Shown here: positions 1 to 64,000 of the stretch, piece after piece
Position numbering within the stretch: the stretch's first letter is position 1
Layout of the letters: the number at the start of each line of letters is the position of its first letter
Source: Escherichia coli
GTDB lineage: Bacteria; Pseudomonadota; Gammaproteobacteria; Enterobacterales; Enterobacteriaceae
Assembly: GCF_030013205.1 (NCBI RefSeq)
Contig: NZ_CP122648.1
Reading direction: 5' to 3' (one strand)
Length of the DNA: 64,000 bases
Position numbers and translations under genes: made by a program
Notes under the pieces: model-generated
Databases searched by the model: none
What the model saw: only the letters and a program-made list of their open reading frames with translations
Told to the model about the DNA's origin: nothing

Positions 1-675
1 TTAGTTCCCGGCGATGTGCTGTACGTTCCCGCTGGTGGCTGGAATTTTCCACAATGGCAAGCCCCCGCCACTACCTTTAGCGTGCTGTTTGGCAAACAGC
101 AACTCGGCTTCAGCGTCGTGCAATGGGATGGCAAACAATATCAAAATCTGGCGAAGCAACACGTCGCCCGACGCGGCCCACGCATAGGTTCTTTTCTGCT
201 ACAAACGCTCAATGAAATGCAAATGCAGTCGCAGGAGCAGCAAACGGCAAGGCTTATCGTCGCCAGCCTGCTTAGCCACTGCCGCGATTTGCTTGGCAGC
301 CAAATCCAGACCGCCTCACGCAGCCAGGCACTATTCGAAGCTATTCGCGATTATATCGACGAACGCTATGCCTCCGCGCTTACCCGCGAATCTGTCGCAC
401 AGGCGTTCTATATTTCACCAAACTATCTCTCGCACCTGTTTCAAAAAACAGGGACCATTGGTTTTAACGAATACCTGAATCACACGCGACTGGAGCACGC
501 TAAGACGTTATTGAAAGGCTATGACCTGAAGGTAAAAGAAGTGGCGCACGCCTGCGGCTTTGTCGACAGCAACTACTTCTGCCGTCTGTTTCGTAAAAAT
601 ACCGAACGCTCACCGTCGGAATATCGTCAGCAGTACCACAGCCAACTGACAGAAAAACCGACTACTCCAGAATGA
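1..675 (+). CDS. yijO: AraC-family transcriptional regulator, C-terminal part (gene starts upstream of window)
   Basis: ORF 16..675 translation carries an AraC-type HTH signature at its C-terminus (…YLSHLFQKTGT…FCRLFRKNTERSPSEYR); frame is open back to base 1; position next to frwD matches the K-12 neighbourhood. Confidence 0.7.
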   Translation, partial: LVPGDVLYVPAGGWNFPQWQAPATTFSVLFGKQQLGFSVVQWDGKQYQNLAKQHVARRGPRIGSFLLQTLNEMQMQSQEQQTARLIVASLLSHCRDLLGSQIQTASRSQALFEAIRDYIDERYASALTRESVAQAFYISPNYLSHLFQKTGTIGFNEYLNHTRLEHAKTLLKGYDLKVKEVAHACGFVDSNYFCRLFRKNTERSPSEYRQQYHSQLTEKPTTPE

Positions 676-1003
676 GATGGGTTTGCTGCGGCGCAGAAAG
701 CACTTTGCGTACCGCGCTCATCACCCGCTGCGGCTCACGAAGGAAAGCGTAGATGCTGCATTGCACATAGCGGCAATGTTCAAATCGCTCAGCACCGGCA
801 AGCTCGATATCCGTAATTAACAGCGCAACATCCGCCCGGCGGATATCCTCGTCCGCTAAACGATTCTCCGTTCCCAGCGCGCCCTGAGTTTCAATGCTGA
901 CGCCCCACTTCTCTAACAGGCACAACTTTTCCAGCCGTTCCGCCGCCATATAAGTATGCGCCACGCCACTGACGCAGGCGGTTACTGCCACCAGGTATGC
1001 CAT
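662..1003 (-). CDS. frwD: PTS fructose-like IIB component
   Basis: 113-aa ORF with PTS EIIB active-site-like motif (VTACVSGVAHTYMAAE); paralogous to frwB ORF at 4197..4517; synteny with pflCD. Confidence 0.8.
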   Translation of the reverse strand: MAYLVAVTACVSGVAHTYMAAERLEKLCLLEKWGVSIETQGALGTENRLADEDIRRADVALLITDIELAGAERFEHCRYVQCSIYAFLREPQRVMSAVRKVLSAPQQTHLILE

Positions 1004-1004
1004 T

Positions 1005-1883
1005 TTAACCTCCCACGGTAACCTGAAATCCGGCCCGTTCTGCCATTTCGCGCATCGTTGTCACATCGGCTGACGACGGCGCAGGCACCTCTTTCATCGA
1101 CCATGTTTTCCCCAGCAGGCGGTATTTCGGTTCGCCGTACTGATGAAACGGTAACAGATGGATCTGCCTGATTTTCAGCGGGATCAGTACATCCAGCGCC
1201 TGCTGCATATTCTCCCGGCTGAGCGTGAAACCAGGGATCAGCGGTAAACGCGGGATCACGTTGACGCCCTCACTCACCAGCAAACGCAGATTCTCCAGCA
1301 CGCGTGGCAGATTCATCTTCACCACATCCCGCGCCTGAGTCGCGTCCATAATTTTTAAATCGAACAACACTTCATCGCACAATTTCGCCAGCGGTAGCAG
1401 CTTGCTAGCTGGCGCGTCTCCGGCAGTTTCAATGGCGCATGACACGCCCCACAACCGCAGCCGCTGTAAAAAACGGGTAGCAAACTCCGCCTGCATTAAC
1501 ACTTCGCCGCCAGAAAGCGTGACGCCGCCGCCGGACGTGCGAAAGAAAATGTCATCTTTCATCACTTCCCGTTCCAGCGCGTCAAGGCTGATATCGCGGC
1601 CAATCCGTTCAAACGCCCCGGAGGGGCATTCATCCGCATCACGCAAACATTTCGCACAGTGCAGACATTTCGCCTCTCTGCGTACCGTCTGGATTTTGCC
1701 GGAGATCGACTCCGGATTAGCACACCATGGGCAAAGATGCGGACAGCCTTTAAAAAAGACCACCGTACGAATGCCCTCGCCGTCATTCAGTGAATAACGC
1801 TGAATGTTGAAAATGCGCGCCACATCATTGCGGCGCGTTTCCACAACGTTACAGCTGATGCGCTGTCCGGCGGATGATGTCAT
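1005..1883 (-). CDS. pflC: pyruvate formate-lyase 2 activating enzyme (radical SAM)
   Basis: ORF 1005..1952; start trimmed to internal Met (MTSSAGQR…) giving 292 aa; CxxxCxxC radical-SAM motif (GCPHLCPWC); adjacent to pflD. Confidence 0.85.
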   Translation of the reverse strand: MTSSAGQRISCNVVETRRNDVARIFNIQRYSLNDGEGIRTVVFFKGCPHLCPWCANPESISGKIQTVRREAKCLHCAKCLRDADECPSGAFERIGRDISLDALEREVMKDDIFFRTSGGGVTLSGGEVLMQAEFATRFLQRLRLWGVSCAIETAGDAPASKLLPLAKLCDEVLFDLKIMDATQARDVVKMNLPRVLENLRLLVSEGVNVIPRLPLIPGFTLSRENMQQALDVLIPLKIRQIHLLPFHQYGEPKYRLLGKTWSMKEVPAPSSADVTTMREMAERAGFQVTVGG

Positions 1884-4146
1884 CCTGGATCTCCTTCGAC
1901 AATTCGACAAAGAAGGCGCTGTATCCGGCAACGCGCACCACCAGCCCGGCATAATCTTGTGGGCGCTGTTGCGCTTCCCGCAACGTGTCGGCGTTCACCA
2001 CGTTAAACTGAATGTGTTGTAACTTAAGCTGGGTAAATGCCCGTAAGAAGTCGGCCAGTTTGCGTAATCCCGCTTCACCTTCCAGGGTCGCCGGAGTGAA
2101 TTTCACGTTCAGCAACGTACCGTTAGACAGCAGCGTATTATCGAGCTTACTGACTGACTTCAGTACCGCCGTTGGCCCTTGTGCGTCCTGACCCAGCATA
2201 GGTGACAAGCCGCCGTCTGCCAGTTGTTCCCCGGCAAAACGACCGTCTGGCGTCGCGCCAACCACCGATCCCAACGGGACGTGAGCAGAAACGGTATACG
2301 ATCCCGGCGTGAAGTAGCCGCCGCGCGGGTTCTGGTATTTTTCCACTTCTTTGCAGTAGTGGCGTAACAGTTCGGCGCTGATGTTATCCACCTCGTCGAT
2401 ATCGTTACCGTATTTCTCGAAGCGGTTAATTAAGCGAGCACGGACTTTTTCGCCTTCTGGCGTTGCGAAGTTGGCTTTTAATACCGACAGCAATTCGTCA
2501 AAACTTAAACGCTGTTGCTCAAAAACCATACCTTTCAACGCATGGAGAGAATCGCTCAGGTTAGCGATACCGATCCCCTGTACGCCGGAGAAGTTATAAC
2601 GCGCACCGCCATCGGTAATATCGCGGCCTTTTTCCAGACAATCGCTGATAAAAGACGAGAGCAGCGGTACAGGTGCCCAGTCACGGTGACCGATATCGCA
2701 AATATTGCTGCCCTCAACCATCAGGGTGATGTAGTGGCTGATCTTGGCGCGGATCTGCTCCAGTAAACCTTCATAAGTCAGCGCAGCATTGCCTTCATTT
2801 TCATGCAGGCAGATTTCCATCACTTTCAGCAGATTAAACATCGCGATGTCATGCAAGCCGTAGGTTCTGCCGGGAATAGATAATTCCACACAGCCCACTA
2901 CGGAATAGTCGCGTGCATCTTCCAGCGAAACGCCACGGTTGAGGAACGCTGGCACCACCACTTCATCGTTAAAGATTTGCGGAATACCGGTGCCGAGGCG
3001 AATGGTTTCTGCGGTTTTCATCAGGAACGGCGTGTCGATCAAGGCGTTAGTGCGCACGCCGAGGTTCGGTTGCGGTAATTGCACGCTTTGATAAGCGTCA
3101 AGGCAAAGGAACGAAAGCACGTTCACCGCGCTACGTCCGTTCTCGGTTAACCCGCCGAGCAGTGCGGTATAGCCGGTCGGGAAACCGGCGAAATAACGCG
3201 CGCTACTGGTGGAGCGCAACAGCACGATGTCGTTGCATTTCACCCATAAAGATTCGAGCAGTTCTTTCAGGAACGCCGGATCTTCGCCCTGGGTTAATGA
3301 TGCCTGATAGAACGGCAACATATACTGGTCGAAGCGCCCTAAAGACAGAGAACTGGCGTTGGATTCGTATTGCAGAATGATGTTCATGTACCAGAATAAC
3401 TGGCACGCCTGCCAGAACGTCTGCGGCTTATGTTCGGCGTTATGGCGGGAGATCTCCGCAATAGTCAGCAGTTCTTCGCGACGCTGGGCATCTGTGCAGT
3501 TTGCCGCCATCGTTTCCGCCAGTTCAGCGTAACGCAGAATGTGTTTCCGCGAGGCTTCCAGCAGTAACAGCGCTGCCTGATAAAAGTGATTCTCCGGCTG
3601 TTGCTGACAATGTTGCTGCATCTGTGCCACCAGCTCCCCCAGCCCGTGATTCAGCAGGCGCGGGTAATCAATAATAATGTGCCCCTGGCCTTTATCCGTC
3701 TGGTTGATGCTGAAAATCTGCGTGCTGGTCGCGGCTTTTACTTCATCCGTCATCTGCCCGTTAATGAAATCTTTCATCGAACGTTTTTCCCAGTACGGGA
3801 ACAACTCTTCGCGGTAGATACGTTTATCTTCTTCGCTGATAGCAAAGCGGTCCTGCGGACGCGTCGGGAATTGATCCAGCTCTTTCAGCAGCCAGTAAGG
3901 GTCCATTTCCGGCGACATAATTCCGGCGCGCGGTTTCACCGTACGGTTACCGGCAATCAGTTCTTCATCACGAATCGAAATTTCAACATGTTCAAGGATA
4001 TACGCTGTTGCTTTCGCCCGGCGCAATATCACCGGTTCGCCTTCGGTTTGCCGATGGCTGGCGGTATAAAGCAGCGCCCGCTCCAGCGAGATTTCACGGG
4101 TATTGGCAAACAGTGCAGTTTTGAGGCGAGAGATACGATTCGTCAT
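1849..4146 (-). CDS. pflD: formate acetyltransferase 2 (glycyl-radical enzyme)
   Basis: 765-aa ORF; C-terminal glycyl radical motif (RVAGYSAFF); expected size for PflD. Confidence 0.9.
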   Translation of the reverse strand: MTNRISRLKTALFANTREISLERALLYTASHRQTEGEPVILRRAKATAYILEHVEISIRDEELIAGNRTVKPRAGIMSPEMDPYWLLKELDQFPTRPQDRFAISEEDKRIYREELFPYWEKRSMKDFINGQMTDEVKAATSTQIFSINQTDKGQGHIIIDYPRLLNHGLGELVAQMQQHCQQQPENHFYQAALLLLEASRKHILRYAELAETMAANCTDAQRREELLTIAEISRHNAEHKPQTFWQACQLFWYMNIILQYESNASSLSLGRFDQYMLPFYQASLTQGEDPAFLKELLESLWVKCNDIVLLRSTSSARYFAGFPTGYTALLGGLTENGRSAVNVLSFLCLDAYQSVQLPQPNLGVRTNALIDTPFLMKTAETIRLGTGIPQIFNDEVVVPAFLNRGVSLEDARDYSVVGCVELSIPGRTYGLHDIAMFNLLKVMEICLHENEGNAALTYEGLLEQIRAKISHYITLMVEGSNICDIGHRDWAPVPLLSSFISDCLEKGRDITDGGARYNFSGVQGIGIANLSDSLHALKGMVFEQQRLSFDELLSVLKANFATPEGEKVRARLINRFEKYGNDIDEVDNISAELLRHYCKEVEKYQNPRGGYFTPGSYTVSAHVPLGSVVGATPDGRFAGEQLADGGLSPMLGQDAQGPTAVLKSVSKLDNTLLSNGTLLNVKFTPATLEGEAGLRKLADFLRAFTQLKLQHIQFNVVNADTLREAQQRPQDYAGLVVRVAGYSAFFVELSKEIQDDIIRRTAHQL

Positions 4147-4196
4147 GAGGAACTCCTGTGGGAAAGCGAACCCGCCCTTACGGGCGGGATAAGAAC

Positions 4197-4517
4197 TTAA
4201 GCGGTTTGTGCCAGGTGAGCTTCAATTTTGCTCATAATGGCATCAGCGCGTTTTACCGCGTCGCTGATGTTGACGCGCACGATGGTCTTGCCAGCAAAAC
4301 GCTCTTCAAACTTGATGCCGATATCTTTGGTCAGAATCACCATATCGGCGCTCGCCACGTCTTCCGCAGTCAGTTCATTTTCCAGACCAATCGAGCCCTG
4401 GGTTTCTACTTTCACTTCCCAGCCTTTCGCTTTCGCGGCACTTTCCAGCGCCTCTGCCGCCATATAGGTATGGGCAACACCAGATGGACACGCGGTTACT
4501 GCAATAATTTTCGTCAT
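4197..4517 (-). CDS. frwB: PTS fructose-like IIB component
   Basis: 106-aa ORF, EIIB motif (VTACPSGVAHTYMAAE); synteny. Confidence 0.85.
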   Translation of the reverse strand: MTKIIAVTACPSGVAHTYMAAEALESAAKAKGWEVKVETQGSIGLENELTAEDVASADMVILTKDIGIKFEERFAGKTIVRVNISDAVKRADAIMSKIEAHLAQTA

Positions 4518-4531
4518 GGCTCGTTCCTCAA

Positions 4532-5617
4532 TTAATTAATTTCAAAATCCAAATCCAGGTCGTCTTCCTTCTCATCAGTCGAAGACCCATTTTTACGCGC
4601 CAGACTTTTCAGCACGTTCACGCAGACTGCCGTCACAACCGCCCCGACAGCCACTGCTGCGATATAACCCAGCTTGCCTTCAACCACCGGCAGCACAATC
4701 AGACCACCCCAGCCTGCATAGCACTGCGCACCGACCAGTGCCGCAGTTACCGCACCACAAACAGAACCGACCATGATGGAAGGAATGACACGTAACGGAT
4801 CGGCTGCGGCAAAAGGAATCGCCCCTTCAGTAACGCCAACACACCCCATCACCAGCGCCGCTTTGCCGGTTTCGCGCTCTTCTGCGGAGAAATTTTTACG
4901 ACCAATCAGCGTCGCCAGCCCCATGCCCAACGGTGGAACACAAATCCCAACAGCGGCAATAGCCACCACGGTATAAACACCCTGAGCAACGCAAATCAGC
5001 ATGAAGGCATAGGCCACTTTGTTAACCGGGCCGCCCATATCGAACGCCAGCATCAGCCCCATGATCACCGCCAGCATAACAATGCTGCCCTGCTGCATCC
5101 CTTGTAGCCACTGAGTCAGGCTGTTGGTCAACGCCCCTACAGGCTCGCCCAGACCCCACATCATGATGCCTGCGGTAATCAGTGTGCCGACGATCGGAAT
5201 GATGAAGATGGGCATCACCGAGCGCAGAACTTTATGCACCGGAATTTTCTTCAGGTAATGCACCACGATGCCGCCGATAATCCCGGCGATCAGTGCACCA
5301 AAGCTGTTACCAACCCAGGCACCGATAGCGCACGGAGCCAGAGCTGAGCGTTCTGCAATGGAGTAACCAATGTAAGCGGCGAGGAAAGGCACCATCAGCG
5401 TCAAACCTGCAACGCCGATATCAAACAGTTTTTTCAAATTCGGATCGGCGACGGCATCCGGCACTGCGCCTTTGCCATACAACATGACGGAAACCGCCAG
5501 CAAAATACCGCCCGATACCACGAAGGGAATCATGTGTGAAACGCCCGTCATTAAGTGCTGACGGGTATTTTTCAGGATCTGCACCAACTCATTCATAAGC
5601 TGCTCCCGGGCTTGCAA
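4532..5617 (-). CDS. frwC: PTS fructose-like IIC permease
   Basis: 361-aa polytopic membrane ORF; synteny with frwB/ptsA; exact start (first Met vs MNELVQ…) uncertain. Confidence 0.85.
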   Translation of the reverse strand: MQAREQLMNELVQILKNTRQHLMTGVSHMIPFVVSGGILLAVSVMLYGKGAVPDAVADPNLKKLFDIGVAGLTLMVPFLAAYIGYSIAERSALAPCAIGAWVGNSFGALIAGIIGGIVVHYLKKIPVHKVLRSVMPIFIIPIVGTLITAGIMMWGLGEPVGALTNSLTQWLQGMQQGSIVMLAVIMGLMLAFDMGGPVNKVAYAFMLICVAQGVYTVVAIAAVGICVPPLGMGLATLIGRKNFSAEERETGKAALVMGCVGVTEGAIPFAAADPLRVIPSIMVGSVCGAVTAALVGAQCYAGWGGLIVLPVVEGKLGYIAAVAVGAVVTAVCVNVLKSLARKNGSSTDEKEDDLDLDFEIN

Positions 5618-5904
5618 AAGCCCATGTCCATATTTTTGATGGAGGAAACAATAGGCAATCGCAGGCGGAGCAAACAGTGGATAAAAAGGCCATTTACTGG
5701 ACTTTTGTAATATCAGTACAAAAATGCGATCCGCCTCATAACTTGCGATAATCCGGAAGCATGCCGCAAAACGGCGTCTTGTGAGACGCGTCGCAAATTG
5801 ACGGTTACATTACATTTGTCCAGCTTTTGGCAGATTTGTCACATGGCAGGCCGTTGCCGTGCGCTCTTATCCTGTAAACAGAAAACCGTACCGGGAGAAA
5901 GGCA

Positions 5905-8406
5905 ATGGCCCTGATTGTGGAATTTATTTGTGAGCTACCTAACGGCGTACATGCGCGTCCGGCAAGCCACGTTGAAACGCTGTGTAATACTTTTTCATCA
6001 CAAATTGAGTGGCATAACCTGCGCACTGACCGCAAGGGCAACGCCAAAAGCGCCCTTGCGCTGATTGGCACCGATACGCTGGTGGGCGATAACTGCCAGT
6101 TACTGATTTCCGGGGCCGACGAACAGGAAGCGCACCAGCGTTTAAGCCAATGGCTGCGCGATGAATTCCCCCACTGCGACGCACCGCTGGCGGAAGTTAA
6201 ATCTGACGAACTGGAACCACTGCCGGTTTCACTGACCAATCTGAATCCGCAAATTATCCGCGCCCGCACCGTGTGCAGCGGTAGTGCAGGCGGCATTCTG
6301 ACGCCGATCTCTTCTTTAGATCTCAATGCGCTGAGTAATCTTCCCGCAGCCAAAGACGTTGACGCCGAGCAATCCGCACTGGAAAACGGCCTGACGCTGG
6401 TACTGAAAAACATTGAGTTTCGTCTGCTGGATAGCGACGGTGCCACCAGCGCGATTCTGGAAGCGCACCGCTCCCTGGCTGGCGATACTTCCCTGCGCGA
6501 ACATTTACTGGCAGGCGTCAGCGCCGGATTAAGCTGCGCCGAAGCAATTGTCGCCAGTGCGAATCACTTTTGTGAAGAGTTTTCCCGTTCCAGCAGCAGC
6601 TACCTGCAAGAACGTGCCCTGGACGTACGCGACGTCTGCTTCCAGTTACTCCAGCAAATCTACGGTGAACAACGCTTCCCGGCACCGGGCAAACTGACGC
6701 AGTCCGCCATTTGTATGGCTGATGAACTGACCCCCAGCCAGTTCCTCGAACTGGATAAAAATCACCTCAAAGGATTGTTGCTCAAAAGCGGCGGCACCAC
6801 CTCACATACCGTAATTCTTGCCCGTTCGTTCAACATTCCGACGCTGGTTGGTGTGGATATTGATGCCCTTACCCCGTGGCAACATCAAACGATTTATATC
6901 GACGGCAACGCCGGAGCGATTGTGGTTGAGCCAGGGGAAGCCGTAGCCCGTTATTATCAGCAAGAAGCCCGCGTACAGGATGCCCTGCGTGAGCAACAGC
7001 GTGTCTGGCTGACCCAACAAGCCCGTACCGCTGACGGTATCCGCATTGAAATTGCTGCTAACATCGCTCACTCCGTGGAAGCGCAGGCTGCATTCGGCAA
7101 TGGTGCGGAAGGCGTTGGTTTGTTCCGCACTGAAATGCTCTATATGGATCGCACCAGCGCACCGGGCGAAAGTGAGTTGTACAACATTTTTTGTCAGGCG
7201 CTGGAGTCCGCCAACGGGCGAAGCATTATTGTCCGCACCATGGATATTGGCGGTGACAAACCTGTTGATTATCTAAACATTCCCGCAGAAGCTAACCCGT
7301 TCCTCGGTTATCGCGCGGTGCGTATTTATGAAGAGTACGCGTCGTTGTTTACCACACAACTACGGTCGATTCTCCGTGCCTCCGCTCACGGCAGCCTGAA
7401 AATCATGATCCCGATGATCTCTTCAATGGAAGAGATCTTATGGGTGAAAGAAAAACTGGCGGAAGCCAAACAGCAACTGCGTAACGAACACATTCCGTTT
7501 GATGAGAAGATCCAGCTCGGCATCATGCTGGAAGTGCCGTCGGTGATGTTCATCATCGATCAATGCTGTGAAGAGATTGATTTCTTTAGTATTGGTAGTA
7601 ATGACCTGACGCAATATCTGCTGGCAGTGGATCGCGATAACGCTAAGGTTACTCGTCACTATAACAGCCTGAATCCAGCATTCTTGCGGGCGCTCGATTA
7701 CGCCGTGCAAGCGGTGCATCGCCAGGGCAAATGGATTGGTCTGTGCGGTGAACTGGGAGCGAAAGGTTCCGTGCTGCCATTGCTGGTCGGTTTAGGGCTG
7801 GATGAGCTGAGCATGAGCGCACCGTCAATTCCGGCGGCGAAAGCGCGAATGGCGCAACTTGATAGCCGTGAGTGCCGCAAGTTGCTCAACCAGGCAATGG
7901 CCTGCCGTACTTCGCTGGAAGTGGAACACCTGCTGGCGCAATTCCGCATGACACAACAAGACGCACCGCTGGTCACCTCCGAGTGCATCACACTGGAAAG
8001 CGACTGGCGCAGCAAAGAAGAAGTGCTCAAAGGCATGACCGATAACCTGCTGCTGGCGGGCCGCTGCCGCTATCCGCGTAAACTGGAAGCCGACTTGTGG
8101 GCGCGCGAGGCCGTTTTCTCTACCGGTCTGGGCTTTAGTTTTGCCATTCCCCACAGCAAATCGGAACATATTGAGCAATCCACCATCAGCGTAGCGCGTC
8201 TGCAAGCGCCGGTGCGCTGGGGCGATGATGAAGCGCAATTCATCATTATGTTAACGCTGAACAAACACGCTGCGGGCGATCAGCACATGCGCATTTTCTC
8301 GCGCCTCGCTCGCCGCATCATGCACGAAGAATTCCGTAACGCGCTGGTTAACGCCGCCTCTGCCGACGCTATCGCCAGCCTGCTGCAACATGAACTGGAA
8401 CTGTAA
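5905..8406 (+). CDS. ptsA: multiphosphoryl transfer protein (HPr-EI-EIIA fusion)
   Basis: 833-aa ORF; enzyme I-like core (…[21 protein letters not shown]…) plus C-terminal EIIA-like domain; synteny. Confidence 0.9.
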
Positions 8407-8417
8407 AAGGAAACATC

Positions 8418-9080
8418 ATGGAACTGTATCTGGACACCGCTAACGTCGCAGAAGTCGAACGTCTGGCACGCATATTCCCGATTGCCGGGGTGACAACTAA
8501 CCCGAGCATTATCGCTGCCAGCAAGGAGTCCATATGGGAAGTGCTGCCGCGTCTGCAAAAAGCGATTGGTGATGAGGGCATTCTGTTTGCTCAGACCATG
8601 AGCCGCGACGCGCAGGGGATGGTGGAAGAAGCGAAGCGCCTGCGCGACGCCATTCCGGGTATTGTGGTGAAAATCCCGGTGACTTCCGAAGGTCTGGCAG
8701 CAATTAAAATACTGAAAAAAGAGGGTATTACTACACTTGGCACCGCTGTATATAGCGCCGCACAAGGGTTATTAGCCGCACTGGCAGGGGCAAAATACGT
8801 TGCTCCGTATGTTAACCGCGTAGATGCCCAGGGCGGAGACGGCATTCGTACGGTTCAGGAGCTGCAAGCGCTGTTAGAAATGCACGCACCAGAAAGCATG
8901 GTGCTGGCGGCCAGCTTTAAAACGCCGCGTCAGGCGCTGGACTGTTTACTGGCAGGATGTGAATCCATCACCCTGCCCTTAGATGTAGCGCAACAAATGC
9001 TCAACACCCCTGCGGTAGAGTCAGCTATAGAGAAGTTCGAACACGACTGGAATGCCGCATTTGGCACTACTCATCTCTAA
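8418..9080 (+). CDS. fsaB: fructose-6-phosphate aldolase 2
   Basis: 220-aa ORF beginning [31 protein letters not shown] (transaldolase-like fold). Confidence 0.9.
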
Positions 9081-9090
9081 AGGAGCAATT

Positions 9091-10194
9091 ATGGACCGCA
9101 TTATTCAATCACCAGGTAAATACATCCAGGGCGCTGATGTGATTAATCGTCTGGGCGAATACCTGAAGCCGCTGGCAGAACGCTGGTTAGTGGTGGGTGA
9201 CAAATTTGTTTTAGGTTTTGCTCAATCCACTGTCGAGAAAAGCTTTAAAGATGCTGGACTGGTAGTAGAAATTGCGCCGTTTGGCGGTGAATGTTCGCAA
9301 AATGAGATCGACCGTCTGCGTGGCATTGCGGAGACTGCGCAGTGTGGCGCAATTCTCGGTATCGGTGGCGGAAAAACCCTCGATACTGCCAAAGCGCTGG
9401 CACATTTCATGGGTGTTCCGGTAGCGATCGCACCGACTATCGCCTCTACCGACGCACCGTGCAGCGCCTTGTCTGTTATCTACACCGATGATGGTGAATT
9501 TGACCGCTATCTGATGTTGCCAAATAACCCGAATATGGTCATTGTCGACACCAAAATCGTCGCTGGCGCACCTGCACGTCTGTTAGCGGCGGGTATCGGC
9601 GATGCGCTGGCAACCTGGTTTGAAGCGCGTGCCTGCTCTCGTAGCGGCGCGACCACCATGGCGGGCGGCAAGTGCACCCAGGCGGCGCTGGCACTGGCTG
9701 AACTGTGCTACAACACCCTGCTGGAAGAAGGCGAAAAAGCGATGCTTGCTGCCGAACAGCATGTAGTGACTCCGGCGCTGGAACGCGTGATTGAAGCGAA
9801 CACCTATTTGAGCGGTGTTGGTTTTGAAAGCGGCGGACTGGCGGCGGCTCACGCGGTGCATAACGGCCTGACCGCTATCCCGGACGCGCATCACTATTAT
9901 CACGGTGAAAAAGTGGCATTCGGTACGCTGACGCAGCTGGTTCTGGAAAATGCGCCGGTTGAGGAAATCGAAACCGTAGCTGCACTTAGCCATGCGGTAG
10001 GTTTGCCAATAACTCTCGCTCAACTGGATATTAAAGAAGATGTCCCGGCGAAAATGCGAATTGTGGCAGAAGCGGCATGTGCAGAAGGTGAAACCATTCA
10101 CAACATGCCTGGCGGCGCGACGCCAGATCAGGTTTACGCCGCACTGCTGGTAGCTGATCAGTATGGACAACGTTTCCTGCAAGAGTGGGAATAA
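9091..10194 (+). CDS. gldA: glycerol dehydrogenase
   Basis: ORF 9052..10194 trimmed to Met at [14 protein letters not shown] (367 aa); iron-containing ADH family motifs. Confidence 0.9.
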
Positions 10195-10390
10195 CCTACT
10201 CCAAACTCCCGGCTTGTCCGGGAGTTTGAGAGTGCAGGCAAAGTGGCTCACTCGTCACTGCGGGCATGTTTTTCCCCCTCGCCCTTTCAGGGAGAGGGTC
10301 GGGGTGAGGGTAAATATTCGCCCCGGAGCTGGCCTGTTCCCCTCACCCTAACCCTCTCCCCAAAGGGGAGAGGGGACTGTTCGAGCACTT
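10195..10390. repeat. cluster of GC-rich palindromic intergenic repeat units
   Basis: perfect inverted repeat CAAACTCCCGG-CTTGT-CCGGGAGTTTG directly after gldA stop, followed by two imperfect palindromes built on GGGAGAGGG / CCCTCACCC motifs. Confidence 0.5.
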
Positions 10391-10524
10391 TTTATACGTT
10401 ATCACCCGTCTGAAACTCCCACGTTGTTCAGGAATTTTTTATCCGCTTCTGGACATTTTCTCCACAGAACAATCGTTAGCCCGGAAGGTCGAATCTGTGA
10501 CTCTTATTTTCACGGACGAAACAG

Positions 10525-11142
10525 ATGAAAGCTTCACTGGCGTTATTCAGTCTTCTGACGGTATTTACCAGTTACTCCTTAAAATCTCCCGCCGTTCCAC
10601 CAACCGTGGTACAAATCCAGGCCAACACCAACCTTGCCATCGCAGACGGTGCCAGACAGCAAATCGGCAGCACGCTATTTTACGATCCGGCGTATGTGCA
10701 GCTTACCTATCCTGGCGGTGATGTCCCGCAGGAACGCGGCGTATGTTCCGATGTGGTGATCCGCGCCTTGCGCAGCCAGAAGGTCGATTTGCAGAAACTG
10801 GTTCACGAAGATATGGCGAAGAATTTTGCTGAGTACCCGCAAAAATGGCAGTTAAAGCGCCCGGACAGCAACATCGATCACCGTCGGGTGCCTAATCTGG
10901 AAACCTGGTTTAGCCGCCATGATAAAACACGCCCCACCAGCAAGAACCCCGGTGATTATCAAGCGGGCGATATTGTCTCCTGGCGATTAGATAACGGGCT
11001 GGCGCATATTGGGGTGGTGTCAGATGGCTGTGCCCGCGACGGTACGCCGCTGGTGATACATAACATTGGCGCAGGCGCGCAGGAAGAAGACGTGCTGTTT
11101 AGCTGGCGGATGGTGGGGCACTATCGGTATTTTGTTAAATAA
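10525..11142 (+). CDS. yijF: DUF1287-family periplasmic protein
   Basis: 205-aa ORF with N-terminal signal peptide; synteny between gldA and yijE. Confidence 0.8.
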   Translation: MKASLALFSLLTVFTSYSLKSPAVPPTVVQIQANTNLAIADGARQQIGSTLFYDPAYVQLTYPGGDVPQERGVCSDVVIRALRSQKVDLQKLVHEDMAKNFAEYPQKWQLKRPDSNIDHRRVPNLETWFSRHDKTRPTSKNPGDYQAGDIVSWRLDNGLAHIGVVSDGCARDGTPLVIHNIGAGAQEEDVLFSWRMVGHYRYFVK

Positions 11143-11168
11143 GCGATCGCCCCACATGAAGAAAAAAT

Positions 11169-12074
11169 TCAGATGCTTTTTACACTGACAGCTTCTTTTT
11201 TCTTACGGCTCACCAGCGCCAGTGCCAGCACAATCAGCACAATACCGCTACCTTCAACGGCCCCCGGATTCTCACCGAGCAGCCACCAGGAAAAGAGTAC
11301 GCCGCAAACGGGAACGGCCAGTGTGCTTAAACTGGCAATACTGGCAGGCAAGTTTTTCAATACAAACAACCATAAGCTCCACGCCAGCGCCGTCGCCAGA
11401 ATCGCACTGTAGGCCAGCGCCCAGAACACGGTAGGCTGCCAGTCAATTTCACGTTGCGGCACCAGTAAAGCGACCACACTCATCACCAGCGCCGCATACA
11501 GCATCTGCCAGGATGTTAACGACAATAAATCCACGCGCGGATGACGGGCATACAGACGTTTAGCAACAATCGCGCTCGCCCCCCAACTAACACCGGAGAG
11601 GATTGCCAGCATGGCACTTTTCATCGAAGAGAAATCGAGTTGCCACGGCTGCAACACCAAAAATAAGCCGAAAGCGGCAATCAGTATCGCGAAATATTGC
11701 CCACGTCGCAGGCGTTCACCGAGAAACAACGCGGCGAAAATCACCACCCAGAACGGCATGGTATAGCTCAGGATCGCCACCTTCCCCGCTCCTCCGCTGA
11801 CCAGCGCCCACTGCGCCAGGCCAACCATCCCACAGGTTTGTAACAGGGCAATGGCTAAGGTGTATTTAAACGGTGTCGGGCGCATTCCGCGACCACGTAA
11901 TAAAAGGACAATGAATAAAACGAGAGCGCCGAAAATGCAGCGTAAGGCGGTAAAGTCGAAGGCACCGATGTAGCTGGTGACTTGCTTCATGAAAATCCAG
12001 CTATAACTCCAGATAAGTGTGAGCACAACCAAGCCACTGATTGCCAGTGGGTTGCTCTTTCCTGCGGCAGACAT
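11169..12074 (-). CDS. yijE: EamA/DMT-family transporter
   Basis: ORF 11169..12107 trimmed to Met ([10 protein letters not shown]…) giving 301 aa; 10-TM profile; synteny. Confidence 0.8.
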
Positions 12075-12166
12075 GAGAGATCCAGTGTGTAGTTTTCCTG
12101 TGGACACTATACGCCGGTAAAGAAACTTCAGCGACTGCCATCAGGCAGTCGCTGAAGAAGGTCAGA

Positions 12167-14401
<2,235 letters not shown>

Positions 14402-14675
14402 TTATAATTGAATTAATCCACGGATGCGATAGTTGAGATCTTACATATTGTTGGTTAAAGAGATGTAGATCAAATTGATCGTAATTAAGCCTTTTTGATT
14501 ATGTCCGAATTCGGACAAATGCTTTATAAAAAAGGGTTTTAGCTTTATATCCTTCAAGTAATGAGGGAGAAAACAAGGCTGACACCCTTATTTTCCCGCC
14601 CTCATTTCGAGGCAGCATTTTGTGCTCTGTTTAAAATTTGTGATCACTGTGTGATTTTCACAAAAGCCACACTAT

Positions 14676-15569
<894 letters not shown>

Positions 15570-15606
15570 TTACCTCATCAATCGCTTGTCGTTATATGTT
15601 GTGTTG

Positions 15607-15646
15607 TGAACATCTATCCATTTAGACGTCCAGATGTAAAGATGAA
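15607..15646 (-). promoter_or_regulatory. tandem MetJ boxes (metF operator)
   Basis: tandem 8-bp units resembling AGACGTCT (…TTAGACGTC CAGATGTA AAGATG…) 40-80 bp upstream of metF start. Confidence 0.5.
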
Positions 15647-15947
15647 GGAAAAGCCGAGGGGCGTCAACCGAAAAATGACCAATGATGGTGAGGAAAAATC
15701 AGGGAAGTTGAAAAAAACTCATCTTAATTAGAGGCGATAAAAGATTTCTCTATAGCGCAATCCACCTCGCACGTTTTGACTGATATTCTGACAACACAGC
15801 GACACCTGGGCTTATTCGAAAAACAACGTCCTGCCACCGGATGGTGATGCTAAGGCATCTGATTCGGCCTGCGCCCTCGCGTAGGCCGAATACTGGATCT
15901 GCAAAATCAACTGGTAACAAACAGATGAATCAACTCAATACGTACTT

Positions 15948-17501
15948 TTACTTGATATCTTTCACGCGCATACCGTTGATCTGTTCATCCGTGATGGTGT
16001 TACCCGCTTTGAAGTAATCAACCACGGCGTGATAAACGTAATAACCGCCCGTTGTGTTACGCGCTTTCCCTTCGGTAAAGGCGGTAAAACCATCTCCACC
16101 ATCAGCAAGGAAACTCTGGGTGGCAATAGAATAAACTGTCGCATCTTCAATGGGTTTGCCATTCAGAGTCAGCGTGATTACCCGCTGACCAACCGGCTTA
16201 TTGCTGTCGTACTTCATTTCCAGGCCTTTCGATACCTGTAAAACGCCATTACTTAAACTTGCGCCGTGTTCCATCAAACTGCGTAATTGTTTACCCGTGA
16301 GTTCCATCGTCACCAGTTCGTTGGGGAACGGGAAGGTACTGATGACGCCGCCCATCGTAATCGCCCCTGCGGGGATCTCATTGCGAATGCCGCCAGAGTT
16401 GGTTAACGCCAATTGGGTGTTTTTACCCGCCGCTACCAGTAAAGCATCAGCCGCCAGGTTCCCGAGGGAAGCCGATTCACCATAGGCACGTTTTAATTCA
16501 ACCGGCGATTTCGCGACCGTTTGTTGCACCACTTCATCAAGCTTTTTATTCCAGCCGTCGATCACCTGTTTCGTTTGCGGATCGGGCTTCCACTCGTCGG
16601 CGTAAATGGTTTTAAGCTCGAAGTTTTTCACCGTAAAATCATGCGGCTTCTCTTTGTAGTCCAGTACCAGTTTACCCACATCAATCCCACCGCTGTCAGT
16701 GGAGAGGATGAGCGTATTGCCGACTTTAATCGGTTCCGGCGTACCCACATGCGCATGTCCGGTGATCAAAATATCCAGCCCTTTCACCTGACTTGCCGTC
16801 TGAATATCTTTATCCAACGCGCGACGCACATCGGTCCCTCCCATACTGGACTGGCGGGCTGGAACACCTTCGTGGATCAGGGCGACGGTCAAATCAACCT
16901 TGCCTTTGAGTTCATCGATATAACGTTGTAGCCATTTAATTTCATCGCGCGCTTCAATACCCACGCGCGTGGCAGCAGATACCGTATCGTTGAAGGCAAA
17001 TACTCCGTGCAAACCTATAACGCCTATTTTCACGCCGTCTTTTTCGATGATGGTATATGGCTTATCCCAGAATGATTTACTGCTGTTCTGATAAAAAACA
17101 TTGCCCTGCACAATAGGGAATTTTGCCTGACTCAACTGTAATAATGTGTTGTCCCAGCCGTGGTCAAATTCATGGTTGCCTATCGTGACGGCATCAAACG
17201 GCATAGTATTCATAATATCGATAATAGCCTTACCTTTGGTCAGGCTGCTGATATATGGCCCGGTAAAATAATCACCCGCATCAAAAAACCATGTCGCTTT
17301 ATTTTTTGCTTTTTCTTGCTTAACCAGCGTAGTGATATTTGCCCAGCCACCAATATCCCGTTTACCGTCAGCGATCCACGGCACTTTATAAGGCTCGACA
17401 TGCGCATGGAGGTCGTTGGTATAAATGATGGTGACATCTTTGGCGCAAGCCCAGAACGGCAATGTTAATGCGATACCCGCAGCAAGTATTTTAATTTTCA
17501 T
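15948..17501 (-). CDS. secreted bifunctional metallophosphatase/5'-nucleotidase family protein (UshA/CpdB-like)
   Basis: 517-aa ORF with signal peptide ([18 protein letters not shown]) and calcineurin-like phosphoesterase motifs (DLHAH…GDYF…GNHEFD…GHAH); sits in an insertion between metF and metL. Confidence 0.8.
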
Positions 17502-17633
17502 AAATAGTCCCTTTCAGTGATTTAAAGGATTGCTACATTACGTTCTGAAAGAGTTATTTATGTGAGAGTAATCACATCCACAGGGGAGCGTTGCCGGACA
17601 AAATCAACGACCTTGTGAAATCGTTGGTGATAT

Positions 17634-18350
17634 ATGTCGACTCTGTTTACGATTAATGCCTGCAAGTCGTTTGGTTGCCGTAATTTAGGGCAGCCAACAT
17701 CGACAGATTATAGCTGGCCCGACTATCGACTGGGTTATCCGGCATTGCACTGTCGGGCATGCGGAAGTTACCCGCCGTTGTTTGACGAGCAACAATTTCG
17801 TGACTGGTTGACAGTTCACTTATCTACTTTTGCAACAGAGAAAGGCCATTTTTGCCCGGTATGTTATGGTACAGATACGATTTGTTATGGTCACAATCCA
17901 CAGGGTTCGCAACGCATTCAATGCCGTAACTGCAAAAAAGTATGGACACCCAAACAATATCAGAAAGAAATAACGCCTCCTGAAATAATCGAAACGGTTG
18001 CTTTTCTCGTGCCATTTCAGGGAGTCAGCAGCGGGCAGAAACTGTATGTTTTAATCAGTTTTGATGCTCTTCGCGGTAATATTCTTCATCTTTCTACTAA
18101 TTACACGCAGCATCAGGCTGGAGAAAGTCTGCATTATCGATACAGAGGGAATGCAGAACCAGAGTTACACGAGAGTAATATTGTACAACGCGTTGATATG
18201 CGCGAAGCACAATTTCTACGCCGCAGTCAGTTTGATGAAATTCAGTATGGCAGCGCAGCGCTCAAACGCAATGCTAAAGGTGTTATTCTGCGTCCGGTTA
18301 TCACTGCACACGGGCATTTCAGAGTACTGATATTCTCTTCCCTACAGTAA
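17634..18350 (+). CDS. hypothetical protein with two CxxC-type Zn-ribbon motifs
   Basis: 238-aa ORF; CRACGS…CPVCYG…CRNCKK cysteine pairs; AT-rich; no core-genome counterpart at this position. Confidence 0.5.
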   Translation: MSTLFTINACKSFGCRNLGQPTSTDYSWPDYRLGYPALHCRACGSYPPLFDEQQFRDWLTVHLSTFATEKGHFCPVCYGTDTICYGHNPQGSQRIQCRNCKKVWTPKQYQKEITPPEIIETVAFLVPFQGVSSGQKLYVLISFDALRGNILHLSTNYTQHQAGESLHYRYRGNAEPELHESNIVQRVDMREAQFLRRSQFDEIQYGSAALKRNAKGVILRPVITAHGHFRVLIFSSLQ

Positions 18351-18478
18351 AAACACATGTAATTTCACACGAGTGTTTTTTAAGAGGTGCCATTATTACG
18401 GCATGGGCTGATCTGTTTCGCCAACAGCAAGGTGAGATTTGGTTTATTGAAGAGGAAATAGCTGACGATACCGATAAT

Positions 18479-18763
18479 ATGCCCTGGCGTTTTCAGAGAA
18501 CAACTTATCACGGCTGGTGGAAAAATCAGTGGCAACTCTGGGTTCAGGGAAAAAATCGTAAAATGGTATGTGCATTAACGGGCGGAAATATCAGCAAAGC
18601 TGAAATGCTCTCTTTAGCAACCAGCAGACATTTTATCGACTGGCTACATAAACAAGCAGTATTTACTCACAGCACCCCGCTTTCCGCAGGGCGCGTTACG
18701 CAAATACTGCTTTCTCTAGCTCAGGATTACAACAACTGCGCCAGGCGGTTAATATCCGACTGA
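18479..18763 (+). CDS. hypothetical protein; possibly the displaced 3' part of the upstream gene
   Basis: 94-aa ORF in the -1 frame relative to 17634..18350; its frame is open from 18329, overlapping the upstream ORF end; overlaps metL 3' end by 37 bp. Confidence 0.3.
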   Translation: MPWRFQRTTYHGWWKNQWQLWVQGKNRKMVCALTGGNISKAEMLSLATSRHFIDWLHKQAVFTHSTPLSAGRVTQILLSLAQDYNNCARRLISD

Positions 18764-21159
18764 ATCGCCCCTGCGGTGACGTCGCGCCCCGCGCCAGGCC
18801 CACGGATCACCAGAGGGTTATCGCGATACCAGCGGCTTTCGATGGCAAAGACGTTATCGCACGGCAGCAGTGATGCCAGCGGATGGTCTTCACGCACCGC
18901 TTCCACGCCCACACGCGCTTTGCCATTGGCATCGAAACGCGCCACATAGCGCAGCACCAGCCCCATTTCGCGGGCCGCTTCCAGTCGTTGCACCATCTGC
19001 TCGTTAAGTTCATCGCCGTTTTCAAAGAAATGGTCGATGCTACCGCCTTCGCAATGGGCAGGCACCAGCGATTCCACGCGCACCTGATCTGGTTCGATGT
19101 CGTAACCCGCTTCACGCGCCAGAATCACCAGCTTGCGCATCACGTCTTTGCCGGAAAGGTCATCACGCGGATCAGGCTCGGTTAAGCCCTGCTGCCACGC
19201 CTGATCCACCAGCTCGGTAAACGGCACGCTACCGTCGAATTGCAGGAACAGCCAGGAGAGCGTGCCGGAGAAGATCCCACTGATCGACAAAATAGTATCG
19301 CCGCTGTCGATCAGATCGCGCACGGTATGGTTGATCGGCAAGCCCGCACCGACGGTGGCGTTGTACAGCCAGTGACGCCCGGTTTTTTCGAAGGCGTCGT
19401 GGATCTGGCGATATTTATTGCTGTCGCTGGCTCCCGCCAGTTTGTTGGCGCTGATGACGTGGAAACCGTGGCTGGCAAAATCGAGATACTGATCAGCAAG
19501 CTGCTGGCTGGCGGTAACGTCCAACACCACTAAATCATCATACGGATGGGCGCGCATCCACAGGAACAGCGACTCTTCATCCTGCTCGACCGCTTCATCG
19601 TTGAAGAAGGCTAACGCGCGGCTGGCGTCCAGCCCGTCATAGCTCAACAGGCTGCGGCGGCTGTCCACCACGCCTGCCAGCACAAATTCAAAGCCGGTAC
19701 GCGCCGAAAGCGTGCTCTGCTCACGGGCGAACAGTTCCAGCCAGCGGGAACCGATATTGCCCTTGCCGAACAATACCAGGCCGATGCGTTTTTCTGCGCG
19801 GAAGACGGACTGATGCAGCCCCTGAATCAGGCTTTCGGTCGGTCCGGTGCGCAGTACTGCCACCAGGCTGATGCCGTCATCCGACTGCCAGGTAAATTCG
19901 ACCGGCTGGCCTTTCAGTTGCTGCCAGAAGCGGTGGCAATGCAGCGGGTTACGGGTTACGCCCGCCCCAACCATCGCCACCAGCGCCAGCCCCTGACGCA
20001 GGCGCAGTTCGCCAGGTAATCCCGCTTCGTCGAGGATTTTCAGCGCACTGTCGGCCACTTCTGAGGTGTAGCAAAATTGCAGCAACTGGCGATCGTTATG
20101 CACGCCAACCGCCAGTGGACGCACCTGAGCACGTTTCAGGATTTGGTCGATCTCTTTATGCGCCAGTTTGAAATCCTGACTGGCGGGCACCTGGAACTCA
20201 ATCAAACAGACATCATCGTGGCTGGTGACAATACGCGCACCAGTACCGGAGGCCAGCACGCGTTCAATGCGCGTGGAACCTTGATCCGGCGTGTAGCTAC
20301 AGCGCAGCTGCAGGTCGATTTCGCTGCCAGAAACCGGCTGTAAAGTACGGGCGTGAAGAACGGGAGCCGCCAGACGCGCCAGTTCGCTGGCTTCATCCAG
20401 ACGCAGCAACGGCAGCAGGCAGGCATCTTTCACTTTACGCGGGTCGGCACTGTATACCCCGGCGACGTCACTCCAGATGGTTACACGAGAAACACCCGCC
20501 AGCGCACCGATTTGTGTCGCGGAATAGTCGGAACCGTTACGCCCCAGCAGCACCGTTTCACCAGCGTTGTTACGGCTGATAAACCCGGTCACCACCAGAC
20601 GTTTACCCGGATGTTGTACCAGTAGCTGTTGCAGCAACGGGTAAGAAAGCCCTTCATCAACCTGCGGTTGCGCAGCGCGTTCAGCGCGTAAAAACTCGCG
20701 GGCATCAAGCCAGGCCGCTGGCAGCCCTTGTTGATTAAGCACCGCAGACATCAGGCGCGCCGACCACACTTCACCGTGACCCACCACTTCCGCATACACC
20801 GCATCGTTAATACCACTGTCGAGCAGCGCCGCCAGGCGTTCCAGATCGCTGACAAAAGCGCTAATGAGGCTATCGGCTTCTTCAGCGGGTAGCAGACCGC
20901 TAATCAGATCGCACTGATAGCGACGCAGCGTTTGTTGAACCTGATGCGCAGAGAGACGATCGGTCTGGCTTAGTTTCAACCAGTTAATCAACTGGTTAGT
21001 GGTGCTACCGGCAGCGGAAACCACCATCATATCGTCGGGCTGAGAGTACTCCGCCATAATGCCCGCGACACGCAAATAACACTTCACATCAGCCAGACTA
21101 CTGCCACCAAATTTATGCAGTTGACGACCTTTCGCCCCTGCCTGCGCAATCACACTCAT
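18727..21159 (-). CDS. metL: bifunctional aspartokinase II / homoserine dehydrogenase II
   Basis: 810-aa ORF MSVIAQAGAKGRQLHKFGGSSLADV…. Confidence 0.95.
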   Translation of the reverse strand: MSVIAQAGAKGRQLHKFGGSSLADVKCYLRVAGIMAEYSQPDDMMVVSAAGSTTNQLINWLKLSQTDRLSAHQVQQTLRRYQCDLISGLLPAEEADSLISAFVSDLERLAALLDSGINDAVYAEVVGHGEVWSARLMSAVLNQQGLPAAWLDAREFLRAERAAQPQVDEGLSYPLLQQLLVQHPGKRLVVTGFISRNNAGETVLLGRNGSDYSATQIGALAGVSRVTIWSDVAGVYSADPRKVKDACLLPLLRLDEASELARLAAPVLHARTLQPVSGSEIDLQLRCSYTPDQGSTRIERVLASGTGARIVTSHDDVCLIEFQVPASQDFKLAHKEIDQILKRAQVRPLAVGVHNDRQLLQFCYTSEVADSALKILDEAGLPGELRLRQGLALVAMVGAGVTRNPLHCHRFWQQLKGQPVEFTWQSDDGISLVAVLRTGPTESLIQGLHQSVFRAEKRIGLVLFGKGNIGSRWLELFAREQSTLSARTGFEFVLAGVVDSRRSLLSYDGLDASRALAFFNDEAVEQDEESLFLWMRAHPYDDLVVLDVTASQQLADQYLDFASHGFHVISANKLAGASDSNKYRQIHDAFEKTGRHWLYNATVGAGLPINHTVRDLIDSGDTILSISGIFSGTLSWLFLQFDGSVPFTELVDQAWQQGLTEPDPRDDLSGKDVMRKLVILAREAGYDIEPDQVRVESLVPAHCEGGSIDHFFENGDELNEQMVQRLEAAREMGLVLRYVARFDANGKARVGVEAVREDHPLASLLPCDNVFAIESRWYRDNPLVIRGPGAGRDVTAGAIQSDINRLAQLL

Positions 21160-21161
21160 TT

Positions 21162-22322
21162 TTACCCCTTGTTTGCAGCCCGGAAGCCATTTTCCAGGTC
21201 AGCAATTAAATCTTCGCCATCTTCAATACCGGTGGAGATACGCAGCAGCGTCTCGGAGATCCCGGCGGCAGCACGCGCTTCTGGTGCCATGCCTGCATGT
21301 GTCATGGTTGCGGCGTGAGAGATTAAACTTTCCACTCCCCCTAATGATTCCGCCAGCGTAAACAACGACAGCCCGCCCAGGAAACGACGCAGCGTCTGCT
21401 CATCGCCATCCAGTTCAAAACTCAACATTGCGCCAAAGCCTTTTTGCTGGCGCGCGGCAATTTCATGCCCCTGATTTTCTGGCAGCGACGGGTGATACAG
21501 TTTTTTCACCAACGGCTGGGTTTGCAGATATTTCACAATCGCCTGCGCGTTGCGCTGCGCCAGCTCCATACGCGGCACCAGTGTTCGCAACCCGCGTAGC
21601 AGCAGATAGCTGTCAAACGCGCCACCCGTCACGCCAATATTGTTTGCCCACCAGGCAAGTTCAGTGACAACGTCCGGGTCTTTAGCAATCACCACGCCGG
21701 CCACCACGTCTGAGTGACCGTTCAGATATTTCGTACATGAATGCAACACCAGATCGGCACCTAATGCCAGCGGATTTTGTAATGCCGGGCTTAAGAAGGT
21801 GTTATCCACCACGCTCACCGCCCCGACTTCCCTTGCCAGATGGCAGATTTTCGCAATATCCACGACGCGTAACAATGGATTACTTGGGCTTTCTACCAGT
21901 ACCAGTTTGGGTTTTTCTGCCAGCGCTGCCCGTAATGCCTGTTCATCGCCTTGATCAACAAACAACACGCGATAGCAACCACGTTTAGCCAGGCTGTCGA
22001 ACAGGCGATAGCTGCCGCCATAGCAGTCGTGCGGCGCAACCAGCAGATCGCCCGGTTTCAAAAAGACGGTCGTTACCAGGTGAATCGCGGACATGCCGGT
22101 ATTAGTAAGTACGGCACCGGCACCGCCTTCCAGTTCTGCCAGCGCACGCTGAACCACATCGCGCGTTGGGTTGCCGCGCCGCGAGTAATCATGCGCGCGC
22201 GGTTCATTAAATCCGGTAAAGTTATAGGTGCTGGAAAGATAGATGGGAGGGACAACGCAACCATACTGTTCGTCGTCATTTAACCCGCTACGCACTGCGA
22301 TGGTGGCCTGTTTACGCGTCAT
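21162..22322 (-). CDS. metB: cystathionine gamma-synthase
   Basis: ORF 21162..22499 trimmed to MTRKQATIAVRSGLNDDEQYG (386 aa); PLP-dependent family. Confidence 0.95.
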   Translation of the reverse strand: MTRKQATIAVRSGLNDDEQYGCVVPPIYLSSTYNFTGFNEPRAHDYSRRGNPTRDVVQRALAELEGGAGAVLTNTGMSAIHLVTTVFLKPGDLLVAPHDCYGGSYRLFDSLAKRGCYRVLFVDQGDEQALRAALAEKPKLVLVESPSNPLLRVVDIAKICHLAREVGAVSVVDNTFLSPALQNPLALGADLVLHSCTKYLNGHSDVVAGVVIAKDPDVVTELAWWANNIGVTGGAFDSYLLLRGLRTLVPRMELAQRNAQAIVKYLQTQPLVKKLYHPSLPENQGHEIAARQQKGFGAMLSFELDGDEQTLRRFLGGLSLFTLAESLGGVESLISHAATMTHAGMAPEARAAAGISETLLRISTGIEDGEDLIADLENGFRAANKG

Positions 22323-22385
22323 GTGATGAAGTTCCCTGGGCTTGGTCGGTGAAATGTCAGGCACCAGAGTAAACATTGTGTTAAT

Positions 22386-22417
22386 GGACGTCAATACATC
22401 TGGACATCTAAACTTCT
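22386..22417. promoter_or_regulatory. four tandem MetJ boxes in the metB/metJ divergent control region
   Basis: GGACGTCA ATACATCT GGACATCT AAACTTCT, tandem 8-mers matching AGACGTCT consensus. Confidence 0.6.
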
Positions 22418-22598
22418 TTGCGTATAGATTGAGCAAATCCCAAATAGCCGTTAAAATTATATGCATTATCACGCCGACAGGTGCATTACACGATGTCACG
22501 GTAACGCCTGTACGGTAAACTATGCGGGTTTACGGTCAGTACCCACATAAATTGTGTGGTCTGGTCTCAATTTATTGACGAAGAGGATTAAGTATCTC

Positions 22599-22916
22599 AT
22601 GGCTGAATGGAGCGGCGAATATATCAGCCCATACGCTGAGCACGGCAAGAAGAGTGAACAAGTCAAAAAGATTACGGTTTCCATTCCTCTTAAGGTGTTA
22701 AAAATCCTCACCGATGAACGCACGCGTCGTCAGGTGAACAACCTGCGTCACGCTACCAACAGCGAGCTGCTGTGCGAAGCGTTTCTGCATGCCTTTACCG
22801 GGCAACCTTTGCCGGATGATGCCGATCTGCGTAAAGAGCGCAGCGACGAAATCCCGGAAGCGGCAAAAGAGATCATGCGTGAGATGGGGATTAACCCGGA
22901 GACGTGGGAATACTAA
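22599..22916 (+). CDS. metJ: methionine repressor
   Basis: 105-aa [61 protein letters not shown]…. Confidence 0.95.
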
Positions 22917-22975
22917 AGCGGAAAAGAGCGGCGCGGAGTTAACCAGCCGCTTTTTTCATACATGGACGTTTAACG

Positions 22976-23584
22976 ATGAAAATCAGGCTACTGATCCTCA
23001 GCCTGCTGGTTTCTGTGCCTGCCTTTGCCTGGCAGCCGCAAACTGGCGACATCATCTTTCAAATCTCTCGCTCATCGCAAAGTAAAGCGATCCAACTGGC
23101 GACCCATTCCGATTACAGCCACACCGGTATGCTGGTGATGCGTAACAAAAAGCCCTACGTTTTTGAAGCGGTCGGCCCGGTGAAATACACCCCGCTCAAG
23201 CAGTGGATCGCCCATGGTGAAAAGGGCAAATACGTTGTTCGCCGCGTTGAAGGCGGACTGAGTGTTGAACAACAGCAAAAACTGGCGCAAACGGCGAAAC
23301 GTTATCTCGGCAAACCGTACGATTTCAGCTTCTCGTGGAGCGACGATCGCCAGTACTGTTCGGAAGTGGTTTGGAAGGTTTATCAGAACGCGCTGGGAAT
23401 GCGCGTGGGCAAACAGCAAAAGTTGAAAGAGTTCGACCTTAGTAACCCGCTGGTTCAGGCAAAGCTCAAAGAACGCTACGGCAAAAATATTCCGCTTGAG
23501 GAAACGGTGGTCTCGCCACAAGCCGTTTTCGACGCGCCACAACTCACCACGGTTGCCAAAGAGTGGCCGCTGTTTTCGTGGTAA
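22976..23584 (+). CDS. yiiX: permuted papain-like/NlpC-P60-like lipoprotein-family protein
   Basis: 202-aa ORF with signal peptide; synteny between metJ and rpmE. Confidence 0.8.
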   Translation: MKIRLLILSLLVSVPAFAWQPQTGDIIFQISRSSQSKAIQLATHSDYSHTGMLVMRNKKPYVFEAVGPVKYTPLKQWIAHGEKGKYVVRRVEGGLSVEQQQKLAQTAKRYLGKPYDFSFSWSDDRQYCSEVVWKVYQNALGMRVGKQQKLKEFDLSNPLVQAKLKERYGKNIPLEETVVSPQAVFDAPQLTTVAKEWPLFSW

Positions 23585-23604
23585 TACGACCAAAATTCAG
23601 GCAC

Positions 23605-23632
23605 AAAAAAAGCGCCATGCGGCGCTTTTTTC
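23605..23632. terminator. bidirectional rho-independent terminator (yiiX / rpmE)
   Basis: AAAAAAAGCGCCATGCGGCGCTTTTTT: GC stem flanked by A-run and T-run. Confidence 0.55.
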
Positions 23633-23644
23633 GGAAATCCGGTC

Positions 23645-23896
<252 letters not shown>

Positions 23897-23900
23897 CTAA

Positions 23901-26258
<2,358 letters not shown>

Positions 26259-26407
26259 ACCGCTCACGATGCGAGGCGGATCGAAAAATTCAATATTCAT
26301 CACACTTTTCATGAAAATTCTGTAACCGTTTTCACGCGCTATCTGCTAAAAATGTTGCCGATGTGAAGTAAACATGGATGTAGTACGCCTGACGTGCCAG
26401 GCGAGGA

Positions 26408-27439
26408 GTGAGTGTGAAAGCGAAGAAGCAGGAAACTGCCGCGACCATGAAAGACGTTGCCCTCAAGGCAAAAGTCTCTACAGCGACCGTTTCCCGAGCA
26501 TTAATGAATCCCGATAAAGTCTCCCAGGCCACCCGTAATCGGGTTGAAAAAGCGGCCCGGGAAGTGGGTTATTTACCTCAGCCTATGGGGCGCAACGTCA
26601 AGCGTAATGAATCCCGTACCATTCTGGTGATTGTCCCGGATATCTGCGATCCCTTCTTTAGCGAAATTATTCGCGGTATCGAAGTTACGGCGGCAAATCA
26701 CGGATATCTGGTGCTGATTGGCGACTGTGCGCATCAAAATCAGCAGGAAAAAACCTTTATCGATTTGATCATCACCAAGCAAATTGATGGCATGTTGCTG
26801 CTGGGTTCAAGGCTGCCGTTTGATGCCAGCATTGAGGAACAGCGTAATCTGCCGCCGATGGTGATGGCGAACGAATTTGCACCGGAACTGGAGCTGCCTA
26901 CCGTTCATATCGACAATCTGACCGCCGCATTTGATGCAGTAAATTATTTATATGAGCAAGGGCATAAACGGATTGGCTGTATAGCCGGTCCCGAAGAGAT
27001 GCCGCTGTGTCACTACCGCCTGCAAGGCTACGTTCAGGCGCTGCGTCGCTGCGGCATTATGGTTGATCCGCAATACATCGCCCGTGGCGACTTCACCTTC
27101 GAAGCCGGAAGCAAAGCAATGCAACAGCTGCTTGATCTTCCACAACCGCCTACTGCTGTCTTCTGCCATAGCGATGTGATGGCGCTCGGCGCACTTTCGC
27201 AGGCAAAACGCCAGGGGCTGAAAGTACCGGAAGACCTTTCCATAATCGGTTTTGATAACATCGACCTGACGCAATTTTGTGATCCGCCGCTGACAACCAT
27301 CGCGCAGCCGCGTTACGAAATCGGTCGGGAAGCTATGCTGTTATTGCTTGATCAAATGCAGGGGCAACACGTTGGCAGTGGCTCTCGTTTAATGGACTGC
27401 GAACTTATCATCCGGGGATCAACACGCGCGTTACCTTAA
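26408..27439 (+). CDS. cytR: LacI-family repressor CytR
   Basis: ORF with LacI-type HTH (MKDVALKAKVSTATVSRALMNP); true start may be GTG at 26414. Confidence 0.9.
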   Translation: MSVKAKKQETAATMKDVALKAKVSTATVSRALMNPDKVSQATRNRVEKAAREVGYLPQPMGRNVKRNESRTILVIVPDICDPFFSEIIRGIEVTAANHGYLVLIGDCAHQNQQEKTFIDLIITKQIDGMLLLGSRLPFDASIEEQRNLPPMVMANEFAPELELPTVHIDNLTAAFDAVNYLYEQGHKRIGCIAGPEEMPLCHYRLQGYVQALRRCGIMVDPQYIARGDFTFEAGSKAMQQLLDLPQPPTAVFCHSDVMALGALSQAKRQGLKVPEDLSIIGFDNIDLTQFCDPPLTTIAQPRYEIGREAMLLLLDQMQGQHVGSGSRLMDCELIIRGSTRALP

Positions 27440-27530
27440 AGTAAACCTTTAAGACTGCCGTGACTGGTCAAAGGCCCGCCGCTTAAGTAACATGGCGGGC
27501 TGACGAACGAATAAATACAGCGAAACGATA

Positions 27531-28490
27531 GTGGCACAACGAGATTATGTACGCCGCAGCCAACCGGCACCTTCGCGGCGAAAAAAGAGCACCTCACGGA
27601 AAAAGCAACGAAATCTGCCTGCGGTTTCTCCCGCTATGGTCGCTATTGCTGCCGCCGTTCTTGTGACCTTTATCGGTGGTCTGTACTTCATTACGCATCA
27701 CAAGAAAGAAGAGTCCGAGACGCTGCAAAGCCAGAAAGTGACCGGAAACGGACTACCACCAAAACCAGAAGAACGCTGGCGCTACATTAAAGAGCTGGAA
27801 AGTCGCCAGCCGGGTGTGCGTGCGCCCACAGAACCTTCTGCCGGTGGTGAAGTGAAAACGCCGGAGCAACTGACACCAGAACAACGCCAGCTTCTTGAAC
27901 AAATGCAGGCTGATATGCGCCAGCAGCCAACGCAGCTGGTTGAAGTTCCGTGGAATGAGCAGACGCCGGAACAGCGTCAGCAAACGCTACAGCGCCAGCG
28001 TCAGGCGCAGCAATTAGCGGAGCAGCAACGCCTGGCTCAGCAGTCGCGTACGACTGAACAAAGCTGGCAGCAGCAGACGCGTACGTCGCAAGCCGCACCG
28101 GTACAGGCGCAACCGCGCCAGTCTAAACCGGCGTCTTCTCAGCAGCCGTACCAGGATCTGCTGCAAACTCCTGCGCACACGACTGCGCAGTCGAAGCCGC
28201 AGCAAGCTGCGCCGGTTGCTCGTGCCGCTGACGCGCCAAAACCGACGGCGGAGAAAAAAGACGAACGCCGCTGGATGGTGCAGTGCGGTTCGTTCAGAGG
28301 CGCGGAACAGGCAGAGACGGTACGTGCTCAGCTGGCGTTTGAAGGCTTTGACTCGAAGATCACCACCAACAATGGCTGGAATCGTGTGGTCATTGGCCCG
28401 GTGAAAGGCAAAGAGAACGCAGACAGCACCCTCAATCGCTTGAAGATGGCGGGTCATACAAACTGCATTCGGCTCGCCGCCGGGGGTTGA
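27531..28490 (+). CDS. ftsN: cell division protein FtsN
   Basis: 319-aa ORF; N-terminal TM, Gln/Pro-rich linker, C-terminal SPOR domain. Confidence 0.9.
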   Translation: MAQRDYVRRSQPAPSRRKKSTSRKKQRNLPAVSPAMVAIAAAVLVTFIGGLYFITHHKKEESETLQSQKVTGNGLPPKPEERWRYIKELESRQPGVRAPTEPSAGGEVKTPEQLTPEQRQLLEQMQADMRQQPTQLVEVPWNEQTPEQRQQTLQRQRQAQQLAEQQRLAQQSRTTEQSWQQQTRTSQAAPVQAQPRQSKPASSQQPYQDLLQTPAHTTAQSKPQQAAPVARAADAPKPTAEKKDERRWMVQCGSFRGAEQAETVRAQLAFEGFDSKITTNNGWNRVVIGPVKGKENADSTLNRLKMAGHTNCIRLAAGG

Positions 28491-28582
28491 AACCCTCAAA
28501 ATCCCCCCCATCTATAATTGCATTATGCCCCGTACTTTTGTACGGGGTTTGTACTCTGTATTCGTAACCAAGGGGTCAGCTC

Positions 28583-29113
28583 GTGACAACTATAGTAAGC
28601 GTACGCCGTAACGGCCATGTGGTCATCGCTGGTGATGGTCAGGCCACGTTGGGCAATACCGTAATGAAAGGCAACGTGAAAAAGGTCCGCCGTCTGTACA
28701 ACGACAAAGTCATCGCGGGCTTTGCGGGCGGTACTGCGGATGCTTTTACGCTGTTCGAACTGTTTGAACGCAAACTGGAAATGCATCAGGGCCATCTGGT
28801 CAAAGCCGCCGTTGAGCTGGCAAAAGACTGGCGTACCGATCGCATGCTGCGCAAACTTGAAGCACTGCTGGCAGTCGCGGATGAAACTGCATCGCTTATC
28901 ATCACCGGTAACGGTGACGTGGTGCAGCCAGAAAACGATCTTATTGCTATCGGCTCCGGCGGCCCTTACGCCCAGGCTGCGGCGCGCGCGCTGTTAGAAA
29001 ACACTGAACTTAGCGCCCGTGAAATTGCTGAAAAGGCGTTGGATATTGCAGGCGACATTTGCATCTATACCAACCATTTCCACACCATCGAAGAATTAAG
29101 CTACAAAGCGTAA
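28583..29113 (+). CDS. hslV: ATP-dependent protease subunit HslV
   Basis: 176-aa [27 protein letters not shown]… (N-terminal Thr nucleophile). Confidence 0.95.
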
Positions 29114-29122
29114 GGATCTCCC

Positions 29123-30454
29123 ATGTCTGAAATGACCCCACGCGAAATCGTCAGCGAACTGGATAAGCACATCATCGGCCAGGACAACGCCAAGCGTTCT
29201 GTGGCGATTGCTCTGCGTAACCGCTGGCGTCGCATGCAGCTCAACGAAGAGCTGCGCCATGAAGTGACCCCGAAAAATATCCTGATGATCGGCCCGACCG
29301 GTGTCGGTAAAACTGAAATCGCCCGTCGTCTGGCTAAGCTGGCGAATGCGCCGTTCATCAAAGTTGAAGCGACCAAATTCACCGAAGTGGGCTATGTCGG
29401 TAAGGAAGTGGATTCTATTATTCGCGATCTGACCGATGCCGCCGTGAAAATGGTACGCGTACAGGCTATCGAGAAAAACCGTTATCGCGCTGAAGAACTG
29501 GCAGAAGAACGTATTCTCGACGTGCTGATCCCACCTGCTAAAAACAACTGGGGACAGACCGAACAGCAGCAGGAACCGTCCGCTGCTCGTCAGGCATTCC
29601 GCAAGAAACTGCGTGAAGGCCAGCTTGATGACAAAGAAATCGAGATCGATCTTGCCGCAGCACCGATGGGCGTTGAAATTATGGCTCCTCCGGGAATGGA
29701 AGAGATGACCAGCCAGCTGCAGTCCATGTTCCAGAACCTGGGCGGCCAGAAGCAAAAAGCACGTAAGCTGAAAATCAAAGACGCCATGAAGCTGCTGATT
29801 GAAGAAGAAGCGGCGAAACTGGTGAATCCGGAAGAGCTGAAGCAAGACGCTATCGACGCTGTTGAGCAGCACGGGATCGTGTTTATCGACGAAATCGACA
29901 AAATCTGTAAGCGCGGCGAGTCTTCCGGTCCGGATGTTTCTCGTGAAGGTGTTCAGCGTGACCTGCTGCCGCTGGTAGAAGGTTGCACCGTTTCCACCAA
30001 ACACGGGATGGTCAAAACTGACCACATTCTGTTTATCGCTTCTGGCGCGTTCCAGATTGCGAAACCGTCTGACCTGATCCCGGAACTGCAAGGTCGTCTG
30101 CCGATCCGTGTTGAGCTGCAGGCACTGACCACCAGCGACTTCGAGCGTATTCTGACCGAGCCGAATGCCTCTATCACCGTGCAGTACAAAGCACTGATGG
30201 CGACTGAAGGCGTAAATATCGAGTTTACCGACTCCGGTATTAAGCGCATCGCGGAAGCGGCATGGCAGGTGAACGAATCTACCGAAAACATCGGTGCTCG
30301 TCGTTTACATACCGTTCTGGAGCGTTTAATGGAAGAGATTTCCTACGACGCCAGCGATTTAAGCGGTCAAACCATCACTATTGACGCAGATTATGTGAGC
30401 AAACATCTGGATGCGTTGGTGGCAGATGAAGATCTGAGCCGTTTTATCCTATAA
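29123..30454 (+). CDS. hslU: ATP-dependent protease ATPase subunit HslU
   Basis: 443-aa ORF; Walker [16 protein letters not shown]. Confidence 0.95.
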
Positions 30455-30520
30455 TCGCGTTCAATCATTTTCATCATTGTTTGATGGGGCTGAAAGGCCC
30501 CATTTTTATTGGCGCGTATT

Positions 30521-31447
30521 ATGACTGAACAACAAATTAGCCGAACTCAGGCGTGGCTGGAAAGTTTACGACCTAAAACCCTCCCCCTCGCCTTTGCTGC
30601 AATTATCGTCGGGACGGCGCTGGCATGGTGGCAAGGTCACTTCGATCCGCTGGTCGCCCTGCTGGCACTGATTACCGCCGGGCTATTACAGATCCTTTCT
30701 AACCTCGCCAATGATTACGGCGATGCGGTAAAAGGCAGCGATAAACCTGACCGTATCGGACCGCTACGCGGCATGCAAAAAGGGGTCATTACCCAGCAAG
30801 AGATGAAACGGGCGCTCATTATTACCGTCGTGCTCATCTGTCTCTCCGGGCTGGCACTGGTTGCAGTGGCGTGCCATACGCTGGCCGATTTTGTCGGCTT
30901 CCTGATTCTTGGCGGGTTGTCGATCATTGCCGCTATCACCTACACCGTGGGCAATCGTCCTTATGGTTATATCGGTCTGGGTGATATTTCCGTACTGGTT
31001 TTCTTTGGCTGGTTGAGCGTCATGGGCAGCTGGTATTTACAGGCTCATACATTGATTCCGGCACTGATCCTTCCGGCGACCGCATGCGGCCTGCTGGCAA
31101 CGGCAGTACTGAACATTAATAACCTGCGTGATATCAATAGCGACCGCGAAAATGGCAAAAACACGCTGGTGGTGCGCTTAGGTGAAGTGAACGCGCGTCG
31201 TTATCATGCCTGCCTGCTGATGGGCTCTCTGGTGTGCCTGGCGCTGTTTAATCTCTTTTCGCTGCATAGCCTGTGGGGCTGGCTGTTCCTGCTGGCGGCA
31301 CCATTACTGGTGAAGCAAGCCCGTTATGTGATGCGGGAAATGGACCCGGTGGCGATGCGACCGATGCTGGAACGCACTGTCAAGGGAGCGTTACTGACTA
31401 ACCTGCTGTTTGTTTTAGGGATATTCCTAAGCCAGTGGGCAGCATAA
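30521..31447 (+). CDS. menA: 1,4-dihydroxy-2-naphthoate octaprenyltransferase
   Basis: ORF 30509..31447 trimmed to MTEQQISRTQAW (308 aa); UbiA-family membrane prenyltransferase. Confidence 0.9.
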   Translation: MTEQQISRTQAWLESLRPKTLPLAFAAIIVGTALAWWQGHFDPLVALLALITAGLLQILSNLANDYGDAVKGSDKPDRIGPLRGMQKGVITQQEMKRALIITVVLICLSGLALVAVACHTLADFVGFLILGGLSIIAAITYTVGNRPYGYIGLGDISVLVFFGWLSVMGSWYLQAHTLIPALILPATACGLLATAVLNINNLRDINSDRENGKNTLVVRLGEVNARRYHACLLMGSLVCLALFNLFSLHSLWGWLFLLAAPLLVKQARYVMREMDPVAMRPMLERTVKGALLTNLLFVLGIFLSQWAA

Positions 31448-31539
31448 CTGACAAATATCAATTAACAATTGATGATTTTGCCAACAGCCTACATAGCGCG
31501 ATATACTGAAAATTCTCGCAGCAACTGAATGTTAAGCCT

Positions 31540-32025
31540 ATGAAATACGATACTTCCGAGCTTTGTGACATCTATCAAGAAGATGTTAACGTCGTGGAAC
31601 CGCTGTTCTCCAACTTTGGCGGACGGGCGTCGTTTGGCGGACAAATAATCACGGTAAAATGTTTCGAGGACAACGGGTTGCTGTACGATCTGCTCGAACA
31701 GAATGGCCGTGGTCGTGTTCTGGTCGTCGATGGCGGTGGTTCTGTTCGTCGCGCACTGGTCGATGCTGAACTGGCGCGTCTGGCAGTACAAAATGAATGG
31801 GAAGGTCTGGTCATTTACGGCGCGGTGCGTCAGGTAGATGACCTGGAAGAGCTGGATATCGGCATCCAGGCGATGGCGGCAATTCCGGTTGGTGCCTCTG
31901 GCGAAGGCATTGGCGAAAGCGATGTCCGCGTCAATTTTGGCGGTGTCACCTTCTTCTCCGGCGACCATCTTTATGCCGACAATACCGGGATTATTCTTTC
32001 AGAAGATCCGTTGGATATTGAATGA
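31540..32025 (+). CDS. rraA: RNase E inhibitor RraA
   Basis: 161-aa [49 protein letters not shown]…. Confidence 0.9.
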
Positions 32026-32032
32026 TAGAAAA

Positions 32033-32055
32033 GGCACCGCAAGGTGCCTTTTTTC
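32033..32055 (+). terminator. rho-independent terminator after rraA
   Basis: GGCACCGCAAGGTGCC followed by TTTTTT. Confidence 0.55.
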
Positions 32056-32109
32056 TGCGTTACCTGTTGGCCTACACAGTAAAGAAATTACGCGGAAGAT
32101 GAAGCGTAA

Positions 32110-32403
<294 letters not shown>

Positions 32404-32579
32404 TTACCGGTGACGCCTTAATAAATACGAGCGCACTTTAGTTAGCTCCGATTGTATGAAGCCGCGCCATCGCTGTCCAGCGGCACGCCTTGCAGATTAC
32501 GGTTTGCCACACTTTTCATCCTTCTCCTGGTGACATAATCCACACCAATCGAAAATGTTAATAAATTTGTTGCGCGAAT

Positions 32580-32779
32580 GATCTAACAAACATGCATCAT
32601 GTACAATCAGATGGAATAAATGGCGCGATAACGCTCATTTTATGACGAAGCACACACATTTTAAGTTCGATATTTCTCGTTTTTGCTCGTTAACGATAAG
32701 TTTACAGCATGCCTACAAGCATCGTGGAGGTCCGTGACTTTCACGCATACAACAAACATTAACTCTTCAGGATCCGATT
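32580..32779 (+). promoter_or_regulatory. glpFK promoter/operator region (GlpR and CRP sites expected)
   Basis: AT-rich leader upstream of glpF with repeated TGCTCGTTAACGATAAG-like operator half-sites; function recalled from family knowledge, not demonstrable from sequence. Confidence 0.4.
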
Positions 32780-35156
<2,377 letters not shown>

Positions 35157-35162
35157 TGTAAA

Positions 35163-35232
35163 TGCCGGATGAAGCGTTTATGCCGCATCCGGTAGTCCTG
35201 AATCGTGCGGGGGCAACCCCGCACACATCAAT
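35163..35232. repeat. REP-like palindromic units / glpK terminator region
   Basis: GCCGGATG…CATCCGGTA inverted repeat then GTGCGGGG-GCAA-CCCCGCAC hairpin. Confidence 0.4.
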
Positions 35233-35290
35233 AATCCCGCCCTTCCCCTGTGCTACACTTCGCGCCATTCCTTACTGCTTAGAGTTTGCT

Positions 35291-36301
35291 ATGAGACGAG
35301 AACTTGCCATCGAATTTTCCCGCGTCACCGAATCAGCGGCGCTGGCTGGCTACAAATGGTTAGGACGCGGCGATAAAAACACCGCGGACGGCGCGGCGGT
35401 AAACGCCATGCGTATTATGCTCAACCAGGTCAACATTGACGGCACCATCGTCATTGGTGAAGGTGAAATCGACGAAGCACCGATGCTCTACATTGGTGAA
35501 AAAGTCGGTACTGGTCGCGGCGACGCGGTAGATATTGCTGTTGATCCGATTGAAGGCACGCGCATGACGGCGATGGGCCAGGCTAACGCGCTGGCGGTGC
35601 TGGCAGTAGGCGATAAAGGCTGCTTCCTCAACGCGCCAGATATGTATATGGAGAAGCTGATCGTCGGACCGGGAGCCAAAGGCACCATTGATCTGAACCT
35701 GCCGCTGGCGGATAACCTGCGCAATGTAGCGGCGGCGCTCGGCAAACCGTTGAGCGAACTGACGGTAACGATTCTGGCTAAACCACGCCACGATGCCGTT
35801 ATCGCTGAAATGCAGCAACTCGGCGTACGCGTATTTGCTATTCCGGATGGCGACGTTGCGGCCTCAATTCTCACCTGTATGCCAGACAGCGAAGTTGACG
35901 TGCTGTACGGTATTGGTGGCGCGCCGGAAGGCGTGGTTTCTGCGGCGGTGATCCGCGCATTAGATGGTGACATGAACGGTCGTCTGCTGGCGCGTCATGA
36001 CGTCAAAGGCGACAACGAAGAGAATCGTCGCATTGGCGAGCAGGAGCTGGCACGCTGCAAAGCGATGGGCATCGAAGCCGGTAAAGTATTGCGTCTGGGC
36101 GATATGGCGCGCAGCGATAACGTCATCTTCTCTGCCACCGGTATTACCAAAGGCGATCTGCTGGAAGGCATTAGCCGCAAAGGCAATATCGCGACTACCG
36201 AAACGCTGCTGATCCGCGGCAAGTCACGCACTATTCGCCGCATTCAGTCCATCCACTATCTGGATCGCAAAGACCCGGAAATGCAGGTGCATATCCTCTG
36301 A
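35291..36301 (+). CDS. glpX: fructose-1,6-bisphosphatase class II
   Basis: ORF 35162..36301 trimmed to MRRELAIEFSRVTE (336 aa). Confidence 0.9.
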   Translation: MRRELAIEFSRVTESAALAGYKWLGRGDKNTADGAAVNAMRIMLNQVNIDGTIVIGEGEIDEAPMLYIGEKVGTGRGDAVDIAVDPIEGTRMTAMGQANALAVLAVGDKGCFLNAPDMYMEKLIVGPGAKGTIDLNLPLADNLRNVAAALGKPLSELTVTILAKPRHDAVIAEMQQLGVRVFAIPDGDVAASILTCMPDSEVDVLYGIGGAPEGVVSAAVIRALDGDMNGRLLARHDVKGDNEENRRIGEQELARCKAMGIEAGKVLRLGDMARSDNVIFSATGITKGDLLEGISRKGNIATTETLLIRGKSRTIRRIQSIHYLDRKDPEMQVHIL

Positions 36302-36323
36302 TTGATTTGATCGATTGAGCCTT

Positions 36324-36349
36324 CCAGTCCTTCGGGACTGGAATTTTTT
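36324..36349 (+). terminator. rho-independent terminator after glpX
   Basis: CCAGTCC-TTCG-GGACTGG followed by AATTTTTTT. Confidence 0.6.
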
Positions 36350-36397
36350 TGTTCGGAGAACGAAGATAAGGCAAGTCAATCAAAACAGGAGAAAAAC

Positions 36398-37144
36398 ATG
36401 GCTGATTGGGTAACAGGCAAAGTCACTAAAGTGCAGAACTGGACCGACGCCCTGTTTAGTCTCACCGTTCACGCCCCCGTGCTTCCGTTTACCGCCGGGC
36501 AATTCACCAAGCTTGGTCTTGAAATTGACGGCGAACGCGTCCAGCGCGCCTACTCCTATGTTAACTCGCCCGATAATCCCGATCTGGAGTTTTACCTGGT
36601 CACCGTCCCCGATGGCAAATTAAGCCCACGACTGGCGGCACTGAAACCGGGCGATGAAGTGCAGGTGGTTAGCGAAGCAGCTGGCTTCTTTGTGCTGGAT
36701 GAAGTACCAGATTGCGAAACGCTATGGATGCTGGCAACCGGTACAGCGATTGGCCCTTATTTATCGATTCTGCAACTGGGCAAAGATTTAGAGCGCTTCA
36801 AAAATCTGGTCCTGGTTCACGCCGCACGTTATGCCGCCGACTTAAGCTATTTGCCACTGATGCAAGAACTGGAAAAACGCTACGAAGGCAAACTGCGCAT
36901 TCAGACGGTGGTCAGTCGGGAAACGGCTGCAGGCTCACTCACCGGGAGAATACCGGCGTTAATTGAAAGTGGTGAACTGGAAAGCGCGGTTGGCCTGCCG
37001 ATGAATAAAGAAACCAGCCATGTGATGCTGTGCGGCAATCCACAGATGGTGCGCGATACGCAACAGTTACTGAAAGAGACCCGGCAGATGACGAAACATT
37101 TACGTCGCCGACCGGGCCATATGACAGCGGAGCATTACTGGTAA
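36398..37144 (+). CDS. fpr: ferredoxin/flavodoxin-NADP+ reductase
   Basis: 248-aa ORF MADWVTGKVTKVQNWTDALFSLTVHAPV…. Confidence 0.9.
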   Translation: MADWVTGKVTKVQNWTDALFSLTVHAPVLPFTAGQFTKLGLEIDGERVQRAYSYVNSPDNPDLEFYLVTVPDGKLSPRLAALKPGDEVQVVSEAAGFFVLDEVPDCETLWMLATGTAIGPYLSILQLGKDLERFKNLVLVHAARYAADLSYLPLMQELEKRYEGKLRIQTVVSRETAAGSLTGRIPALIESGELESAVGLPMNKETSHVMLCGNPQMVRDTQQLLKETRQMTKHLRRRPGHMTAEHYW

Positions 37145-37148
37145 GCGG

Positions 37149-37577
37149 TTACTTATCGATAAACGGCACGATGAGCAAATCCGCACTCAACTTATTGATC
37201 ATCCCGCGATATGCCGGCATCAAACGGTTGATAAATGAGTGGTGATGACCACAGACAAGGAGGTCGCACTGCTCTTTTTGCATAATTTCCAGCAGTGTTT
37301 CCGGCCTTTCTCCGCGTTCAATACGCAGTTTTGTCTTCGGCCATTGAATATTTTTCGTCAGTTTATACAGCTTGTTATCCGACTTATTCTTCAACAATTG
37401 AAGAATATCTTCTGTTGCAGGGAAGTAGATACCCGGATACAACTCGCTTAAGCCATCATCAATATGAATTAACGTCAGGTGAGCGTCATTATGTCTGGCG
37501 AGCTCCAGGGCTTTATTCACCAGTAAGGCATCTTCTTCATTCCCGGAAATTGCCACGCCAATGTGTTTATAAGCCAT
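37149..37577 (-). CDS. uspD: universal stress protein D
   Basis: 142-aa ORF, Usp fold ([16 protein letters not shown]…LLVCGHHH). Confidence 0.85.
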
Positions 37578-37603
37578 GTTTAACTCCTTCTAAAGCAACT
37601 CCA

Positions 37604-37903
37604 TCAAGCTAACGAACGCAGTGATAACTCAAAAATAATCATCTCGGCCTGGCATGAGAAGGTGAAGGCCGCATCAAGCTCAACTTGCCCCTCCAGATCC
37701 TTAATCTTATAGGCCACGCTGGCCCCTTCATCTGCAGAGGATGCAGCGGCGGCAAGCTCTTTCAGTTTGGTCATAAAGGACTCTGCTTCTTCGCGGGTGG
37801 CAAAAAAGCGCGAAAACTTACTGGTACAGTTGTCGTTATCAATCACCGTACCGATATCAATCGCACATCCTTTAGTACTGCATTTATCTACGACATCTTT
37901 CAT
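37604..37903 (-). CDS. yiiS: DUF406-family protein
   Basis: 99-aa ORF; synteny. Confidence 0.75.
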
Positions 37904-38114
37904 AGGGCACCTCTGTATATTCGCCTCTCTGTCGATTACGACTTAAGAATAATGCGCCGTTAAGGGAAGAACAAACAAGTAATGATCTTATGGATTACCA
38001 TTTTTTTTGATATTGCTTAAGGTGAAGAGTTCAGAAGGATTTTCCGGGCATTGTCATTTGCATCGAGGAAATAACAATCCCGGAAAAAAATAGCAGTAAG
38101 AGATATATTAAAGG

Positions 38115-38555
38115 TTAATTACTTGATTTATTGTCGGCTTTATACTTCACATCCTGAGTATCTTTACCATATTTATTTTCGCCTTGTGTGCCAACAAACG
38201 CACCAAGATCGATAAGCATCATCACCAGAATCAACGTCGGGACAAAACGCCCCACCGCCCATTGCCAGACACCCGGTAAAATCGCCCAGTTACCCGCCAG
38301 CAGCATCCACGCCACAATCATCAGAAATGCCCATGCGCCGGAACGCCCGCGATCATGCAAGCGCTTAACGGTTACTGCCGCTGTTGGCCAAAGCAAGCAC
38401 ACAAGGCAAAACGCCGCGGTCTGAATATCGAGTAAATTTTTACCCGCCAGTGAGAAAAGCACCAGCATGCCTGCGAACCACAGGCCTATCCAAATCCAGA
38501 AATCACGGCGTCCAATACGCCCTTTGAATGAGAATAACCATTGCTGTATGGTCAT
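38115..38555 (-). CDS. yiiR: DUF805-family inner membrane protein
   Basis: 146-aa ORF with TM helices; synteny. Confidence 0.75.
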   Translation of the reverse strand: MTIQQWLFSFKGRIGRRDFWIWIGLWFAGMLVLFSLAGKNLLDIQTAAFCLVCLLWPTAAVTVKRLHDRGRSGAWAFLMIVAWMLLAGNWAILPGVWQWAVGRFVPTLILVMMLIDLGAFVGTQGENKYGKDTQDVKYKADNKSSN

Positions 38556-38655
38556 GTAAGTTCCTTGATGGTTGTCTTTTCCAGGATTCTACCCTTTTGA
38601 CAAGGGCGACAGATATCGTTTTAATCGGAGCCAGTCATAACAAAAGGTACTGTCA

Positions 38656-39255
38656 ATGAAGCCAGGGTGTACGCTGTTTTTTCTCTTATGTTCTGCATTA
38701 ACCGTTACAACAACGGCGCATGCACAAACACCAGATACGGCAACGACCGCGCCTTATTTGCTGGCTGGAGCCCCTACTTTCGATCTCTCCATCAGCCAGT
38801 TTCGAGAAGACTTTAACAGCCAGAATCCCAGCCTGCCACTGAACGAATTTCGTGCCATCGACAGCAGTCCCGACAAAGCCAATCTCACTCGTGCTGCCAG
38901 TAAAATTAACGAGAACTTGTATGCTTCTACAGCGCTGGAGCGCGGTACCTTAAAAATCAAAAGCATTCAAATGACCTGGCTACCCATCCAGGGGCCAGAG
39001 CAAAAAGCCGCGAAAGCGAAAGCTCAGGAATACATGGCAGCGGTGATCCGCACACTCACCCCATTAATGACCAAAACACAAAGCCAGAAAAAACTGCAGT
39101 CGCTACTAACGGCCGGGAAAAACAAACGTTATTACACCGAGACAGAAGGTGCACTGCGTTATGTTGTCGCGGACAACGGCGAAAAGGGGCTGACCTTCGC
39201 TGTTGAACCGATTAAGCTGGCGCTATCTGAATCGCTTGAAGGTTTGAATAAATGA
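38656..39255 (+). CDS. yiiQ: DUF1454-family periplasmic protein
   Basis: 199-aa ORF with signal peptide; synteny. Confidence 0.75.
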   Translation: MKPGCTLFFLLCSALTVTTTAHAQTPDTATTAPYLLAGAPTFDLSISQFREDFNSQNPSLPLNEFRAIDSSPDKANLTRAASKINENLYASTALERGTLKIKSIQMTWLPIQGPEQKAAKAKAQEYMAAVIRTLTPLMTKTQSQKKLQSLLTAGKNKRYYTETEGALRYVVADNGEKGLTFAVEPIKLALSESLEGLNK

Positions 39256-39362
39256 CAAAAAGCAAAGCCTTTGTGCCGATGAATCTCTATACTGTTTCAC
39301 AGACCTGCTGCCCTGCGGGGCGGCCATCTTCCTTTATTCGCTTATAAGCGTGGAGAATTAAA

Positions 39363-40130
39363 ATGCGACATCCTTTAGTGATGGGTAACTGGAAACTGAA
39401 CGGCAGCCGCCACATGGTTCACGAGCTGGTTTCTAACCTGCGTAAAGAGCTGGCAGGTGTTGCTGGCTGTGCGGTTGCAATCGCACCACCGGAAATGTAC
39501 ATCGATATGGCGAAGCGTGAAGCTGAAGGCAGCCACATCATGCTGGGTGCGCAAAACGTGGACCTGAACCTGTCCGGCGCATTCACCGGTGAAACCTCTG
39601 CTGCTATGCTGAAAGACATCGGCGCACAGTACATCATCATCGGCCACTCTGAACGTCGTACTTACCACAAAGAGTCTGACGAACTGATCGCGAAAAAATT
39701 CGCGGTGCTGAAAGAGCAGGGTCTGACTCCGGTTCTGTGCATCGGTGAAACCGAAGCTGAAAACGAAGCGGGCAAAACTGAAGAAGTTTGTGCACGTCAG
39801 ATCGACGCGGTACTGAAAACTCAGGGTGCTGCGGCATTCGAAGGTGCGGTTATCGCTTACGAACCCGTATGGGCAATCGGTACTGGCAAATCTGCAACTC
39901 CGGCTCAGGCACAGGCTGTTCACAAATTCATCCGTGACCACATCGCTAAAGTTGACGCTAACATCGCTGAACAAGTGATCATTCAGTACGGCGGCTCTGT
40001 AAACGCGTCTAACGCTGCAGAACTGTTTGCTCAACCAGACATCGACGGCGCGCTGGTTGGCGGTGCTTCTCTGAAAGCTGACGCTTTCGCAGTGATCGTT
40101 AAAGCTGCAGAAGCGGCTAAACAGGCTTAA
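39363..40130 (+). CDS. tpiA: triosephosphate isomerase
   Basis: 255-aa [26 protein letters not shown]…IGHSERR…. Confidence 0.95.
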
Positions 40131-40184
40131 GTCTGACAGGTGCCGGATTTCATATCCGGCACTTACTTTCCTTAACTCCTCGCC

Positions 40185-40940
40185 TTAACGCAAAATCTCA
40201 CACTGATGATCCTGGATTTCCTCGGCTGAAGCACGGTTAAGCGTCAGTAGATTTCGTTGTGTCGCCAGCAATACAAATGAGTTATCACTCTGCCGCACCA
40301 TCGCCAGCCCGTAGCTTCCCATATGTTCCCGCGCCTCAGGCACTTCTTCTGCAAGCATCATAAATGGGCTGCGTTGTACCAGTTCGCTTTCCGTTACCCG
40401 ACGCGCCAGGTATTCATGCCCGCGCAAACCACCTGGCAGTGGCAACCAGCGGCTGCTGATGTTCGCCAGATTGTTATCCAGCTGTTCGCGCACATCAGGA
40501 CGAATACAAGAGATATGAATATGAAAATGGTTTTGCGTACGCCCGGTGCGAGAGTTGATCGCCAAAGAAACCGCGCGATCGGGAACCGGCTGGCCGTATT
40601 TTTTGCTCATAAAATCACGCGCCTGCCAGGCCAACCAAAAGAAGTTCGGCGTTGAAGGATCGGTCAACAAAGGACTTTCAGTTCCGTTAATACGATACGT
40701 TGGCATCAACAGATATTGCAGTGGGCCATTAAGATCTTTTAAAACCACGTATCCGGCATTGGGTTTGACTTCCGCACATGGCGAAGGATTTTGATTTTGC
40801 TGCTGATTGGGCAAACATTCCTCAAGGACAATCTTACGTAATGTATCCGACTCTTCACCGGTTAATTTCCAGTAACCAATACCGGCAGCCACAACGGCGA
40901 TAACTATCATCACCAAAAAAAGAAGACCCGCTTTTTTCAT
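40185..40940 (-). CDS. cdh: CDP-diacylglycerol pyrophosphatase
   Basis: ORF 40185..41132 trimmed to [17 protein letters not shown] (251 aa). Confidence 0.9.
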
Positions 40941-41046
40941 CTTTTTTTCCCTGTACCTCAAAGAGATGCAAGGGTAACGCAAAATCGTGACAAATAAAAA
41001 ACCCGGTCGCGAGAAACCACCGGGTTTGATAATTATCCTGGAGAAA

Positions 41047-42036
41047 TCAGCGTTTGCTGATCTGATCGAACGTACCGCCGTTAGCAAAATGCTCTTTTTG
41101 CGCTTTCGTCCAGCCGCCGAACTCTTCATCAATGGTGAATAACTTCAGCTTTGGAAACGCATTTTCGTACTTTTTCGCCACCTCAGCATCGCGCGGACGG
41201 TAGTAGTTTTTCGCGGCAATTTCCTGACCTTCTGGCGAGTAGAGATATTTCAGGTAGGCTTCCGCCACCTCTTTGGTGCCTTTTTTCTCGACCACTTTAT
41301 CGACCACCGACACGGTTGGCTCTGCGAGGATAGACTCACTCGGCGTAACGATTTCGAATTTATCTTTCCCCAGCTCATTCGCTGCCAGCAGAGCTTCGTT
41401 TTCCCAGGCGATCAGTACATCGCCAATCCCGCGCTCGACAAAGGTATTAGTGGAGCCGCGCGCGCCAGAATCCAGAACTTCGACGTTTTTATAAAGTGCC
41501 CGAACAAAATCCTGCGCTTTTGCCTGATCGTTGTTGTTGTGGTGCAGCGCGTAGCCCCAGGCAGCCAGGTAGTTCCAGCGCGCGCCACCAGAGCTTTTCG
41601 GATTAGGCGTGATCACCGAAACACCCAGTTTAATCAGATCGTTCCAGTCATGGATCTGCTTCGGATTGCCCTTACGCACCAGGAAAACAATGGTGGAAGT
41701 GTACGGTGCGGAGTTATCCGGCAGACGTTTGATCCACTCTTTATCAATCCGCCCGCGTTCCGCAATCGCGTCCACGTCATAGGCCAGAGCCAGCGTGACA
41801 ATATCAGCTTCAATACCGTTGATTACCGACGTCGCTTGTTTACCTGAACCACCGTGTGACTGACGAATCACCACGTTATCGCCAGTTTGCTGTTTCCAGT
41901 GGGCGCTGAATGCCTTGTTGTACTGTTCGTACAATTCGCGCGTTGGATCATATGAAACGTTAAGAAGCTGAATATCCTTTGCCATAACGCTGGTTGCCGC
42001 CAGCAAAAATGTTAACCCTACGCCCCACTTGTTCAT
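41047..42036 (-). CDS. sbp: sulfate-binding periplasmic protein
   Basis: 329-aa ORF with signal peptide. Confidence 0.95.
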
Positions 42037-42198
42037 CGCCCGACTCTCTTATGTTGTGTTGTGATGAGCAAAGCGTGCCAGAAGGTTAACCAAACATTAA
42101 AGAATAAAAAAAGATTGGCTATAACTTGCGGGTATATGTTGAGGGATTAAAAAGGCGGAAGAAATCCGCCTCATATTGCTGACAAAGTGCGCTTTATC

Positions 42199-42300
42199 GA
42201 TGCCGGATGCGGCGCGAACGCCTTATCCGGCCTACAAAAGTTTGCAAATTCAATAAATTGCAGAATTCACGTAGGCCTGATAAGCGAAGCGCATCAGGCA
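42199..42300. repeat. REP/BIME element (two inverted REP units)
   Basis: GATGCCGGATGCGGCGCGAACGCCTTATCCGGCCTAC and inverted GTAGGCCTGATAAGCGAAGCGCATCAGGCA. Confidence 0.7.
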
Positions 42301-42355
42301 TTTTTGCTTCTGTCATCGGTTTCAGGCTAAAGGAATCTGCCTTTTTCCGAAATCA

Positions 42356-43318
42356 TTAATACAGTTTTTTCGCGCAGTCCAGCCAGTCGCCTTTGAACGG
42401 ACGCTTCATGTTTTCGATAGCGTCGATGATGTCGTGGTGAACCAGCTGTTCGTTCTGGATACCTACGCAACGACCGCCGTAACCTGCCAGCAGCAGATCG
42501 ATAGCGTAAGCGCCCATACGGGAAGCCAGAATACGGTCGTAAGGCACCGGAGAACCACCGCGCTGGATGTGGCCCAGCACAGTTGCGCGGGTTTCACGAC
42601 CGGTTTCTTTCTCGATGAAATGCGCCAGTTCGTCAACATCACACATATGTTCGGTAATCGCCACGATCGCGTGTTTTTTACCTTTCGCGATACCCGCTTT
42701 GATTTCGTTTACCAGGTCTTCACGGCTGAATTCAACTTCCGGAACTACAACGAATTCACAGCCACCGGCAATGGCCGCAGCCAAGGTCAGATCGCCACAA
42801 TAACGGCCCATCACTTCCACCACGGAAATACGCTGGTGAGAAGAAGAGGTGTCACGCAGACGGTCGATCGCTTCTACAACGGTGCTCAGCGCAGTGAAGA
42901 AACCGATAGTGTAGTCAGTGCCTTTGATGTCGTTGTCGATAGTGCCCGGCAGACCGATGCACGGGAAGCCCATTTCGGTCAGACGCATTGCACCCATGTA
43001 GGAACCGTCACCGCCGATAACCACCAGCGCGTCGATACCACGTTTTTTCAGGTTTTCGATAGCCACGGCGCGGATGTTCTCGTCGCGGAATTCCGGGAAA
43101 CGCGCAGAACCGAGGAACGTACCACCACGGTTGATCATGTCAGAAACGCTGTAACGGTCTAGCTGTACCATACGGTCTTCATACAGACCCAGATAGCCGT
43201 CATAAATGCCCATTACTTCCAGACCTTCTGTCAGCGCAGAACGAACAACCCCGCGAATTGCGGCGTTCATGCCTGGCGCATCACCGCCGCTTGTCAACAC
43301 ACCGATTTTCTTAATCAT
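42356..43318 (-). CDS. pfkA: 6-phosphofructokinase I
   Basis: ORF 42356..43414 trimmed to [23 protein letters not shown] (320 aa). Confidence 0.95.
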
Positions 43319-43498
43319 GACTACCTCTGAACTTTGGAATGCAAAATGAAATCTGTTGCCGGAAGTCTTCTTGCACATCGAAGTGATCCAACGAATGTGC
43401 AAATAGTATAACAATCACTTCCTGCTGAATTGATTCAGGTCAGGCCAAATGGCGGTATTTTATACACAAAATGCGGGTCTGGCTCTCTTTTATACTGA

Positions 43499-44401
43499 TT
43501 ATGAAAGCATAGACCGTTTACCCTCCCTGGGTACGACGGAACAGGGGTCCTGATGGATAATCACATCCGATCCCGGAAAACGCCGTAAAATAGCCTGCTC
43601 TACCTGATCCGCCACCATATGTGCCTGAACCAAAGGCAGAGAGTCTTCCATTTCCAAATGAATCTGAATAAAGCGGGTCGGCCCTGACTGCCGCGTGCGA
43701 AGATCGTGAGCGCCGCTAACACCCGGCCAGGAAGTCACGATATCAATAATTTCTTGCCGTTCTTCATCAGGCAATGCGCGATCCAGTAATGACTGTACCG
43801 CCTCATATCCCATGCGTAACGCGCTATATAAAATATAGATGCCGATTCCCAATGCAAACAGAGCATCGGCGCGATGCCAGCCATACCAGGACAACCCCAG
43901 CGCCAGCAGAATTGCGCCGTTCATCATAACATCAGACTGGTAATGTAGCATATCAGCCCGCACCGCCTGGCTTTGCGTCCGGCGCACCACCCACCGCTGA
44001 AACGAGACAAGGATAATCGTACAAATTAGCGCCACAATTGTCACGATAACCCCGACGCCTGGATCTGTCATCGGTGTTGGAGATACCAGATGTTGAATAC
44101 CCGTCAAAAACAGGAATAGTGCCGAACCGGAGATAAACATACTTTGCGCCAGCGCCGCGAGGGACTCAGCTTTACCGTGACCAAACGAGTGATTATCGTC
44201 GGCAGGTTGCAGGGAATATCGCACCACCAGTAAATTCGTCAACGACGCGCCGATATCCACCAGCGAATCCACCAGCGCGGCGAGAATACTCACCGACCCG
44301 GTATACCACCATGCAAAAATTTTAATCAGCAATAGCAGTGAAGCCATCGCCGTTGCAGCAATCGCCGCCCGACTGACCAGCCGTCCATAAGATTGATTCA
44401 T
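43499..44401 (-). CDS. fieF: cation-efflux (CDF) transporter
   Basis: ORF trimmed to [16 protein letters not shown] (300 aa); CDF family. Confidence 0.9.
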
Positions 44402-44479
44402 AAATACTCCCGCTATCAACTGACGCTAGTATAACGGAAGCAAATCATCTGCAATGCATTAAGCAGCAGGCAAATTGAG

Positions 44480-44526
44480 GATAAAAAAAACCCCCACATC
44501 ATGTGGGGGAAGACAGGGATGGTGTC
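44480..44526. repeat. prophage att site, fieF-side copy of 47-bp direct repeat
   Basis: GATAAAAAAAACCCCCACATCATGTGGGGGAAGACAGGGATGGTGTC, identical copy at 62846..62892; flanking bases diverge immediately outside. Confidence 0.85.
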
Positions 44527-44637
44527 ACAAAAAAGCACCTAACCTGATGATATAAATGGATTTATATCAAGCACTGTCCACATAGCGTCCACATCGACCA
44601 TAAATAAAGCCCCTCAACTGAGGGGCTATTTTTGTGA

Positions 44638-44856
44638 TCACATCCACATAATTTGCTGCCCTGACGGCAACGGGTGCGGCCTCACGGCGTGGACTTCTCC
44701 CGGCTTCACGATGTATCGCTGTACCGACTCATAAGTGATGAACGTGGCGCTGCAATTCACGTTCTGACACTGGTGATAACGCTCTTTTGTCGTGTCAGTG
44801 ATATAGCGACTTGTACGCGCATGTGCGGCATGCTGGCATAAAGGACAATGAAACAT
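44638..44856 (-). CDS. ogr: late gene transcriptional activator Ogr (C4 zinc finger)
   Basis: ORF trimmed to MFHCPLCQHAAHARTSRYITDTTKERYHQCQNVNCSATFITYE… (72 aa). Confidence 0.9.
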   Translation of the reverse strand: MFHCPLCQHAAHARTSRYITDTTKERYHQCQNVNCSATFITYESVQRYIVKPGEVHAVRPHPLPSGQQIMWM

Positions 44857-44937
44857 CGCGAGCACCTCTTCCGGTTTTGTTGATGGTGCCATTTTAGTTA
44901 ATTTACCCTTATAAAACAAACAGATAAAAACAAAACA

Positions 44938-46101
44938 TCACTCATCATCTTCTGTTTCGTTCTCCACATCAGAAAGCCTGACCTCAAGCTCTAAGGACGT
45001 CGTGAAGCCGCTATTATTCAGAAAATGTGTCACCTTAGTGATTGTCCAGTCCTGCTCGTCTATGACGCGCTTAAAGCCTGATACTTTGACCGGCGTTTCC
45101 GTGTAAATATCTGCCCGACCGGTAGCCAGACTGATGGAAAACTCCGCAACGCCCCGTTGCAGCTTATCCCACTTCGCCTGAGCGGCGCGCATGGCCTGCG
45201 CTTTCGTGGCATATACCGTGGTCAGGGCAAAAACGTTGTCAGCTTCACCGGCCATGTATTCACCTTCGCGCGCTTCCGGTACTTTTGGCGCTTTCTTCTG
45301 CGTGACTGGTTTCGCTTTCGGGTGCTCCAGTGCGCGCAGGTGTTTTTCTTTCTTTTTGCGTTTCAGTTTTACCTTCTGCTTTTGCGGCTTCGGGTCTTTG
45401 GTGTGAAGCCACTTTGCCGTTACGCCGGTATAGGCTCCACGGTCAGCAATCGCAAAATGGTGGCGGTCGCCGTCGCTGCGGGTTATGGTGACCTGCGGGA
45501 TTTTTTTACCGCTGGCCGTCACCCCCTGCCCCGCTTTGAGAAACAACAGTTTTCCCATTTTTACCGAGACCTCACCGCCGTTGCGTTCTGCAAGACGGGT
45601 CAGGAATTTCGCATCAGACTCCTGCGACTGGTCGATGTGCGGAATTTTAATTCCGGCCAGTGACGGAGCGACACTGGCTTCCAGCCTGTTACGGGAGGCT
45701 ATCGCCTCAACAATCGCACCGAGCGTGGTGTCATGCCATGAGCCTTCCCGGCGGGAATTGAGCGTCCCGCGAAAATCTGCACTCCGGGCGCGGATGGTGA
45801 CCACATCCGGTGCGCCCCGGTGTTCAACCTCATCAACGGTAAATTTCCCTTTGCATACCAGGGCAAAACCTTTCCAGCCGATATACACCGTCAGGACAGC
45901 GCCACGAACCGGCAGCCCGACCTGCCCGTCGGCATCGTTCAGTTCAATATCAAGCTGGTCAGCCTCAAAGCCCCGGTTATCCGTCAGGGTCATGCTCATC
46001 AGACGGTCGCTGATATTGCCGGTAATATCCCTGCTGTCGAGCATCAGCATGTAATCCGGCGTCAGCGTACTGCCTGCATCAAATGTCAGCGTATCCAGCA
46101 T
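44938..46101 (-). CDS. D: tail protein D
   Basis: 387-aa ORF in the P2 D position (between U and ogr). Confidence 0.8.
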   Translation of the reverse strand: MLDTLTFDAGSTLTPDYMLMLDSRDITGNISDRLMSMTLTDNRGFEADQLDIELNDADGQVGLPVRGAVLTVYIGWKGFALVCKGKFTVDEVEHRGAPDVVTIRARSADFRGTLNSRREGSWHDTTLGAIVEAIASRNRLEASVAPSLAGIKIPHIDQSQESDAKFLTRLAERNGGEVSVKMGKLLFLKAGQGVTASGKKIPQVTITRSDGDRHHFAIADRGAYTGVTAKWLHTKDPKPQKQKVKLKRKKKEKHLRALEHPKAKPVTQKKAPKVPEAREGEYMAGEADNVFALTTVYATKAQAMRAAQAKWDKLQRGVAEFSISLATGRADIYTETPVKVSGFKRVIDEQDWTITKVTHFLNNSGFTTSLELEVRLSDVENETEDDE

Positions 46102-46580
46102 TATCCCGCCCCCGTCATACCCGTGAATCTGGTCGCCATATTGCCGGCCTTACCGATGAGCGACTCCGCCTGTTTACCGATATCGCCATAAAGCGCGGCC
46201 AGTGATTCATCAACGCGGGTGAGCGACAGCGTAAAATCAATTTTTCGGGGTGTGCCATCTGCAAAGAAAATACTCCCTGTTTCACTCACCTTGCTGATGA
46301 CATACATGCCGTAAATCATTCCGGTGCCATCCAGCAACGGCCACGCCCGGCCTTCCTCTGCCATCAGTCTGAGCGTGGTCATCGTCAGCTTGCCGCCGGT
46401 CAGTTCGGGATAAAGCACACCGGCAAGCGTCATGTTTTCCTCGCCAACACCGAGAAACTGGTAGGCATCCCGTTTACCGATACGGGAATTTGACGGCCAG
46501 CGATAATCAGATTCACGCTGCATGGTCTGGTGTGGCAGCGTCTGGCGCATAAAAACAAACATACCTAACGCGAGCATCAT
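46101..46580 (-). CDS. U: tail protein U
   Basis: 159-aa ORF; start overlaps D stop (ATGA-type coupling). Confidence 0.8.
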   Translation of the reverse strand: MMLALGMFVFMRQTLPHQTMQRESDYRWPSNSRIGKRDAYQFLGVGEENMTLAGVLYPELTGGKLTMTTLRLMAEEGRAWPLLDGTGMIYGMYVISKVSETGSIFFADGTPRKIDFTLSLTRVDESLAALYGDIGKQAESLIGKAGNMATRFTGMTGAG

Positions 46581-46594
46581 TTTTCGTCACCTCC

Positions 46595-48142
46595 TTAACC
46601 GTCATGCATCATGCTGGCACGGGCGCGCGCACGTTTATCCCGCTCGTATTTTTCGAGCGCATCCTGTAACTGGCGGTCAAGCTGTGTCCCCGGCGCAGTA
46701 CCACCCGTCAGGCTGATGTGATATTCGTTTTTACTCTGGTCTACATAAGAGCGGCCAGCCGGTGCCGTGACCGGCTGATAAGCCTGATAGCCTGCATAAG
46801 AGCTGGTCGCCGGAATATAACCACCGGTGCCATACGTGGCGGCATGAGTTCTGGCGGCGGTCTGGTCAAGTGTGTCTGACTCTTTGTTGATAACACCGAG
46901 TTTTTCCAGTACCCAGTCAATACCGCTGCGCAGTTTGTTGAACGCATTAAGCGGCAGCATCAACGCGTCAGCCAGTGCCTGCCCGAACATGACGCCCGAA
47001 TCACGGCAACGGTTCAGGGTGTCCTGGGTGGCTTTGACCGGGGCAATCAGGTTTTTAAACCACTGCCACGCGGCCTGTAACTTTTCACCCAGCCAGTCAA
47101 ACAGCGGCTTAAGTGGCGTGAACAGTTCCCCCACCGGCGCAAATGCTGCTTTCAGCCCTTCAACCACACCGCCAAAGAATGCGCTGACAGGCTCCCAGTA
47201 TTTACGGATAAGCAACGCCCCGGCGACAATGGCGGCCACCACGGCCACAACCGGCCAGCTAATCGCCCCGATGGCCGTCATAACAGCACTGCCAACCGTC
47301 GTGAAGATTGCCCCCATTGCGCCTGCTGCCGCAATGATGGCATTGATGCCGGTGATAACCGGCCAGGCTACAAGACCAATTGCACCGATGATGCCAGTAA
47401 GCGCCAGTGCGCCACCGGCAATGATGCCGATAGTTGCCGCCAGTGATTTGTTTTTCTGTATCCAGCCGTCGAGTTTTAACACATACTTTGTGGCCGTCTG
47501 CGTGAGCTTACGCAGTGCGCCTTCCTGCTGGTCAAACAGGTCAGTCCCCACCGCTTCATAAGCGGACTGAAACTCCTTAAAGTCACCGCCGAGGTTGTCC
47601 TGCATGATTTTAACCAGCTCTTCCGTTTTACCGTCTGAGGCTTTCAGCGTGGCGGTCAGCTTATCCAGTTTTCCGCTTGCAGCCGCTGCCAGTAAAACGT
47701 TCGCTGATTTCAGGGCTTCCTCACCAAAAATGGTTTTAAGGTATTCCCCCTTCTGAGACGTTCCCAGCTTGTGTTTATCAAAGCTGACCTGAATCTCTTT
47801 CAGAATGGTGAACAACGGACGCATATTTCCCTTTTTGTCCGAGGTTTTAACGCCAAGCTCTTTGAGTGCTTCCCATGCTTTCCCTGTCGGAGCCTGTAAT
47901 CGGGTGACAACGGCACTACTCCCCGTACCCAGCATGGAGCCGATGCCGCACACCGCAGGCAGTGACAGGTCAGGAAACTGCACCAGAACAACACCGGCAA
48001 CCATCGAGACAAAACCACCGAGCAACATGCGCCCGATAAACAGACGCGGGGTGATGGGTTCACCACCGGCAAGCACCTTGCCGACAACAATCAGCACCCC
48101 AATCATGAAAAGCGACAGGACGCTTTTTTCTTCTGCTGTCAT
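46595..48142 (-). CDS. in-frame fusion: N-terminal holin (Y)-like membrane segment joined to C-terminal tape-measure (T) fragment
   Basis: 515-aa ORF starts 4 bp inside the X stop (Y position) with hydrophobic holin-like helices (SVLSLFMIGVLIVVGKVLAGG…) and ends just before U (T position) with Ala/Gly-rich tape-measure-like sequence; far too short for an intact T. Confidence 0.65.
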   Translation of the reverse strand: MTAEEKSVLSLFMIGVLIVVGKVLAGGEPITPRLFIGRMLLGGFVSMVAGVVLVQFPDLSLPAVCGIGSMLGTGSSAVVTRLQAPTGKAWEALKELGVKTSDKKGNMRPLFTILKEIQVSFDKHKLGTSQKGEYLKTIFGEEALKSANVLLAAAASGKLDKLTATLKASDGKTEELVKIMQDNLGGDFKEFQSAYEAVGTDLFDQQEGALRKLTQTATKYVLKLDGWIQKNKSLAATIGIIAGGALALTGIIGAIGLVAWPVITGINAIIAAAGAMGAIFTTVGSAVMTAIGAISWPVVAVVAAIVAGALLIRKYWEPVSAFFGGVVEGLKAAFAPVGELFTPLKPLFDWLGEKLQAAWQWFKNLIAPVKATQDTLNRCRDSGVMFGQALADALMLPLNAFNKLRSGIDWVLEKLGVINKESDTLDQTAARTHAATYGTGGYIPATSSYAGYQAYQPVTAPAGRSYVDQSKNEYHISLTGGTAPGTQLDRQLQDALEKYERDKRARARASMMHDG

Positions 48143-48145
48143 GCG

Positions 48146-48349
48146 TTACTCCCACAGATTGACAGTTTCAGCCACGGGCGCGGTCTGAACGTCGGGCAGT
48201 TCGACGGCGGTGCCGTGCGGCAGCACCGCGCCCAGTTCAGCCAGTCCCGGATTTGCGGCGAGCACGGCTTCGACCACGCCCTCAGTGCGCCCGTAATACC
48301 GGACACAGATGGCGTCGAGCGTGTCGCCCTGTAGCGCAAAGGTCTTCAT
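48146..48349 (-). CDS. X: tail protein X
   Basis: ORF trimmed to MKTFALQGDTLDAICVRYYGRTEGVVEAVLAANPGLAELGAVLPHGTAVELPDVQ… (67 aa). Confidence 0.85.
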   Translation of the reverse strand: MKTFALQGDTLDAICVRYYGRTEGVVEAVLAANPGLAELGAVLPHGTAVELPDVQTAPVAETVNLWE

Positions 48350-48858
48350 CAGATTTGACTCACGATGCAGCGCGGCTTGTCCTGGATGCGCGCCACCGCC
48401 CAGCGCATATCCCGCCACAGCTCATCAATGGTGCTGTCAATGCTGTCGGCCTTCTTGTCGCCTTTCGCACTGGCATCCACGCCGCGGTAACGCTCATAAA
48501 GCGACGCGGTCGCCATCGCACACACAGCGCGCTCGTAGTAAAAAACTTTGATGCTTTCACCGTCGATGTCGTCCGCCGGAACGTCCGCCAGACGCGTAAA
48601 ACCGGCGGCAATTTTCTGTTCGCGGTACTCGTACAGCTCCGCATTCGTTTCCGCCATGCCTGACTTGATGGCCTCACGCAGGCGGGCGGGGGCGACGGTC
48701 TGCTCAAGGCGCATACGTTCCCGGACACGCTTCGGGTCGATATCGGGAAAAAAGAACGTGTTTTTAATCACCGGCTCGTCGCCTGCCGGTTGCGGGATGA
48801 CCACCGTACCCTCACCGGACACGGGAGCCTCCTTTCGCGGAATAATCAGCGTCATCAT
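48349..48858 (-). CDS. L: capsid completion protein L
   Basis: ORF trimmed to MMTLIIPRKEAP (169 aa). Confidence 0.8.
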   Translation of the reverse strand: MMTLIIPRKEAPVSGEGTVVIPQPAGDEPVIKNTFFFPDIDPKRVRERMRLEQTVAPARLREAIKSGMAETNAELYEYREQKIAAGFTRLADVPADDIDGESIKVFYYERAVCAMATASLYERYRGVDASAKGDKKADSIDSTIDELWRDMRWAVARIQDKPRCIVSQI

Positions 48859-48957
48859 GACTACCTCTGAAAAGTCGGGCGGTGGACGCCGGTGCAGTGT
48901 CAGGTGATTCACCCTCACTGACCGGCGTGCCGCCCTGGCGCGGGGCGCATTCGGTTG

Positions 48958-49701
48958 TTAACTGGCTTTCTTTTTCGGGCGTCCACGTTTTGCCGGTGTC
49001 ACGCTCCGGGTCTTACGCGGGGTACGGGTGGCCGCTTTGGGCTGCGGCTCCGGCTTCGGTTTCAGCTCCCGCTCCAGTCGTTCAATCTCTTTTTTGACGC
49101 CTGCCTGACAGTCGAGCTGTGTCGCACGTTGCAGGTGAGCCAGCGCCCCTGCGGCATCACCAGCGTCACGCAGAAACAGACCGGTGATTTTGTGCAGTTT
49201 TGCGCGCACTTCATCAGGCATGTCAGCCGTGGCGGTCAGTTCGAGGGTGTCCATCAGCAGGCGGGGATCCACAGACTCACCGGCAGCGTGAGCGCGCATG
49301 GCCGCAAGCGCCACCTCCTCGGTGAACATGTACGGCGGGGTGCGGCGGTGTTTACCCGGCATGGTCAGACCGTACTTCAGGGCATAACGGGCAATCTCCA
49401 GCGCACCGGCAATATCGCCGGTATCCAGACGCCACAGCATGACCGTCATCAGAATGTCATCCTGTGCACCTTTGCCCTGCTCCAGCACGCCGTTCACCCA
49501 CGGCAACCAGAACGGCAGCAGTTCGCGTTTTTTCGCGGCCTTCAGCTCTTTTGAATAAATCGCTTTCAGTGTGCGCTGGTCTGCGGCGAGCTTAACCAGC
49601 ATCTGCTCATAGACAGTTGCATGTCGCAGCGGGGCGGCTTCCCGCTGCGCGGTCATCGCTGCCGAGACCCGCATCATGTGGCGCTGTGCGGGACTCGTCA
49701 T
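48958..49701 (-). CDS. M: terminase endonuclease (small) subunit M
   Basis: 247-aa ORF in the M position between L and N. Confidence 0.8.
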   Translation of the reverse strand: MTSPAQRHMMRVSAAMTAQREAAPLRHATVYEQMLVKLAADQRTLKAIYSKELKAAKKRELLPFWLPWVNGVLEQGKGAQDDILMTVMLWRLDTGDIAGALEIARYALKYGLTMPGKHRRTPPYMFTEEVALAAMRAHAAGESVDPRLLMDTLELTATADMPDEVRAKLHKITGLFLRDAGDAAGALAHLQRATQLDCQAGVKKEIERLERELKPKPEPQPKAATRTPRKTRSVTPAKRGRPKKKAS

Positions 49702-49704
49702 CGG

Positions 49705-50778
49705 TTACGCTCCCGGCTCTGCGGTCGCCCTGGCCGGTGTGGAGAAATCACCGACCTTAATTTTTTCCACCAGGCAACCGGCGGCGTAGTCTTCCACCAC
49801 GTAATCAATGTTCATTGACTCGTAGTTCTCCACGCGGTCGAGTTTCGGGTTTTCCTCAATCACGCGGCGATGGCTGTCATCCATGTAGTAGATGGACAGG
49901 TTTTCCAGCTTCGTGATGAGCATCGCATCCGCCGGGAAGTACGGGACGCGTACCGCCGGCAGGTTACCGATGCGTTTCTGGCTGATGATGACGTCAGCGG
50001 CCAGCATTTCGCTGTTGTCCTGCTCTTTGTTAACGATGGGGAAATACTTGTCCGCCAGTAGCTGACGCCCCACAATCACCACAAGGTCAGGGTCTTCCTG
50101 ATACCACGGCTCAATCAGGTTGTTGGTCGCATCCATCACCAGTGCATCAAGGCTGGCATAATCACCGCCCTTACCCACGCGGATAACCTCAGAGGTGGTG
50201 CGGCCTTCCTCGTCAGTGACCTTGCTCATCACACGCGCCGGGGCTTCATTGCGGTATTTCTGCAGCCAGCCAACCGCCACATCCTGCAGCATCGGATTGC
50301 TGCTGCGGTCAGAGGTTTCGGCACGCTTCACGCCGTTAAAACCGGCCATGATGAAATCAAGGGACTGGCGTTTGATAATGGCGTTACGGATACGGAGCTG
50401 GAAATCCTGATAACGCGCCCACAGGTCAAGCGTTTTGTAGCGGATATAAAAATCGAAGTTAATCTGGTCGCATTCGTACTTGTTAGACGCCAGCTTCGAG
50501 AAGTCCTTCGGCTGACGCTCGGTGCCACCGGCGGTGTCGGTGGTGCTGGCGATGGAGCCGGTGACACCGATACCAATTTTTTCCCCTTTCATTTCGCTGA
50601 CCGGCACAATGTTGATGCGGGTCAGAAAATCAGAGGACTCCTGCATGGTGTTCATCAGGGTCTGGGTGACCGACGGTTCAACGGTGAATTTTTTCGACAC
50701 ATCACCGGCGTCGATGCCGTTCAGTTCGGCAACACGGGACAGGTAGGCATTAAATTTAAAGCGGGTTTCCTGGCGCAT
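49705..50778 (-). CDS. N: major capsid protein N
   Basis: 357-aa ORF. Confidence 0.85.
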   Translation of the reverse strand: MRQETRFKFNAYLSRVAELNGIDAGDVSKKFTVEPSVTQTLMNTMQESSDFLTRINIVPVSEMKGEKIGIGVTGSIASTTDTAGGTERQPKDFSKLASNKYECDQINFDFYIRYKTLDLWARYQDFQLRIRNAIIKRQSLDFIMAGFNGVKRAETSDRSSNPMLQDVAVGWLQKYRNEAPARVMSKVTDEEGRTTSEVIRVGKGGDYASLDALVMDATNNLIEPWYQEDPDLVVIVGRQLLADKYFPIVNKEQDNSEMLAADVIISQKRIGNLPAVRVPYFPADAMLITKLENLSIYYMDDSHRRVIEENPKLDRVENYESMNIDYVVEDYAAGCLVEKIKVGDFSTPARATAEPGA

Positions 50779-50836
50779 AGTTTTTCCTGAAATTAAGGGT
50801 TAATCGTGAAGGTTTTTCCGGACTGACTGACGCCGG

Positions 50837-51691
50837 TCAGCAGTTCGTCATCAGGGCGTCACCGCCACCGCCGGTGGCCTTGCTGCGGCGCTGCTGGGTC
50901 AGACTTTCGGTGTGGTCGAGACTGTTTTTCAGGCGGGTGAATGCCTGGCTGGTTTCATCCGCCCTGTCAGTCACCTCCTGCTTAAGTGCGGAAAAGGCGG
51001 TTTCCATCTCAGCGAGGCGCTGCTCAGTGGCGCTCAGCTTTTCCTGCACATGTTCAGCAACAGCGGTCACCGCTTCATGCACATCATTCAGACGGGCGTC
51101 ATCGCTGGCCTGTTTGCGGCCAAAAATGGATTTCACCTTTTCGGTCAGGGCGGTGAACACGGTTTCAGGCAGGTCTTCAAATTCCAGCTCAACAGGCGTT
51201 GCCACTGAAATCAGGTTTTCAGGGCTTAATTTGAAGCGGTTCAGGGGGTTGTGTTTTGCCGTGCGGCAGAATTCCAGGTATTCCGTGCCGAGGCTTGCCG
51301 GGTCATCGGTGACGGCCAGACCCACCAGATAACATTTGCCGGTATTGGCAAAGTTCGGCTGAATTTCCATTGAGGTATAGACCTTCTGCGCGGCCTTGTT
51401 CATCGCGATAAGGTCATCGGTCGGGGTGATTTTCGCAAACAGCGCCCATTTGCCTTTCAGCGCCGAATCGTCATCAATCTTTTCGGCCTTCAGTTCAACC
51501 ACATCGCCATAACGTTTAAAAATACCGTCAGGCAGGATGCCGCGCAGATGTTCCAGGTTAATGCGGCAACCATAGACGCGCGGGTCAAAGGTTTCAGCCA
51601 TTTCCTGAATATCCTGCGCACTGATGACACGCCCGTCACAGGTGTCACCCTCAACGCCGATACGAAAGAATTTTGAGACTTTTTTTGCCAT
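50837..51691 (-). CDS. O: capsid scaffolding protein O
   Basis: ORF trimmed to MAKKVSKFFRIGVEGDTCDGR (284 aa). Confidence 0.8.
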   Translation of the reverse strand: MAKKVSKFFRIGVEGDTCDGRVISAQDIQEMAETFDPRVYGCRINLEHLRGILPDGIFKRYGDVVELKAEKIDDDSALKGKWALFAKITPTDDLIAMNKAAQKVYTSMEIQPNFANTGKCYLVGLAVTDDPASLGTEYLEFCRTAKHNPLNRFKLSPENLISVATPVELEFEDLPETVFTALTEKVKSIFGRKQASDDARLNDVHEAVTAVAEHVQEKLSATEQRLAEMETAFSALKQEVTDRADETSQAFTRLKNSLDHTESLTQQRRSKATGGGGDALMTNC

Positions 51692-51864
51692 TGTCAGGAG
51701 TCCTGAATAGTGATTAGAGGAGTCACATGTCGGCATCAGTTTCCCGACGATGCGCATCCTCCGCCATCAGTCCCGGATGGCTTATCACTGACACAACAGC
51801 ACCTTAGCGAATCGCGGGGCGCGACTCAGTAGGCTTGCCGTGTATTCATCACGGCGAGGTATTC
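51692..51864. promoter_or_regulatory. divergent phage late promoter region (O-operon and P-Q operon; Ogr-dependent)
   Basis: intergenic region between divergent O and P; call is by position in the P2 map, no operator motif confidently identified. Confidence 0.4.
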
Positions 51865-53637
51865 ATGACCATCACCACAGACACCACTCTTTTACACGAC
51901 CCGCGTCGTCAGGCGGCGCTGCTGTACTGGCAGGGGTTTTCCGTGCCGCAGATTGCCGCCATGTTGCAGATGAAACGCCCGACGGTGCAGAGCTGGAAAC
52001 AGCGCGACGGCTGGGACAGCGTTGCCCCCATCAGCCGTGTCGAAATGAGTCTGGAAGCGCGGCTGACCCAGCTCATCATCAAACCGCAGAAAACCGGCGG
52101 TGACTTCAAGGAAATTGACCTGCTCGGACGCCAGATTGAACGGCTGGCACGGGTCAACCGTTACAGTCAGACCGGCAACGAGGCAGACCTTAATCCGAAC
52201 GTCGCTAACCGCAACAAAGGCGGGCGTCGCAAACCGAAAAAGAATTTTTTCAGCGACGAAGCCATCGAAAAGCTGGAGCAGATTTTCTTTGAGCAGTCTT
52301 TCGACTATCAGTTGCACTGGTATCGCGCCGGGCTTGAGCACCGCATCCGCGATATCCTGAAATCCCGCCAGATTGGCGCGACGTTTTATTTTTCCCGCGA
52401 GGCGCTGCTGCGTGCCCTGAAAACCGGTCATAACCAAATTTTTCTGTCGGCCAGTAAAACGCAGGCGTATGTGTTCCGCGAATACATCATCGCCTTTGCC
52501 CGTCTGGTTGACGTTGACCTGACCGGTGACCCGATTGTCCTGGGCAATAACGGCGCAAAACTGATTTTTCTCGGCACCAACTCCAACACCGCGCAGAGCC
52601 ATAACGGCGACCTGTACGTCGACGAGATTTTCTGGATCCCGAATTTTCAGGTACTGCGTAAGGTGGCATCAGGTATGGCCTCACAGAGCCACCTGCGCTC
52701 GACCTATTTCTCCACCCCGTCCACGCTGGCGCACGACGCCTACCCATTCTGGTCGGGTGAACTGTTCAACCGGGGACGCGCCAGCGCCGCTGAACGCGTG
52801 GAAATCGACGTCAGTCATAACGCCCTTGCCGGGGGGCTTCTCTGTGCGGACGGCCAGTGGCGGCAGATTGTCACCATTGAGGACGCCCTGAAAGGTGGCT
52901 GCACGCTGTTCGACATTGAGCAGCTCAAACGTGAAAACAGCGCCGACGATTTTAAAAACCTGTTCATGTGTGAATTTGTTGACGACAAGGCGTCGGTGTT
53001 CCCGTTCGAGGAGCTGCAACGCTGCATGGTCGACACGCTGGAAGAATGGGAAGACTATGCGCCGTTTGCCGCCAATCCGTTCGGCTCCCGCCCGGTATGG
53101 ATTGGTTACGACCCGTCACACCGTGGCGACAGCGCCGGATGCGTGGTGCTGGCACCGCCGGTGGTGGCCGGAGGTAAATTCAGAATACTTGAGCGTCACC
53201 AGTGGAAAGGCATGGACTTTGCCACTCAGGCGGAATCCATCCGCAAACTCACCGAAAAATACAACGTCGAATACATCGGAATTGATGCCACCGGCCTCGG
53301 TGTCGGCGTGTTCCAGCTCGTGCGCTCGTTCTATCCCGCCGCGCGCGATATCCGCTACACGCCGGAAATGAAAACCGCAATGGTGCTCAAGGCAAAAGAC
53401 GTCATCCGCCGTGGCTGTCTGGAATATGACGTCAGCGCCACCGACATCACCAGCTCGTTCATGGCTATCCGCAAGACCATGACCAGCAGCGGACGCAGCG
53501 CCACCTATGAGGCCAGCCGTAGCGAGGAAGCCAGCCACGCCGACCTCGCCTGGGCGACCATGCACGCCCTGTTAAATGAGCCACTCACCGCCGGTATCAG
53601 CACCCCGCTGACATCCACCATTCTGGAGTTTTACTGA
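51865..53637 (+). CDS. P: terminase ATPase (large) subunit P
   Basis: ORF trimmed to MTITTDTTLLHDPRRQAALLYWQGFSV (590 aa). Confidence 0.9.
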   Translation: MTITTDTTLLHDPRRQAALLYWQGFSVPQIAAMLQMKRPTVQSWKQRDGWDSVAPISRVEMSLEARLTQLIIKPQKTGGDFKEIDLLGRQIERLARVNRYSQTGNEADLNPNVANRNKGGRRKPKKNFFSDEAIEKLEQIFFEQSFDYQLHWYRAGLEHRIRDILKSRQIGATFYFSREALLRALKTGHNQIFLSASKTQAYVFREYIIAFARLVDVDLTGDPIVLGNNGAKLIFLGTNSNTAQSHNGDLYVDEIFWIPNFQVLRKVASGMASQSHLRSTYFSTPSTLAHDAYPFWSGELFNRGRASAAERVEIDVSHNALAGGLLCADGQWRQIVTIEDALKGGCTLFDIEQLKRENSADDFKNLFMCEFVDDKASVFPFEELQRCMVDTLEEWEDYAPFAANPFGSRPVWIGYDPSHRGDSAGCVVLAPPVVAGGKFRILERHQWKGMDFATQAESIRKLTEKYNVEYIGIDATGLGVGVFQLVRSFYPAARDIRYTPEMKTAMVLKAKDVIRRGCLEYDVSATDITSSFMAIRKTMTSSGRSATYEASRSEEASHADLAWATMHALLNEPLTAGISTPLTSTILEFY

Positions 53638-54671
53638 TGAGCAAGAAAAAAGGGAAAACACCGCAACCTGCGGCAAAAAAAATGACCGCCAGCGCCCCGA
53701 AAATGGAGGCATTCACCTTTGGTGAGCCGGTGCCGGTACTCGACCGCCGTGACATTCTGGATTACGTCGAGTGCATCAGTAACGGCAGATGGTATGAGCC
53801 ACCAGTCAGCTTTACCGGTCTGGCAAAAAGCCTGCGTGCTGCCGTGCATCACAGCTCACCGATTTACGTCAAACGCAATATTCTGGCCTCGACATTTATC
53901 CCACATCCGTGGCTTTCCCAGCAGGATTTCAGCCGCTTTGTGCTGGATTTTCTGGTGTTCGGTAATGCGTTTCTGGAAAAGCGTTACAGCACCACCGGCA
54001 AGGTCATCAGACTGGAAACCTCACCGGCAAAATATACCCGCCGTGGTGTGGAAGAGGATGTTTACTGGTGGGTGCCGTCCTTCAACGAGCCGACAGCCTT
54101 CGCGCCCGGTTCCGTGTTTCACCTGCTGGAGCCGGATATTAATCAGGAGCTGTACGGCCTGCCGGAATATCTCAGCGCCCTTAACTCTGCCTGGCTGAAT
54201 GAGTCAGCCACGCTGTTCCGCCGCAAGTATTACGAAAACGGCGCTCATGCCGGATACATCATGTACGTCACCGATGCCGTGCAGGATCGCAACGATATCG
54301 AAATGCTTCGCGAAAACATGGTTAAGTCGAAAGGCCGCAACAACTTTAAAAACCTGTTTCTCTATGCCCCGCAGGGGAAAGCTGACGGCATTAAAATTAT
54401 CCCGCTCAGTGAAGTGGCGACGAAGGACGATTTTTTTAATATCAAAAAAGCCAGTGCCGCAGACCTGCTGGACGCGCACCGCATCCCCTTTCAGTTGATG
54501 GGCGGCAAGCCGGAGAACGTCGGGTCGCTGGGTGATATTGAGAAAGTGGCAAAGGTCTTTGTCCGCAATGAGCTTATCCCGTTACAGGACAGGATTCGGG
54601 AAATAAACGGCTGGCTCGGTCAGGAGGTCATCCGCTTTAAAAACTACTCACTGGACACTGACAACGGCTGA
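53637..54671 (+). CDS. Q: portal protein Q
   Basis: 344-aa ORF; start overlaps P stop. Confidence 0.9.
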   Translation: MSKKKGKTPQPAAKKMTASAPKMEAFTFGEPVPVLDRRDILDYVECISNGRWYEPPVSFTGLAKSLRAAVHHSSPIYVKRNILASTFIPHPWLSQQDFSRFVLDFLVFGNAFLEKRYSTTGKVIRLETSPAKYTRRGVEEDVYWWVPSFNEPTAFAPGSVFHLLEPDINQELYGLPEYLSALNSAWLNESATLFRRKYYENGAHAGYIMYVTDAVQDRNDIEMLRENMVKSKGRNNFKNLFLYAPQGKADGIKIIPLSEVATKDDFFNIKKASAADLLDAHRIPFQLMGGKPENVGSLGDIEKVAKVFVRNELIPLQDRIREINGWLGQEVIRFKNYSLDTDNG

Positions 54672-54676
54672 ACATC

Positions 54677-54698
54677 GCCGCCTGCGGGCGGCTTTTTT
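54677..54698 (+). terminator. rho-independent terminator after Q
   Basis: GCCGCC-TGCG-GGCGGC followed by TTTTTT. Confidence 0.6.
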
Positions 54699-54840
54699 AC
54701 ACCCTGTCATCACGCCCTCACACGCTCACCACCGCACAAAACACCCCGCAGACACACCAACGCCTCAACGGGCAGACTAAACGCCGTCACGACGCGCTCA
54801 GACGCTGAAAAAATAAAATCAGCACCACCGCCAGCGCGCA

Positions 54841-54859
54841 GTGCTTTCCCCGCCTCGCC
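54841..54859. other. cos site (19-nt cohesive-end sequence)
   Basis: GTGCTTTCCCCGCCTCGCC is the reverse complement of GGCGAGGCGGGGAAAGCAC, the P2/186 cohesive end as I recall it; lies between Q and the cargo, as in the P2 map. Confidence 0.55.
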
Positions 54860-54987
54860 CGCCCGCTTCATGGGTCGGTTTTAATGCAGGTGCATGAACA
54901 CACTGGAGACGCACCAGTACTGGCGGTGGTCACGTAGATCCGCCCCTTAAAAGCCATGCAGAATAATGCAACTATTGCGGGCGTCGG

Positions 54988-55407
54988 CTAATCATCTTCT
55001 AAAGGTGGAATTTTGATGCCACTAATTAGCAGTACTTTCCGGTATGCCTCAAAAATAATGTTGTGTGTTTTTTGTAAATCATCGAGCATTTTTTGCCGTC
55101 CTGCTGGGGTATCTTTGGCAAAATTATGAGCGCGAAAAAAATCATGTGCCAAGTAGTTTCTGGCTTTAAGAGCATCTGACACATACTCCAGTGTATCAGC
55201 ATCCTCCACCATCCTAGACTTCAGTGCGTAATTCAATTTACCCAGCGTGTATTTATCCATTTCTAAAAACTGTTTTTTCAGCGACTGTATATCTTTCCCC
55301 TGACTCATATCATACTCAGTGATAACATTTATCAACTCAGTCTCCAGTAATTGAGCTGCTTCCGAAGCATAACCAAATTTCCAATAAACCGTATCAAGCG
55401 TCACCAT
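54988..55407 (-). CDS. hypothetical cargo protein with R-x4-H (HEPN-like) motif
   Basis: 139-aa ORF in AT-rich DNA, codirectional with and downstream of the HNH gene; contains ARNYLAHDFF. Confidence 0.6.
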   Translation of the reverse strand: MVTLDTVYWKFGYASEAAQLLETELINVITEYDMSQGKDIQSLKKQFLEMDKYTLGKLNYALKSRMVEDADTLEYVSDALKARNYLAHDFFRAHNFAKDTPAGRQKMLDDLQKTHNIIFEAYRKVLLISGIKIPPLEDD

Positions 55408-55498
55408 ATAATCTATTCCCCATATAACAAATCACACCCAAAATTAAATCATAACACATAATTAAATCTAACGCCTCTCTGCACCAGAAGAAGTCATG

Positions 55499-56830
55499 TT
55501 AACGCTTATCATGGAACTTTTTCCATTTTGTCATCAACTTTCCAGCATCAAGTTCTACATGATGCGGTTGTAGAGTTTTACCCTCAAACATAGTTTTGTG
55601 GATACAATTAATAGAGAAATGAACCGTTAAGTCCTCTGGATTAATCCCCATTAATCCTTTATCAAACATTCGGTGTAAACTTACTTCAAGTAACAGGCCA
55701 TTAGATGTGTTATTATTTGCTGATTCTGTTATTGCTTCAATATGTGCGGCTTCCAATATCCCCTCTGGCAATGGATAGCCAGTAATAGCACATCTGCCAT
55801 TGAAGTTATCCCAAACACGGCGTTTGAAATCAGCTTGATCTCCAGCATGACGGACTTTGTGAGTAACCTCGACTGTTCGTCCTGTAGCACAGGTATCGTT
55901 TGCGGCCTTGAAAGGATTAATTAGACTTTCATTAATGGCTATATCCGTTCCATCCATGATAAGAGATATTTCATTATTGGGTTCGGGTGATGTTAATGGA
56001 CTTATGTACTGATTGCTTAAAAAAGTCATACTAGATTCTTCATCAGTCGCGAGTTTCCACGCTTCTGATTGTGTCATTGTTAGCAATGCCGTTTGATAAA
56101 CTTGCTTATTAAAATAACGTTTATCTTTCTTGTAACTCCCCATATTAATAGTACTAGATTTAATCGGAAGTGTTTTATCACCAATTAGTAGATCACGTAT
56201 TTCTACAGTCTCTTCTAAGGTATCAATAGGAGCTACTATAGGGTTAGTAAACGGGTTATCTACATGATCTACGTGGTTGTGTCGTAAATGCCACTCTATA
56301 GCACTATCTTTTATATGTATCTCGCAGACAGGGCATACAATAAGCCCCATAGATGTTACAGGTAGCTTTTTGCCACCGATTAAGCGTAATGTATTTGCAT
56401 TCTGGTTATGTACTTTCTTTTGGTTCTGTGTCAGTACACTACGCTTAGCCTCTAAACGGGTCGGAATCTTAGCAAGATTAAGCGATTTACGGCTCTCTTG
56501 TCTCTCAAGATCATAGATCCGAATCCCTGCTTCAGTTTTGATTTTTGTCCACATAGAGATAGAACTAAGGAATTTATGTCCATGTACTTTTTCATAATCA
56601 GCATAAGCTTGCAAAGTAGCAGTGGAACTATCTAATCCTTTTTTACGGAGTGCTGTATATTGCTGAAAAAGATTAATAGCATGAGCTGTAATAGAGCGCC
56701 TATTCTCTATAATTTGCGCTTTTTTTGCTGCTTGTTCTGCTTGCAATGCTTTTTGTTCAGGGGTAAGCGACTTCTTTTTGGCTTTCTTGGTTCTTTTCTT
56801 ACTCAAAGTTTTCTTACTGTTATTGTTCAT
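55499..56830 (-). CDS. HNH nuclease-domain cargo protein (Lys-rich N-terminus, C2H2-like zinc finger, C-terminal HNH)
   Basis: 443-aa ORF; N-terminus SKKTLSKKRTKKAKKK; CPVCEIHIKDSAIEWHLRHNH; C-terminus GRCAITGYPLPEGILEAAHIEAI…SNGLLLEVSLHRMFDKGLMGI resembles the HNH endonuclease core; AT-rich. Confidence 0.7.
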   Translation of the reverse strand: MNNNSKKTLSKKRTKKAKKKSLTPEQKALQAEQAAKKAQIIENRRSITAHAINLFQQYTALRKKGLDSSTATLQAYADYEKVHGHKFLSSISMWTKIKTEAGIRIYDLERQESRKSLNLAKIPTRLEAKRSVLTQNQKKVHNQNANTLRLIGGKKLPVTSMGLIVCPVCEIHIKDSAIEWHLRHNHVDHVDNPFTNPIVAPIDTLEETVEIRDLLIGDKTLPIKSSTINMGSYKKDKRYFNKQVYQTALLTMTQSEAWKLATDEESSMTFLSNQYISPLTSPEPNNEISLIMDGTDIAINESLINPFKAANDTCATGRTVEVTHKVRHAGDQADFKRRVWDNFNGRCAITGYPLPEGILEAAHIEAITESANNNTSNGLLLEVSLHRMFDKGLMGINPEDLTVHFSINCIHKTMFEGKTLQPHHVELDAGKLMTKWKKFHDKR

Positions 56831-56939
56831 TTTGCAAGCCTTTAATCTAATTCATGGAAAGGGGCATTCACTTGCCCTGTATCCAGTAAACTGACATAAC
56901 ACGATATAAGCAAGCTCCGTAATTCTTTCATGTTAATCA

Positions 56940-59258
56940 TCAATGGTCCATTGTGAATCCCGGCCACTCATCAGCGACCGGATACGTGAATTTTTTACCG
57001 TCGTAATTTACAGTCGCGCCACGCGCCAGCGCCTCAAGCTCCCATCTCTGAGGCCTGATACCGTTCTGAGCAAGGTCTACGCGGATACGGGTAATTTGCA
57101 TTCGTTCTGACCGGGTCAGTCTGGCCGATGGTGCAATTTCATGCGGTTTTAACGGGCTTCCGTTTCTTTGCTGACGGTTTGGCGTTCTCAGGTCGTATTT
57201 TAATGCGCCCCTGAGCGCCCTCACGACCTCCGGTTCATTCCATTCAATAACACCGTCATCAACCAGATTAAGCACTGCTGCGGCGTGCTCAGAAGGAGTG
57301 GGAGCCGGTAACGAAGTATCACCGCTGGTGAGCTTTCCACAGTTATTGACAGGACTCCGAGGCGCGGCGATGCCGCTTTTTAAAGTCAAAGGCTCAACGA
57401 CCGGAACTTTCGGCACAATGCGCCAGTCCGTCGTTCTGGTGATATGAATATGACGCGCGCCGAGATGCGGCGCGTAAATGCCGACCACTCTCTCGACTTC
57501 TTCCTCGTATTCGTTAACGTCATCCGACGGGCTACGGGCGACCCTGACAGTCTGACAATCGCGCGGGACATTTGCCCCGCCCTGCGCGCTGATATACAGC
57601 GCAAAATCGCCACTGTCTGCGGCGGCGCGTGCAGCCTCCACGCGTTCGTCAAATTCATCAGCAATGCTGACGCCGCGAGGCAATTTACGTAGCTCACGGT
57701 AAGCTCCCATTGTCGGCAGGCCAACCGTTTTAAATTGCGGGATGCGCCACGTTGATGCCCATGCGGTAACAGCCGCCGCAGTATCTTTCAGCGGTCTGCC
57801 GGTATCGTTATCGAGCTGACCATCCAGTGCATAGCCGTCGATATTTTTTGAAATGTATTTCGCGATATATCCCGCAGCACCGCCCCGGTTAAGGTGTTTT
57901 GCCTGAAAACGGTTTCGCGCGGCTCCTCTTTCGTCGCCATCCTCTTTGAGCGCATAGCGACGCATGATTTCGATAATCTGGTTACGCTGGCGTGGATTAC
58001 AAAAAAGCATCATATGCCAGTGCGGCGTTCCGTCGTGGTGTGGCTCGACGACTCGCAAACCGTAGACCTGTAAATCATTATCCTTGAATGCCGTGCGCAT
58101 CAGGCTCCAGATACGGCAGAGATAACGCTGCGCATCCTTTGGATTAAATGCCTCATCATTCCAGCCGTGATTAAGCTGGACGGTTTTATTTTCGCCTTTT
58201 CCGACCTGACGTGTCGGGTGATACTTTGACGGCGCGGTAAGCGTGATAAACATCCCCACATCACCCTCTGAGGCGGCGTAACGCTCAATACCGGCAATGG
58301 TGTTCATCAGCTCCATCCGGCGAATTTCAGGATTAGAAATACTGCCCATCACCTTACTGATAAGGTCGATGCGCTCGCCGGTTTCCCTGTTTTCAAGGTC
58401 ACACGATTTAAGAAATTCCAGATTTGCCTGGCGGCGCGCACGCACATCACGAATGGCGTGTTTACTGGCATAAGGAGAACGGTCTTTATTGACCTCCCCG
58501 ACAGCTATCAGTAACGCTTCATGCCAGCGCATACGCTGGCCTTTAAGCTGATGAGTCCACCACTCATCGTTAAACAGACGGGCAATTGCAGAATATGCCT
58601 GCCTCGTGGTCATCTGTCCTTTACGGTATTTTTTCCAGTAGAGAGGGGAAATATTGAAAGCACGTGCAGCACCAGCAACATGACCATAGAGGTGAGCCTG
58701 CGCCTCATCCGTAAACAGCGATTCTTTTTCGCCATGCGCATCCACCCAGGCATCGCTGAGTTCCTCATACATCATGAAAAGCTGCGATGAGATACGGGCA
58801 GCAAACTTTTTCAGCTCCTTGTCATTCATTCCCGGCAGGCGCGCATAGTGGTCACGCTCTGCCAGAAACAGTAACGACGCGTCGGTGTTCATTTCATGGC
58901 GCTGATTCACACGCTCAATGCGCGGCCATAAACGACGCTGAAAAGTGGATGTGAGGAAATAAAACCCGTGCACCGGGCTTTTATTGCGCCGGATGTAGTC
59001 ATAGCGTGAAGTAAACAGCGAGCGCAAAAAGTAAGGCAGGCGGTTAATCGTGGATAAAACACCTTGCACCTGACGCATCTCGTCACGTGTAAGGGGTCTT
59101 TCGCGCCCGACAGCCTCGCGTGGCGCGTTCCATGCATAAGCACCTGTAAACGCCTTACCGGTGCCTGCGGCAAATGCTGACGGAGGGACAAAACGTCCGG
59201 AGGCTTTAACGGCCATGTGAGCCAAAAGCCTCTGAACAACGCTTGCTGAGTTGCTCAA
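56940..59258 (-). CDS. A: replication initiation endonuclease A (rolling-circle Rep)
   Basis: 772-aa ORF in the P2 A position; true start may be a few codons downstream. Confidence 0.85.
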   Translation of the reverse strand: MSNSASVVQRLLAHMAVKASGRFVPPSAFAAGTGKAFTGAYAWNAPREAVGRERPLTRDEMRQVQGVLSTINRLPYFLRSLFTSRYDYIRRNKSPVHGFYFLTSTFQRRLWPRIERVNQRHEMNTDASLLFLAERDHYARLPGMNDKELKKFAARISSQLFMMYEELSDAWVDAHGEKESLFTDEAQAHLYGHVAGAARAFNISPLYWKKYRKGQMTTRQAYSAIARLFNDEWWTHQLKGQRMRWHEALLIAVGEVNKDRSPYASKHAIRDVRARRQANLEFLKSCDLENRETGERIDLISKVMGSISNPEIRRMELMNTIAGIERYAASEGDVGMFITLTAPSKYHPTRQVGKGENKTVQLNHGWNDEAFNPKDAQRYLCRIWSLMRTAFKDNDLQVYGLRVVEPHHDGTPHWHMMLFCNPRQRNQIIEIMRRYALKEDGDERGAARNRFQAKHLNRGGAAGYIAKYISKNIDGYALDGQLDNDTGRPLKDTAAAVTAWASTWRIPQFKTVGLPTMGAYRELRKLPRGVSIADEFDERVEAARAAADSGDFALYISAQGGANVPRDCQTVRVARSPSDDVNEYEEEVERVVGIYAPHLGARHIHITRTTDWRIVPKVPVVEPLTLKSGIAAPRSPVNNCGKLTSGDTSLPAPTPSEHAAAVLNLVDDGVIEWNEPEVVRALRGALKYDLRTPNRQQRNGSPLKPHEIAPSARLTRSERMQITRIRVDLAQNGIRPQRWELEALARGATVNYDGKKFTYPVADEWPGFTMDH

Positions 59259-59481
59259 CCTGCACGTTTAAATCAGCAAAAGACTTTGCGCTTCCGGTCA
59301 GAATATCGTGATGCATCAGGCCTGAAACGAGCTGGCTTAATTTCGGGTAATAACCAACCACCGCCAGCCATTCCTGACCGGCGTTTTTACCGCTTTCAGC
59401 TCTCTTTTTCTCGTGGAGAATAAACTGAAAGCTGTCACTGGTAACGACATAACGTTCGCCAATTTCAATACGAATACTCAT
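59206..59481 (-). CDS. hypothetical early-region protein (P2 orf83-like position)
   Basis: 91-aa ORF, tightly packed codirectional array between B and A. Confidence 0.45.
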   Translation of the reverse strand: MSIRIEIGERYVVTSDSFQFILHEKKRAESGKNAGQEWLAVVGYYPKLSQLVSGLMHHDILTGSAKSFADLNVQVEQLSKRCSEAFGSHGR

Positions 59482-59702
59482 GCCGTTCTCCGGTAATGTT
59501 TGTTTTTTGCTTCAAAGACTGACTGACAGGAAACACAACGCGTGGCTGACGGGTAAGCCGCACGACGGGCAGCAGGTATTGGCGCGTCACACTCTTCGCA
59601 AACCAGCGCAGAAGCACCGCAATGTTTTACCCTTGCCGCGTTAATCTGGCGCTCCAGTAATTCAGCCTGTTGTTCCTGAATAAAATCTACGTTGTCCGGC
59701 AT
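59478..59702 (-). CDS. TraR/DksA-type C4 zinc-finger protein (P2 orf82-like)
   Basis: 74-aa ORF with CEEC…CVSC zinc finger (CGASALVCEECDAPIPAARRAAYPSATRCVSCQ). Confidence 0.6.
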   Translation of the reverse strand: MPDNVDFIQEQQAELLERQINAARVKHCGASALVCEECDAPIPAARRAAYPSATRCVSCQSVFEAKNKHYRRTA

Positions 59703-60007
59703 TACCAGTTCCTTTTGTCGTTCAGTTTTTTAAATTCATCAGCGCAATAGCTGGCGATTTCTGTCGTTAATTTCGTCAGTTCATCCACGGAGGAAATTTG
59801 CTTGTGAAATACAGCGCGTTTAACAAGTAAATTGACCACATCAGACAGGAGGTTTAATTCACTCTGATAAATCGCGATAACAGATTCAGTTATTTCGCGT
59901 TTTTCTTTATCAAGACCAAGTTGAATAAGAGACAAATCGCCATTTTTCATAACGGCGATTTTTAAGGCATTGTTCAGTAAAACAACTGAACGAGAACAGG
60001 ACATCAA
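59702..60007 (-). CDS. hypothetical early-region protein
   Basis: 101-aa ORF; start/stop overlaps with neighbours. Confidence 0.45.
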
Positions 60008-60261
60008 AGCACCTCCCCGCGAGACAATCCGATGTTGTGAAATTTTTCCGACTCCTGACTGAGCAGCTCGACTATCTCCACGCGGGATAACTCCGCCTTT
60101 GTGATGTGGCGAATCATGGCGTCAAGATGAGAAGAAAAGCGCGTCGCTGCATCGGCCTGTGCTTCGGTTCTGGCCTGTTGCAGCAGTAATGCGTATTTAC
60201 CGCACTGATTTTCAGAAACTGTATGCATGACTTTCTCCAGGCAAAAAGAAGCCCCGCACAA
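60004..60261 (-). CDS. hypothetical early-region protein
   Basis: 85-aa ORF; translational coupling to the next ORF. Confidence 0.45.
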
Positions 60262-60291
60262 TTAAGTGCGTTAAAAACTCTGGTTAATTAC

Positions 60292-60798
60292 TTAATGCAG
60301 ATATTGCTCTGGTTTTACCGACGTCAGAATTGTCGGTGCATACTCAAACAGGCTGAATAATTCACGTAATGCACGGAATAAAGCATCACGCCAGTAACAT
60401 GACTCTTCATTAATTCGCCAGTATGGCTGGTTGAATTCTTTTTCAGTCAATCCGGCATGCATAAATAAAGTGCGACGCTGACTGACTGTTAAAAAACTAA
60501 TATATGCATACTCACTTGCGCCAACCTGACGGCGTTTTGAGAATGCCCCACGCAATTCATCAATTGCACAAACCAGCCGTTCACGTTCGACGTCGTTCAT
60601 TTCTTCAAAACGCATCGTTGCGTGACGCTGTTTTAACTGCGCATGAAAGCAAACCGTTAGCCGTTCGCGCTCCATCATCTGATTATAATAATCACATGTA
60701 TCCTGCCAGCGAGGAACGGCAAGATGCTTACCAATTATCCGGCGCATAGCTGCTGGCTGTTTTTCAACGAGATTGAGCGTCATCACTGTCATTTCCAT
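60292..60798 (-). CDS. B: replication protein B (helicase loader-like)
   Basis: 168-aa ORF in the P2 B position downstream of cox. Confidence 0.7.
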   Translation of the reverse strand: MEMTVMTLNLVEKQPAAMRRIIGKHLAVPRWQDTCDYYNQMMERERLTVCFHAQLKQRHATMRFEEMNDVERERLVCAIDELRGAFSKRRQVGASEYAYISFLTVSQRRTLFMHAGLTEKEFNQPYWRINEESCYWRDALFRALRELFSLFEYAPTILTSVKPEQYLH

Positions 60799-60961
60799 AC
60801 CCTCCGGCTTTTCAGAAAGGTCAGAGCCTTTTTTAACGGACTCTGTTTTTTGGTGCGGATAATGATTCCCTTACGCCCCTTACCGTGGGTGATGGTGAAG
60901 TCAATCGCCCTTGGGCTTTCGTTACGCAGTAACTGAGCAATACAACGCGGTTCACTCATAA

Positions 60962-61234
60962 TCACAACCCCATCCACAAAAGCCATGCATCACGCTGTTC
61001 AACTGGTCGGTTATAAAACGCCTCTCGTACAGCGCGATTAAACTCTGGAATGAAAACCCACTTCTCACCGACACGAGCGTTCGGCTTACTTGGATCACGA
61101 AGCTCAATAACTGGCAATTTATTCTCTTTTACCATCTTGACTACAGCCGTTTCTGGCTTACCAAGTAACTCTGCAAACTTAACCGTATGTACCGCATCAA
61201 TCGGGTACTGAATCACATAGTCATTGACTTCCAT
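60962..61234 (-). CDS. cox: Cox excisionase / early-operon regulator
   Basis: 90-aa ORF ending …WLLWMGL, divergent from the C repressor. Confidence 0.7.
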   Translation of the reverse strand: MEVNDYVIQYPIDAVHTVKFAELLGKPETAVVKMVKENKLPVIELRDPSKPNARVGEKWVFIPEFNRAVREAFYNRPVEQRDAWLLWMGL

Positions 61235-61386
61235 TGATTAGCCCTTTTTGCTTTCGTGTTACCCTTATTAGATCCAGTCCCTTCTAGGTCGCCCCTGTCC
61301 TTTCTAGGGACTGGCTAACACACTCAAAAGGTCACCAATACACAACCTTTTGACGGGAATATAAGTCACCAATAGGTTACTGTCAA
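61235..61386. promoter_or_regulatory. immunity switch region (divergent early promoter and repressor promoter with operators)
   Basis: 152-bp intergenic region between divergent cox and C; inverted repeats (…CCAGTCCCTTCTAGG…CCTTTCTAGGGACTGG…). Confidence 0.5.
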
Positions 61387-61680
61387 ATGCAGACATTCGA
61401 AAAACTGAAAGCGATTAGGAAAGCAGAAGGCTTAACACAGGCGAAATTCAGCGAAATTAGCGGGATAGCTCTAGGAACAGTCAAAAATTACGAAAGTGGG
61501 CATAAAGACCCTGGTCTCAGCATCGTTATGCGAGTCACAAATACGCCTTTATTTAAAAAATATACGCTCTGGTTAATGACTGGTGATACGTCACCACAAG
61601 CTGGTCAGATCGCGCCGGCTCTCGCACACATTGGGCAAAAACCAACAGAATCAGACCACTCCGAAAAACAGACTGGTTAA
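61387..61680 (+). CDS. C: immunity repressor C
   Basis: 97-aa ORF with HTH (EGLTQAKFSEISGIALGTVKNYESG) and …KYTLWLMTGD…GQIAPALAHIGQ resembling P2 C. Confidence 0.8.
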   Translation: MQTFEKLKAIRKAEGLTQAKFSEISGIALGTVKNYESGHKDPGLSIVMRVTNTPLFKKYTLWLMTGDTSPQAGQIAPALAHIGQKPTESDHSEKQTG

Positions 61681-61719
61681 CACTCTATAAACATTATATT
61701 TTCACCATTTGTTACCAAG

Positions 61720-62730
61720 ATGGTGAATACAGCGTCAGAGGGCTTTCTTATGTCAATTAAGAAGCTCGATGATGGACGCTATGAAGTGGACATTAGACCT
61801 CGCGGTCGCGACGGAAAACGCATCCGCAGGAAATTTGAAAGAAAAGCTGAGGCTGTAGCATTTGAGCGATACACAATCGCCTACGCCAGCCAGAAAGAAT
61901 GGGCAGGTCAGCGAGCAGATCGCAGAACTTTGAGTGAGTTGCTGGACATCTGGTGGAAATATCACGGGCAAAACCACGAGCATGGAACAAAAGAGTTTAA
62001 TCATCTGCTCAAAACCATCAGCGGCATAGGTGATATACCAGTGAGCCGGATGAGCAAAAGAGCTTTGATGGATTATCGTTCCATGCGACTACGTGATGGT
62101 ATCAGTGCCGCAACGATAAACCGTGACATGTACCGATTATCCGGCATGTTCACAAAATTAATTCAATTGGATGAATTTTCCGGGCAACACCCAATTCACG
62201 GACTGCCGCCACTGGCGGAGGCCAACCCTGAAATGACGTTCCTGGAAAAAGCAGAAATCGAAAAACTGTTAAATGTTTTGGATGGTGATGACTTACTTGT
62301 CGCACTTTTATGTCTGAGCACTGGAGGAAGATGGACGGAAGTTGCCACGCTAAAACCAGCACAGATTACAAATTGCAGGGTTACCTTCCTGAAAACCAAA
62401 AACGGTAAAAAGCGAACCGTGCCGATTTCTGAGGAACTGGAGAAAAAAGTTAAAGAGGAGGCCAGCGCTAAATTATTCAAAGTTGATTATGAGAAGTTTT
62501 GCGGGATTTTACGCAGAGTGAAGCCAGATATACCACCCAATCAGGCAACCCACATCCTGCGGCATACATTCGCAAGCCATTTCATGATGAATGGGGGCAA
62601 TATAATCGCACTGCAACAGATTCTGGGACATGCGAGCATTCAGCAGACGATGGCCTATGCGCACCTTGCGCCTGACTACCTGCAAAATGCCGTCGCGCTG
62701 AATCCTCTAAAAGGCGGAGTGACGTTATAA
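61720..62730 (+). CDS. int: tyrosine integrase
   Basis: 336-aa ORF; C-terminal catalytic motifs (HILRHTFASHFMMNGG…LGHASIQQTMAYAHL); alternative start at 61750 (MSIKKLDDGRYE). Confidence 0.9.
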   Translation: MVNTASEGFLMSIKKLDDGRYEVDIRPRGRDGKRIRRKFERKAEAVAFERYTIAYASQKEWAGQRADRRTLSELLDIWWKYHGQNHEHGTKEFNHLLKTISGIGDIPVSRMSKRALMDYRSMRLRDGISAATINRDMYRLSGMFTKLIQLDEFSGQHPIHGLPPLAEANPEMTFLEKAEIEKLLNVLDGDDLLVALLCLSTGGRWTEVATLKPAQITNCRVTFLKTKNGKKRTVPISEELEKKVKEEASAKLFKVDYEKFCGILRRVKPDIPPNQATHILRHTFASHFMMNGGNIIALQQILGHASIQQTMAYAHLAPDYLQNAVALNPLKGGVTL

Positions 62731-62845
62731 ATTTCCCTTCTGAGTGTCCACATAGTGTCCACACTCTCAGAACTTTGTAGCCCTTCCAGTCCCTTATAGG
62801 TTTTCTTAAGTTACTGTTTTCTTACGGAAACTGATGTAAGTGATT

Positions 62846-62892
62846 GATAAAAAAAACCCCCACATCATGTGGGGGAAGACAGGGATGGTGTC
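62846..62892. repeat. prophage att site, cpxP-side copy of 47-bp direct repeat (also the cpxP terminator)
   Basis: identical to 44480..44526; on the minus strand reads as GC hairpin CCCCCACATGATGTGGGGG followed by TTTTTTTT, 24 bp after cpxP stop. Confidence 0.85.
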
Positions 62893-62915
62893 TATGGCAA
62901 GGAAAACAGGGTTTA

Positions 62916-63419
62916 CTACTGGGAACGTGAGTTGCTACTACTCAATAGCTTCAACGATGAACTTTTTTGCCATTGCGTCACGTCACGCAACTGCTCCATT
63001 CGTTGTTGATGTTTCTCATTTAAAACCGCTTGCTGCTCCGGCGTTAACAGGCGATACATTTGGTTGCGGACTTTTGCCATCTCAACCTGACGAGCAATTT
63101 GCTCATTCGCCATTTTTTCTGCCTGTGCGCGCACAGCGTTTTCATCAAAATTTTCTGCGGTGACAAGGCGATGCATTGTCTCCAGTTCGCTAACATTAAC
63201 AGGAGGCTGTTCGTGCCGGGCCTGTTGCATAAGATCTCGCATCTGCTGACGCTGATGTTCGGTTAAACTTATGCCGTCGAACATATGGCTCTGCGTACTG
63301 CGCTGCGTAAGTTCTTCACCCGGATGCCAGTTATCGCCTGAACCGACTTCAGCAGCGTGGCTTAATGAACTGACTGCCAGCGTTGAGGCCATGACGGCAG
63401 CGGTAACTATGCGCATCAT
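62916..63419 (-). CDS. cpxP: periplasmic stress adaptor CpxP
   Basis: 167-aa ORF with signal peptide and paired [13 protein letters not shown] / [16 protein letters not shown] motifs. Confidence 0.9.
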
Positions 63420-63495
63420 TTGCTCCCAAAATCTTTCTGTCGCGATTCAACGATAGAGAGTTTACGATTCAGGCTGCAAACATGCGTCAGGGGGT

Positions 63496-63510
63496 GTAAA
63501 ACAACGTAAA
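63496..63510. promoter_or_regulatory. CpxR-P binding site (GTAAA-N5-GTAAA) in the cpxP/cpxRA divergent promoter
   Basis: GTAAAACAACGTAAA read directly. Confidence 0.65.
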
Positions 63511-63564
63511 GTCATGGATTAGCGACGTCTGATGACGTAATTTCTGCCTCGGAGGTATTTAAAC

Positions 63565-64000
63565 AATGAATAAAATCCTGTTAGTTGATGATGACCGAGA
63601 GCTGACTTCCCTATTAAAGGAGCTGCTCGAGATGGAAGGCTTCAACGTGATTGTTGCCCACGATGGGGAACAGGCGCTTGATCTTCTGGACGACAGCATT
63701 GATTTACTTTTGCTTGATGTAATGATGCCGAAGAAAAATGGTATCGACACATTAAAAGCACTTCGCCAGACACACCAGACGCCTGTCATTATGTTGACGG
63801 CGCGCGGCAGTGAACTTGATCGCGTTCTCGGCCTTGAGCTGGGCGCAGATGACTATCTCCCGAAACCGTTTAATGATCGTGAGCTGGTGGCACGTATTCG
63901 CGCGATCCTGCGCCGTTCGCACTGGAGCGAGCAACAGCAAAACAACGACAACGGTTCACCGACACTGGAAGTTGATGCCTTAGTGCTAAATCCAGGCCGT
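63565..64000 (+). CDS. cpxR: response regulator CpxR (N-terminal part; runs off window end)
   Basis: ATG at 63565 then MNKILLVDDDRELTSLLKELLEMEGFNV… receiver domain; no stop within window. Confidence 0.9.

What the first reader, a model, noticed from the sequence alone, without database searches (positions are those of the whole stretch)
54860..56939. Unassigned two-gene cargo (HNH nuclease protein + small R-x4-H protein) in the P2 tin/old hotspot: candidate undescribed anti-phage system
In P2-like phages the segment between replication gene A and cos is a variable cargo hotspot that usually carries anti-phage systems (tin, old and others). Here that slot holds two codirectional minus-strand genes in conspicuously AT-rich DNA: a 443-aa protein with a C-terminal HNH nuclease motif and a 139-aa protein. 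I cannot place this pair in a named defence family from the sequence; it is the most likely location of a novel system in the window.
Basis: partly seen in the sequence, partly recalled or inferred. Interest (0 to 1): 0.9.

Follow-up and report, generated by a model that had tools for sequence, protein, structure and literature searches.

The report
Two separate candidate defence genes
The AT-rich insert in this defective P2-like prophage holds two unrelated single-gene cassettes, a zinc-finger HNH DNA nuclease and a tiny stand-alone HEPN RNase; both are plausible but untested anti-phage genes, and they are not a two-gene system.

Summary
Two codirectional minus-strand genes (443 aa, 55499-56830; 139 aa, 54988-55407) lie between cos (54841-54859) and replication gene A. 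This is the lowest-GC stretch of the window (0.38 against about 0.55).

The "two-gene system" reading does not hold. The 139-aa gene occurs in P2 hotspots in at least eight different gene arrangements, once as the only cargo. Full-length homologues of the 443-aa gene sit without it in a lambdoid prophage, a Citrobacter island next to Gabija-like genes, and a Pectobacterium integrative element. Every co-occurrence found belongs to one lineage.

The large protein has a basic coiled-coil N-terminus, a C2H2 zinc finger and a C-terminal HNH_2 nuclease. Rousset et al. 2022 already list it as untested single-gene candidate #85 ("Likely a nuclease").

The small protein is a minimal HEPN fold with an invariant R-N-x3-H motif. 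Its family has no Pfam model and about 2,000 clusters. HepS is the closest functional analogue.

No library or paper I could search assigns either gene to a named system or reports a test. Verdict: two ordinary but uncharacterised candidates of moderate interest.

The parts
55499..56830 (-). Gene for a 443-aa zinc-finger/HNH_2 nuclease (single-gene cassette 1)
   Evidence: ORF. Pfam HNH_2, E 2.5e-10. phrog_20585, E 3.8e-182, unknown function. Full-length homologues at 60-80% identity. dN/dS 0.22-0.29 against homologues. Near-identical to Rousset 2022 Table S5B system #85.
55502..55846 (-). C-terminal HNH_2 (His-Me finger) nuclease domain, residues ~329-443
   Evidence: Invariant C347, T350, A361-A362-H363-I364-E365, N377-G378, H386 and H404 in 50 homologues. 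AF2 pLDDT 76-91 with a beta-beta-alpha core. The closest solved sequence is the HNH domain of 6yex, E 1.6e-5.
56273..56335 (-). C2H2-type zinc-finger motif, C166-x2-C169-x11-H181-x4-H186
   Evidence: All four ligands are at least 90% conserved across 50 homologues. The profile gives weak hits to eukaryotic C2H2 fingers in the PDB. AF2 shows strands followed by a helix at 148-185.
56201..56233 (-). Site where a ~58-aa segment present in the ~500-aa homologues is missing (residues ~200-210)
   Evidence: Comparison with P0039, P0040, P0044 and P0047. P0045 (449 aa) shares the deletion.
56831..56939 (-). Intergenic region upstream of the HNH gene, with a weak sigma-70-like site at 56957-56930
   Evidence: The site scores 9/12. 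The number of promoter-like sites in the region does not exceed the shuffles, so this is only a candidate promoter.
54988..55407 (-). Gene for a 139-aa stand-alone HEPN-fold protein (single-gene cassette 2)
   Evidence: ORF. phrog_12893, E 3.4e-86, unknown function. AF2 pLDDT 90.4, all-helical. Most named Foldseek AFDB50 hits are HEPN families, TM 0.67-0.88. dN/dS 0.11-0.21.
55144..55161 (-). Predicted HEPN catalytic motif R83-N84-Y-L-A-H88
   Evidence: R83, N84, L86 and H88 are invariant in 30 homologues. H88 is invariant and R83/N84 are at least 90% conserved in 71 distant members. The motif is defined in PMC3710099.
55408..55484 (-). Conserved 5' region that travels with the HEPN gene (probable own promoter/leader)
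   Evidence: Conserved blocks such as GCGTTAGA are shared by five loci with different upstream genes. Homology to strain LS4 stops at 55484, 15 bp below the HNH stop. A 15-nt direct repeat lies at 55436-55468.
54841..54859 (-). P2 cos cohesive-end sequence; right-hand boundary of the hotspot
   Evidence: Exact 19-mer, none expected by chance. That this is the P2 cos sequence rests on my own knowledge. P2-like phages match this flank at or near record ends.
56940..59258 (-). gpA replication endonuclease; left-hand boundary of the hotspot
   Evidence: phrog_91 'nicking at origin of replication', E 0.
53637..54671 (+). Portal protein gpQ, flanking marker
   Evidence: ORF. Annotated as phage portal protein in the identical K_EC180 locus.

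Best explanation
The 2-kb AT-rich insert is a stack of two independently mobile single-gene cassettes in the cargo hotspot of a defective P2-like prophage. Cassette 1 encodes a 443-aa DNA endonuclease. It has a basic, coiled-coil N-terminus, probably for oligomerisation and DNA contact. It also has a C2H2 zinc finger, probably for DNA binding, and a catalytically intact C-terminal HNH_2 domain. I infer that it acts alone as a restriction-like nuclease on incoming phage DNA. How it spares host DNA is unknown. Cassette 2 encodes a 139-aa minimal HEPN RNase with an R-N-x3-H active site. I infer that it works like HepS: expressed from the prophage as a latent oligomer, switched on by an infection cue, and then cleaving RNA (possibly tRNA) to abort infection. 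Shown here: the domain content, conservation of the catalytic residues, purifying selection, hotspot location and independent distribution. Inferred: defence function, substrates, triggers and oligomeric state.
For: Independence of the two genes:
- The HEPN gene occurs in P2 hotspots in at least eight arrangements. These are with HNH; with PDC-M18A/B plus PDC-S31; with DinI plus a 243-aa gene; with DinI plus a GmrSD-like gene; with 114-aa, 79-aa and 534-aa genes; with a 151-aa gene; with 89-aa and 99-aa genes; and alone in a 1,039-bp hotspot (L031).
- Distant 153-aa homologues also share no neighbour.
- HNH homologues at 65-77% identity lack the HEPN gene. They lie in a lambdoid prophage beside a TIR gene, in a Citrobacter island two genes from a Gabija-like ATPase/UvrD-helicase pair, and in a Pectobacterium integrative element.
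- tblastn confirms these absences without relying on annotation.
- In complete E. coli genomes, 11 of 5,426 carry the pair, while 18 match only the stretch covering the small gene and its upstream region, at 82.7% DNA identity. The one such genome examined (LS4) has no HNH gene.
- The cassette junction lies just after the HNH stop codon.

HNH protein:
- Pfam HNH_2 match and invariant catalytic residues.
- The nearest solved domain is in 6yex, which I recall to be the type IV EVE-HNH enzyme VcaM4I.
- Rousset 2022 curated it as a one-protein system.

HEPN protein:
- Invariant R-N-x3-H motif and a confident helical model.
- Foldseek hits to MAE_28990-like, DUF4145, DUF86, AbiU2-like, Apea-like and Cthe_2314-like HEPN proteins.
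- Sub-threshold Pfam hits of family members fall mostly on the HEPN clan.

Both genes are under purifying selection.
Against: - No functional data exist for either gene.
- The HNH protein has no recognisable modified-base reader or other self/non-self discriminator. An unregulated nuclease should be toxic.
- About a third of the HNH protein is predicted disordered, and it lacks a ~58-aa segment found in most homologues, so it could be impaired.
- The HEPN protein has no significant hit to any curated HEPN profile.
- Defence is argued from location and neighbours only. P2 hotspots also carry non-defence cargo (Rousset 2022).
- The pair is stable within its own lineage, including one variant with a mosaic small gene. 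Cooperation in that lineage cannot be excluded.
Confidence: 0.6

Rival explanations
1. One reading: the HNH protein and the small HEPN protein form one two-gene anti-phage system, for example a DNase plus an RNase, or a sensor plus an effector. Vassallo's PD-lambda-3 is described as 'Nuclease, HEPN'.
For: The genes are adjacent and codirectional, 91 bp apart, with only a weak hairpin between them. The arrangement recurs in 11 complete E. coli genomes and 4 IMG/VR contigs. It includes one variant with HNH at 96% and the small protein at 85% identity. PD-lambda-3 is listed as a 'Nuclease, HEPN' system. The small protein hits PD-Lambda-3_B weakly, E 0.0022.
Against: Each gene occurs without the other in every other lineage examined. 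The HEPN gene can be the sole hotspot cargo. All co-occurrences involve HNH proteins at least 96% identical, consistent with a single juxtaposition event. The HEPN gene keeps its own conserved upstream region. PD-Lambda-3_A does not match the HNH protein, and the B hit covers only the segment around the HEPN motif. Rousset 2022 scored HNH_2 as a one-protein system.
Confidence: 0.1
2. One or both genes are not anti-phage. The HEPN protein could be a toxin-like addiction or stress-response module that stabilises the prophage remnant. The HNH protein could be a selfish (homing-type) or phage-serving nuclease, for example for degrading host or competitor DNA, or for packaging.
For: Solo nucleases in mobile elements can be addiction or homing genes. 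The prophage is defective yet retained. HNH genes next to terminase and cos are known packaging factors in HK97-like phages (my own knowledge). P2 hotspots also hold non-defence cargo.
Against: The HNH homologues sit in at least four unrelated genomic contexts rather than one homing site. They occur outside phages, next to Gabija-like genes and a TIR gene. The protein is 443 aa of the HNH_2 type, not the ~100-aa packaging HNH, and most P2-like phages lack it. No antitoxin-like partner is conserved beside the HEPN gene. No known RNA antitoxin or tandem repeat array lies upstream.
Confidence: 0.2
3. The HNH protein is a type IV (modification-dependent) restriction enzyte of the McrA/ScoMcrA/VcaM4I kind. 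Its unrecognised N-terminal helical/zinc-finger region would read a modified base in phage DNA.
For: The HNH_2 domain's best matches are to such enzymes: NCBIfam PT-DNA_restrict (E 2.9e-8) and 6yex. There is no methyltransferase in the hotspot. EcoKMcrA is itself prophage-encoded (my own knowledge). This is a more specific version of the best explanation for cassette 1.
Against: The NCBIfam score is 33 bits against a cutoff of 180 and covers the HNH region only. No EVE, SRA, SBD or other reader domain appears by Pfam or fold search. C2H2 fingers usually read sequence, not modification.
Confidence: 0.2

Closest known systems
HepS (HEPN Solo defence element, Salmonella Gifsy-1 prophage; PMC13043305)
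   Same: Both are stand-alone, prophage-encoded HEPN proteins with no conserved partner gene. Both have a canonical R-N-x3-H motif: R100-N101...H105 in HepS and R83-N84...H88 here.
   Different: HepS has more than 200 residues; this protein has 139. Profile searches of PDB sequences found no HepS or other HEPN relative. HepS lies in a lambdoid accessory locus, not the P2 hotspot. The trigger (siphovirus J tail tip), tetramer state and anticodon-nuclease activity are known for HepS and unknown here.
Modification-dependent HNH restriction enzymes (VcaM4I EVE-HNH, PDB 6yex; ScoMcrA/SprMcrA 'PT-DNA_restrict'; EcoKMcrA of prophage e14)
   Same: Both are single-polypeptide nucleases with a C-terminal HNH(_2) domain and no cognate methyltransferase. 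The HNH_2 region aligns at E 1.6e-5 to 6yex and at E 2.9e-8 to NF045808.
   Different: The N-terminal part here is a coiled coil plus a C2H2 zinc finger, not an EVE, SRA or SBD reader. The whole-protein score is far below the NCBIfam cutoff.
Rousset et al. 2022 P2-hotspot candidate system #85 'HNH_2' (Table S5B, PMC9122126)
   Same: The arrangement with WP_023281582, the 139-aa protein, is listed in Table S5A.
   Different: It is only a catalogue entry, absent from their tested systems (Table S2). The 139-aa protein is not found in the stored text of Table S5B.
PD-lambda-3 (Vassallo et al. 2022; 'Nuclease, HEPN')
   Same: It combines a nuclease and a HEPN protein, and it was found in E. coli.
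   Different: It has three proteins. PADLOC's A model does not match the HNH protein, and the B model matches the small protein only at E 0.0022 around the HEPN motif. The two genes here do not co-vary.
P2 tin and old
   Same: They occupy the same gpA-cos slot and are prophage-expressed single-gene exclusion functions.
   Different: There is no sequence relationship. Old is an ABC-ATPase/TOPRIM protein, and no match to it or to Tin was found.

Membership tests
HEPN superfamily | Rx4-6H motif with a polar residue (N/D/H) right after the R (PMC3710099) | tested here: met
   R83-N84-Y-L-A-H88. R83, N84 and H88 are invariant in 30 homologues. H88 is invariant and R83/N84 are at least 90% conserved in 71 distant members. 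Definition.
HEPN superfamily | All-alpha helical-bundle fold superposable on known HEPN domains | tested here: met
HEPN superfamily | Significant match to a curated HEPN sequence profile | tested here: not met
   The query has no Pfam hit even at E<=10. Among 71 family members only sub-threshold hits appear, best 1.1e-3. Most fall on HEPN-clan families, and a few stray hits score comparably.
HEPN superfamily | Conserved upstream acidic residue (typically Ex3[KR]) | tested here: inconclusive
   E16, E22 and E24 in helix 1 are invariant in 30 homologues, and E22 is invariant in 71. They are not in an Ex3[KR] context, and 3D proximity to R83/H88 was not measured.
HEPN superfamily | Metal-independent RNase activity | not testable with these tools
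   Needs biochemistry.
HepS-type solo HEPN abortive-infection proteins | Stand-alone gene without a conserved partner, prophage-borne | tested here: met
   At least eight neighbour sets, including sole cargo.
HepS-type solo HEPN abortive-infection proteins | Sequence homology to HepS | tested here: inconclusive
   Profiles A1 and A3 found no HEPN chain in PDB sequences at E<=10. HepS crystal structures are reported in PMC13043305, but I could not confirm they are in the PDB copy or obtain the HepS sequence.
HepS-type solo HEPN abortive-infection proteins | Activation by a phage structural protein; anticodon nuclease activity | not testable with these tools
   Experimental.
HNH_2 (PF13391) His-Me finger nucleases | Profile match and conserved catalytic His/Asn/His | tested here: met
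   Pfam E 2.5e-10 at residues 347-397. H363, N377 and H386 are invariant in 50 homologues. The AF2 model has a beta-beta-alpha core.
Type IV modification-dependent HNH restriction enzymes (McrA/ScoMcrA/VcaM4I) | N-terminal modified-base reader domain (EVE/SRA/SBD/5mC-binding) | tested here: not met
   There is no Pfam domain N-terminal of the HNH, and no fold match outside the HNH. NF045808 scores 33 bits against a cutoff of 180, over the HNH region only. A novel reader cannot be excluded.
Type IV modification-dependent HNH restriction enzymes (McrA/ScoMcrA/VcaM4I) | Solitary nuclease without a cognate methyltransferase | tested here: met
   The hotspot holds only the two genes.
PD-lambda-3 (PADLOC PD-Lambda-3_A/B) | Matches to both component models | tested here: not met
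   There is no A hit, and the B hit is E 0.0022 at 15 bits over residues 32-95.
Two-gene (operonic) defence system | Conserved co-occurrence of the two genes across lineages | tested here: not met
   Co-occurrence is found only in one lineage with HNH at least 96% identical. It is absent from all other loci of either gene.
P2-like hotspot cargo (tin/old slot) | Located between gpA and cos/gpQ; variable among P2-like genomes | tested here: met
   The definition follows Rousset 2022 and Vassallo 2022.
HK97-type packaging HNH | Small (~100 aa) HNH conserved next to terminase in phages that need it | tested here: not met
   This protein is 443 aa, is absent from most P2-like phages, and has homologues outside phages. 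The family features are from my own knowledge.

The most novel reading that the evidence does not exclude
The 139-aa protein would represent a very large family with no Pfam model: 1,963 50%-identity clusters at E<=1e-3. Its members would be minimal stand-alone HEPN RNases that alone sense infection and abort it. At about two-thirds the size of HepS, they would be among the smallest self-contained sensor-effector immune proteins. They would be spread as a promoter-plus-ORF cassette that also serves as a recombination anchor at the cos edge of P2 hotspots.
Probability: 0.3. Interest if true: 0.6.

Novelty: new variant of a known kind. Interest (0 to 1): 0.38.

Why it matters
If either gene defends, it adds a single-gene system to the P2 hotspot repertoire. 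The HNH protein would be a nuclease that discriminates targets with a zinc finger and coiled coil instead of a known modified-base reader. The HEPN protein would be a 139-aa RNase that must combine sensing, autoinhibition and catalysis in one domain. The HEPN family is large and has no Pfam model, so one validated member would annotate thousands of genes. There is also a practical point: adjacency in a hotspot is weak evidence for a multi-gene system. Here, comparison across loci splits an apparent operon into two cassettes.

Tried and rejected
- **Foldseek of the whole HNH model against the PDB.** Nothing reached E<=1e-3. Only weak local hits to HNH-type nucleases appeared (Gme HNH, Cas9 HNH regions, T4 endonuclease VII). 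The model is multi-domain and one-third disordered.
- **AP2-like domain idea.** I suspected the ~58-aa segment missing from the window protein was an AP2-like DNA-binding domain. Pfam on the 502-aa homologue P0040 gives no AP2 hit, so I dropped the idea.
- **Profile searches of PDB sequences with the HEPN family.** No relatives were found.
- **Search for an RNA antitoxin or known ncRNA.** Rfam found no match. The only repeat is a 15-nt two-copy repeat.
- **Prior experimental tests.** Neither protein's peptides or accessions occur in the held supplements of DefensePredictor or Vassallo 2022, nor in Rousset's tested-systems table.
- **HepS sequence.** I could not obtain it because no supplements are held, so no direct alignment was possible.
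- **Packaging-HNH and homing-endonuclease readings.** Both were rejected on size, domain type and diversity of genomic context.
Full report
**1. Observation**

The window holds two codirectional minus-strand ORFs: 55499-56830 (443 aa) and 54988-55407 (139 aa). They lie in a 2-kb island of GC 0.35-0.39. The neighbouring DNA is at 0.53-0.59, and this island is the lowest-GC stretch in the whole 64-kb window.

On the left are terminase P (51835-53637, +) and portal Q (53637-54671, +). On the right is replication endonuclease gpA (56940-59258, -; phrog_91, E 0). The 19-nt sequence GGCGAGGCGGGGAAAGCAC lies at 54841-54859(-), with none expected by chance. I know this sequence as the P2 cohesive end.

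Megablast against 50,697 phage records matches only the ~200 bases next to cos. No isolated phage holds most of the insert.

The window is E. coli. The insert is 100% identical to strain K_EC180 and several pig ETEC genomes.

**2. Library matches**

*The 443-aa protein:*
- Pfam HNH_2 at residues 347-397, E 2.5e-10.
- Two generic PADLOC 'HNH' models.
- NCBIfam 'phosphorothioated DNA-binding restriction endonuclease' at 33 bits against a cutoff of 180, covering the HNH region only.
- phrog_20585, unknown function.

*The 139-aa protein:*
- No Pfam hit at all and no NCBIfam hit.
- phrog_12893, unknown function.
- A sub-threshold PADLOC hit to PD-Lambda-3_B, E 0.0022.

**3. Are the two genes a pair?**

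This was the central test, and the answer is no.

*Complete E. coli genomes.* Eleven of 5,426 carry the whole insert. Eighteen others match only window 54989-55484, which is the small gene plus 77 bp upstream, at 82.7% identity.

*Arrangements holding the small gene.* Every one of these lies between gpA and the portal gene:
- Strain LS4: a DUF2971 gene and two further genes, which match PADLOC candidates PDC-S31 and PDC-M18A/B.
- Salmonella houtenae: DinI plus a 243-aa gene.
- Kosakonia: DinI upstream and a GmrSD-like gene downstream.
- A metagenomic P2-like phage: 114-aa and 79-aa genes upstream and a 534-aa gene downstream.
- IMG/VR loci: a 151-aa gene, or 89-aa plus 99-aa genes.
- Locus L031: the small gene is the sole cargo of a 1,039-bp hotspot.

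Distant 153-aa homologues (38-43% identity) also share no neighbour with one another.

*Homologues of the HNH protein.* None has the small gene:
- The 502-aa Citrobacter protein (65% identity) sits in an island two genes from a Gabija-like pair, an OLD-type ATPase and a UvrD helicase.
- The Pectobacterium protein lies in an integrase/relaxase element.
- The closest relative (P0045, 77% identity) lies in a lambdoid prophage beside a TIR gene that matches PDC-S35.
- A ~30%-identical Klebsiella relative lies in another variable island.

Six-frame tblastn over all fetched loci confirms these absences independently of gene calls.

*Co-occurrence in IMG/VR.* Four of 13 small-gene loci and four of 9 HNH loci hold both genes. 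In all four the HNH protein is at least 96% identical to the window's, so they represent one lineage.

*The cassette junction.* An alignment of the region upstream of the small gene in five loci shows conserved blocks, such as an invariant GCGTTAGA. These blocks travel with the small gene whatever lies upstream. In the window this homology begins about 15 bp after the HNH stop codon.

The insert is therefore two cassettes placed side by side.

**4. The 443-aa protein**

Fifty homologues share these conserved residues:
- Invariant: C347, T350, A361-A362-H363-I364-E365, N377-G378, H386 and H404.
- At least 90% conserved: C166, C169, H181 and H186, which form a C-x2-C-x11-H-x4-H zinc-finger pattern.

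The AF2 model has a mean pLDDT of 66. It has confident N-terminal long helices (24-119, pLDDT 80-95), a strand-strand-helix unit at 148-185, short helices at 242-276, and the HNH core at 329-443. Residues 191-237 and 276-327 are predicted disordered.

The family profile's best solved match is the HNH region of 6yex, E 1.6e-5. I recall 6yex to be the EVE-HNH type IV enzyme VcaM4I. Weak hits to eukaryotic C2H2 fingers follow. Foldseek of the whole model finds nothing significant outside the HNH.

The window protein and P0045 lack a ~58-aa segment that the ~500-aa homologues carry. Pfam does not identify that segment.

dN/dS against homologues is 0.22-0.29.

Rousset et al. 2022 list a near-identical sequence as P2-hotspot system #85: 'HNH_2', one protein, 42 occurrences, 'Likely a nuclease'. 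They also list the arrangement 'HNH_2 + hypothetical' with WP_023281582, the accession of the 139-aa protein in K_EC180. The sequence is not in their table of tested systems.

I conclude that this is a DNA-binding HNH endonuclease that moves as a single gene among defence-rich loci. It most likely acts as a restriction-like anti-phage nuclease. How it distinguishes targets is unknown.

**5. The 139-aa protein**

Thirty homologues show invariant E16-A-A-Q-L-L-E22, E24, R83-N84, L86, H88, F90 and H94. R-N-x3-H is the canonical HEPN RNase motif, with the typical polar residue after the arginine (PMC3710099).

A profile search of 1.84 billion cluster representatives finds 1,963 proteins at E<=1e-3 and 646 at E<=1e-10. 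Most are 140-190 aa long. When 71 of these were scanned against Pfam, none passed threshold, but most of the weak hits fall on the HEPN clan. No solved structure is a sequence relative.

dN/dS is 0.11-0.21.

The closest functional analogue is HepS. It is a prophage-encoded solo HEPN with R100-N101...H105 and more than 200 residues. It rests as an inactive tetramer, is opened by the siphovirus J tail-tip protein, and then cuts tRNA anticodon loops. Its homologues have no conserved partner gene (PMC13043305).

I infer a HepS-like abortive-infection role. The trigger and substrate are unknown.

**6. Rival readings**

*Pair model.* It keeps some weight (0.1). The arrangement is stable within its lineage, and 'nuclease + HEPN' systems exist: PD-lambda-3 is described that way. 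The distribution data argue against it.

*Non-defence roles (addiction, homing or packaging).* These are disfavoured for three reasons:
- The genomic contexts are diverse.
- The neighbours are defence genes.
- No partner gene or known RNA antitoxin is present.

They cannot be excluded without experiments.

*Type IV restriction reading of the HNH protein.* This is a refinement of the best explanation. It lacks its defining reader domain.

**7. Novelty and score**

Both effector domains and both modes of action are known kinds: a single-protein HNH nuclease and a solo HEPN RNase. The specific architectures are unnamed and untested. The HNH candidate was already catalogued in 2022. I rate this a new variant of a known kind, with interest 0.38.

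The most novel reading still open is that the small protein defines a very large family of minimal self-sufficient HEPN immune proteins (probability 0.3).

**8. Seen in passing**

The prophage is defective. ORF 46595-48142(-) joins a holin N-terminus (residues 1-82) to the C-terminal part of the tape-measure protein (residues 68-511). This implies loss of the lysis, baseplate and tail genes between them.

Noticed in passing
window 46595-48142 (-), and 44.6-51.8 kb generally: The P2-like prophage is a deletion remnant. One 515-aa ORF joins a holin N-terminus (phrog_175, residues 1-82) to the distal part of the tape-measure protein (phrog_28, residues 68-511). The lysis, baseplate, fibre and sheath/tube genes between gpY and gpT are therefore missing. 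Head, packaging, replication, immunity and integrase genes and the cargo remain.
   Followed up: partly
L002 (E. coli K_EC180, NZ_CP062203) 2077-2738: The strain with an identical insert carries a different, larger deletion: a tail-protein pseudogene abuts a terminase fragment directly before the portal gene. The cargo has thus been kept through independent decay of the prophage.
   Followed up: no
window ~56201-56233 (-), residues ~200-210 of the 443-aa protein: The window protein and P0045 (449 aa) lack a ~58-aa segment (…TGE[KR]YISFW…KRYLLQVYPNAIRVTLPFMG…KWFDT) present in the 500-512-aa homologues. It looked AP2-like to me, but Pfam gives no support.
   Followed up: partly
L028/L039 (IMGVR_UViG_2703718839_000009) and protein P0003: P0003 (84% identical) is mosaic: its N-terminal half matches the window allele and its C-terminal half matches the LS4 allele. 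L028/L039 pairs a 96%-identical HNH with an 85%-identical small gene that may be the same mosaic. This suggests recombination inside the HEPN gene, which may act as a homology anchor at the cos edge of the hotspot.
   Followed up: partly
L031 (IMGVR_UViG_3300025711_000042) 5536-6575: This P2-like hotspot is only 1,039 bp long, and the HEPN gene (138 aa, 73% identical) is its sole credible gene.
   Followed up: yes
L001 (E. coli LS4) 6000-9322: The LS4-type hotspot stacks PADLOC candidates PDC-M18A/B and PDC-S31 (DUF2971) upstream of the HEPN gene. This is another case of several independent modules in one slot.
   Followed up: yes
window 55436-55468: Two copies of a 15-nt direct repeat (GATTTAATT[A/T]TG[T/G]GT on the coding strand), 18 nt apart, lie in the conserved leader of the HEPN gene. 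They are a possible operator or promoter element.
   Followed up: no
H29, E. coli O139:H1 W13-16 (NZ_CP080235) 2277-5653: In one genome the otherwise identical insert is split into two pieces by an IS3-family transposase.
   Followed up: no
window 54710-54871 (-): A 53-aa GC-rich ORF overlaps the cos region. It is probably not a gene. The corresponding stretch of other P2-like phages is sometimes annotated 'hypothetical protein'.
   Followed up: no
L009 (metagenome contig ERZ25039465) 5084-7081: A 153-aa distant homologue of the HEPN protein sits in a tight same-strand run with DUF4145 (itself a HEPN family), a 123-aa protein and DUF6988, with DUF5677 nearby. This may be a cluster of helical nuclease-like genes. 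The neighbours are not conserved in other loci of that clade.
   Followed up: partly

Follow-up and report, generated by a model that had tools for sequence, protein, structure and literature searches.

Solo HEPN proteins and the P2 hotspot

Solo HEPN defenses, such as HepS, PD-T7-4 and Tha, are already established. HepS ("HEPN Solo") is encoded by the Gifsy-1 prophage of Salmonella Typhimurium and acts without a partner: by default its tetramer is inactive, but once the tail-tip protein J has opened it, it cuts tRNA anticodon loops (Sargen et al., Nature 2026; PMC13043305; PDB 9OIJ/9OIK). PD-T7-4 is a validated single-gene defense of the DUF4145 type (Vassallo et al. 2022, PMC9519451). The HEPN fold is an up-down bundle of four helices, in which the motif lies at the end of helix 3 or where the loop to helix 4 begins; helix 4 is frequently kinked, and a polar residue (N, D or H) directly after the arginine is typical of the HEPN R-x4-6-H motif (PMC3710099). 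In terms of function, the nearest precedents for the 139-amino-acid (139-aa) protein described here are PD-T7-4 and HepS.

This protein is encoded in a P2-like prophage of Escherichia coli. The hotspot between gpA and Q in P2 has been found experimentally to be rich in anti-phage systems (Rousset et al., PMC9122126; Vassallo et al., PMC9519451). One entry in the table of P2 loci by Rousset et al. reads "HNH_2 + hypothetical; WP_023304084 + WP_023281582", and this is the arrangement seen here; it does not figure among the systems tested in that study (PMC9122126). Signature peptides of the HEPN-like family were found in none of the systems cloned in these two studies (PMC9122126, PMC9519451), and a literature search on the protein accessions and the PHROG returned no paper.

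The prophage junction and its cargo

The window (the whole stretch of DNA that was analyzed, 64,000 nucleotides of contig NZ_CP122648.1) includes, at 49.7–59.3 kb, the junction between late and early genes of a P2-like prophage (Peduoviridae). After the genes N, O, P and Q come a cos-proximal non-coding stretch and then a pair of AT-rich, minus-strand cargo genes, with gpA beyond them (Table 1). The GC content of the cargo is 0.37–0.39, versus 0.52–0.59 in the flanks. The two cargo genes, the 139-aa ORF and an HNH gene, occupy the gpA–portal Q (old/tin) hotspot. An earlier note on this DNA, made from its letters, had pointed to a hotspot context; the P2 portal and terminase genes on one side, gpA on the other and the AT-rich cargo between them bear this out.

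Table 1. Features of the prophage junction, in window coordinates
Feature	Position	Strand	Remarks
Capsid N	49705-50778	-	
Scaffold O	50837-51757	-	
Terminase P	51835-53637	+	
Portal Q	53637-54671	+	
P2 cos-proximal non-coding region, portal Q to 139-aa ORF	54672..54987	.	Hotspot boundary
139-aa ORF, predicted stand-alone HEPN-like protein	54988..55407	-	PSP3 gp38/orf38 homologue, phrog_12893 member
R83-N84-Y85-L86-A87-H88 codons, R-N-x3-H HEPN-type motif	55144..55161	-	Conservation in 68 homologues
G12...L25 codons (G-x3-E-A-A-Q-L-L-E-x-E-L), conserved helix-1 block	55333..55374	-	G12 and E22 invariant
Upstream leader of the 139-aa ORF, ~90 bp	55408..55498	-	Kept across five hotspot arrangements; contains ribosome-binding site
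443-aa HNH_2-domain nuclease gene, type IV restriction-like	55499..56830	-	Separable from HEPN-like module
gpA replication endonuclease	56940-59258	-	

The small ORF starts with ATG and has its stop codon within the tabulated coordinates. Its sequence includes SDALKARNYLAHDFFRAHNF, in which the peptide ARNYLAHDFF, singled out in the earlier note, forms residues 82–91; the codons for R83 and H88 are at 55159–55161 and 55144–55146. A motif scan finds this to be the single R-x(4-6)-H in the whole protein. With 5 R and 3 H among 139 residues, about 0.3 such motifs per protein are expected by chance, so that in a lone sequence the motif is not significant, in agreement with the earlier caution that it is weak evidence by itself. 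That the ORF is coding is clear from homologues ranging from 99% to about 25% identity, from 1,978 cluster representatives and from a model with a pLDDT of 90.

A ribosome-binding site of the GGGG/GGAG type lies about 7 nt ahead of the ATG. The leader opens with a weak hairpin directly after the HNH stop codon; a promoter scan found no consensus sigma-70 promoter in it, and an Rfam scan of window positions 54600–57000 gave zero matches. The leader presumably supplies the small gene's own promoter.

On the other side of the small gene, the segment at about 54700–54930 matches P2-family phages at 90–96% identity. This conserved cos-proximal region contains terminator-like hairpins at 54675–54692 and 54822–54875, as well as a 53-aa ORF on the minus strand (54710–54871), which appears as a "hypothetical protein" in some P2-family phage records and is probably not a gene.

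The other cargo gene encodes a 443-aa protein with an HNH_2 domain at its C-terminus (Pfam, residues 347–397, E 2.5e-10), a Lys-rich N-terminus and a zinc-finger-like C-x2-C...H-x4-H stretch (CPVCEIHIKDSAIEWHLRHNH). It weakly matches the model of a phosphorothioate-DNA-dependent restriction endonuclease (33 bits versus a cutoff of 180) and, judged by these sequence features, looks like an uncharacterized type IV-like restriction nuclease. The same cargo pair is seen in a degraded P2 prophage in several swine ETEC genomes, with E. coli K_EC180 (NZ_CP062203.1, 4770375–4780325) as the example; there, truncated tail and terminase pseudogenes adjoin the portal gene, and the cargo has been kept in a defective element.

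A large family with a conserved motif

A word-indexed search returned 37 homologues of the 139-aa protein, from 99% to about 36% identical among those aligned, in Escherichia, Enterobacter, Salmonella, Klebsiella, Citrobacter, Kosakonia and Lelliottia, together with many metagenomic proteins of about 153 aa. In an exhaustive profile search, 1,978 cluster representatives passed E≤1e-3 and 647 of them E≤1e-10; these proteins are almost all stand-alone and 140–190 aa long. The family thus delimited comprises about 2,000 clusters at 50% identity, from Proteobacteria, Acidobacteria and Cyanobacteria. One direct homologue is gp38 (orf38) of the Salmonella phage PSP3, which is 72% identical over its full length, has no further gene between it and the right cos end, and is annotated only as gp38; PHROGs lists the family as phrog_12893, of unknown function. 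One metagenomic member of 279 aa (P0278/P0078) continues at its C-terminus into a HepT-like HEPN domain (PF01934, residues 167–263), and is either a natural fusion of two HEPN domains or a gene-calling merge of adjacent genes.

Conservation was counted in an alignment of 68 sequences reaching down to about 25% identity. G12, E22, G56, N84, H88 and G103 are invariant in all 68, and R83 (67/68), Q19 and T54 (65/68 each), L86 (64/68) and H94 (62/68) are nearly so. The conservation of the R-N-x3-H sequence across these homologues exceeds chance, and the doubt attached to the motif in a lone sequence, for which the earlier note had proposed a check of its conservation, is answered by the alignment.

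Is the gene part of the phage's own program? It has no counterpart in reference P2 or in most P2-like prophages, and only 30 of 5,426 complete E. coli genomes have a match. Family members also occur on plasmid/ICE-like contigs and on chromosomal islands outside phages. Because it is absent from most P2-like prophages and also present outside phages, the gene is not phage housekeeping. These same findings bear on the possibility that the product is a non-catalytic or non-defense helical protein, such as an anti-defense factor, a regulator, or an RNase serving the phage's own program. Such a role would have to accommodate the rarity of the gene in E. coli, its absence from reference P2 and its presence on islands and plasmid/ICE-like elements, and it finds no support in a DNA-binding domain, as none was detected. 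That R, N, H and E22 do not vary over the family of about 2,000 clusters speaks for catalysis, and the non-defense reading is considered unlikely.

The predicted fold

AlphaFold2, run with the family alignment, predicts an all-helical four-helix bundle (pLDDT 90.1, pTM 0.82). The predicted helices span residues 4–35, 40–50 and 55–65 (unbroken from 40 to 64 in a second model), 70–93, a short 95–99, and 101–128. The motif at residues 83–88 falls within the final third of helix 3, five residues short of the helix end, and helix 4 appears kinked at the level of secondary structure. At that level, the topology agrees with the one described for HEPN proteins, with four helices and the motif late in helix 3; N84 directly follows R83, so that the motif takes the canonical form R-N-x3-H. 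The four-helix bundle that the earlier note had proposed to look for is present in the model.

A Foldseek search of AFDB50 with this model gave 70 matches at E≤1e-3. An annotation is attached to 21 of the best 50, and 19 of these 21 belong to HEPN families (TM 0.74–0.87); the names encountered are MAE_28990/18760-like, DUF4145, DUF86, AbiU2-like, Apea-like, Cthe_2314-like and "HEPN domain". The nearest of these model neighbors, at TM 0.8–0.87, are DUF4145 (PF13643), MAE_28990-like (PF18737) and DUF86-HepT (PF01934) proteins, which share with the 139-aa protein the R/N...H type of motif and are likewise small, mostly helical and associated with defense. The DUF4145 proteins of a 32-sequence alignment differ from it, however, in having a Cys-rich N-terminal extension and an R-x2-G-N-x3-H spacing.

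Curated libraries and solved structures give a different picture. The best Foldseek match in the PDB has an E value of only 0.25, with no specific solved-structure match for the model, and profile searches of PDB sequences with two family alignments found no HEPN chain (HepS included, if present in that copy of the PDB). Pfam, NCBIfam and PADLOC yield no significant match for the 139-aa protein, Pfam being empty even at E≤10. A Pfam scan of the 68 members likewise gave none at E≤1e-3, whether to HEPN profiles of clan CL0291 or to related ones; PF13643, which would place the protein with DUF4145 and PD-T7-4, matches neither the query nor the 68 members at that level. The sub-threshold Pfam matches of these 68 are mostly to HEPN families (Apea four, RiboL-PSP two, DUF4145 two, and MAE_28990, Cthe2314, Swt1 and LA2681 one each), and one family member matches the PADLOC Cas13-ApeA HEPN model (E 7.7e-4). 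By hhalign, the family profile matched neither the 32-sequence DUF4145 alignment (probability 0.07) nor a single DUF4145 protein.

Two copies in tandem were modeled as a proxy for a homodimer. The pTM of 0.71 is above what the model would be expected to give for two unpacked domains, and the five models disagree, with pLDDT falling from 71 to 44.

Taken together, the motif, the predicted topology and the model neighbors make it well supported, though not proven, that the 139-aa protein is a divergent member of the HEPN superfamily lying outside the curated libraries. Of the two identities offered in the earlier note, the HEPN-like RNase is favored by motif, fold and AFDB neighbors, whereas no curated HEPN profile matches significantly and similarity to solved structures is non-specific. 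The other identity, an antitoxin-like regulator, was rejected: the protein has neither a helix-turn-helix (HTH) domain nor a cognate toxin, and its catalytic-type residues are invariant.

An autonomous module or half of a pair?

Does the small gene work together with the HNH gene? The earlier note had called its product a partner protein, and a two-gene system might be envisaged, in which the HNH_2 nuclease and its small HEPN-like neighbor would divide the roles of sensor and effector between them, or would both be effectors, in the manner of PD-lambda-3. Both genes are AT-rich cargo with the same orientation, separated by 91 bp. Copies of the pair at ≥96% identity are present in 11 E. coli genomes and in 4 viral contigs, and Rousset et al. 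give HNH_2 and the small gene as one arrangement (PMC9122126). PD-lambda-3 is a validated pair of nuclease and HEPN protein, also found on E. coli mobile elements with the nuclease gene followed by the HEPN-type gene, and the 139-aa protein has a weak match to the PADLOC model PD-Lambda-3_B (E 0.002, 15 bits).

The likeness to PD-lambda-3 is superficial, however. Component A of that system is a PD-(D/E)XK nuclease, in contrast to the HNH nuclease here, and component B combines AbiJ_NTD3 with Ymh, in contrast to the single domain of the 139-aa protein; neither is homologous to the HNH/small-ORF pair, and the genes here dissociate. The profile match is partial, aligning residues 32–95 with profile positions 107–168, mostly upstream of the 3B HEPN core. 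Homology to PD-Lambda-3_B was rejected on the grounds of this alignment, the other architecture and the lack of a match in ten other family members.

The dissociation of the two genes is seen from both sides. In Lelliottia prophages, a 73%-identical homologue of the small gene is the sole gene between gpA and the portal gene. Elsewhere, at least six unrelated sets of neighbors flank it. The commonest E. coli variant (P0004, 1,417 index blocks) stands with PDC-M18A, PDC-M18B and PDC-S31 (DUF2971); in Salmonella the neighbors are DinI and a 243-aa protein (with or without a 69-aa one), and in Kosakonia DinI lies upstream and a GmrSD/NsnA-like enzyme downstream. One viral contig (L034) has a 162-aa protein next to it and another (L035) proteins of 89 and 99 aa, and in the isolated phage PSP3 the order is tumA, tumB, gp37 and then gp38. 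More distant members (about 40% identity) have other surroundings: DUF4145 and PDC-S52 genes on a chromosomal island, or GmrSD, a type I RM system, a PIN toxin–antitoxin pair and ArdC on a plasmid/ICE-like contig; they also occur alone. Conversely, a viral contig (L024) encodes an HNH homologue of 76% identity with no HEPN-like family member nearby.

The small gene also keeps its own leader. About 90 bp ahead of the ATG are conserved in five arrangements; in the window this homology begins just past the HNH stop codon, and the homology between arrangements ends just before that codon. A viral genome (L023/L030, IMGVR_UViG_2703718839_000009) is 98% identical to the window in gpA, 96% in HNH and 99% in the portal gene, versus only 85% in the small ORF. 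This gap between the HNH gene and the small ORF indicates recombination between the two, the small gene being flanked by breakpoints.

Lone occurrence, varied neighbors, a conserved leader of its own and an HNH homologue without the small gene thus identify the latter as an autonomous single-gene cargo module, with no fixed partner, amid defense and defense-candidate genes. In the contexts surveyed it is stand-alone, prophage-encoded and without a co-occurring partner or inhibitor. The designation as a partner protein is therefore dropped, and an HNH–HEPN two-gene system, for all the recurrence of the pair, appears quite unlikely.

Two of these neighborhoods deserve separate description. On the chromosomal island (L003, 7084–12113), a same-strand run comprises DUF4145, a 123-aa ORF, the family member, DUF6988 (equivalent to PDC-S52) and DUF5677, and only 10–24 bp separate the first four genes from one another; this spacing suggests that stand-alone HEPN-like genes form an operon here. 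The commonest arrangement in E. coli prophages (L007–L011, genes at 3098–5597) stacks the PADLOC candidates PDC-M18A, PDC-M18B and PDC-S31 (DUF2971). Rousset et al. give these and the small gene as one four-gene arrangement (PMC9122126), which appears instead to consist of three independent modules.

If no partner protein is needed, the small gene could still belong to a cryptic toxin–antitoxin system, in which a constitutively toxic HEPN RNase would be neutralized, somewhat as in HepT/MntA, by a small RNA or a micro-ORF located either in the leader or on the 3' side. Most small HEPN toxins do have antitoxins (PMC3710099), and the ~90-bp leader is unusually conserved. In about 12 contexts, however, no nucleotidyltransferase gene of the MntA type (MNT) adjoins the small gene, nor was an HTH protein or Rfam RNA found alongside it; no small ORF is conserved, and the HepT domain PF01934 occurs in the family only as the separate C-terminal domain of P0278, which places the protein apart from the type VII HepT/MntA systems. 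HepS, moreover, demonstrates that solo HEPN proteins can be auto-inhibited (PMC13043305). A hidden antitoxin is accordingly regarded as very unlikely.

A possible mechanism

What, then, might the protein do? The reading favored here, with somewhat better than even confidence and by analogy with HepS, is that of a solo HEPN-superfamily protein, carried as autonomous gpA–Q cargo in P2/186-like phages and acting as an abortive-infection RNase. Going by the published description of HepS, both proteins are small, single-domain, HEPN-type prophage cargo with an R-x4-H motif and no conserved partner or inhibitor. (The HepS sequence itself was not found in the LT2 Gifsy-1 record.) HepS would thus be the best functional analogue, as a self-contained abortive-infection protein that is both sensor and effector.

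By this analogy, lysogens would make the protein constitutively, with expression from the gene's own leader. The protein would form a homodimer or higher oligomer, in which two R83-N84-x3-H88 motifs come together as a metal-independent RNase site, probably assisted by the helix-1 residues E16, Q19 and E22. E16/Q19/E22 are about as far from the start of helix 1 as R83–H88 are from the start of helix 3, and the G12...L25 block to which they belong may supply a candidate accessory acidic or polar part of the active site. The protein would be inactive by default through auto-inhibition, until some component of a superinfecting phage turned it on; it would then cleave tRNA or another RNA and stop translation, resulting in abortive infection or exclusion. 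RNase activity, oligomerization, defense phenotype, trigger and RNA target are all put forward here by analogy with described HEPN systems.

A bolder proposal can be entertained only tentatively, at somewhat below even confidence. The protein may be the founding example of a large family of solo HEPN ribonucleases of 140–170 aa, in which a single four-helix domain would do both the sensing and the killing, the trigger and RNA target would be unlike those of HepS, Tha and PrrC, and the block of G12, E16, Q19 and E22 would be peculiar to the family and belong to the active site or to the auto-inhibition switch.

Significance

Since solo HEPN defenses are established, the 139-aa gene is not conceptually new; what is new is an uncatalogued family of probable solo HEPN proteins, and what was known is solo HEPN defense as a kind. 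A specialist is unlikely to be surprised, but the family is large, its protein very small, readily testable and invisible to annotation tools. Despite its wide distribution, and its place in a defense hotspot that is among the best studied in E. coli, PADLOC, Pfam and NCBIfam are empty for it. The arrangements listed as "HNH_2 + hypothetical" and "hypothetical + DUF2971 + hypothetical + hypothetical" can be read as stacks of independent modules, with the small gene common to both. If the proposed function is confirmed, the family would represent a very compact (139 aa) type of single-gene abortive-infection RNase that current defense-annotation tools have missed, and would offer a minimal model for how a solo HEPN protein stays silent without an antitoxin and recognizes infection.

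Follow-up and report, generated by a model that had tools for sequence, protein, structure and literature searches.

Among described systems, the closest to the protein reported here are modification-dependent (type IV) restriction enzymes of the VcaM4I kind, in which a single polypeptide reads DNA with its N-terminal part and cuts it with a C-terminal HNH nuclease, the two being connected by a linker helix. TagI, ScoMcrA and EcoKMcrA are examples related to VcaM4I (EVE-HNH, PDB 6yex), and an HNH domain of this type without its linker and reader is a toxic non-specific nuclease (PMC7897488). The type II enzymes AlwI, BbrI and HphI, which the His-Me finger classification places in its group 6, combine an HNH_2 domain (PF13391) with a recognition domain that is separate and poorly predictable (PMC5714182), and they work with a cognate methyltransferase. 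The genomic setting has also been described: Rousset et al. 2022 reported the P2 gpA-cos-gpQ hotspot for anti-phage cargo, a general cargo slot with 1,650 gene arrangements that include old and tin (PMC9122126).

We analysed a window of 64,000 nucleotides from Escherichia coli (contig NZ_CP122648.1), which carries in this slot a gene for a 443-residue protein. Like the type IV enzymes, the protein lacks a cognate methyltransferase, is carried on mobile elements, and joins what we infer to be an N-terminal DNA-reading part to a C-terminal HNH domain through a linker helix. Its reader is of another kind, composed of a basic stretch, a C2H2 finger and an unmatched helical motif rather than a PUA/SRA/EVE, sulfur-binding, NEco or winged-helix domain. 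It resembles AlwI, BbrI and HphI in having PF13391 and a separate recognition part that is hard to predict, but no methyltransferase adjoins the gene or its sampled homologs. With old and tin it shares the slot, the shortness of the system and the logic of a prophage guarding its host against other phages, but it is unrelated in sequence to Old (ATPase-TOPRIM) and Tin.

The finger resembles eukaryotic C2H2 fingers (ZBTB17/Miz-1, CTCF, designed consensus) in ligand spacing, hydrophobic core positions and profile matches. Unlike the eukaryotic arrays, it stands singly in a bacterial mobile-element protein and is fused to a predicted nuclease. Single fingers with basic flanks can bind DNA specifically, as in the GAGA factor. 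We see about an even chance that the protein is a stand-alone, prophage-borne, restriction-like defence DNase, possibly of a type IV-like kind.

The P2 cargo slot and the homologs elsewhere

The reading frame is genuine (443 stop-free codons have a chance of about 3e-15 at local base composition), and its product matches PHROG 20585, a group of unknown function, with E 3.8e-182. An earlier note on this DNA had placed the gene in a defence hotspot, and the borders bear this out (Table 1): they are those of the P2 gpA-cos-gpQ hotspot, and the cohesive-end sequence agrees letter for letter with bases 1-19 of the cosL annotated in phage P2 (NC_001895). The prophage is a defective P2-type element that has lost its lysis and tail genes, and the HNH gene sits in its cargo slot. 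A promoter scan gave a weak sigma-70-like site overlapping the end of gpA (56957-56930, 9/12 matches), and such sites were no commoner in the region than in shuffled sequence. An Rfam search of the cargo region matched nothing.

Table 1. Features of the hotspot and of the 443-residue protein, with positions in the window
Feature	Residues	Position	Strand	Remarks
P2 gpQ-type portal protein		53637..54671	+	ORF and 'phage portal protein' annotation; conserved right border
P2 cos cohesive-end GGCGAGGCGGGGAAAGCAC		54841..54859	-	19 nt; marks portal-side hotspot edge
139-aa minimal HEPN protein gene (putative)		54988..55407	-	WP_023281582.1; invariant R83-N-x-L-x-H88; downstream of HNH gene
HNH nuclease gene (predicted)	1-443	55499..56830	-	ATG start, 443 aa; 37.7% GC vs 53% in flanking P2 genes
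RefSeq entry for 443-aa protein				WP_023281581.1, 'HNH endonuclease signature motif containing protein' (identical E. coli locus)
HNH_2 nuclease domain (predicted)	322-443	55502..55867	-	Lead-in helix, core and conserved C-terminal extension
Helical motif RYFN..Y..A..TMTQSEAWKLA.D	238-265	56036..56119	-	Always accompanies finger
In-frame deletion junction	203/204	56211..56226	-	177 bp (59 codons) vs closest full-length homologs
C2H2 zinc finger CPVCEIHIKDSAIEWHLRHNH	166-186	56273..56335	-	Single classical finger; ligands C166, C169, H181, H186
Basic segment	121-160	56351..56470	-	Very basic, predicted disorder directly ahead of finger
N-terminal region	1-120	56471..56830	-	Lysine-rich tail aa 5-20, then long predicted helices
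Spacer, gpA stop to HNH start		56831..56939	-	109 bp; from sequence
P2 gpA-type replication endonuclease		56940..59258	-	ORF and annotation in identical locus; conserved left border

The gene occurs in 11 of 5,426 complete E. coli genomes and in 11 of the 2,155 whose sequence matches the hotspot flanks. Its sporadic presence and low GC (37.7% against about 53% in the backbone) show that this cargo was horizontally acquired. The 443-residue form is at least 99% identical across the 11 genomes, which come from isolates of swine, chicken and human origin, and there are 57 member sequences in its 90% cluster.

The position invites a reading in phage biology itself. In some cos phages an HNH protein assists the terminase in cutting cos, and the gene lies near cos, portal and terminase genes, so that it could be a packaging helper of this kind. 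We find this scarcely credible, as the gene is missing from over 2,000 E. coli genomes with matching hotspot flanks, a 443-residue protein with a restriction-type HNH_2 domain is unlike a short packaging HNH protein, and homologs are found in non-phage elements.

These homologs are solitary genes in other surroundings. Members of the family lie next to Gabija (GajA 2.6e-213, GajB 7e-163), next to PARIS (AriA 8e-46, AriB 2.8e-24), between the conjugation operons of a conjugative element, in integrase-bearing islands and in thiM-side islands; this evidence for defence neighbourhoods comes from five sampled contexts rather than a statistical survey. Altogether the family occupies at least six unrelated genomic contexts with no fixed insertion site common to all. 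Methyltransferase genes are missing both from the prophage region and from the immediate surroundings of the homologs in the five other contexts. Candidate conserved partners also fell away: a 139-aa ORF of a Cronobacter island proved unrelated, and the genes found upstream, 389 aa long in Citrobacter and 298 aa in E. coli, are mutually unrelated.

This distribution bears on whether the gene is a free-standing homing endonuclease, a selfish HNH gene that cuts a site in related phages free of it, is copied in by repair and has no defence role. An HNH nuclease with a DNA-binding-type finger, present sporadically (the same 11 of 2,155 flank-matching genomes) between conserved genes of a phage genome, is what such an element would look like. 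However, a fixed homing site does not fit, because the homologs occupy unrelated loci with different flanks, including the non-phage Gabija and PARIS islands, conjugation operons and thiM-side islands. The slot is moreover a general cargo hotspot (PMC9122126), and the domain fits HNH_2 and restriction-enzyme models, with no other HNH family or homing DNA-binding module matched in Pfam, NCBIfam or PADLOC. We thus consider homing improbable.

Architecture of the 443-residue protein

The earlier note had described a basic N-terminus, a mid-protein C2H2 finger and a C-terminal HNH. The open reading frame, conserved ligands and Pfam confirm that all three are present, with two corrections of detail given below.

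The HNH-like core that the note had recognized corresponds to Pfam HNH_2 (PF13391), matched over the full model length at residues 347-397 (E 2.5e-10) and also precomputed for nearly all homologs. All 24 aligned sequences have H363, N377 and H386, and R327, Q332, F335, N342 and F343 of the lead-in helix are conserved. PADLOC profiles match the domain as 'HNH' (3e-11) and 'Type II restriction enzyme' (2.5e-7), and NCBIfam PT-DNA_restrict gives E 2.9e-8 with a score far below the model cutoff. The nearest solved relative by sequence is the HNH of VcaM4I (6yex, E 2.1e-5), whose H224, N241 and D250, with roles described in PMC7897488, align to H363, N377 and H386. By analogy, we propose H363 as the water activator, N377 as a structural residue and H386 as the metal ligand, the last a histidine where VcaM4I has Asp250. 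The two proteins also share an R..Q..F motif in the lead-in helix.

The full-length AlphaFold2 model, built from a 24-sequence alignment, is poor (pLDDT 54.7). Within it, most of residues 330-443 reach pLDDT 65-86, including a helix (383-390) that bears H386, and the loop 361-375 falls below 50. Foldseek against the PDB with this poor model returned nothing better than E 3, the weak matches including the Cas9 HNH, T4 endonuclease VII and Cap5. The predicted HNH fold of the C-terminus rests on sequence profiles and the invariant catalytic residues.

The N-terminal half begins with a strongly basic tail (13 K/R in residues 1-40, pI 10.7), followed in the AlphaFold2 model by helices at 24-63, 68-83 and 91-115 (pLDDT about 60-79). 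The poly-Lys N-terminus noted earlier is real in the window protein, but alignment confines it to the closest subfamily; the N-termini of other subfamilies are unrelated or far shorter. Residues 121-160 are more basic still (9 K/R against 1 D/E, pI 11.8) and are modelled at pLDDT below 50.

In the zinc finger, C166, C169, H181 and H186 are near-invariant among 24 aligned family members, giving the pattern C-x2-C-x11-H-x4-H. The C-x2-C and the element itself were thus read correctly in the earlier note, but the histidine pair is H181/H186 (H-x4-H) rather than H-x2-H, H184 not being near-invariant. Between second cysteine and first histidine the window subfamily has x11 and the others have x12, with a finger that reads C-x2-C-x3-F-x5-F-x2-H-x4-H in the latter, and the C2H2 pattern is present in 52 of 57 family hits. 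A family profile matches C2H2 fingers in the PDB (ZBTB17 E 5.7e-5, Aart 2.5e-4, consensus finger 5.5e-4), and a profile of the finger module retrieves poly-C2H2 proteins with 7-38 fingers. Pfam zinc-finger models score below threshold (zf-Di19 E 0.069, OrsD 0.1). The model places strands at 163-165 and 172-174 and a helix at 175-185, the expected hairpin and helix, at a pLDDT of only about 57-62.

The accompanying helical motif, in which Y245, A248 and A257 are near-invariant and which falls within modelled helices at 242-273, was detected together with the finger in all full-module hits. A search of 1.84 billion representatives found the HNH in every complete full-module hit, so finger, helical motif and HNH_2 form a fixed architecture. 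Pfam, NCBIfam, PADLOC and PDB sequence searches of residues 1-320 returned no PUA/SRA/EVE/YTH, sulfur-binding, NEco or winged-helix reader, only the C2H2 finger.

Close homologs of 500-512 aa (six close homologs) carry an extra segment that the window protein lacks. In the Citrobacter gene, which encodes a 502-aa form, TTGATACTGTCGAAGA and TTGATACTTTAGAAGA are spaced 177 bp apart, and the window has the single copy TTGATACCTTAGAAGA. A likeness of this segment to an AP2-type DNA-binding domain, noticed by eye, was not upheld: neither Pfam, run on the complete Citrobacter homolog, nor a search of PDB sequences with the segment gave a match. The window protein could be impaired, because 59 residues of its closest relatives are absent, and a decaying or inactive remnant within a defective prophage is one way to read the locus. 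The deletion removes a domain-sized segment found in the six close homologs, and the prophage itself has shed its lysis and tail genes. Nevertheless, the gene retains an unbroken reading frame together with the codons for the zinc ligands and catalytic residues, and the short form is maintained at 99% identity or more in the 11 genomes from three kinds of host and in its 57-member cluster. A second short form, P0008 (449 aa), lacks the same segment with different junction residues, which suggests either that the protein can do without this segment or that specificity changes when it is lost. We give the remnant explanation little probability.

Independent HNH and HEPN modules

Downstream of the nuclease gene lies a 139-aa protein, whose model and alignment indicate a minimal HEPN protein. 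All 29 aligned sequences, down to 36% identity, have R83 and H88 (Rx4H), and the AlphaFold model is confident (pLDDT 90, pTM 0.83). Foldseek against AFDB50 places it with MAE_28990/18760-like HEPN proteins (8e-8, TM 0.86), with further matches to AbiU2-like, DUF86, Apea-like and Cthe_2314-like HEPN. It thus combines the HEPN helical-bundle fold (model) with the conserved Rx4-6H motif (alignment). It resembles the MAE_28990/MAE_18760-like, AbiU2-like and DUF86/HepT-type proteins in its all-helical bundle (Foldseek TM 0.8-0.88) and in an invariant Rx4H where the long helix starts. It differs from these proteins in having no adjacent MNT-type antitoxin and in an additional invariant acidic motif, EAAQLLExEL, in helix 1. 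Sequence searches of the protein gave no Pfam, NCBIfam or significant PADLOC match; PADLOC PD-Lambda-3_B matched weakly (E 0.002) and in part, and we did not count this as membership. We regard it as a putative RNase-type module separate from the HNH gene.

The two genes could instead form one system, as toxin and antitoxin, effector and regulator, or a DNase and RNase pair. They lie on the same strand 91 bp apart with similarly low GC (37.7% for the HNH gene, 38.8% for the 139-aa gene), the HEPN gene stands beside the HNH gene in 11/11 E. coli genomes that have the latter, and Rousset et al. 2022 list both genes as one arrangement, 'HNH_2 + hypothetical', in Table S5A with the identical 139-aa accession (PMC9122126). 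A dedicated partner or regulator, as the earlier note had suggested, is nonetheless not what the wider distribution indicates. The 139-aa gene is found in 30 complete E. coli genomes and the HNH gene in just 11 of these; in the other 19 it stands beside PDC-S31/PDC-M18 candidates or practically alone. In HNH-free genomes the homology block of the 139-aa gene extends into about 77 bp of the sequence upstream of that gene and ends just before the HNH stop codon. Conversely, no 139-aa homolog lies within about 6 kb of HNH homologs with full-protein identities of 65%, 38%, 36% and 35%, nor of another that is 51% identical in its HNH domain (15 loci, representing five contexts). Additionally, HEPN proteins with intact Rx4H are typically toxins themselves, not antitoxins.

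These distributions show that the HNH and 139-aa genes are independent modules, and a two-gene system seems quite improbable. There may still be a local functional link within E. coli P2 hotspots, where all 11 HNH copies found adjoin the HEPN gene.

Proposed function and its meaning

Under the defence DNase reading that we favour, the C-terminal HNH_2 would cut DNA by one-metal His-Me catalysis, with H363 activating water, H386 holding the metal and N377 in a structural role. The N-terminal half would serve in targeting and gating through its basic stretch, one C2H2 finger and small conserved helical motif. Since the gene has neither a methyltransferase nor a conserved partner beside it in any context, the enzyme itself would have to leave host DNA uncut. 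The likeliest route would be that of type IV HNH enzymes such as VcaM4I, in which reader and linker helix restrain the nuclease until the right DNA is bound. More specifically, though we rate it rather unlikely, finger and helical module may constitute a new kind of target reader that senses a modified base or another feature of phage DNA and frees an auto-inhibited HNH_2.

The same architecture and context would also suit an abortive-infection nuclease, idle until a phage cue (a protein, or a replication or packaging intermediate) and then shredding host and phage DNA and killing the cell. P2 hotspot cargo includes the abortive Old, and the related P4 hotspot has PARIS (PMC9122126). The toxicity of the isolated VcaM4I HNH as a non-specific DNase (PMC7897488) and an N-terminal half unlike any known DNA-modification reader also speak for it. 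However, the characterized matches of the HNH domain are restriction enzymes that act directly on foreign DNA (PMC5714182), and Pfam shows no typical sensor domain (ATPase, NLR, TIR etc.) in the protein. On balance we find this explanation doubtful and retain the restriction-like defence DNase.

No HNH entry stands in the table of tested systems of Rousset et al. 2022 or among the eight additional systems of its text (PMC9122126). Our literature search found no paper with WP_023281581.1 or WP_023281582.1, and none in which C2H2, HNH and anti-phage occur together. The DefensePredictor supplement contains neither the accessions nor HNH_2/PF13391, the supplement of Vassallo et al. neither the accessions nor HNH, and PADLOC v2 has no specific model for either protein.

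Solitary HNH nucleases of the restriction type are already well known from prophages. If this one is defensive, it would add to the defence repertoire a compact single-gene nuclease of about 1.3 kb in its short form, with a targeting part built on a classical C2H2 finger, a fold widespread in eukaryotic gene regulation and in genome engineering. As a natural fusion of finger and nuclease, it would be informative on the way in which solitary nucleases avoid cutting their host's DNA, and might be useful as a tool. The division of the hotspot into two separate modules, a predicted DNase and a minimal HEPN, matters when "the system" is cloned. Were the finger and helical module indeed a new reader, the family would represent a new type IV-like restriction class that Enterobacterales carry on their prophages, conjugative elements and defence islands. 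Specificity in this class would be retuned by changes in the finger helix between subfamilies and by acquiring or losing the 59-residue segment.

A C2H2 finger module fused to an HNH_2 domain

We identify, from profiles and conserved residues, a restriction-type HNH_2 domain with its predicted active-site residues intact, joined to a C2H2 finger module that is itself conserved. Members of this C2H2-HNH family occur as solitary genes of mobile elements, within defence loci or next to them. The 443-codon frame begins with ATG exactly where the earlier note placed it (see table), and the chance probability of an open frame this long in the AT-rich region is ~3e-15. The three features read from it, a basic N-terminus, a zinc-finger element and a C-terminal HNH, are all present, and the tripartite architecture is real.

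Residues 1-40 include 13 Lys/Arg (pI 10.7), as expected of the basic N-terminus, and a second stretch directly N-terminal to the finger (aa 121-160) is more basic still (pI 11.8). In the family alignment and profile matches, the long, lysine-rich helical N-terminus belongs to the window's subfamily only; N-termini elsewhere are unrelated in sequence, or the proteins start almost at the finger.

Features of the HNH gene, its neighbour and the surrounding prophage
Feature	Position (nt)	Strand	Residues	Remarks
HNH gene	55499-56830	-	1-443	C2H2-finger/HNH_2 protein
Zinc-finger element			166-186	CPVCEIHIKDSAIEWHLRHNH
Conserved helical motif				RYFN..Y..A..TMTQSEAWKLA.D, after the finger
HNH_2 domain			347-397	Pfam PF13391
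Deletion junction	56211-56226	-	203/204	single copy TTGATACCTTAGAAGA; in-frame 177 bp
139-aa (HEPN) gene	54988-55407	-	1-139
P2 gpA-type replication endonuclease	56940-59258			flanks cargo
P2 gpQ-type portal	53637-54671			flanks cargo
P2 cosL	54841-54859			19 nt, unchanged against NC_001895 bases 1-19
Holin/tape-measure ORF	46595-48142	-	1-515

The C2H2 element proposed from the sequence exists, but its H-x2-H spacing was misread; the real pattern is H-x4-H. Because C166, C169, H181 and H186 are near-invariant among 24 aligned family proteins, the most distant at 25% identity, the finger is C-x2-C-x11-H-x4-H. Other subfamilies carry the textbook C-x2-C-x3-F-x5-F-x2-H-x4-H, and the finger pattern is present in 52 of the 57 best family matches. 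Searched against the PDB, the family profile matched solved C2H2 fingers of ZBTB17 (5.7e-5) and designed fingers (Aart, 2.5e-4; a consensus finger, 5.5e-4), with fingers of CTCF, BCL11A and ZBTB7A in the lower-ranking tail, while Pfam zinc-finger models matched the protein only below threshold. An AlphaFold2 model places a beta-hairpin and helix at aa 163-185 with modest confidence.

A profile of the finger and following helical motif only (alignment A3), searched against 1.84 billion representative proteins, recovered two populations. One comprises long proteins with many short matches at profile positions of about 5-40; the 13 checked carry 2-38 canonical C2H2 patterns each, and the eleven above 300 aa carry 7-38. 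The other comprises proteins of 280-550 aa with one full-module match, and all of these with a complete C-terminus have the family HNH domain. Given this constant association, and the finger pattern across the family, a single C2H2 finger, helical motif, linker and HNH_2 domain form a fixed architecture. A second C-x2-C...H-x4-H element (INVCCIICKGAMPSDSLFFHITSKH) lies soon after the conserved finger in the family protein P0017 (460 aa), so finger number varies within the family.

The proposed C-terminal HNH matches the whole Pfam HNH_2 model (E 2.5e-10). Two PADLOC models matched the C-terminal 120 residues, the generic "HNH" (3e-11) and the HNH model named "Type II restriction enzyme" (2.5e-7); an NCBIfam phosphorothioate-DNA restriction endonuclease model scored 33 bits, which, far under its 180-bit cutoff, means similarity and not membership. 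In the PDB, the match is VcaM4I (6yex; E 2.1e-5), an EVE-HNH modification-dependent restriction enzyme. Its water-activating H224, structural N241 and metal ligand D250 (PMC7897488) align with H363, N377 and H386, which are invariant in the 24-sequence alignment, as are R327, Q332, F335, N342 and F343 of a lead-in helix that aligns with the corresponding VcaM4I segment. In the full-length AlphaFold2 model (mean pLDDT 54.7), only the finger and the greater part of aa 330-443 are usable, and the loop at 361-375, in the HNH region, falls below 50. A Foldseek search of this low-confidence model against the PDB gave a best E of 3, the weak matches (E at least 3) including HNH domains of Cas9, T4 endonuclease VII and Cap5. 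With neither model nor fold search decisive, the HNH assignment is based on profile matches and the conservation of catalytic residues, which we judge sufficient for family membership.

A short form of the gene

The closest full-length relatives, from sources including Citrobacter, Pectobacterium and Enterobacter, are 59-69% identical (local alignment) and, at 500-512 aa, have 59 extra residues between finger and helical motif. The Citrobacter gene carries TTGATACTGTCGAAGA and TTGATACTTTAGAAGA, near-identical 16-bp direct repeats 177 bp apart; with one copy in the window gene against two there, the pattern is that left by a deletion between short direct repeats. The same segment is missing from another short form, P0008 (449 aa), whose junction residues differ. 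The segment matched nothing in Pfam or the PDB, and an AP2-type fold, a likeness seen by eye, found no confirmation there.

That the gene is a decayed remnant seems to us improbable: the reading frame is unbroken, the zinc ligands and catalytic residues are all in place, and the short form occurs widely. For these reasons we treat the 443-aa form as a putative functional variant, whose function may have been lost or altered.

A P2 hotspot and an independent HEPN neighbour

The window copy is located in the P2 anti-phage hotspot. As the earlier note held, the cargo occupies a defence hotspot, the gpA-cos-gpQ interval, with P2 cosL present; this is the cargo hotspot of P2-like phages, home of old and tin in P2, for which Rousset et al. 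(2022) described 1,650 gene arrangements (PMC9122126). GC content is 37.7% and 38.8% in the cargo genes against 53% in gpA and the portal gene. The flanks were matched in 2,155 of 5,426 complete E. coli genomes, and the whole cargo in only 11 of the 5,426, all at 99% identity or above, from swine, chicken and human isolates. Nearby, a single ORF joins the N-terminus of a phage holin (aa 1-82, phrog_175) to the C-terminal portion of a tape-measure protein (aa 68-511, phrog_28); an internal deletion therefore took the lysis and most tail/baseplate genes. The P2-like prophage (about 44.6-62.7 kb) is thus a defective remnant retaining its hotspot cargo. In E. coli K_EC180 (locus L001, 17114-19972), identical cargo lies in a P2 remnant degraded differently: immediately upstream of the portal gene, a tail gene has been truncated and adjoins a fragment. 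More than one decayed version of the prophage thus retains the cargo.

The 139-aa neighbour has no match in Pfam or NCBIfam and only one weak, partial match in PADLOC, none of which holds a specific model for it. Two motifs are invariant across the 29 sequences of its family (down to 36% identity): R83-N-x-L-x-H88, which is the HEPN Rx4H signature, and EAAQLLExEL in helix 1 (aa 16-25). The predicted structure is all-helical (pLDDT 90, pTM 0.83), and its annotated Foldseek AFDB50 matches are MAE_28990/MAE_18760-like HEPN (8e-8, TM 0.86), AbiU2-like HEPN, DUF86, Apea-like and Cthe_2314-like HEPN proteins. Signature and model identify it as a predicted minimal HEPN protein, most likely an RNase.

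Complete E. coli genomes hold 30 copies of the HEPN gene, all at the cos-proximal end of the P2 hotspot, with at least three different neighbour sets: 11 lie beside the HNH gene, 18 are a variant at 83% nucleotide identity and one is practically alone. In strain LS4, the variant genome examined, the gene adjoins a DUF2971 protein and two hypotheticals; at 7118-9617 of this locus (L002) the former matches PADLOC candidate PDC-S31 (2e-47), and the latter match PDC-M18A/B (9e-41 and 3e-19). Several candidate modules are stacked in that one hotspot.

The earlier note took the 139-aa protein for the partner of the nuclease. We doubt such a two-gene system, whose only residual link is that the HNH gene always lies beside the HEPN gene in E. 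coli P2 hotspots (11/11), whereas 19 of the 30 HEPN copies occur without it. Since the homology block in those genomes spans ~77 bp 5' of the HEPN start, stopping just short of the HNH stop codon, the HEPN gene travels with its own upstream region. Nor did tblastn find a HEPN homolog within about 6 kb of HNH homologs (15 loci, five other contexts). The neighbour is a minimal HEPN module that stands on its own, so the gene-pair idea is not supported. The HEPN gene's neighbourhoods contain no antitoxin-like partner, and the protein may by itself be an RNase-type defence or addiction module of a single gene.

Putative function and significance

A Citrobacter homolog, 65% identical, has a resolvase and both Gabija genes (GajA 2.6e-213, GajB 7e-163) as neighbours on a chromosomal island, and PARIS (AriA 8e-46, AriB 2.8e-24) lies next to the E. 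coli member P0048, together with a large helicase and a gene of ArdC type. Within an integrative conjugative element, a Salmonella member lies alone and in opposite orientation between conjugation operons; a Cronobacter member and a further E. coli member occupy islands adjoining thiamine kinase genes, the former with an integrase. The five sampled contexts share no conserved neighbour and have no nearby methyltransferase; two upstream genes considered as a conserved partner proved unrelated to each other. The divergent paralogs P0014 (470 aa) and P0028 (499 aa), for both of which the longest contig is given as 861,535 bp, may share one E. coli contig. Other genes of the island around P0014 (L007) code for a small HNH_3 + AP2 protein (3079-3531) and for an Hcp-like protein.

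As a solitary nuclease without a methyltransferase, the protein would most simply be a type IV-like enzyme targeting modified or otherwise phage-specific DNA. The HNH_2 domain would cut DNA by a one-metal His-Me mechanism, DNA binding would fall to the basic stretch and the finger, and the host chromosome would be spared because the target bound by the N-terminal half gates cleavage. VcaM4I offers a precedent for gating: its HNH domain alone is toxic and cleaves non-specifically, and a linker helix and reader domain keep it inactive (PMC7897488). We infer the whole of this function, and consider it about an even prospect that the protein is a stand-alone defence DNase whose direct target is foreign DNA. 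The main alternative, an abortive nuclease triggered by phage, is rather unlikely, and a homing endonuclease distinctly more so.

RefSeq names the 443-aa protein generically, "HNH endonuclease signature motif containing protein" (WP_023281581.1), and the 139-aa protein hypothetical (WP_023281582.1); PHROGs places both in families of unknown function, and PADLOC v2 has no specific model for the 443-aa protein. The P2 hotspot table of Rousset et al. lists "HNH_2 + hypothetical" arrangements, one with the identical 139-aa accession, and no HNH entry occurs in their tested-systems table or eight additional text systems (PMC9122126). Literature searches found no paper with either accession, or combining C2H2, HNH and anti-phage, and neither the accessions nor HNH terms occurred in the supplementary data of two large screens for E. 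coli defence.

Prophage-borne solitary HNH nucleases of the restriction type are a well-known kind; what is unusual here is the putative targeting module, which consists of one classical C2H2 finger. For the specialist, the fusion of C2H2 finger and HNH and the way it has spread among defence loci, while not startling, merit a cloning experiment.

Follow-up and report, generated by a model that had tools for sequence, protein, structure and literature searches.

In phage P2, the genes int and C are carried on one strand and cox, B and A on the other, the promoters Pe and Pc lie face-to-face, and the repressor C acts on direct repeats (PMC1904263, PMC3936717). The related phage Wphi, which belongs to immunity class III and integrates at position 4104392 of the MG1655 chromosome (PMC3448106), is heteroimmune to P2, the two C proteins being 43% identical and their operators different, and Wphi lysogens hold Pe at 1-9% of its derepressed level (PMC1904263). 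Wphi Cox represses Pc, promotes excision in vitro and recognizes a direct repeat of 12 nt located between the two promoters, in the Pe-Pc region; P2 Cox activates PLL of the satellite P4, whereas P4 is not activated by Wphi Cox (PMC5009727). In addition, Wphi Cox did not complement a P2 cox3 prophage (PMC3936717). P2-like phages are known to carry a hotspot of defence genes at the cargo locus between A and Q (Rousset et al. 2022, PMC9122126), and defective P2-like prophages with conserved hotspot defence genes have been described (bioRxiv 10.64898/2026.02.27.708500).

The window analysed here is a stretch of 64,000 nucleotides (contig NZ_CP122648.1) that matches the chromosome of the porcine ETEC strain ETEC4079 at 100%. 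Between fieF and cpxP, the published integration site of Wphi, it carries an 18.4-kb P2-like prophage, and the region under study very probably comprises the lysis-lysogeny switch, together with the integration module, of a P2-like prophage of the Wphi type (Peduovirus, immunity class III) seated at the Wphi attachment site. As listed in Table 1, the gene order is that of Wphi, and the 20 genes other than Y and T are full length with 97.5-100% amino acid identity. The element and Wphi (AY135739 / NC_005056; switch AJ245959) have the same C, Cox, Ogr, control region, att core and site, while they differ in that the element is without Wphi 6934-19145, carries different cargo and has one SNP in each att arm. 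From A to attP, the alignment with Wphi was ungapped over 5,942 bp; positions 60900-62892 contain six substitutions, none of them in 61235-61386, and the DNA from 60900 to 62800 is 100% identical to that of Escherichia phage 899 (PV533660) and Yersinia phage GMG73 (OP880301). Both were deposited as phages, with full-length genomes of 33.8 kb; they have D178 in Int and the same C-int spacer as the element, and a different cargo between A and Q. At the level of sequence, the proteins and mapped regulatory sites of the module are identical to those of Wphi and/or of 899 and GMG73; since the one exception with respect to Wphi is a natural variant of Int, there is no ground in the sequence for doubting that the module would function, and this is a prediction. 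The first-pass annotation had described C, Cox and Int as full length within 61235-62730. All three are indeed full length (C and Cox 100% identical to the Wphi proteins, Int identical at 325 of 326 residues), but only C and Int lie inside these limits, cox falling just outside at 60962-61234.

Table 1. Features of the Wphi-type prophage, in window coordinates
Feature	Position	Strand	Remarks
attL copy of the 47-bp att core	44480-44526		GATAAAAAAAACCCCCACATCATGTGGGGGAAGACAGGGATGGTGTC; identical to 62846-62892 and Wphi 22550-22596
Two direct GTCCACA repeats, 11 nt apart, ogr-side arm	44576-44593	+	predicted Int arm-type sites
ogr, late-gene activator, 72 aa	44638-44856	-	C4 zinc finger Cys4/7/30/35; 100% identical to Wphi Ogr
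Tail gene D	44938-46101	-	full length (PGAP); 98.5% aa identity to Wphi, gapless
Tail gene U	46101-46580	-	full length (PGAP); 97.5% aa identity to Wphi, gapless
Y-T fusion ORF, in frame, 515 aa	46595-48142	-	holin Y residues 1-72 + tape-measure T residues 372-815
Head/packaging genes X, L, M, N, O (-); P 51865-53637, Q 53637-54671 (+)	48146-54671	-/+	full length, 97.6-100% aa identity to Wphi
cos cohesive end	54841-54859	-	GGCGAGGCGGGGAAAGCAC; matches Wphi left end; following 23 nt match Wphi right end
Cargo, 139-aa protein	54988-55407	-	cos-proximal variable locus
Cargo, 443-aa protein	55499-56830	-	cos-proximal variable locus; C-terminal HNH_2
Early operon 3' of cox: orf78, B, orf80, orf81, orf82, orf83, A	56940-60959	-	full length relative to Wphi
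cox, Pc repressor and excision directionality factor, 90 aa	60962-61234	-	100% identical to Wphi Cox; PF10743
Pc, promoter of the C-int operon, rightward	61234-61270	+	AJ245959 promoter feature transferred; 0 differences from Wphi
Two direct repeats CC(A/T)GTCC(C/T)TTCTAGG, 20 nt start to start, just 3' of Pc	61274-61288, 61294-61308	+	predicted Cox sites
C operator half-sites O2 and O1	O2 61331-61340, O1 61365-61374	-	TATTGGTGAC; 34 nt centre to centre
Pe, early promoter into cox, leftward	61352-61388	-	TTGACA, 17 nt, TATATT at 61386-61358; AJ245959 promoter feature
C, immunity repressor, 97 aa	61387-61680	+	N-terminal HTH; 100% identical to Wphi C; PF01381
int, tyrosine integrase, 326 aa	61750-62730	+	PF24624, PF00589
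int-side att arm	62743-62849		two AGTGTCCACA repeats 62743-62763, Cox-type repeat, IHF consensus
Third Cox-type repeat, int-side att arm	62786-62800
IHF consensus, predicted site	62837-62849	-	TATCAATCACTTA; one match
attR copy of the 47-bp att core	62846-62892		adjoins cpxP (62916-63416, -)

The 152-bp control region (61235-61386) does not differ from that of Wphi at any position, and C is related to the P2 C structure 2XCJ/2L49 (E=4.5e-25). In a promoter scan, Pe matched the consensus at 11 of 12 positions, and the start codon of C adjoins it; Pc is weak by consensus and was missed by the same scan, and its placement rests on the AJ245959 annotation. O1 falls between the two hexamers of Pe, in the spacer, whereas O2 is located downstream of the start site; the Pe/operator DNA is an exact match to the published Wphi oligonucleotide pEE938 (PMC1904263), and the operator repeats were also recovered blind by a repeat finder as family D3. 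In P2, the operators are 22 nt apart, compared with 34 nt here, and attB is different. The control region had been called divergent, which holds for the genes, as C and cox are divergently oriented, but not for the promoters, as Pe and Pc face each other (PMC1904263). By analogy with Wphi, the predicted immunity should cover the Wphi class (class III) and not P2.

The module has the architecture described above for P2, including a Cox with two predicted roles and a tyrosine integrase accompanied by putative arm-type sites, and its Cox is related to P2 Cox 4LHF (E=2.5e-20). P2 cox-boxes read TTAAA(G/C)NC(A/C), unlike the Wphi repeat. The Cox-type repeat listed in Table 1 has three matches in the window against 0.27 expected by chance and was likewise recovered blind by the repeat finder; its assignment to Cox rests on PMC5009727, which states the number and place of the repeats, not their sequence. 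Since Wphi Cox fails on a P2 cox3 prophage, the data suggest that the Cox of a P2 helper would not act on this element, and excision is predicted to require a Wphi-type Cox. The single change in Int relative to Wphi is A178D; the D178 allele is shared by phages 899 and GMG73, both deposited as complete genomes, and P2 Int has D in the same column. The residues R194, H268, R271, H294 and Y303 are present and align with identical residues of P2 Int 5C6K/5DOR (5C6K E=2.7e-82). Mutations in the catalytic Tyr/His of Int or in the HTH of C, which the first-pass annotation had named as evidence against a working module, are absent, the residues being in place and C being that of Wphi. An alternative Int start at ATG 61720 (336 aa) was rejected, because MSIKK, at ATG 61750, is the start in Wphi Int and P2 Int as well as in the PGAP annotation.

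In most complete E. coli genomes, the 47-bp att core occurs as a lone match. Within the attL core there is a terminator-like hairpin, which can be read as the terminator of cpxP. On the int side, the GTCCACA pair at 62746-62763 matches the ogr-side pair in motif and in its 11-nt spacing, and both pairs are predicted arm-type sites; these repeats were also recovered blind by the repeat finder. The int-side arm is identical to attP of phage 899 and differs from Wphi by one SNP (62832). The ogr-side arm of phage 899 differs from that of the element at a few positions, including 44571, where the element has G and both Wphi and 899 have C, 5 nt upstream of the first ogr-side GTCCACA. This variant could alter Int binding. 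It is conceivable, if quite improbable, that the module is intact in sequence and inert, being silenced or blocked in excision by the 44571 variant or by low Int, and that it confers neither immunity nor mobility. The 44571 SNP is unique to the lineage relative to Wphi and phage 899, and P2-type prophages are not known to be SOS-inducible and excise rarely, which would fit an inert module. However, the SNP lies outside the GTCCACA repeats, and C, Pc and the operators are identical to those of Wphi, whose lysogens repress Pe to the low levels given above (PMC1904263). Furthermore, because cox, B and A are intact, a silent C would free Pe, a state unlikely to be tolerated.

At the other end of the prophage, Ogr, which had been noted as intact, is complete over its 72 residues and gave matches to PF04606 (76.9 bits) and to the NF007241 equivalog (177.6 bits, cut-off 116). 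The prophage has one lesion only, a single deletion in its lysis and tail genes: Wphi bases 6934-19145 (12,212 bp) are absent, and the junction at 47926-47930 shows a 5-bp microhomology, TACCC. The deletion removed the C-terminus of Y, then K, lysA/B/C, R, S, V, W, J, I, H, G, orf44, FI, FII and E/E', and the N-terminus of T, and PGAP annotates the holin and tape-measure genes both as partial pseudogenes. Absent functions are the endolysin, spanins, tail completion, baseplate, fibres, sheath, tube and E/E', and T is truncated. On this gene content, the prophage is predicted to be unable to make particles, which bears out the first-pass view of an otherwise defective element. An assembly artefact was considered for this deletion and rejected, since six complete genomes that were assembled independently share the junction, and a seventh, K_EC180, shows in this same background a different and larger deletion. 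Only two of the four late operons of the P2 type, P/Q and O-to-X, still have the promoter region that precedes them; those preceding V and FI fall inside the deletion. The two late promoters that are left are expected in the O-P intergenic region (51692-51864). The motif TGT-N12-ACA is that of P2/P4 late promoters; the O-P intergenic region contains no exact match to it, and the expectation rests instead on the conservation of this region, which has five substitutions in 173 nt relative to Wphi.

From the published work on Wphi and P2, the following sequence of events can be proposed for the Wphi-type module. Pc would give rise to the C-int transcript, and C dimers on O1 and O2 would keep Pe off; cox, B and A would be silent as a consequence, and so, indirectly, would ogr and the late genes. 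This pool of C would also turn off Pe of an incoming phage of the same immunity class, conferring superinfection immunity to the Wphi class, not to P2. If Pe escaped repression, Cox would occupy the repeats just 3' of Pc and block C-int transcription, and Cox, Int and IHF acting on attL and attR would excise an 18.4-kb circle. With A, B, cos, M, P, Q, O, N and L intact, this circle could replicate and fill heads, yet it would be unable to make tails or to lyse the cell. A helper-dependent, satellite-like element, packaged and spread with the tails and lysis functions of a superinfecting P2-like phage, would have such a gene content (cos is present, and M, P, Q, O, N, L, A, B, cox and int are full length). 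We consider this way of life highly improbable. A co-resident P2-like helper was rejected, as the M-Q head block is single-copy: no second copy of P2-type head genes was found in the genome, and the M-Q block occurs once per ETEC genome among those listed, so that any helper must come from outside the genome. From P2/P4 packaging, the 18.4-kb circle would be about 56% of the Wphi genome, whereas a 36.7-kb dimer would exceed it. A heteroimmune helper, moreover, would not lift repression by Wphi C, and its Cox would probably be inactive here (PMC3936717). Sister strains also lack P or the entire head block, which argues against selection for packaging.

The early operon 3' of cox includes A, the replication endonuclease (758 aa), whose gene has the same length as in phage 899. 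Beyond the operon, the two cargo genes stand in place of Wphi orf91-orf98 and mth. For the HNH cargo, PADLOC returned weak HNH hits only, and the sole NCBIfam match, to a phosphorothioate-dependent restriction enzyme, was below threshold; the cargo fell into PHROGs families of unknown function, no sequence relative was found in the PDB, and DNA matches in the phage collection were limited to PSP3 gp38, which matched the 139-aa gene. Across these five resources (PADLOC, NCBIfam, PHROGs, PDB and the phage collection), we found no validated function for the HNH cargo. The same cargo is present in PEC41, within an intact P2-immunity prophage at the yegR site, and, in an IS3-disrupted form, in W13-16, within another late-gene-deleted prophage at the pflB site; with GPEC1446 and UPEC85 left out, no intact parent phage with both the same cargo and the same immunity was found. 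Like the defective P2-like prophages described previously, the element is a non-mobile remnant with cargo identical to that of an intact prophage (PEC41), but here the switch, integration and early regions are also intact and the cargo is without validated function.

Comparison of sister genomes distinguished three states of decay. Five genomes have the 12.2-kb deletion alone, ETEC4069 has in addition an in-frame 615-bp deletion in P, and K_EC180 (Korea) has lost window positions 46484-53351 (6.9 kb, U to P), with flanks that are 99.98% identical over 29 kb (3 differences). In all three states, C, Cox, Int, Ogr, A and the HNH protein have identical protein accession numbers. This series bears on the question of whether the host keeps the element for protection, through C immunity and the HNH cargo, with the late genes eroding and selection preserving those of the switch, int, the early region and the cargo. 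That the proteins just named remained unchanged through three decay states in one lineage is consistent with such domestication, as are the position of the cargo in the known A-Q hotspot (PMC9122126) and the precedent of defective prophages with defence genes (bioRxiv 10.64898/2026.02.27.708500). However, the two additional lesions both fall in late genes, which make up about 53% of the element, and the probability that both would do so by chance is about 0.25-0.3; with just two extra events and late genes amounting to about half of the element, chance hits are unremarkable and the decay series is too weak a test of selection. In addition, the genomes are near-clonal, so that decay by point mutation has had too little time to appear in any part of the element, and the cargo, with its weak PADLOC hits, has no validated defence function. 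Domestication is thus unlikely in our judgement. We are similarly doubtful of a protective island, stabilised in this pig-associated E. coli lineage, in which late genes were lost stepwise while selection kept the Wphi-class repressor and the HNH/139-aa cargo as two layers of anti-phage defence; the integrase and Cox would then have been kept because losing C control over an intact cox-B-A region would be toxic. The intactness of the Wphi-type module is explained most simply by the recency of the deletion, and selection to keep C while the early operon is potentially harmful may add to it.

Overall, these results place the module among systems that are already known and understood. It is at least 80% covered in 513 of 5,426 complete E. 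coli genomes (about one in ten), the switch is ordinary, and the value of the finding lies mainly in good annotation, as 25 years of work have been devoted to the switch of Wphi, its repressor, Cox and attachment site. In practical terms the value is modest. The nested deletions of the sister genomes provide a small, dated example of the decay of a P2-like prophage. The fieF-cpxP site is occupied in this lineage, and a supply of Wphi-type Cox could vacate it. Strains of this ETEC lineage are predicted to resist temperate phages of the Wphi class (Wphi, 899, GMG73, the vB_EcoM-12474 series and STYP1), and the predicted resistance could bear on phage typing or phage therapy.

Alignment of the P2-like coliphage Wphi (AY135739) with the window was ungapped over window positions 56951-62892 (Wphi 28491-22550), with six substitutions from 60900 to 62892 and none in the 152-bp control region (61235-61386). 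The first-pass annotation had described the repressor C, the excision factor Cox and the integrase Int as apparently full-length and the late activator Ogr as intact, and comparison with Wphi confirmed this for all four. The sole Int change, A178D, places in that column the residue that P2 Int also carries. Escherichia phage 899 and Yersinia phage GMG73 have this allele too; each is a database entry for a complete phage genome, and their DNA is 100% identical to window 60900-62800. The Int start codon is agreed by Wphi Int, P2 Int and PGAP, and residues R194, H268, R271, H294 and Y303 are all present and line up with P2 integrase (structure 5C6K, E=2.7e-82). Since the tyrosine-recombinase residues are in place, C is the Wphi C, and Pfam, NCBIfam and PDB searches were consistent with the gene assignments of the module, the mutations in Int or C that had been named beforehand as arguing against an intact module are absent. 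The early operon runs leftwards from cox through orf78, B, orf80-83 and A (ORF listing and translation). For orf78 (60789-60986, -), PGAP uses an upstream ATG, which makes the product 65 aa long and the gene overlap the 3' end of cox by 25 nt; the 56-aa form starting at 60959 is backed by Wphi and a PHROG profile.

Features of the prophage and its borders (window coordinates)
Feature	Position	Strand	Remarks
fieF	ends 44401	-	left neighbour of prophage
P2-like prophage	44480-62892		between fieF and cpxP
GTCCACA pair, ogr-side arm	44576/44587		11 nt apart; candidate Int arm-type sites
ogr	44638-44856	-	72 aa; 100% identical to Wphi Ogr
cos cohesive-end sequence	54841-54859		intact
cox	60962-61234	-	90 aa; ORF listing/translation; 100% identical to Wphi Cox
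Pc	61234-61270	+	transferred from AJ245959 promoter feature
CC(A/T)GTCC(C/T)TTCTAGG direct repeats	61274-61288, 61294-61308		20 nt apart, just 3' of Pc
O2 operator half-site	61340-61331	-	downstream of Pe start site
O1 operator half-site	61374-61365	-	TATTGGTGAC; within Pe spacer
Pe	61386-61358	-	TTGACA, 17 nt, TATATT; 11/12 consensus match; abuts C start codon
C	61387-61680	+	97 aa; ORF listing/translation; 100% identical to Wphi C
int	ATG 61750-62730	+	325/326 residues identical to Wphi Int
GTCCACA pair, int-side arm	62746/62757		11 nt apart
Third CC(A/T)GTCC(C/T)TTCTAGG copy	62786-62800		between int and att core
IHF consensus match	62837-62849		predicted site
cpxP	62916-63416	-	right neighbour of prophage

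On the minus strand, 61331-61386 is an exact match to pEE938, the oligonucleotide published for the Wphi Pe promoter and operator (PMC1904263). The operator half-sites O1 and O2, which the repeat finder picked up blind (family D3), lie 34 nt apart centre to centre, equal to the published Wphi distance. As placed, the early promoter Pe and the C-int promoter Pc face each other, yet the genes are divergent, and the transcripts would overlap by ~80 nt when the ends of the promoter features are taken as start sites. The earlier description of a divergent control region thus holds for gene orientation and not for the promoters, which are termed convergent in the literature (PMC1904263). The repeat CC(A/T)GTCC(C/T)TTCTAGG was matched three times against a chance expectation of 0.27. 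According to PMC5009727, the direct repeat bound by Wphi Cox is 12 nt long and lies in the Pe-Pc region, and we take the three copies to be predicted Wphi Cox sites.

From the Wphi and P2 literature, Pc would direct the synthesis of C together with Int, and C would bind O1 and O2 and block Pe; in Wphi lysogens a Pe reporter keeps 1-9% of its derepressed activity (PMC1904263). C should likewise shut down an infecting phage that has these operators, and since the module is shared at at least 80% coverage by 27 deposited phage records, a pool of homo-immune phages exists. P2 is heteroimmune, with 43% C identity and other operators. Firing of Pe should lead Cox to repress Pc, whereupon Cox, Int and IHF should excise the element; in vitro, Wphi Cox both represses Pc and promotes excision (PMC5009727). 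Satellite P4 is not activated by Wphi Cox (PMC5009727). Because a P2 cox3 prophage is not complemented by Wphi Cox (PMC3936717), we infer that the Cox of a P2 helper would not excise the element.

The 47-bp att core is identical at 44480-44526 and 62846-62892 (Wphi 22550-22596), and most complete E. coli genomes have it as a single match. The prophage lies where the literature places the Wphi site, at MG1655 4104392 (PMC3448106). The int-side arm is identical to phage 899 attP. The only att-region change not common to phage 899 is a G at 44571 (C in Wphi and phage 899), which precedes the first predicted Int arm-type repeat of the ogr side by 5 nt. A terminator-like hairpin within the core reads as the cpxP terminator, so integration keeps a complete copy 3' of cpxP and leaves a second between ogr and fieF, which probably shields fieF from prophage transcription. 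The chromosome (NZ_CP122643.1) of the Belgian porcine enterotoxigenic strain E. coli ETEC4079 matches window 43500-64000 at 100%, with five sister strains nearly as close, and window 1-43500 is the usual core chromosome from yijO to fieF. There, a 'cytoplasmic protein' gene (17634-18763, +), flanked by a 5'-nucleotidase gene and metL, carries a frameshift according to the ETEC4079 annotation; it has no relation to the prophage.

The element spans 18,366 bp compared to 32,684 bp for Wphi. Window 44480-47930 aligned to Wphi 22596-19146 and window 47926-54859 to Wphi 6933-1, indicating the loss of Wphi 6934-19145 (12,212 bp); the junction (47926-47930) shows 5 bp of microhomology (TACCC). The prophage is thus defective, as had been claimed: T has lost its first 371 codons, and the holin Y C-terminus, K, lysA/B/C, R, S, V, W, J, I, H, G, orf44, FI, FII and E/E' are gone. 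The remaining 20 genes with Wphi homologues align without gaps over their full length, at 97.5-100% amino acid identity. The in-frame junction creates a 515-aa chimeric ORF (46595-48142, -) joining Y 1-72, the membrane-spanning segment of the holin, to residues 372-815 of the tape-measure protein T; it sits 3' of the O-N-M-L-X late operon and is annotated by PGAP as two partial pseudogenes. The O-P intergenic promoter region (5 substitutions in 173 nt relative to Wphi) and Ogr are retained, so the head genes could be trans-activated. The regions 5' of V and FI, site of the other two P2-type late promoters, fall within the deletion. This genome has a single copy of the M-Q head-gene block and hence lacks a resident helper related in its head genes.

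Between cos and A, where P2-like phages have a known hotspot for defence genes (PMC9122126), the prophage has a 139-aa and a 443-aa gene (54988-56830, -) in place of Wphi orf91-orf98 and mth. The smaller product resembles PSP3 gp38, which was the only match of the cargo DNA in the phage collection. The larger has a C-terminal HNH_2 domain, ~320 N-terminal residues without an assigned domain, and a match, weak and below threshold, to phosphorothioate-dependent restriction enzymes. For the pair, only weak PADLOC matches, no PDB relative and no validated function were found. At 98.9-100% identity, it is present in 11 complete E. coli genomes out of 5,426. In PEC41 it lies in an intact prophage with P2 immunity integrated at the yegR site (locus L007, 20289-28089), and in W13-16 it is split by IS3, in a P2-like prophage at the pflB site (L008, 19553-23467). 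These copies indicate that the cargo passes between P2-like phages of differing immunity and integration types. The W13-16 prophage lacks everything between E and the 3' part of Q, a second case showing that late-gene deletions recur.

Further loss was found in closely related genomes. ETEC4069 (NZ_CP122679.1; L009, 8366-9523, corresponding to window 51865-53637) carries an extra in-frame 615-bp deletion in the large terminase gene P, leaving 385 aa instead of 590. The swine isolate K_EC180 (Korea; NZ_CP062203.1), with flanks 99.98% identical over 29 kb (3 differences), lacks window 46484-53351, from inside U to inside P (L006, 18277-18938), with a ~7-bp overlap at the junction; since this deletion spans the 12.2-kb junction, it may be later than, or independent of, that event. 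C, Cox, Int, Ogr, A and the cargo proteins have the same accession numbers across the ETEC genomes and K_EC180, and the sister genomes are too similar for point-mutation decay to appear. This series fits late-gene erosion with the regulatory core preserved, but with two events only in an element of which about half is late genes, it is not evidence of selection. Overall, the Wphi-class switch, the P2-type integrase/att system and Ogr showed their defining sequence features, with the Int arm-type and IHF sites as candidates; the original observation is real and its interpretation, in which immunity and excision are predicted functions, is sound apart from the corrections made here. The region is an already characterised module within a routine deletion derivative. 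The least ordinary reading, that the remnant is retained as a two-layer protective island of repressor immunity and HNH cargo, is unlikely.
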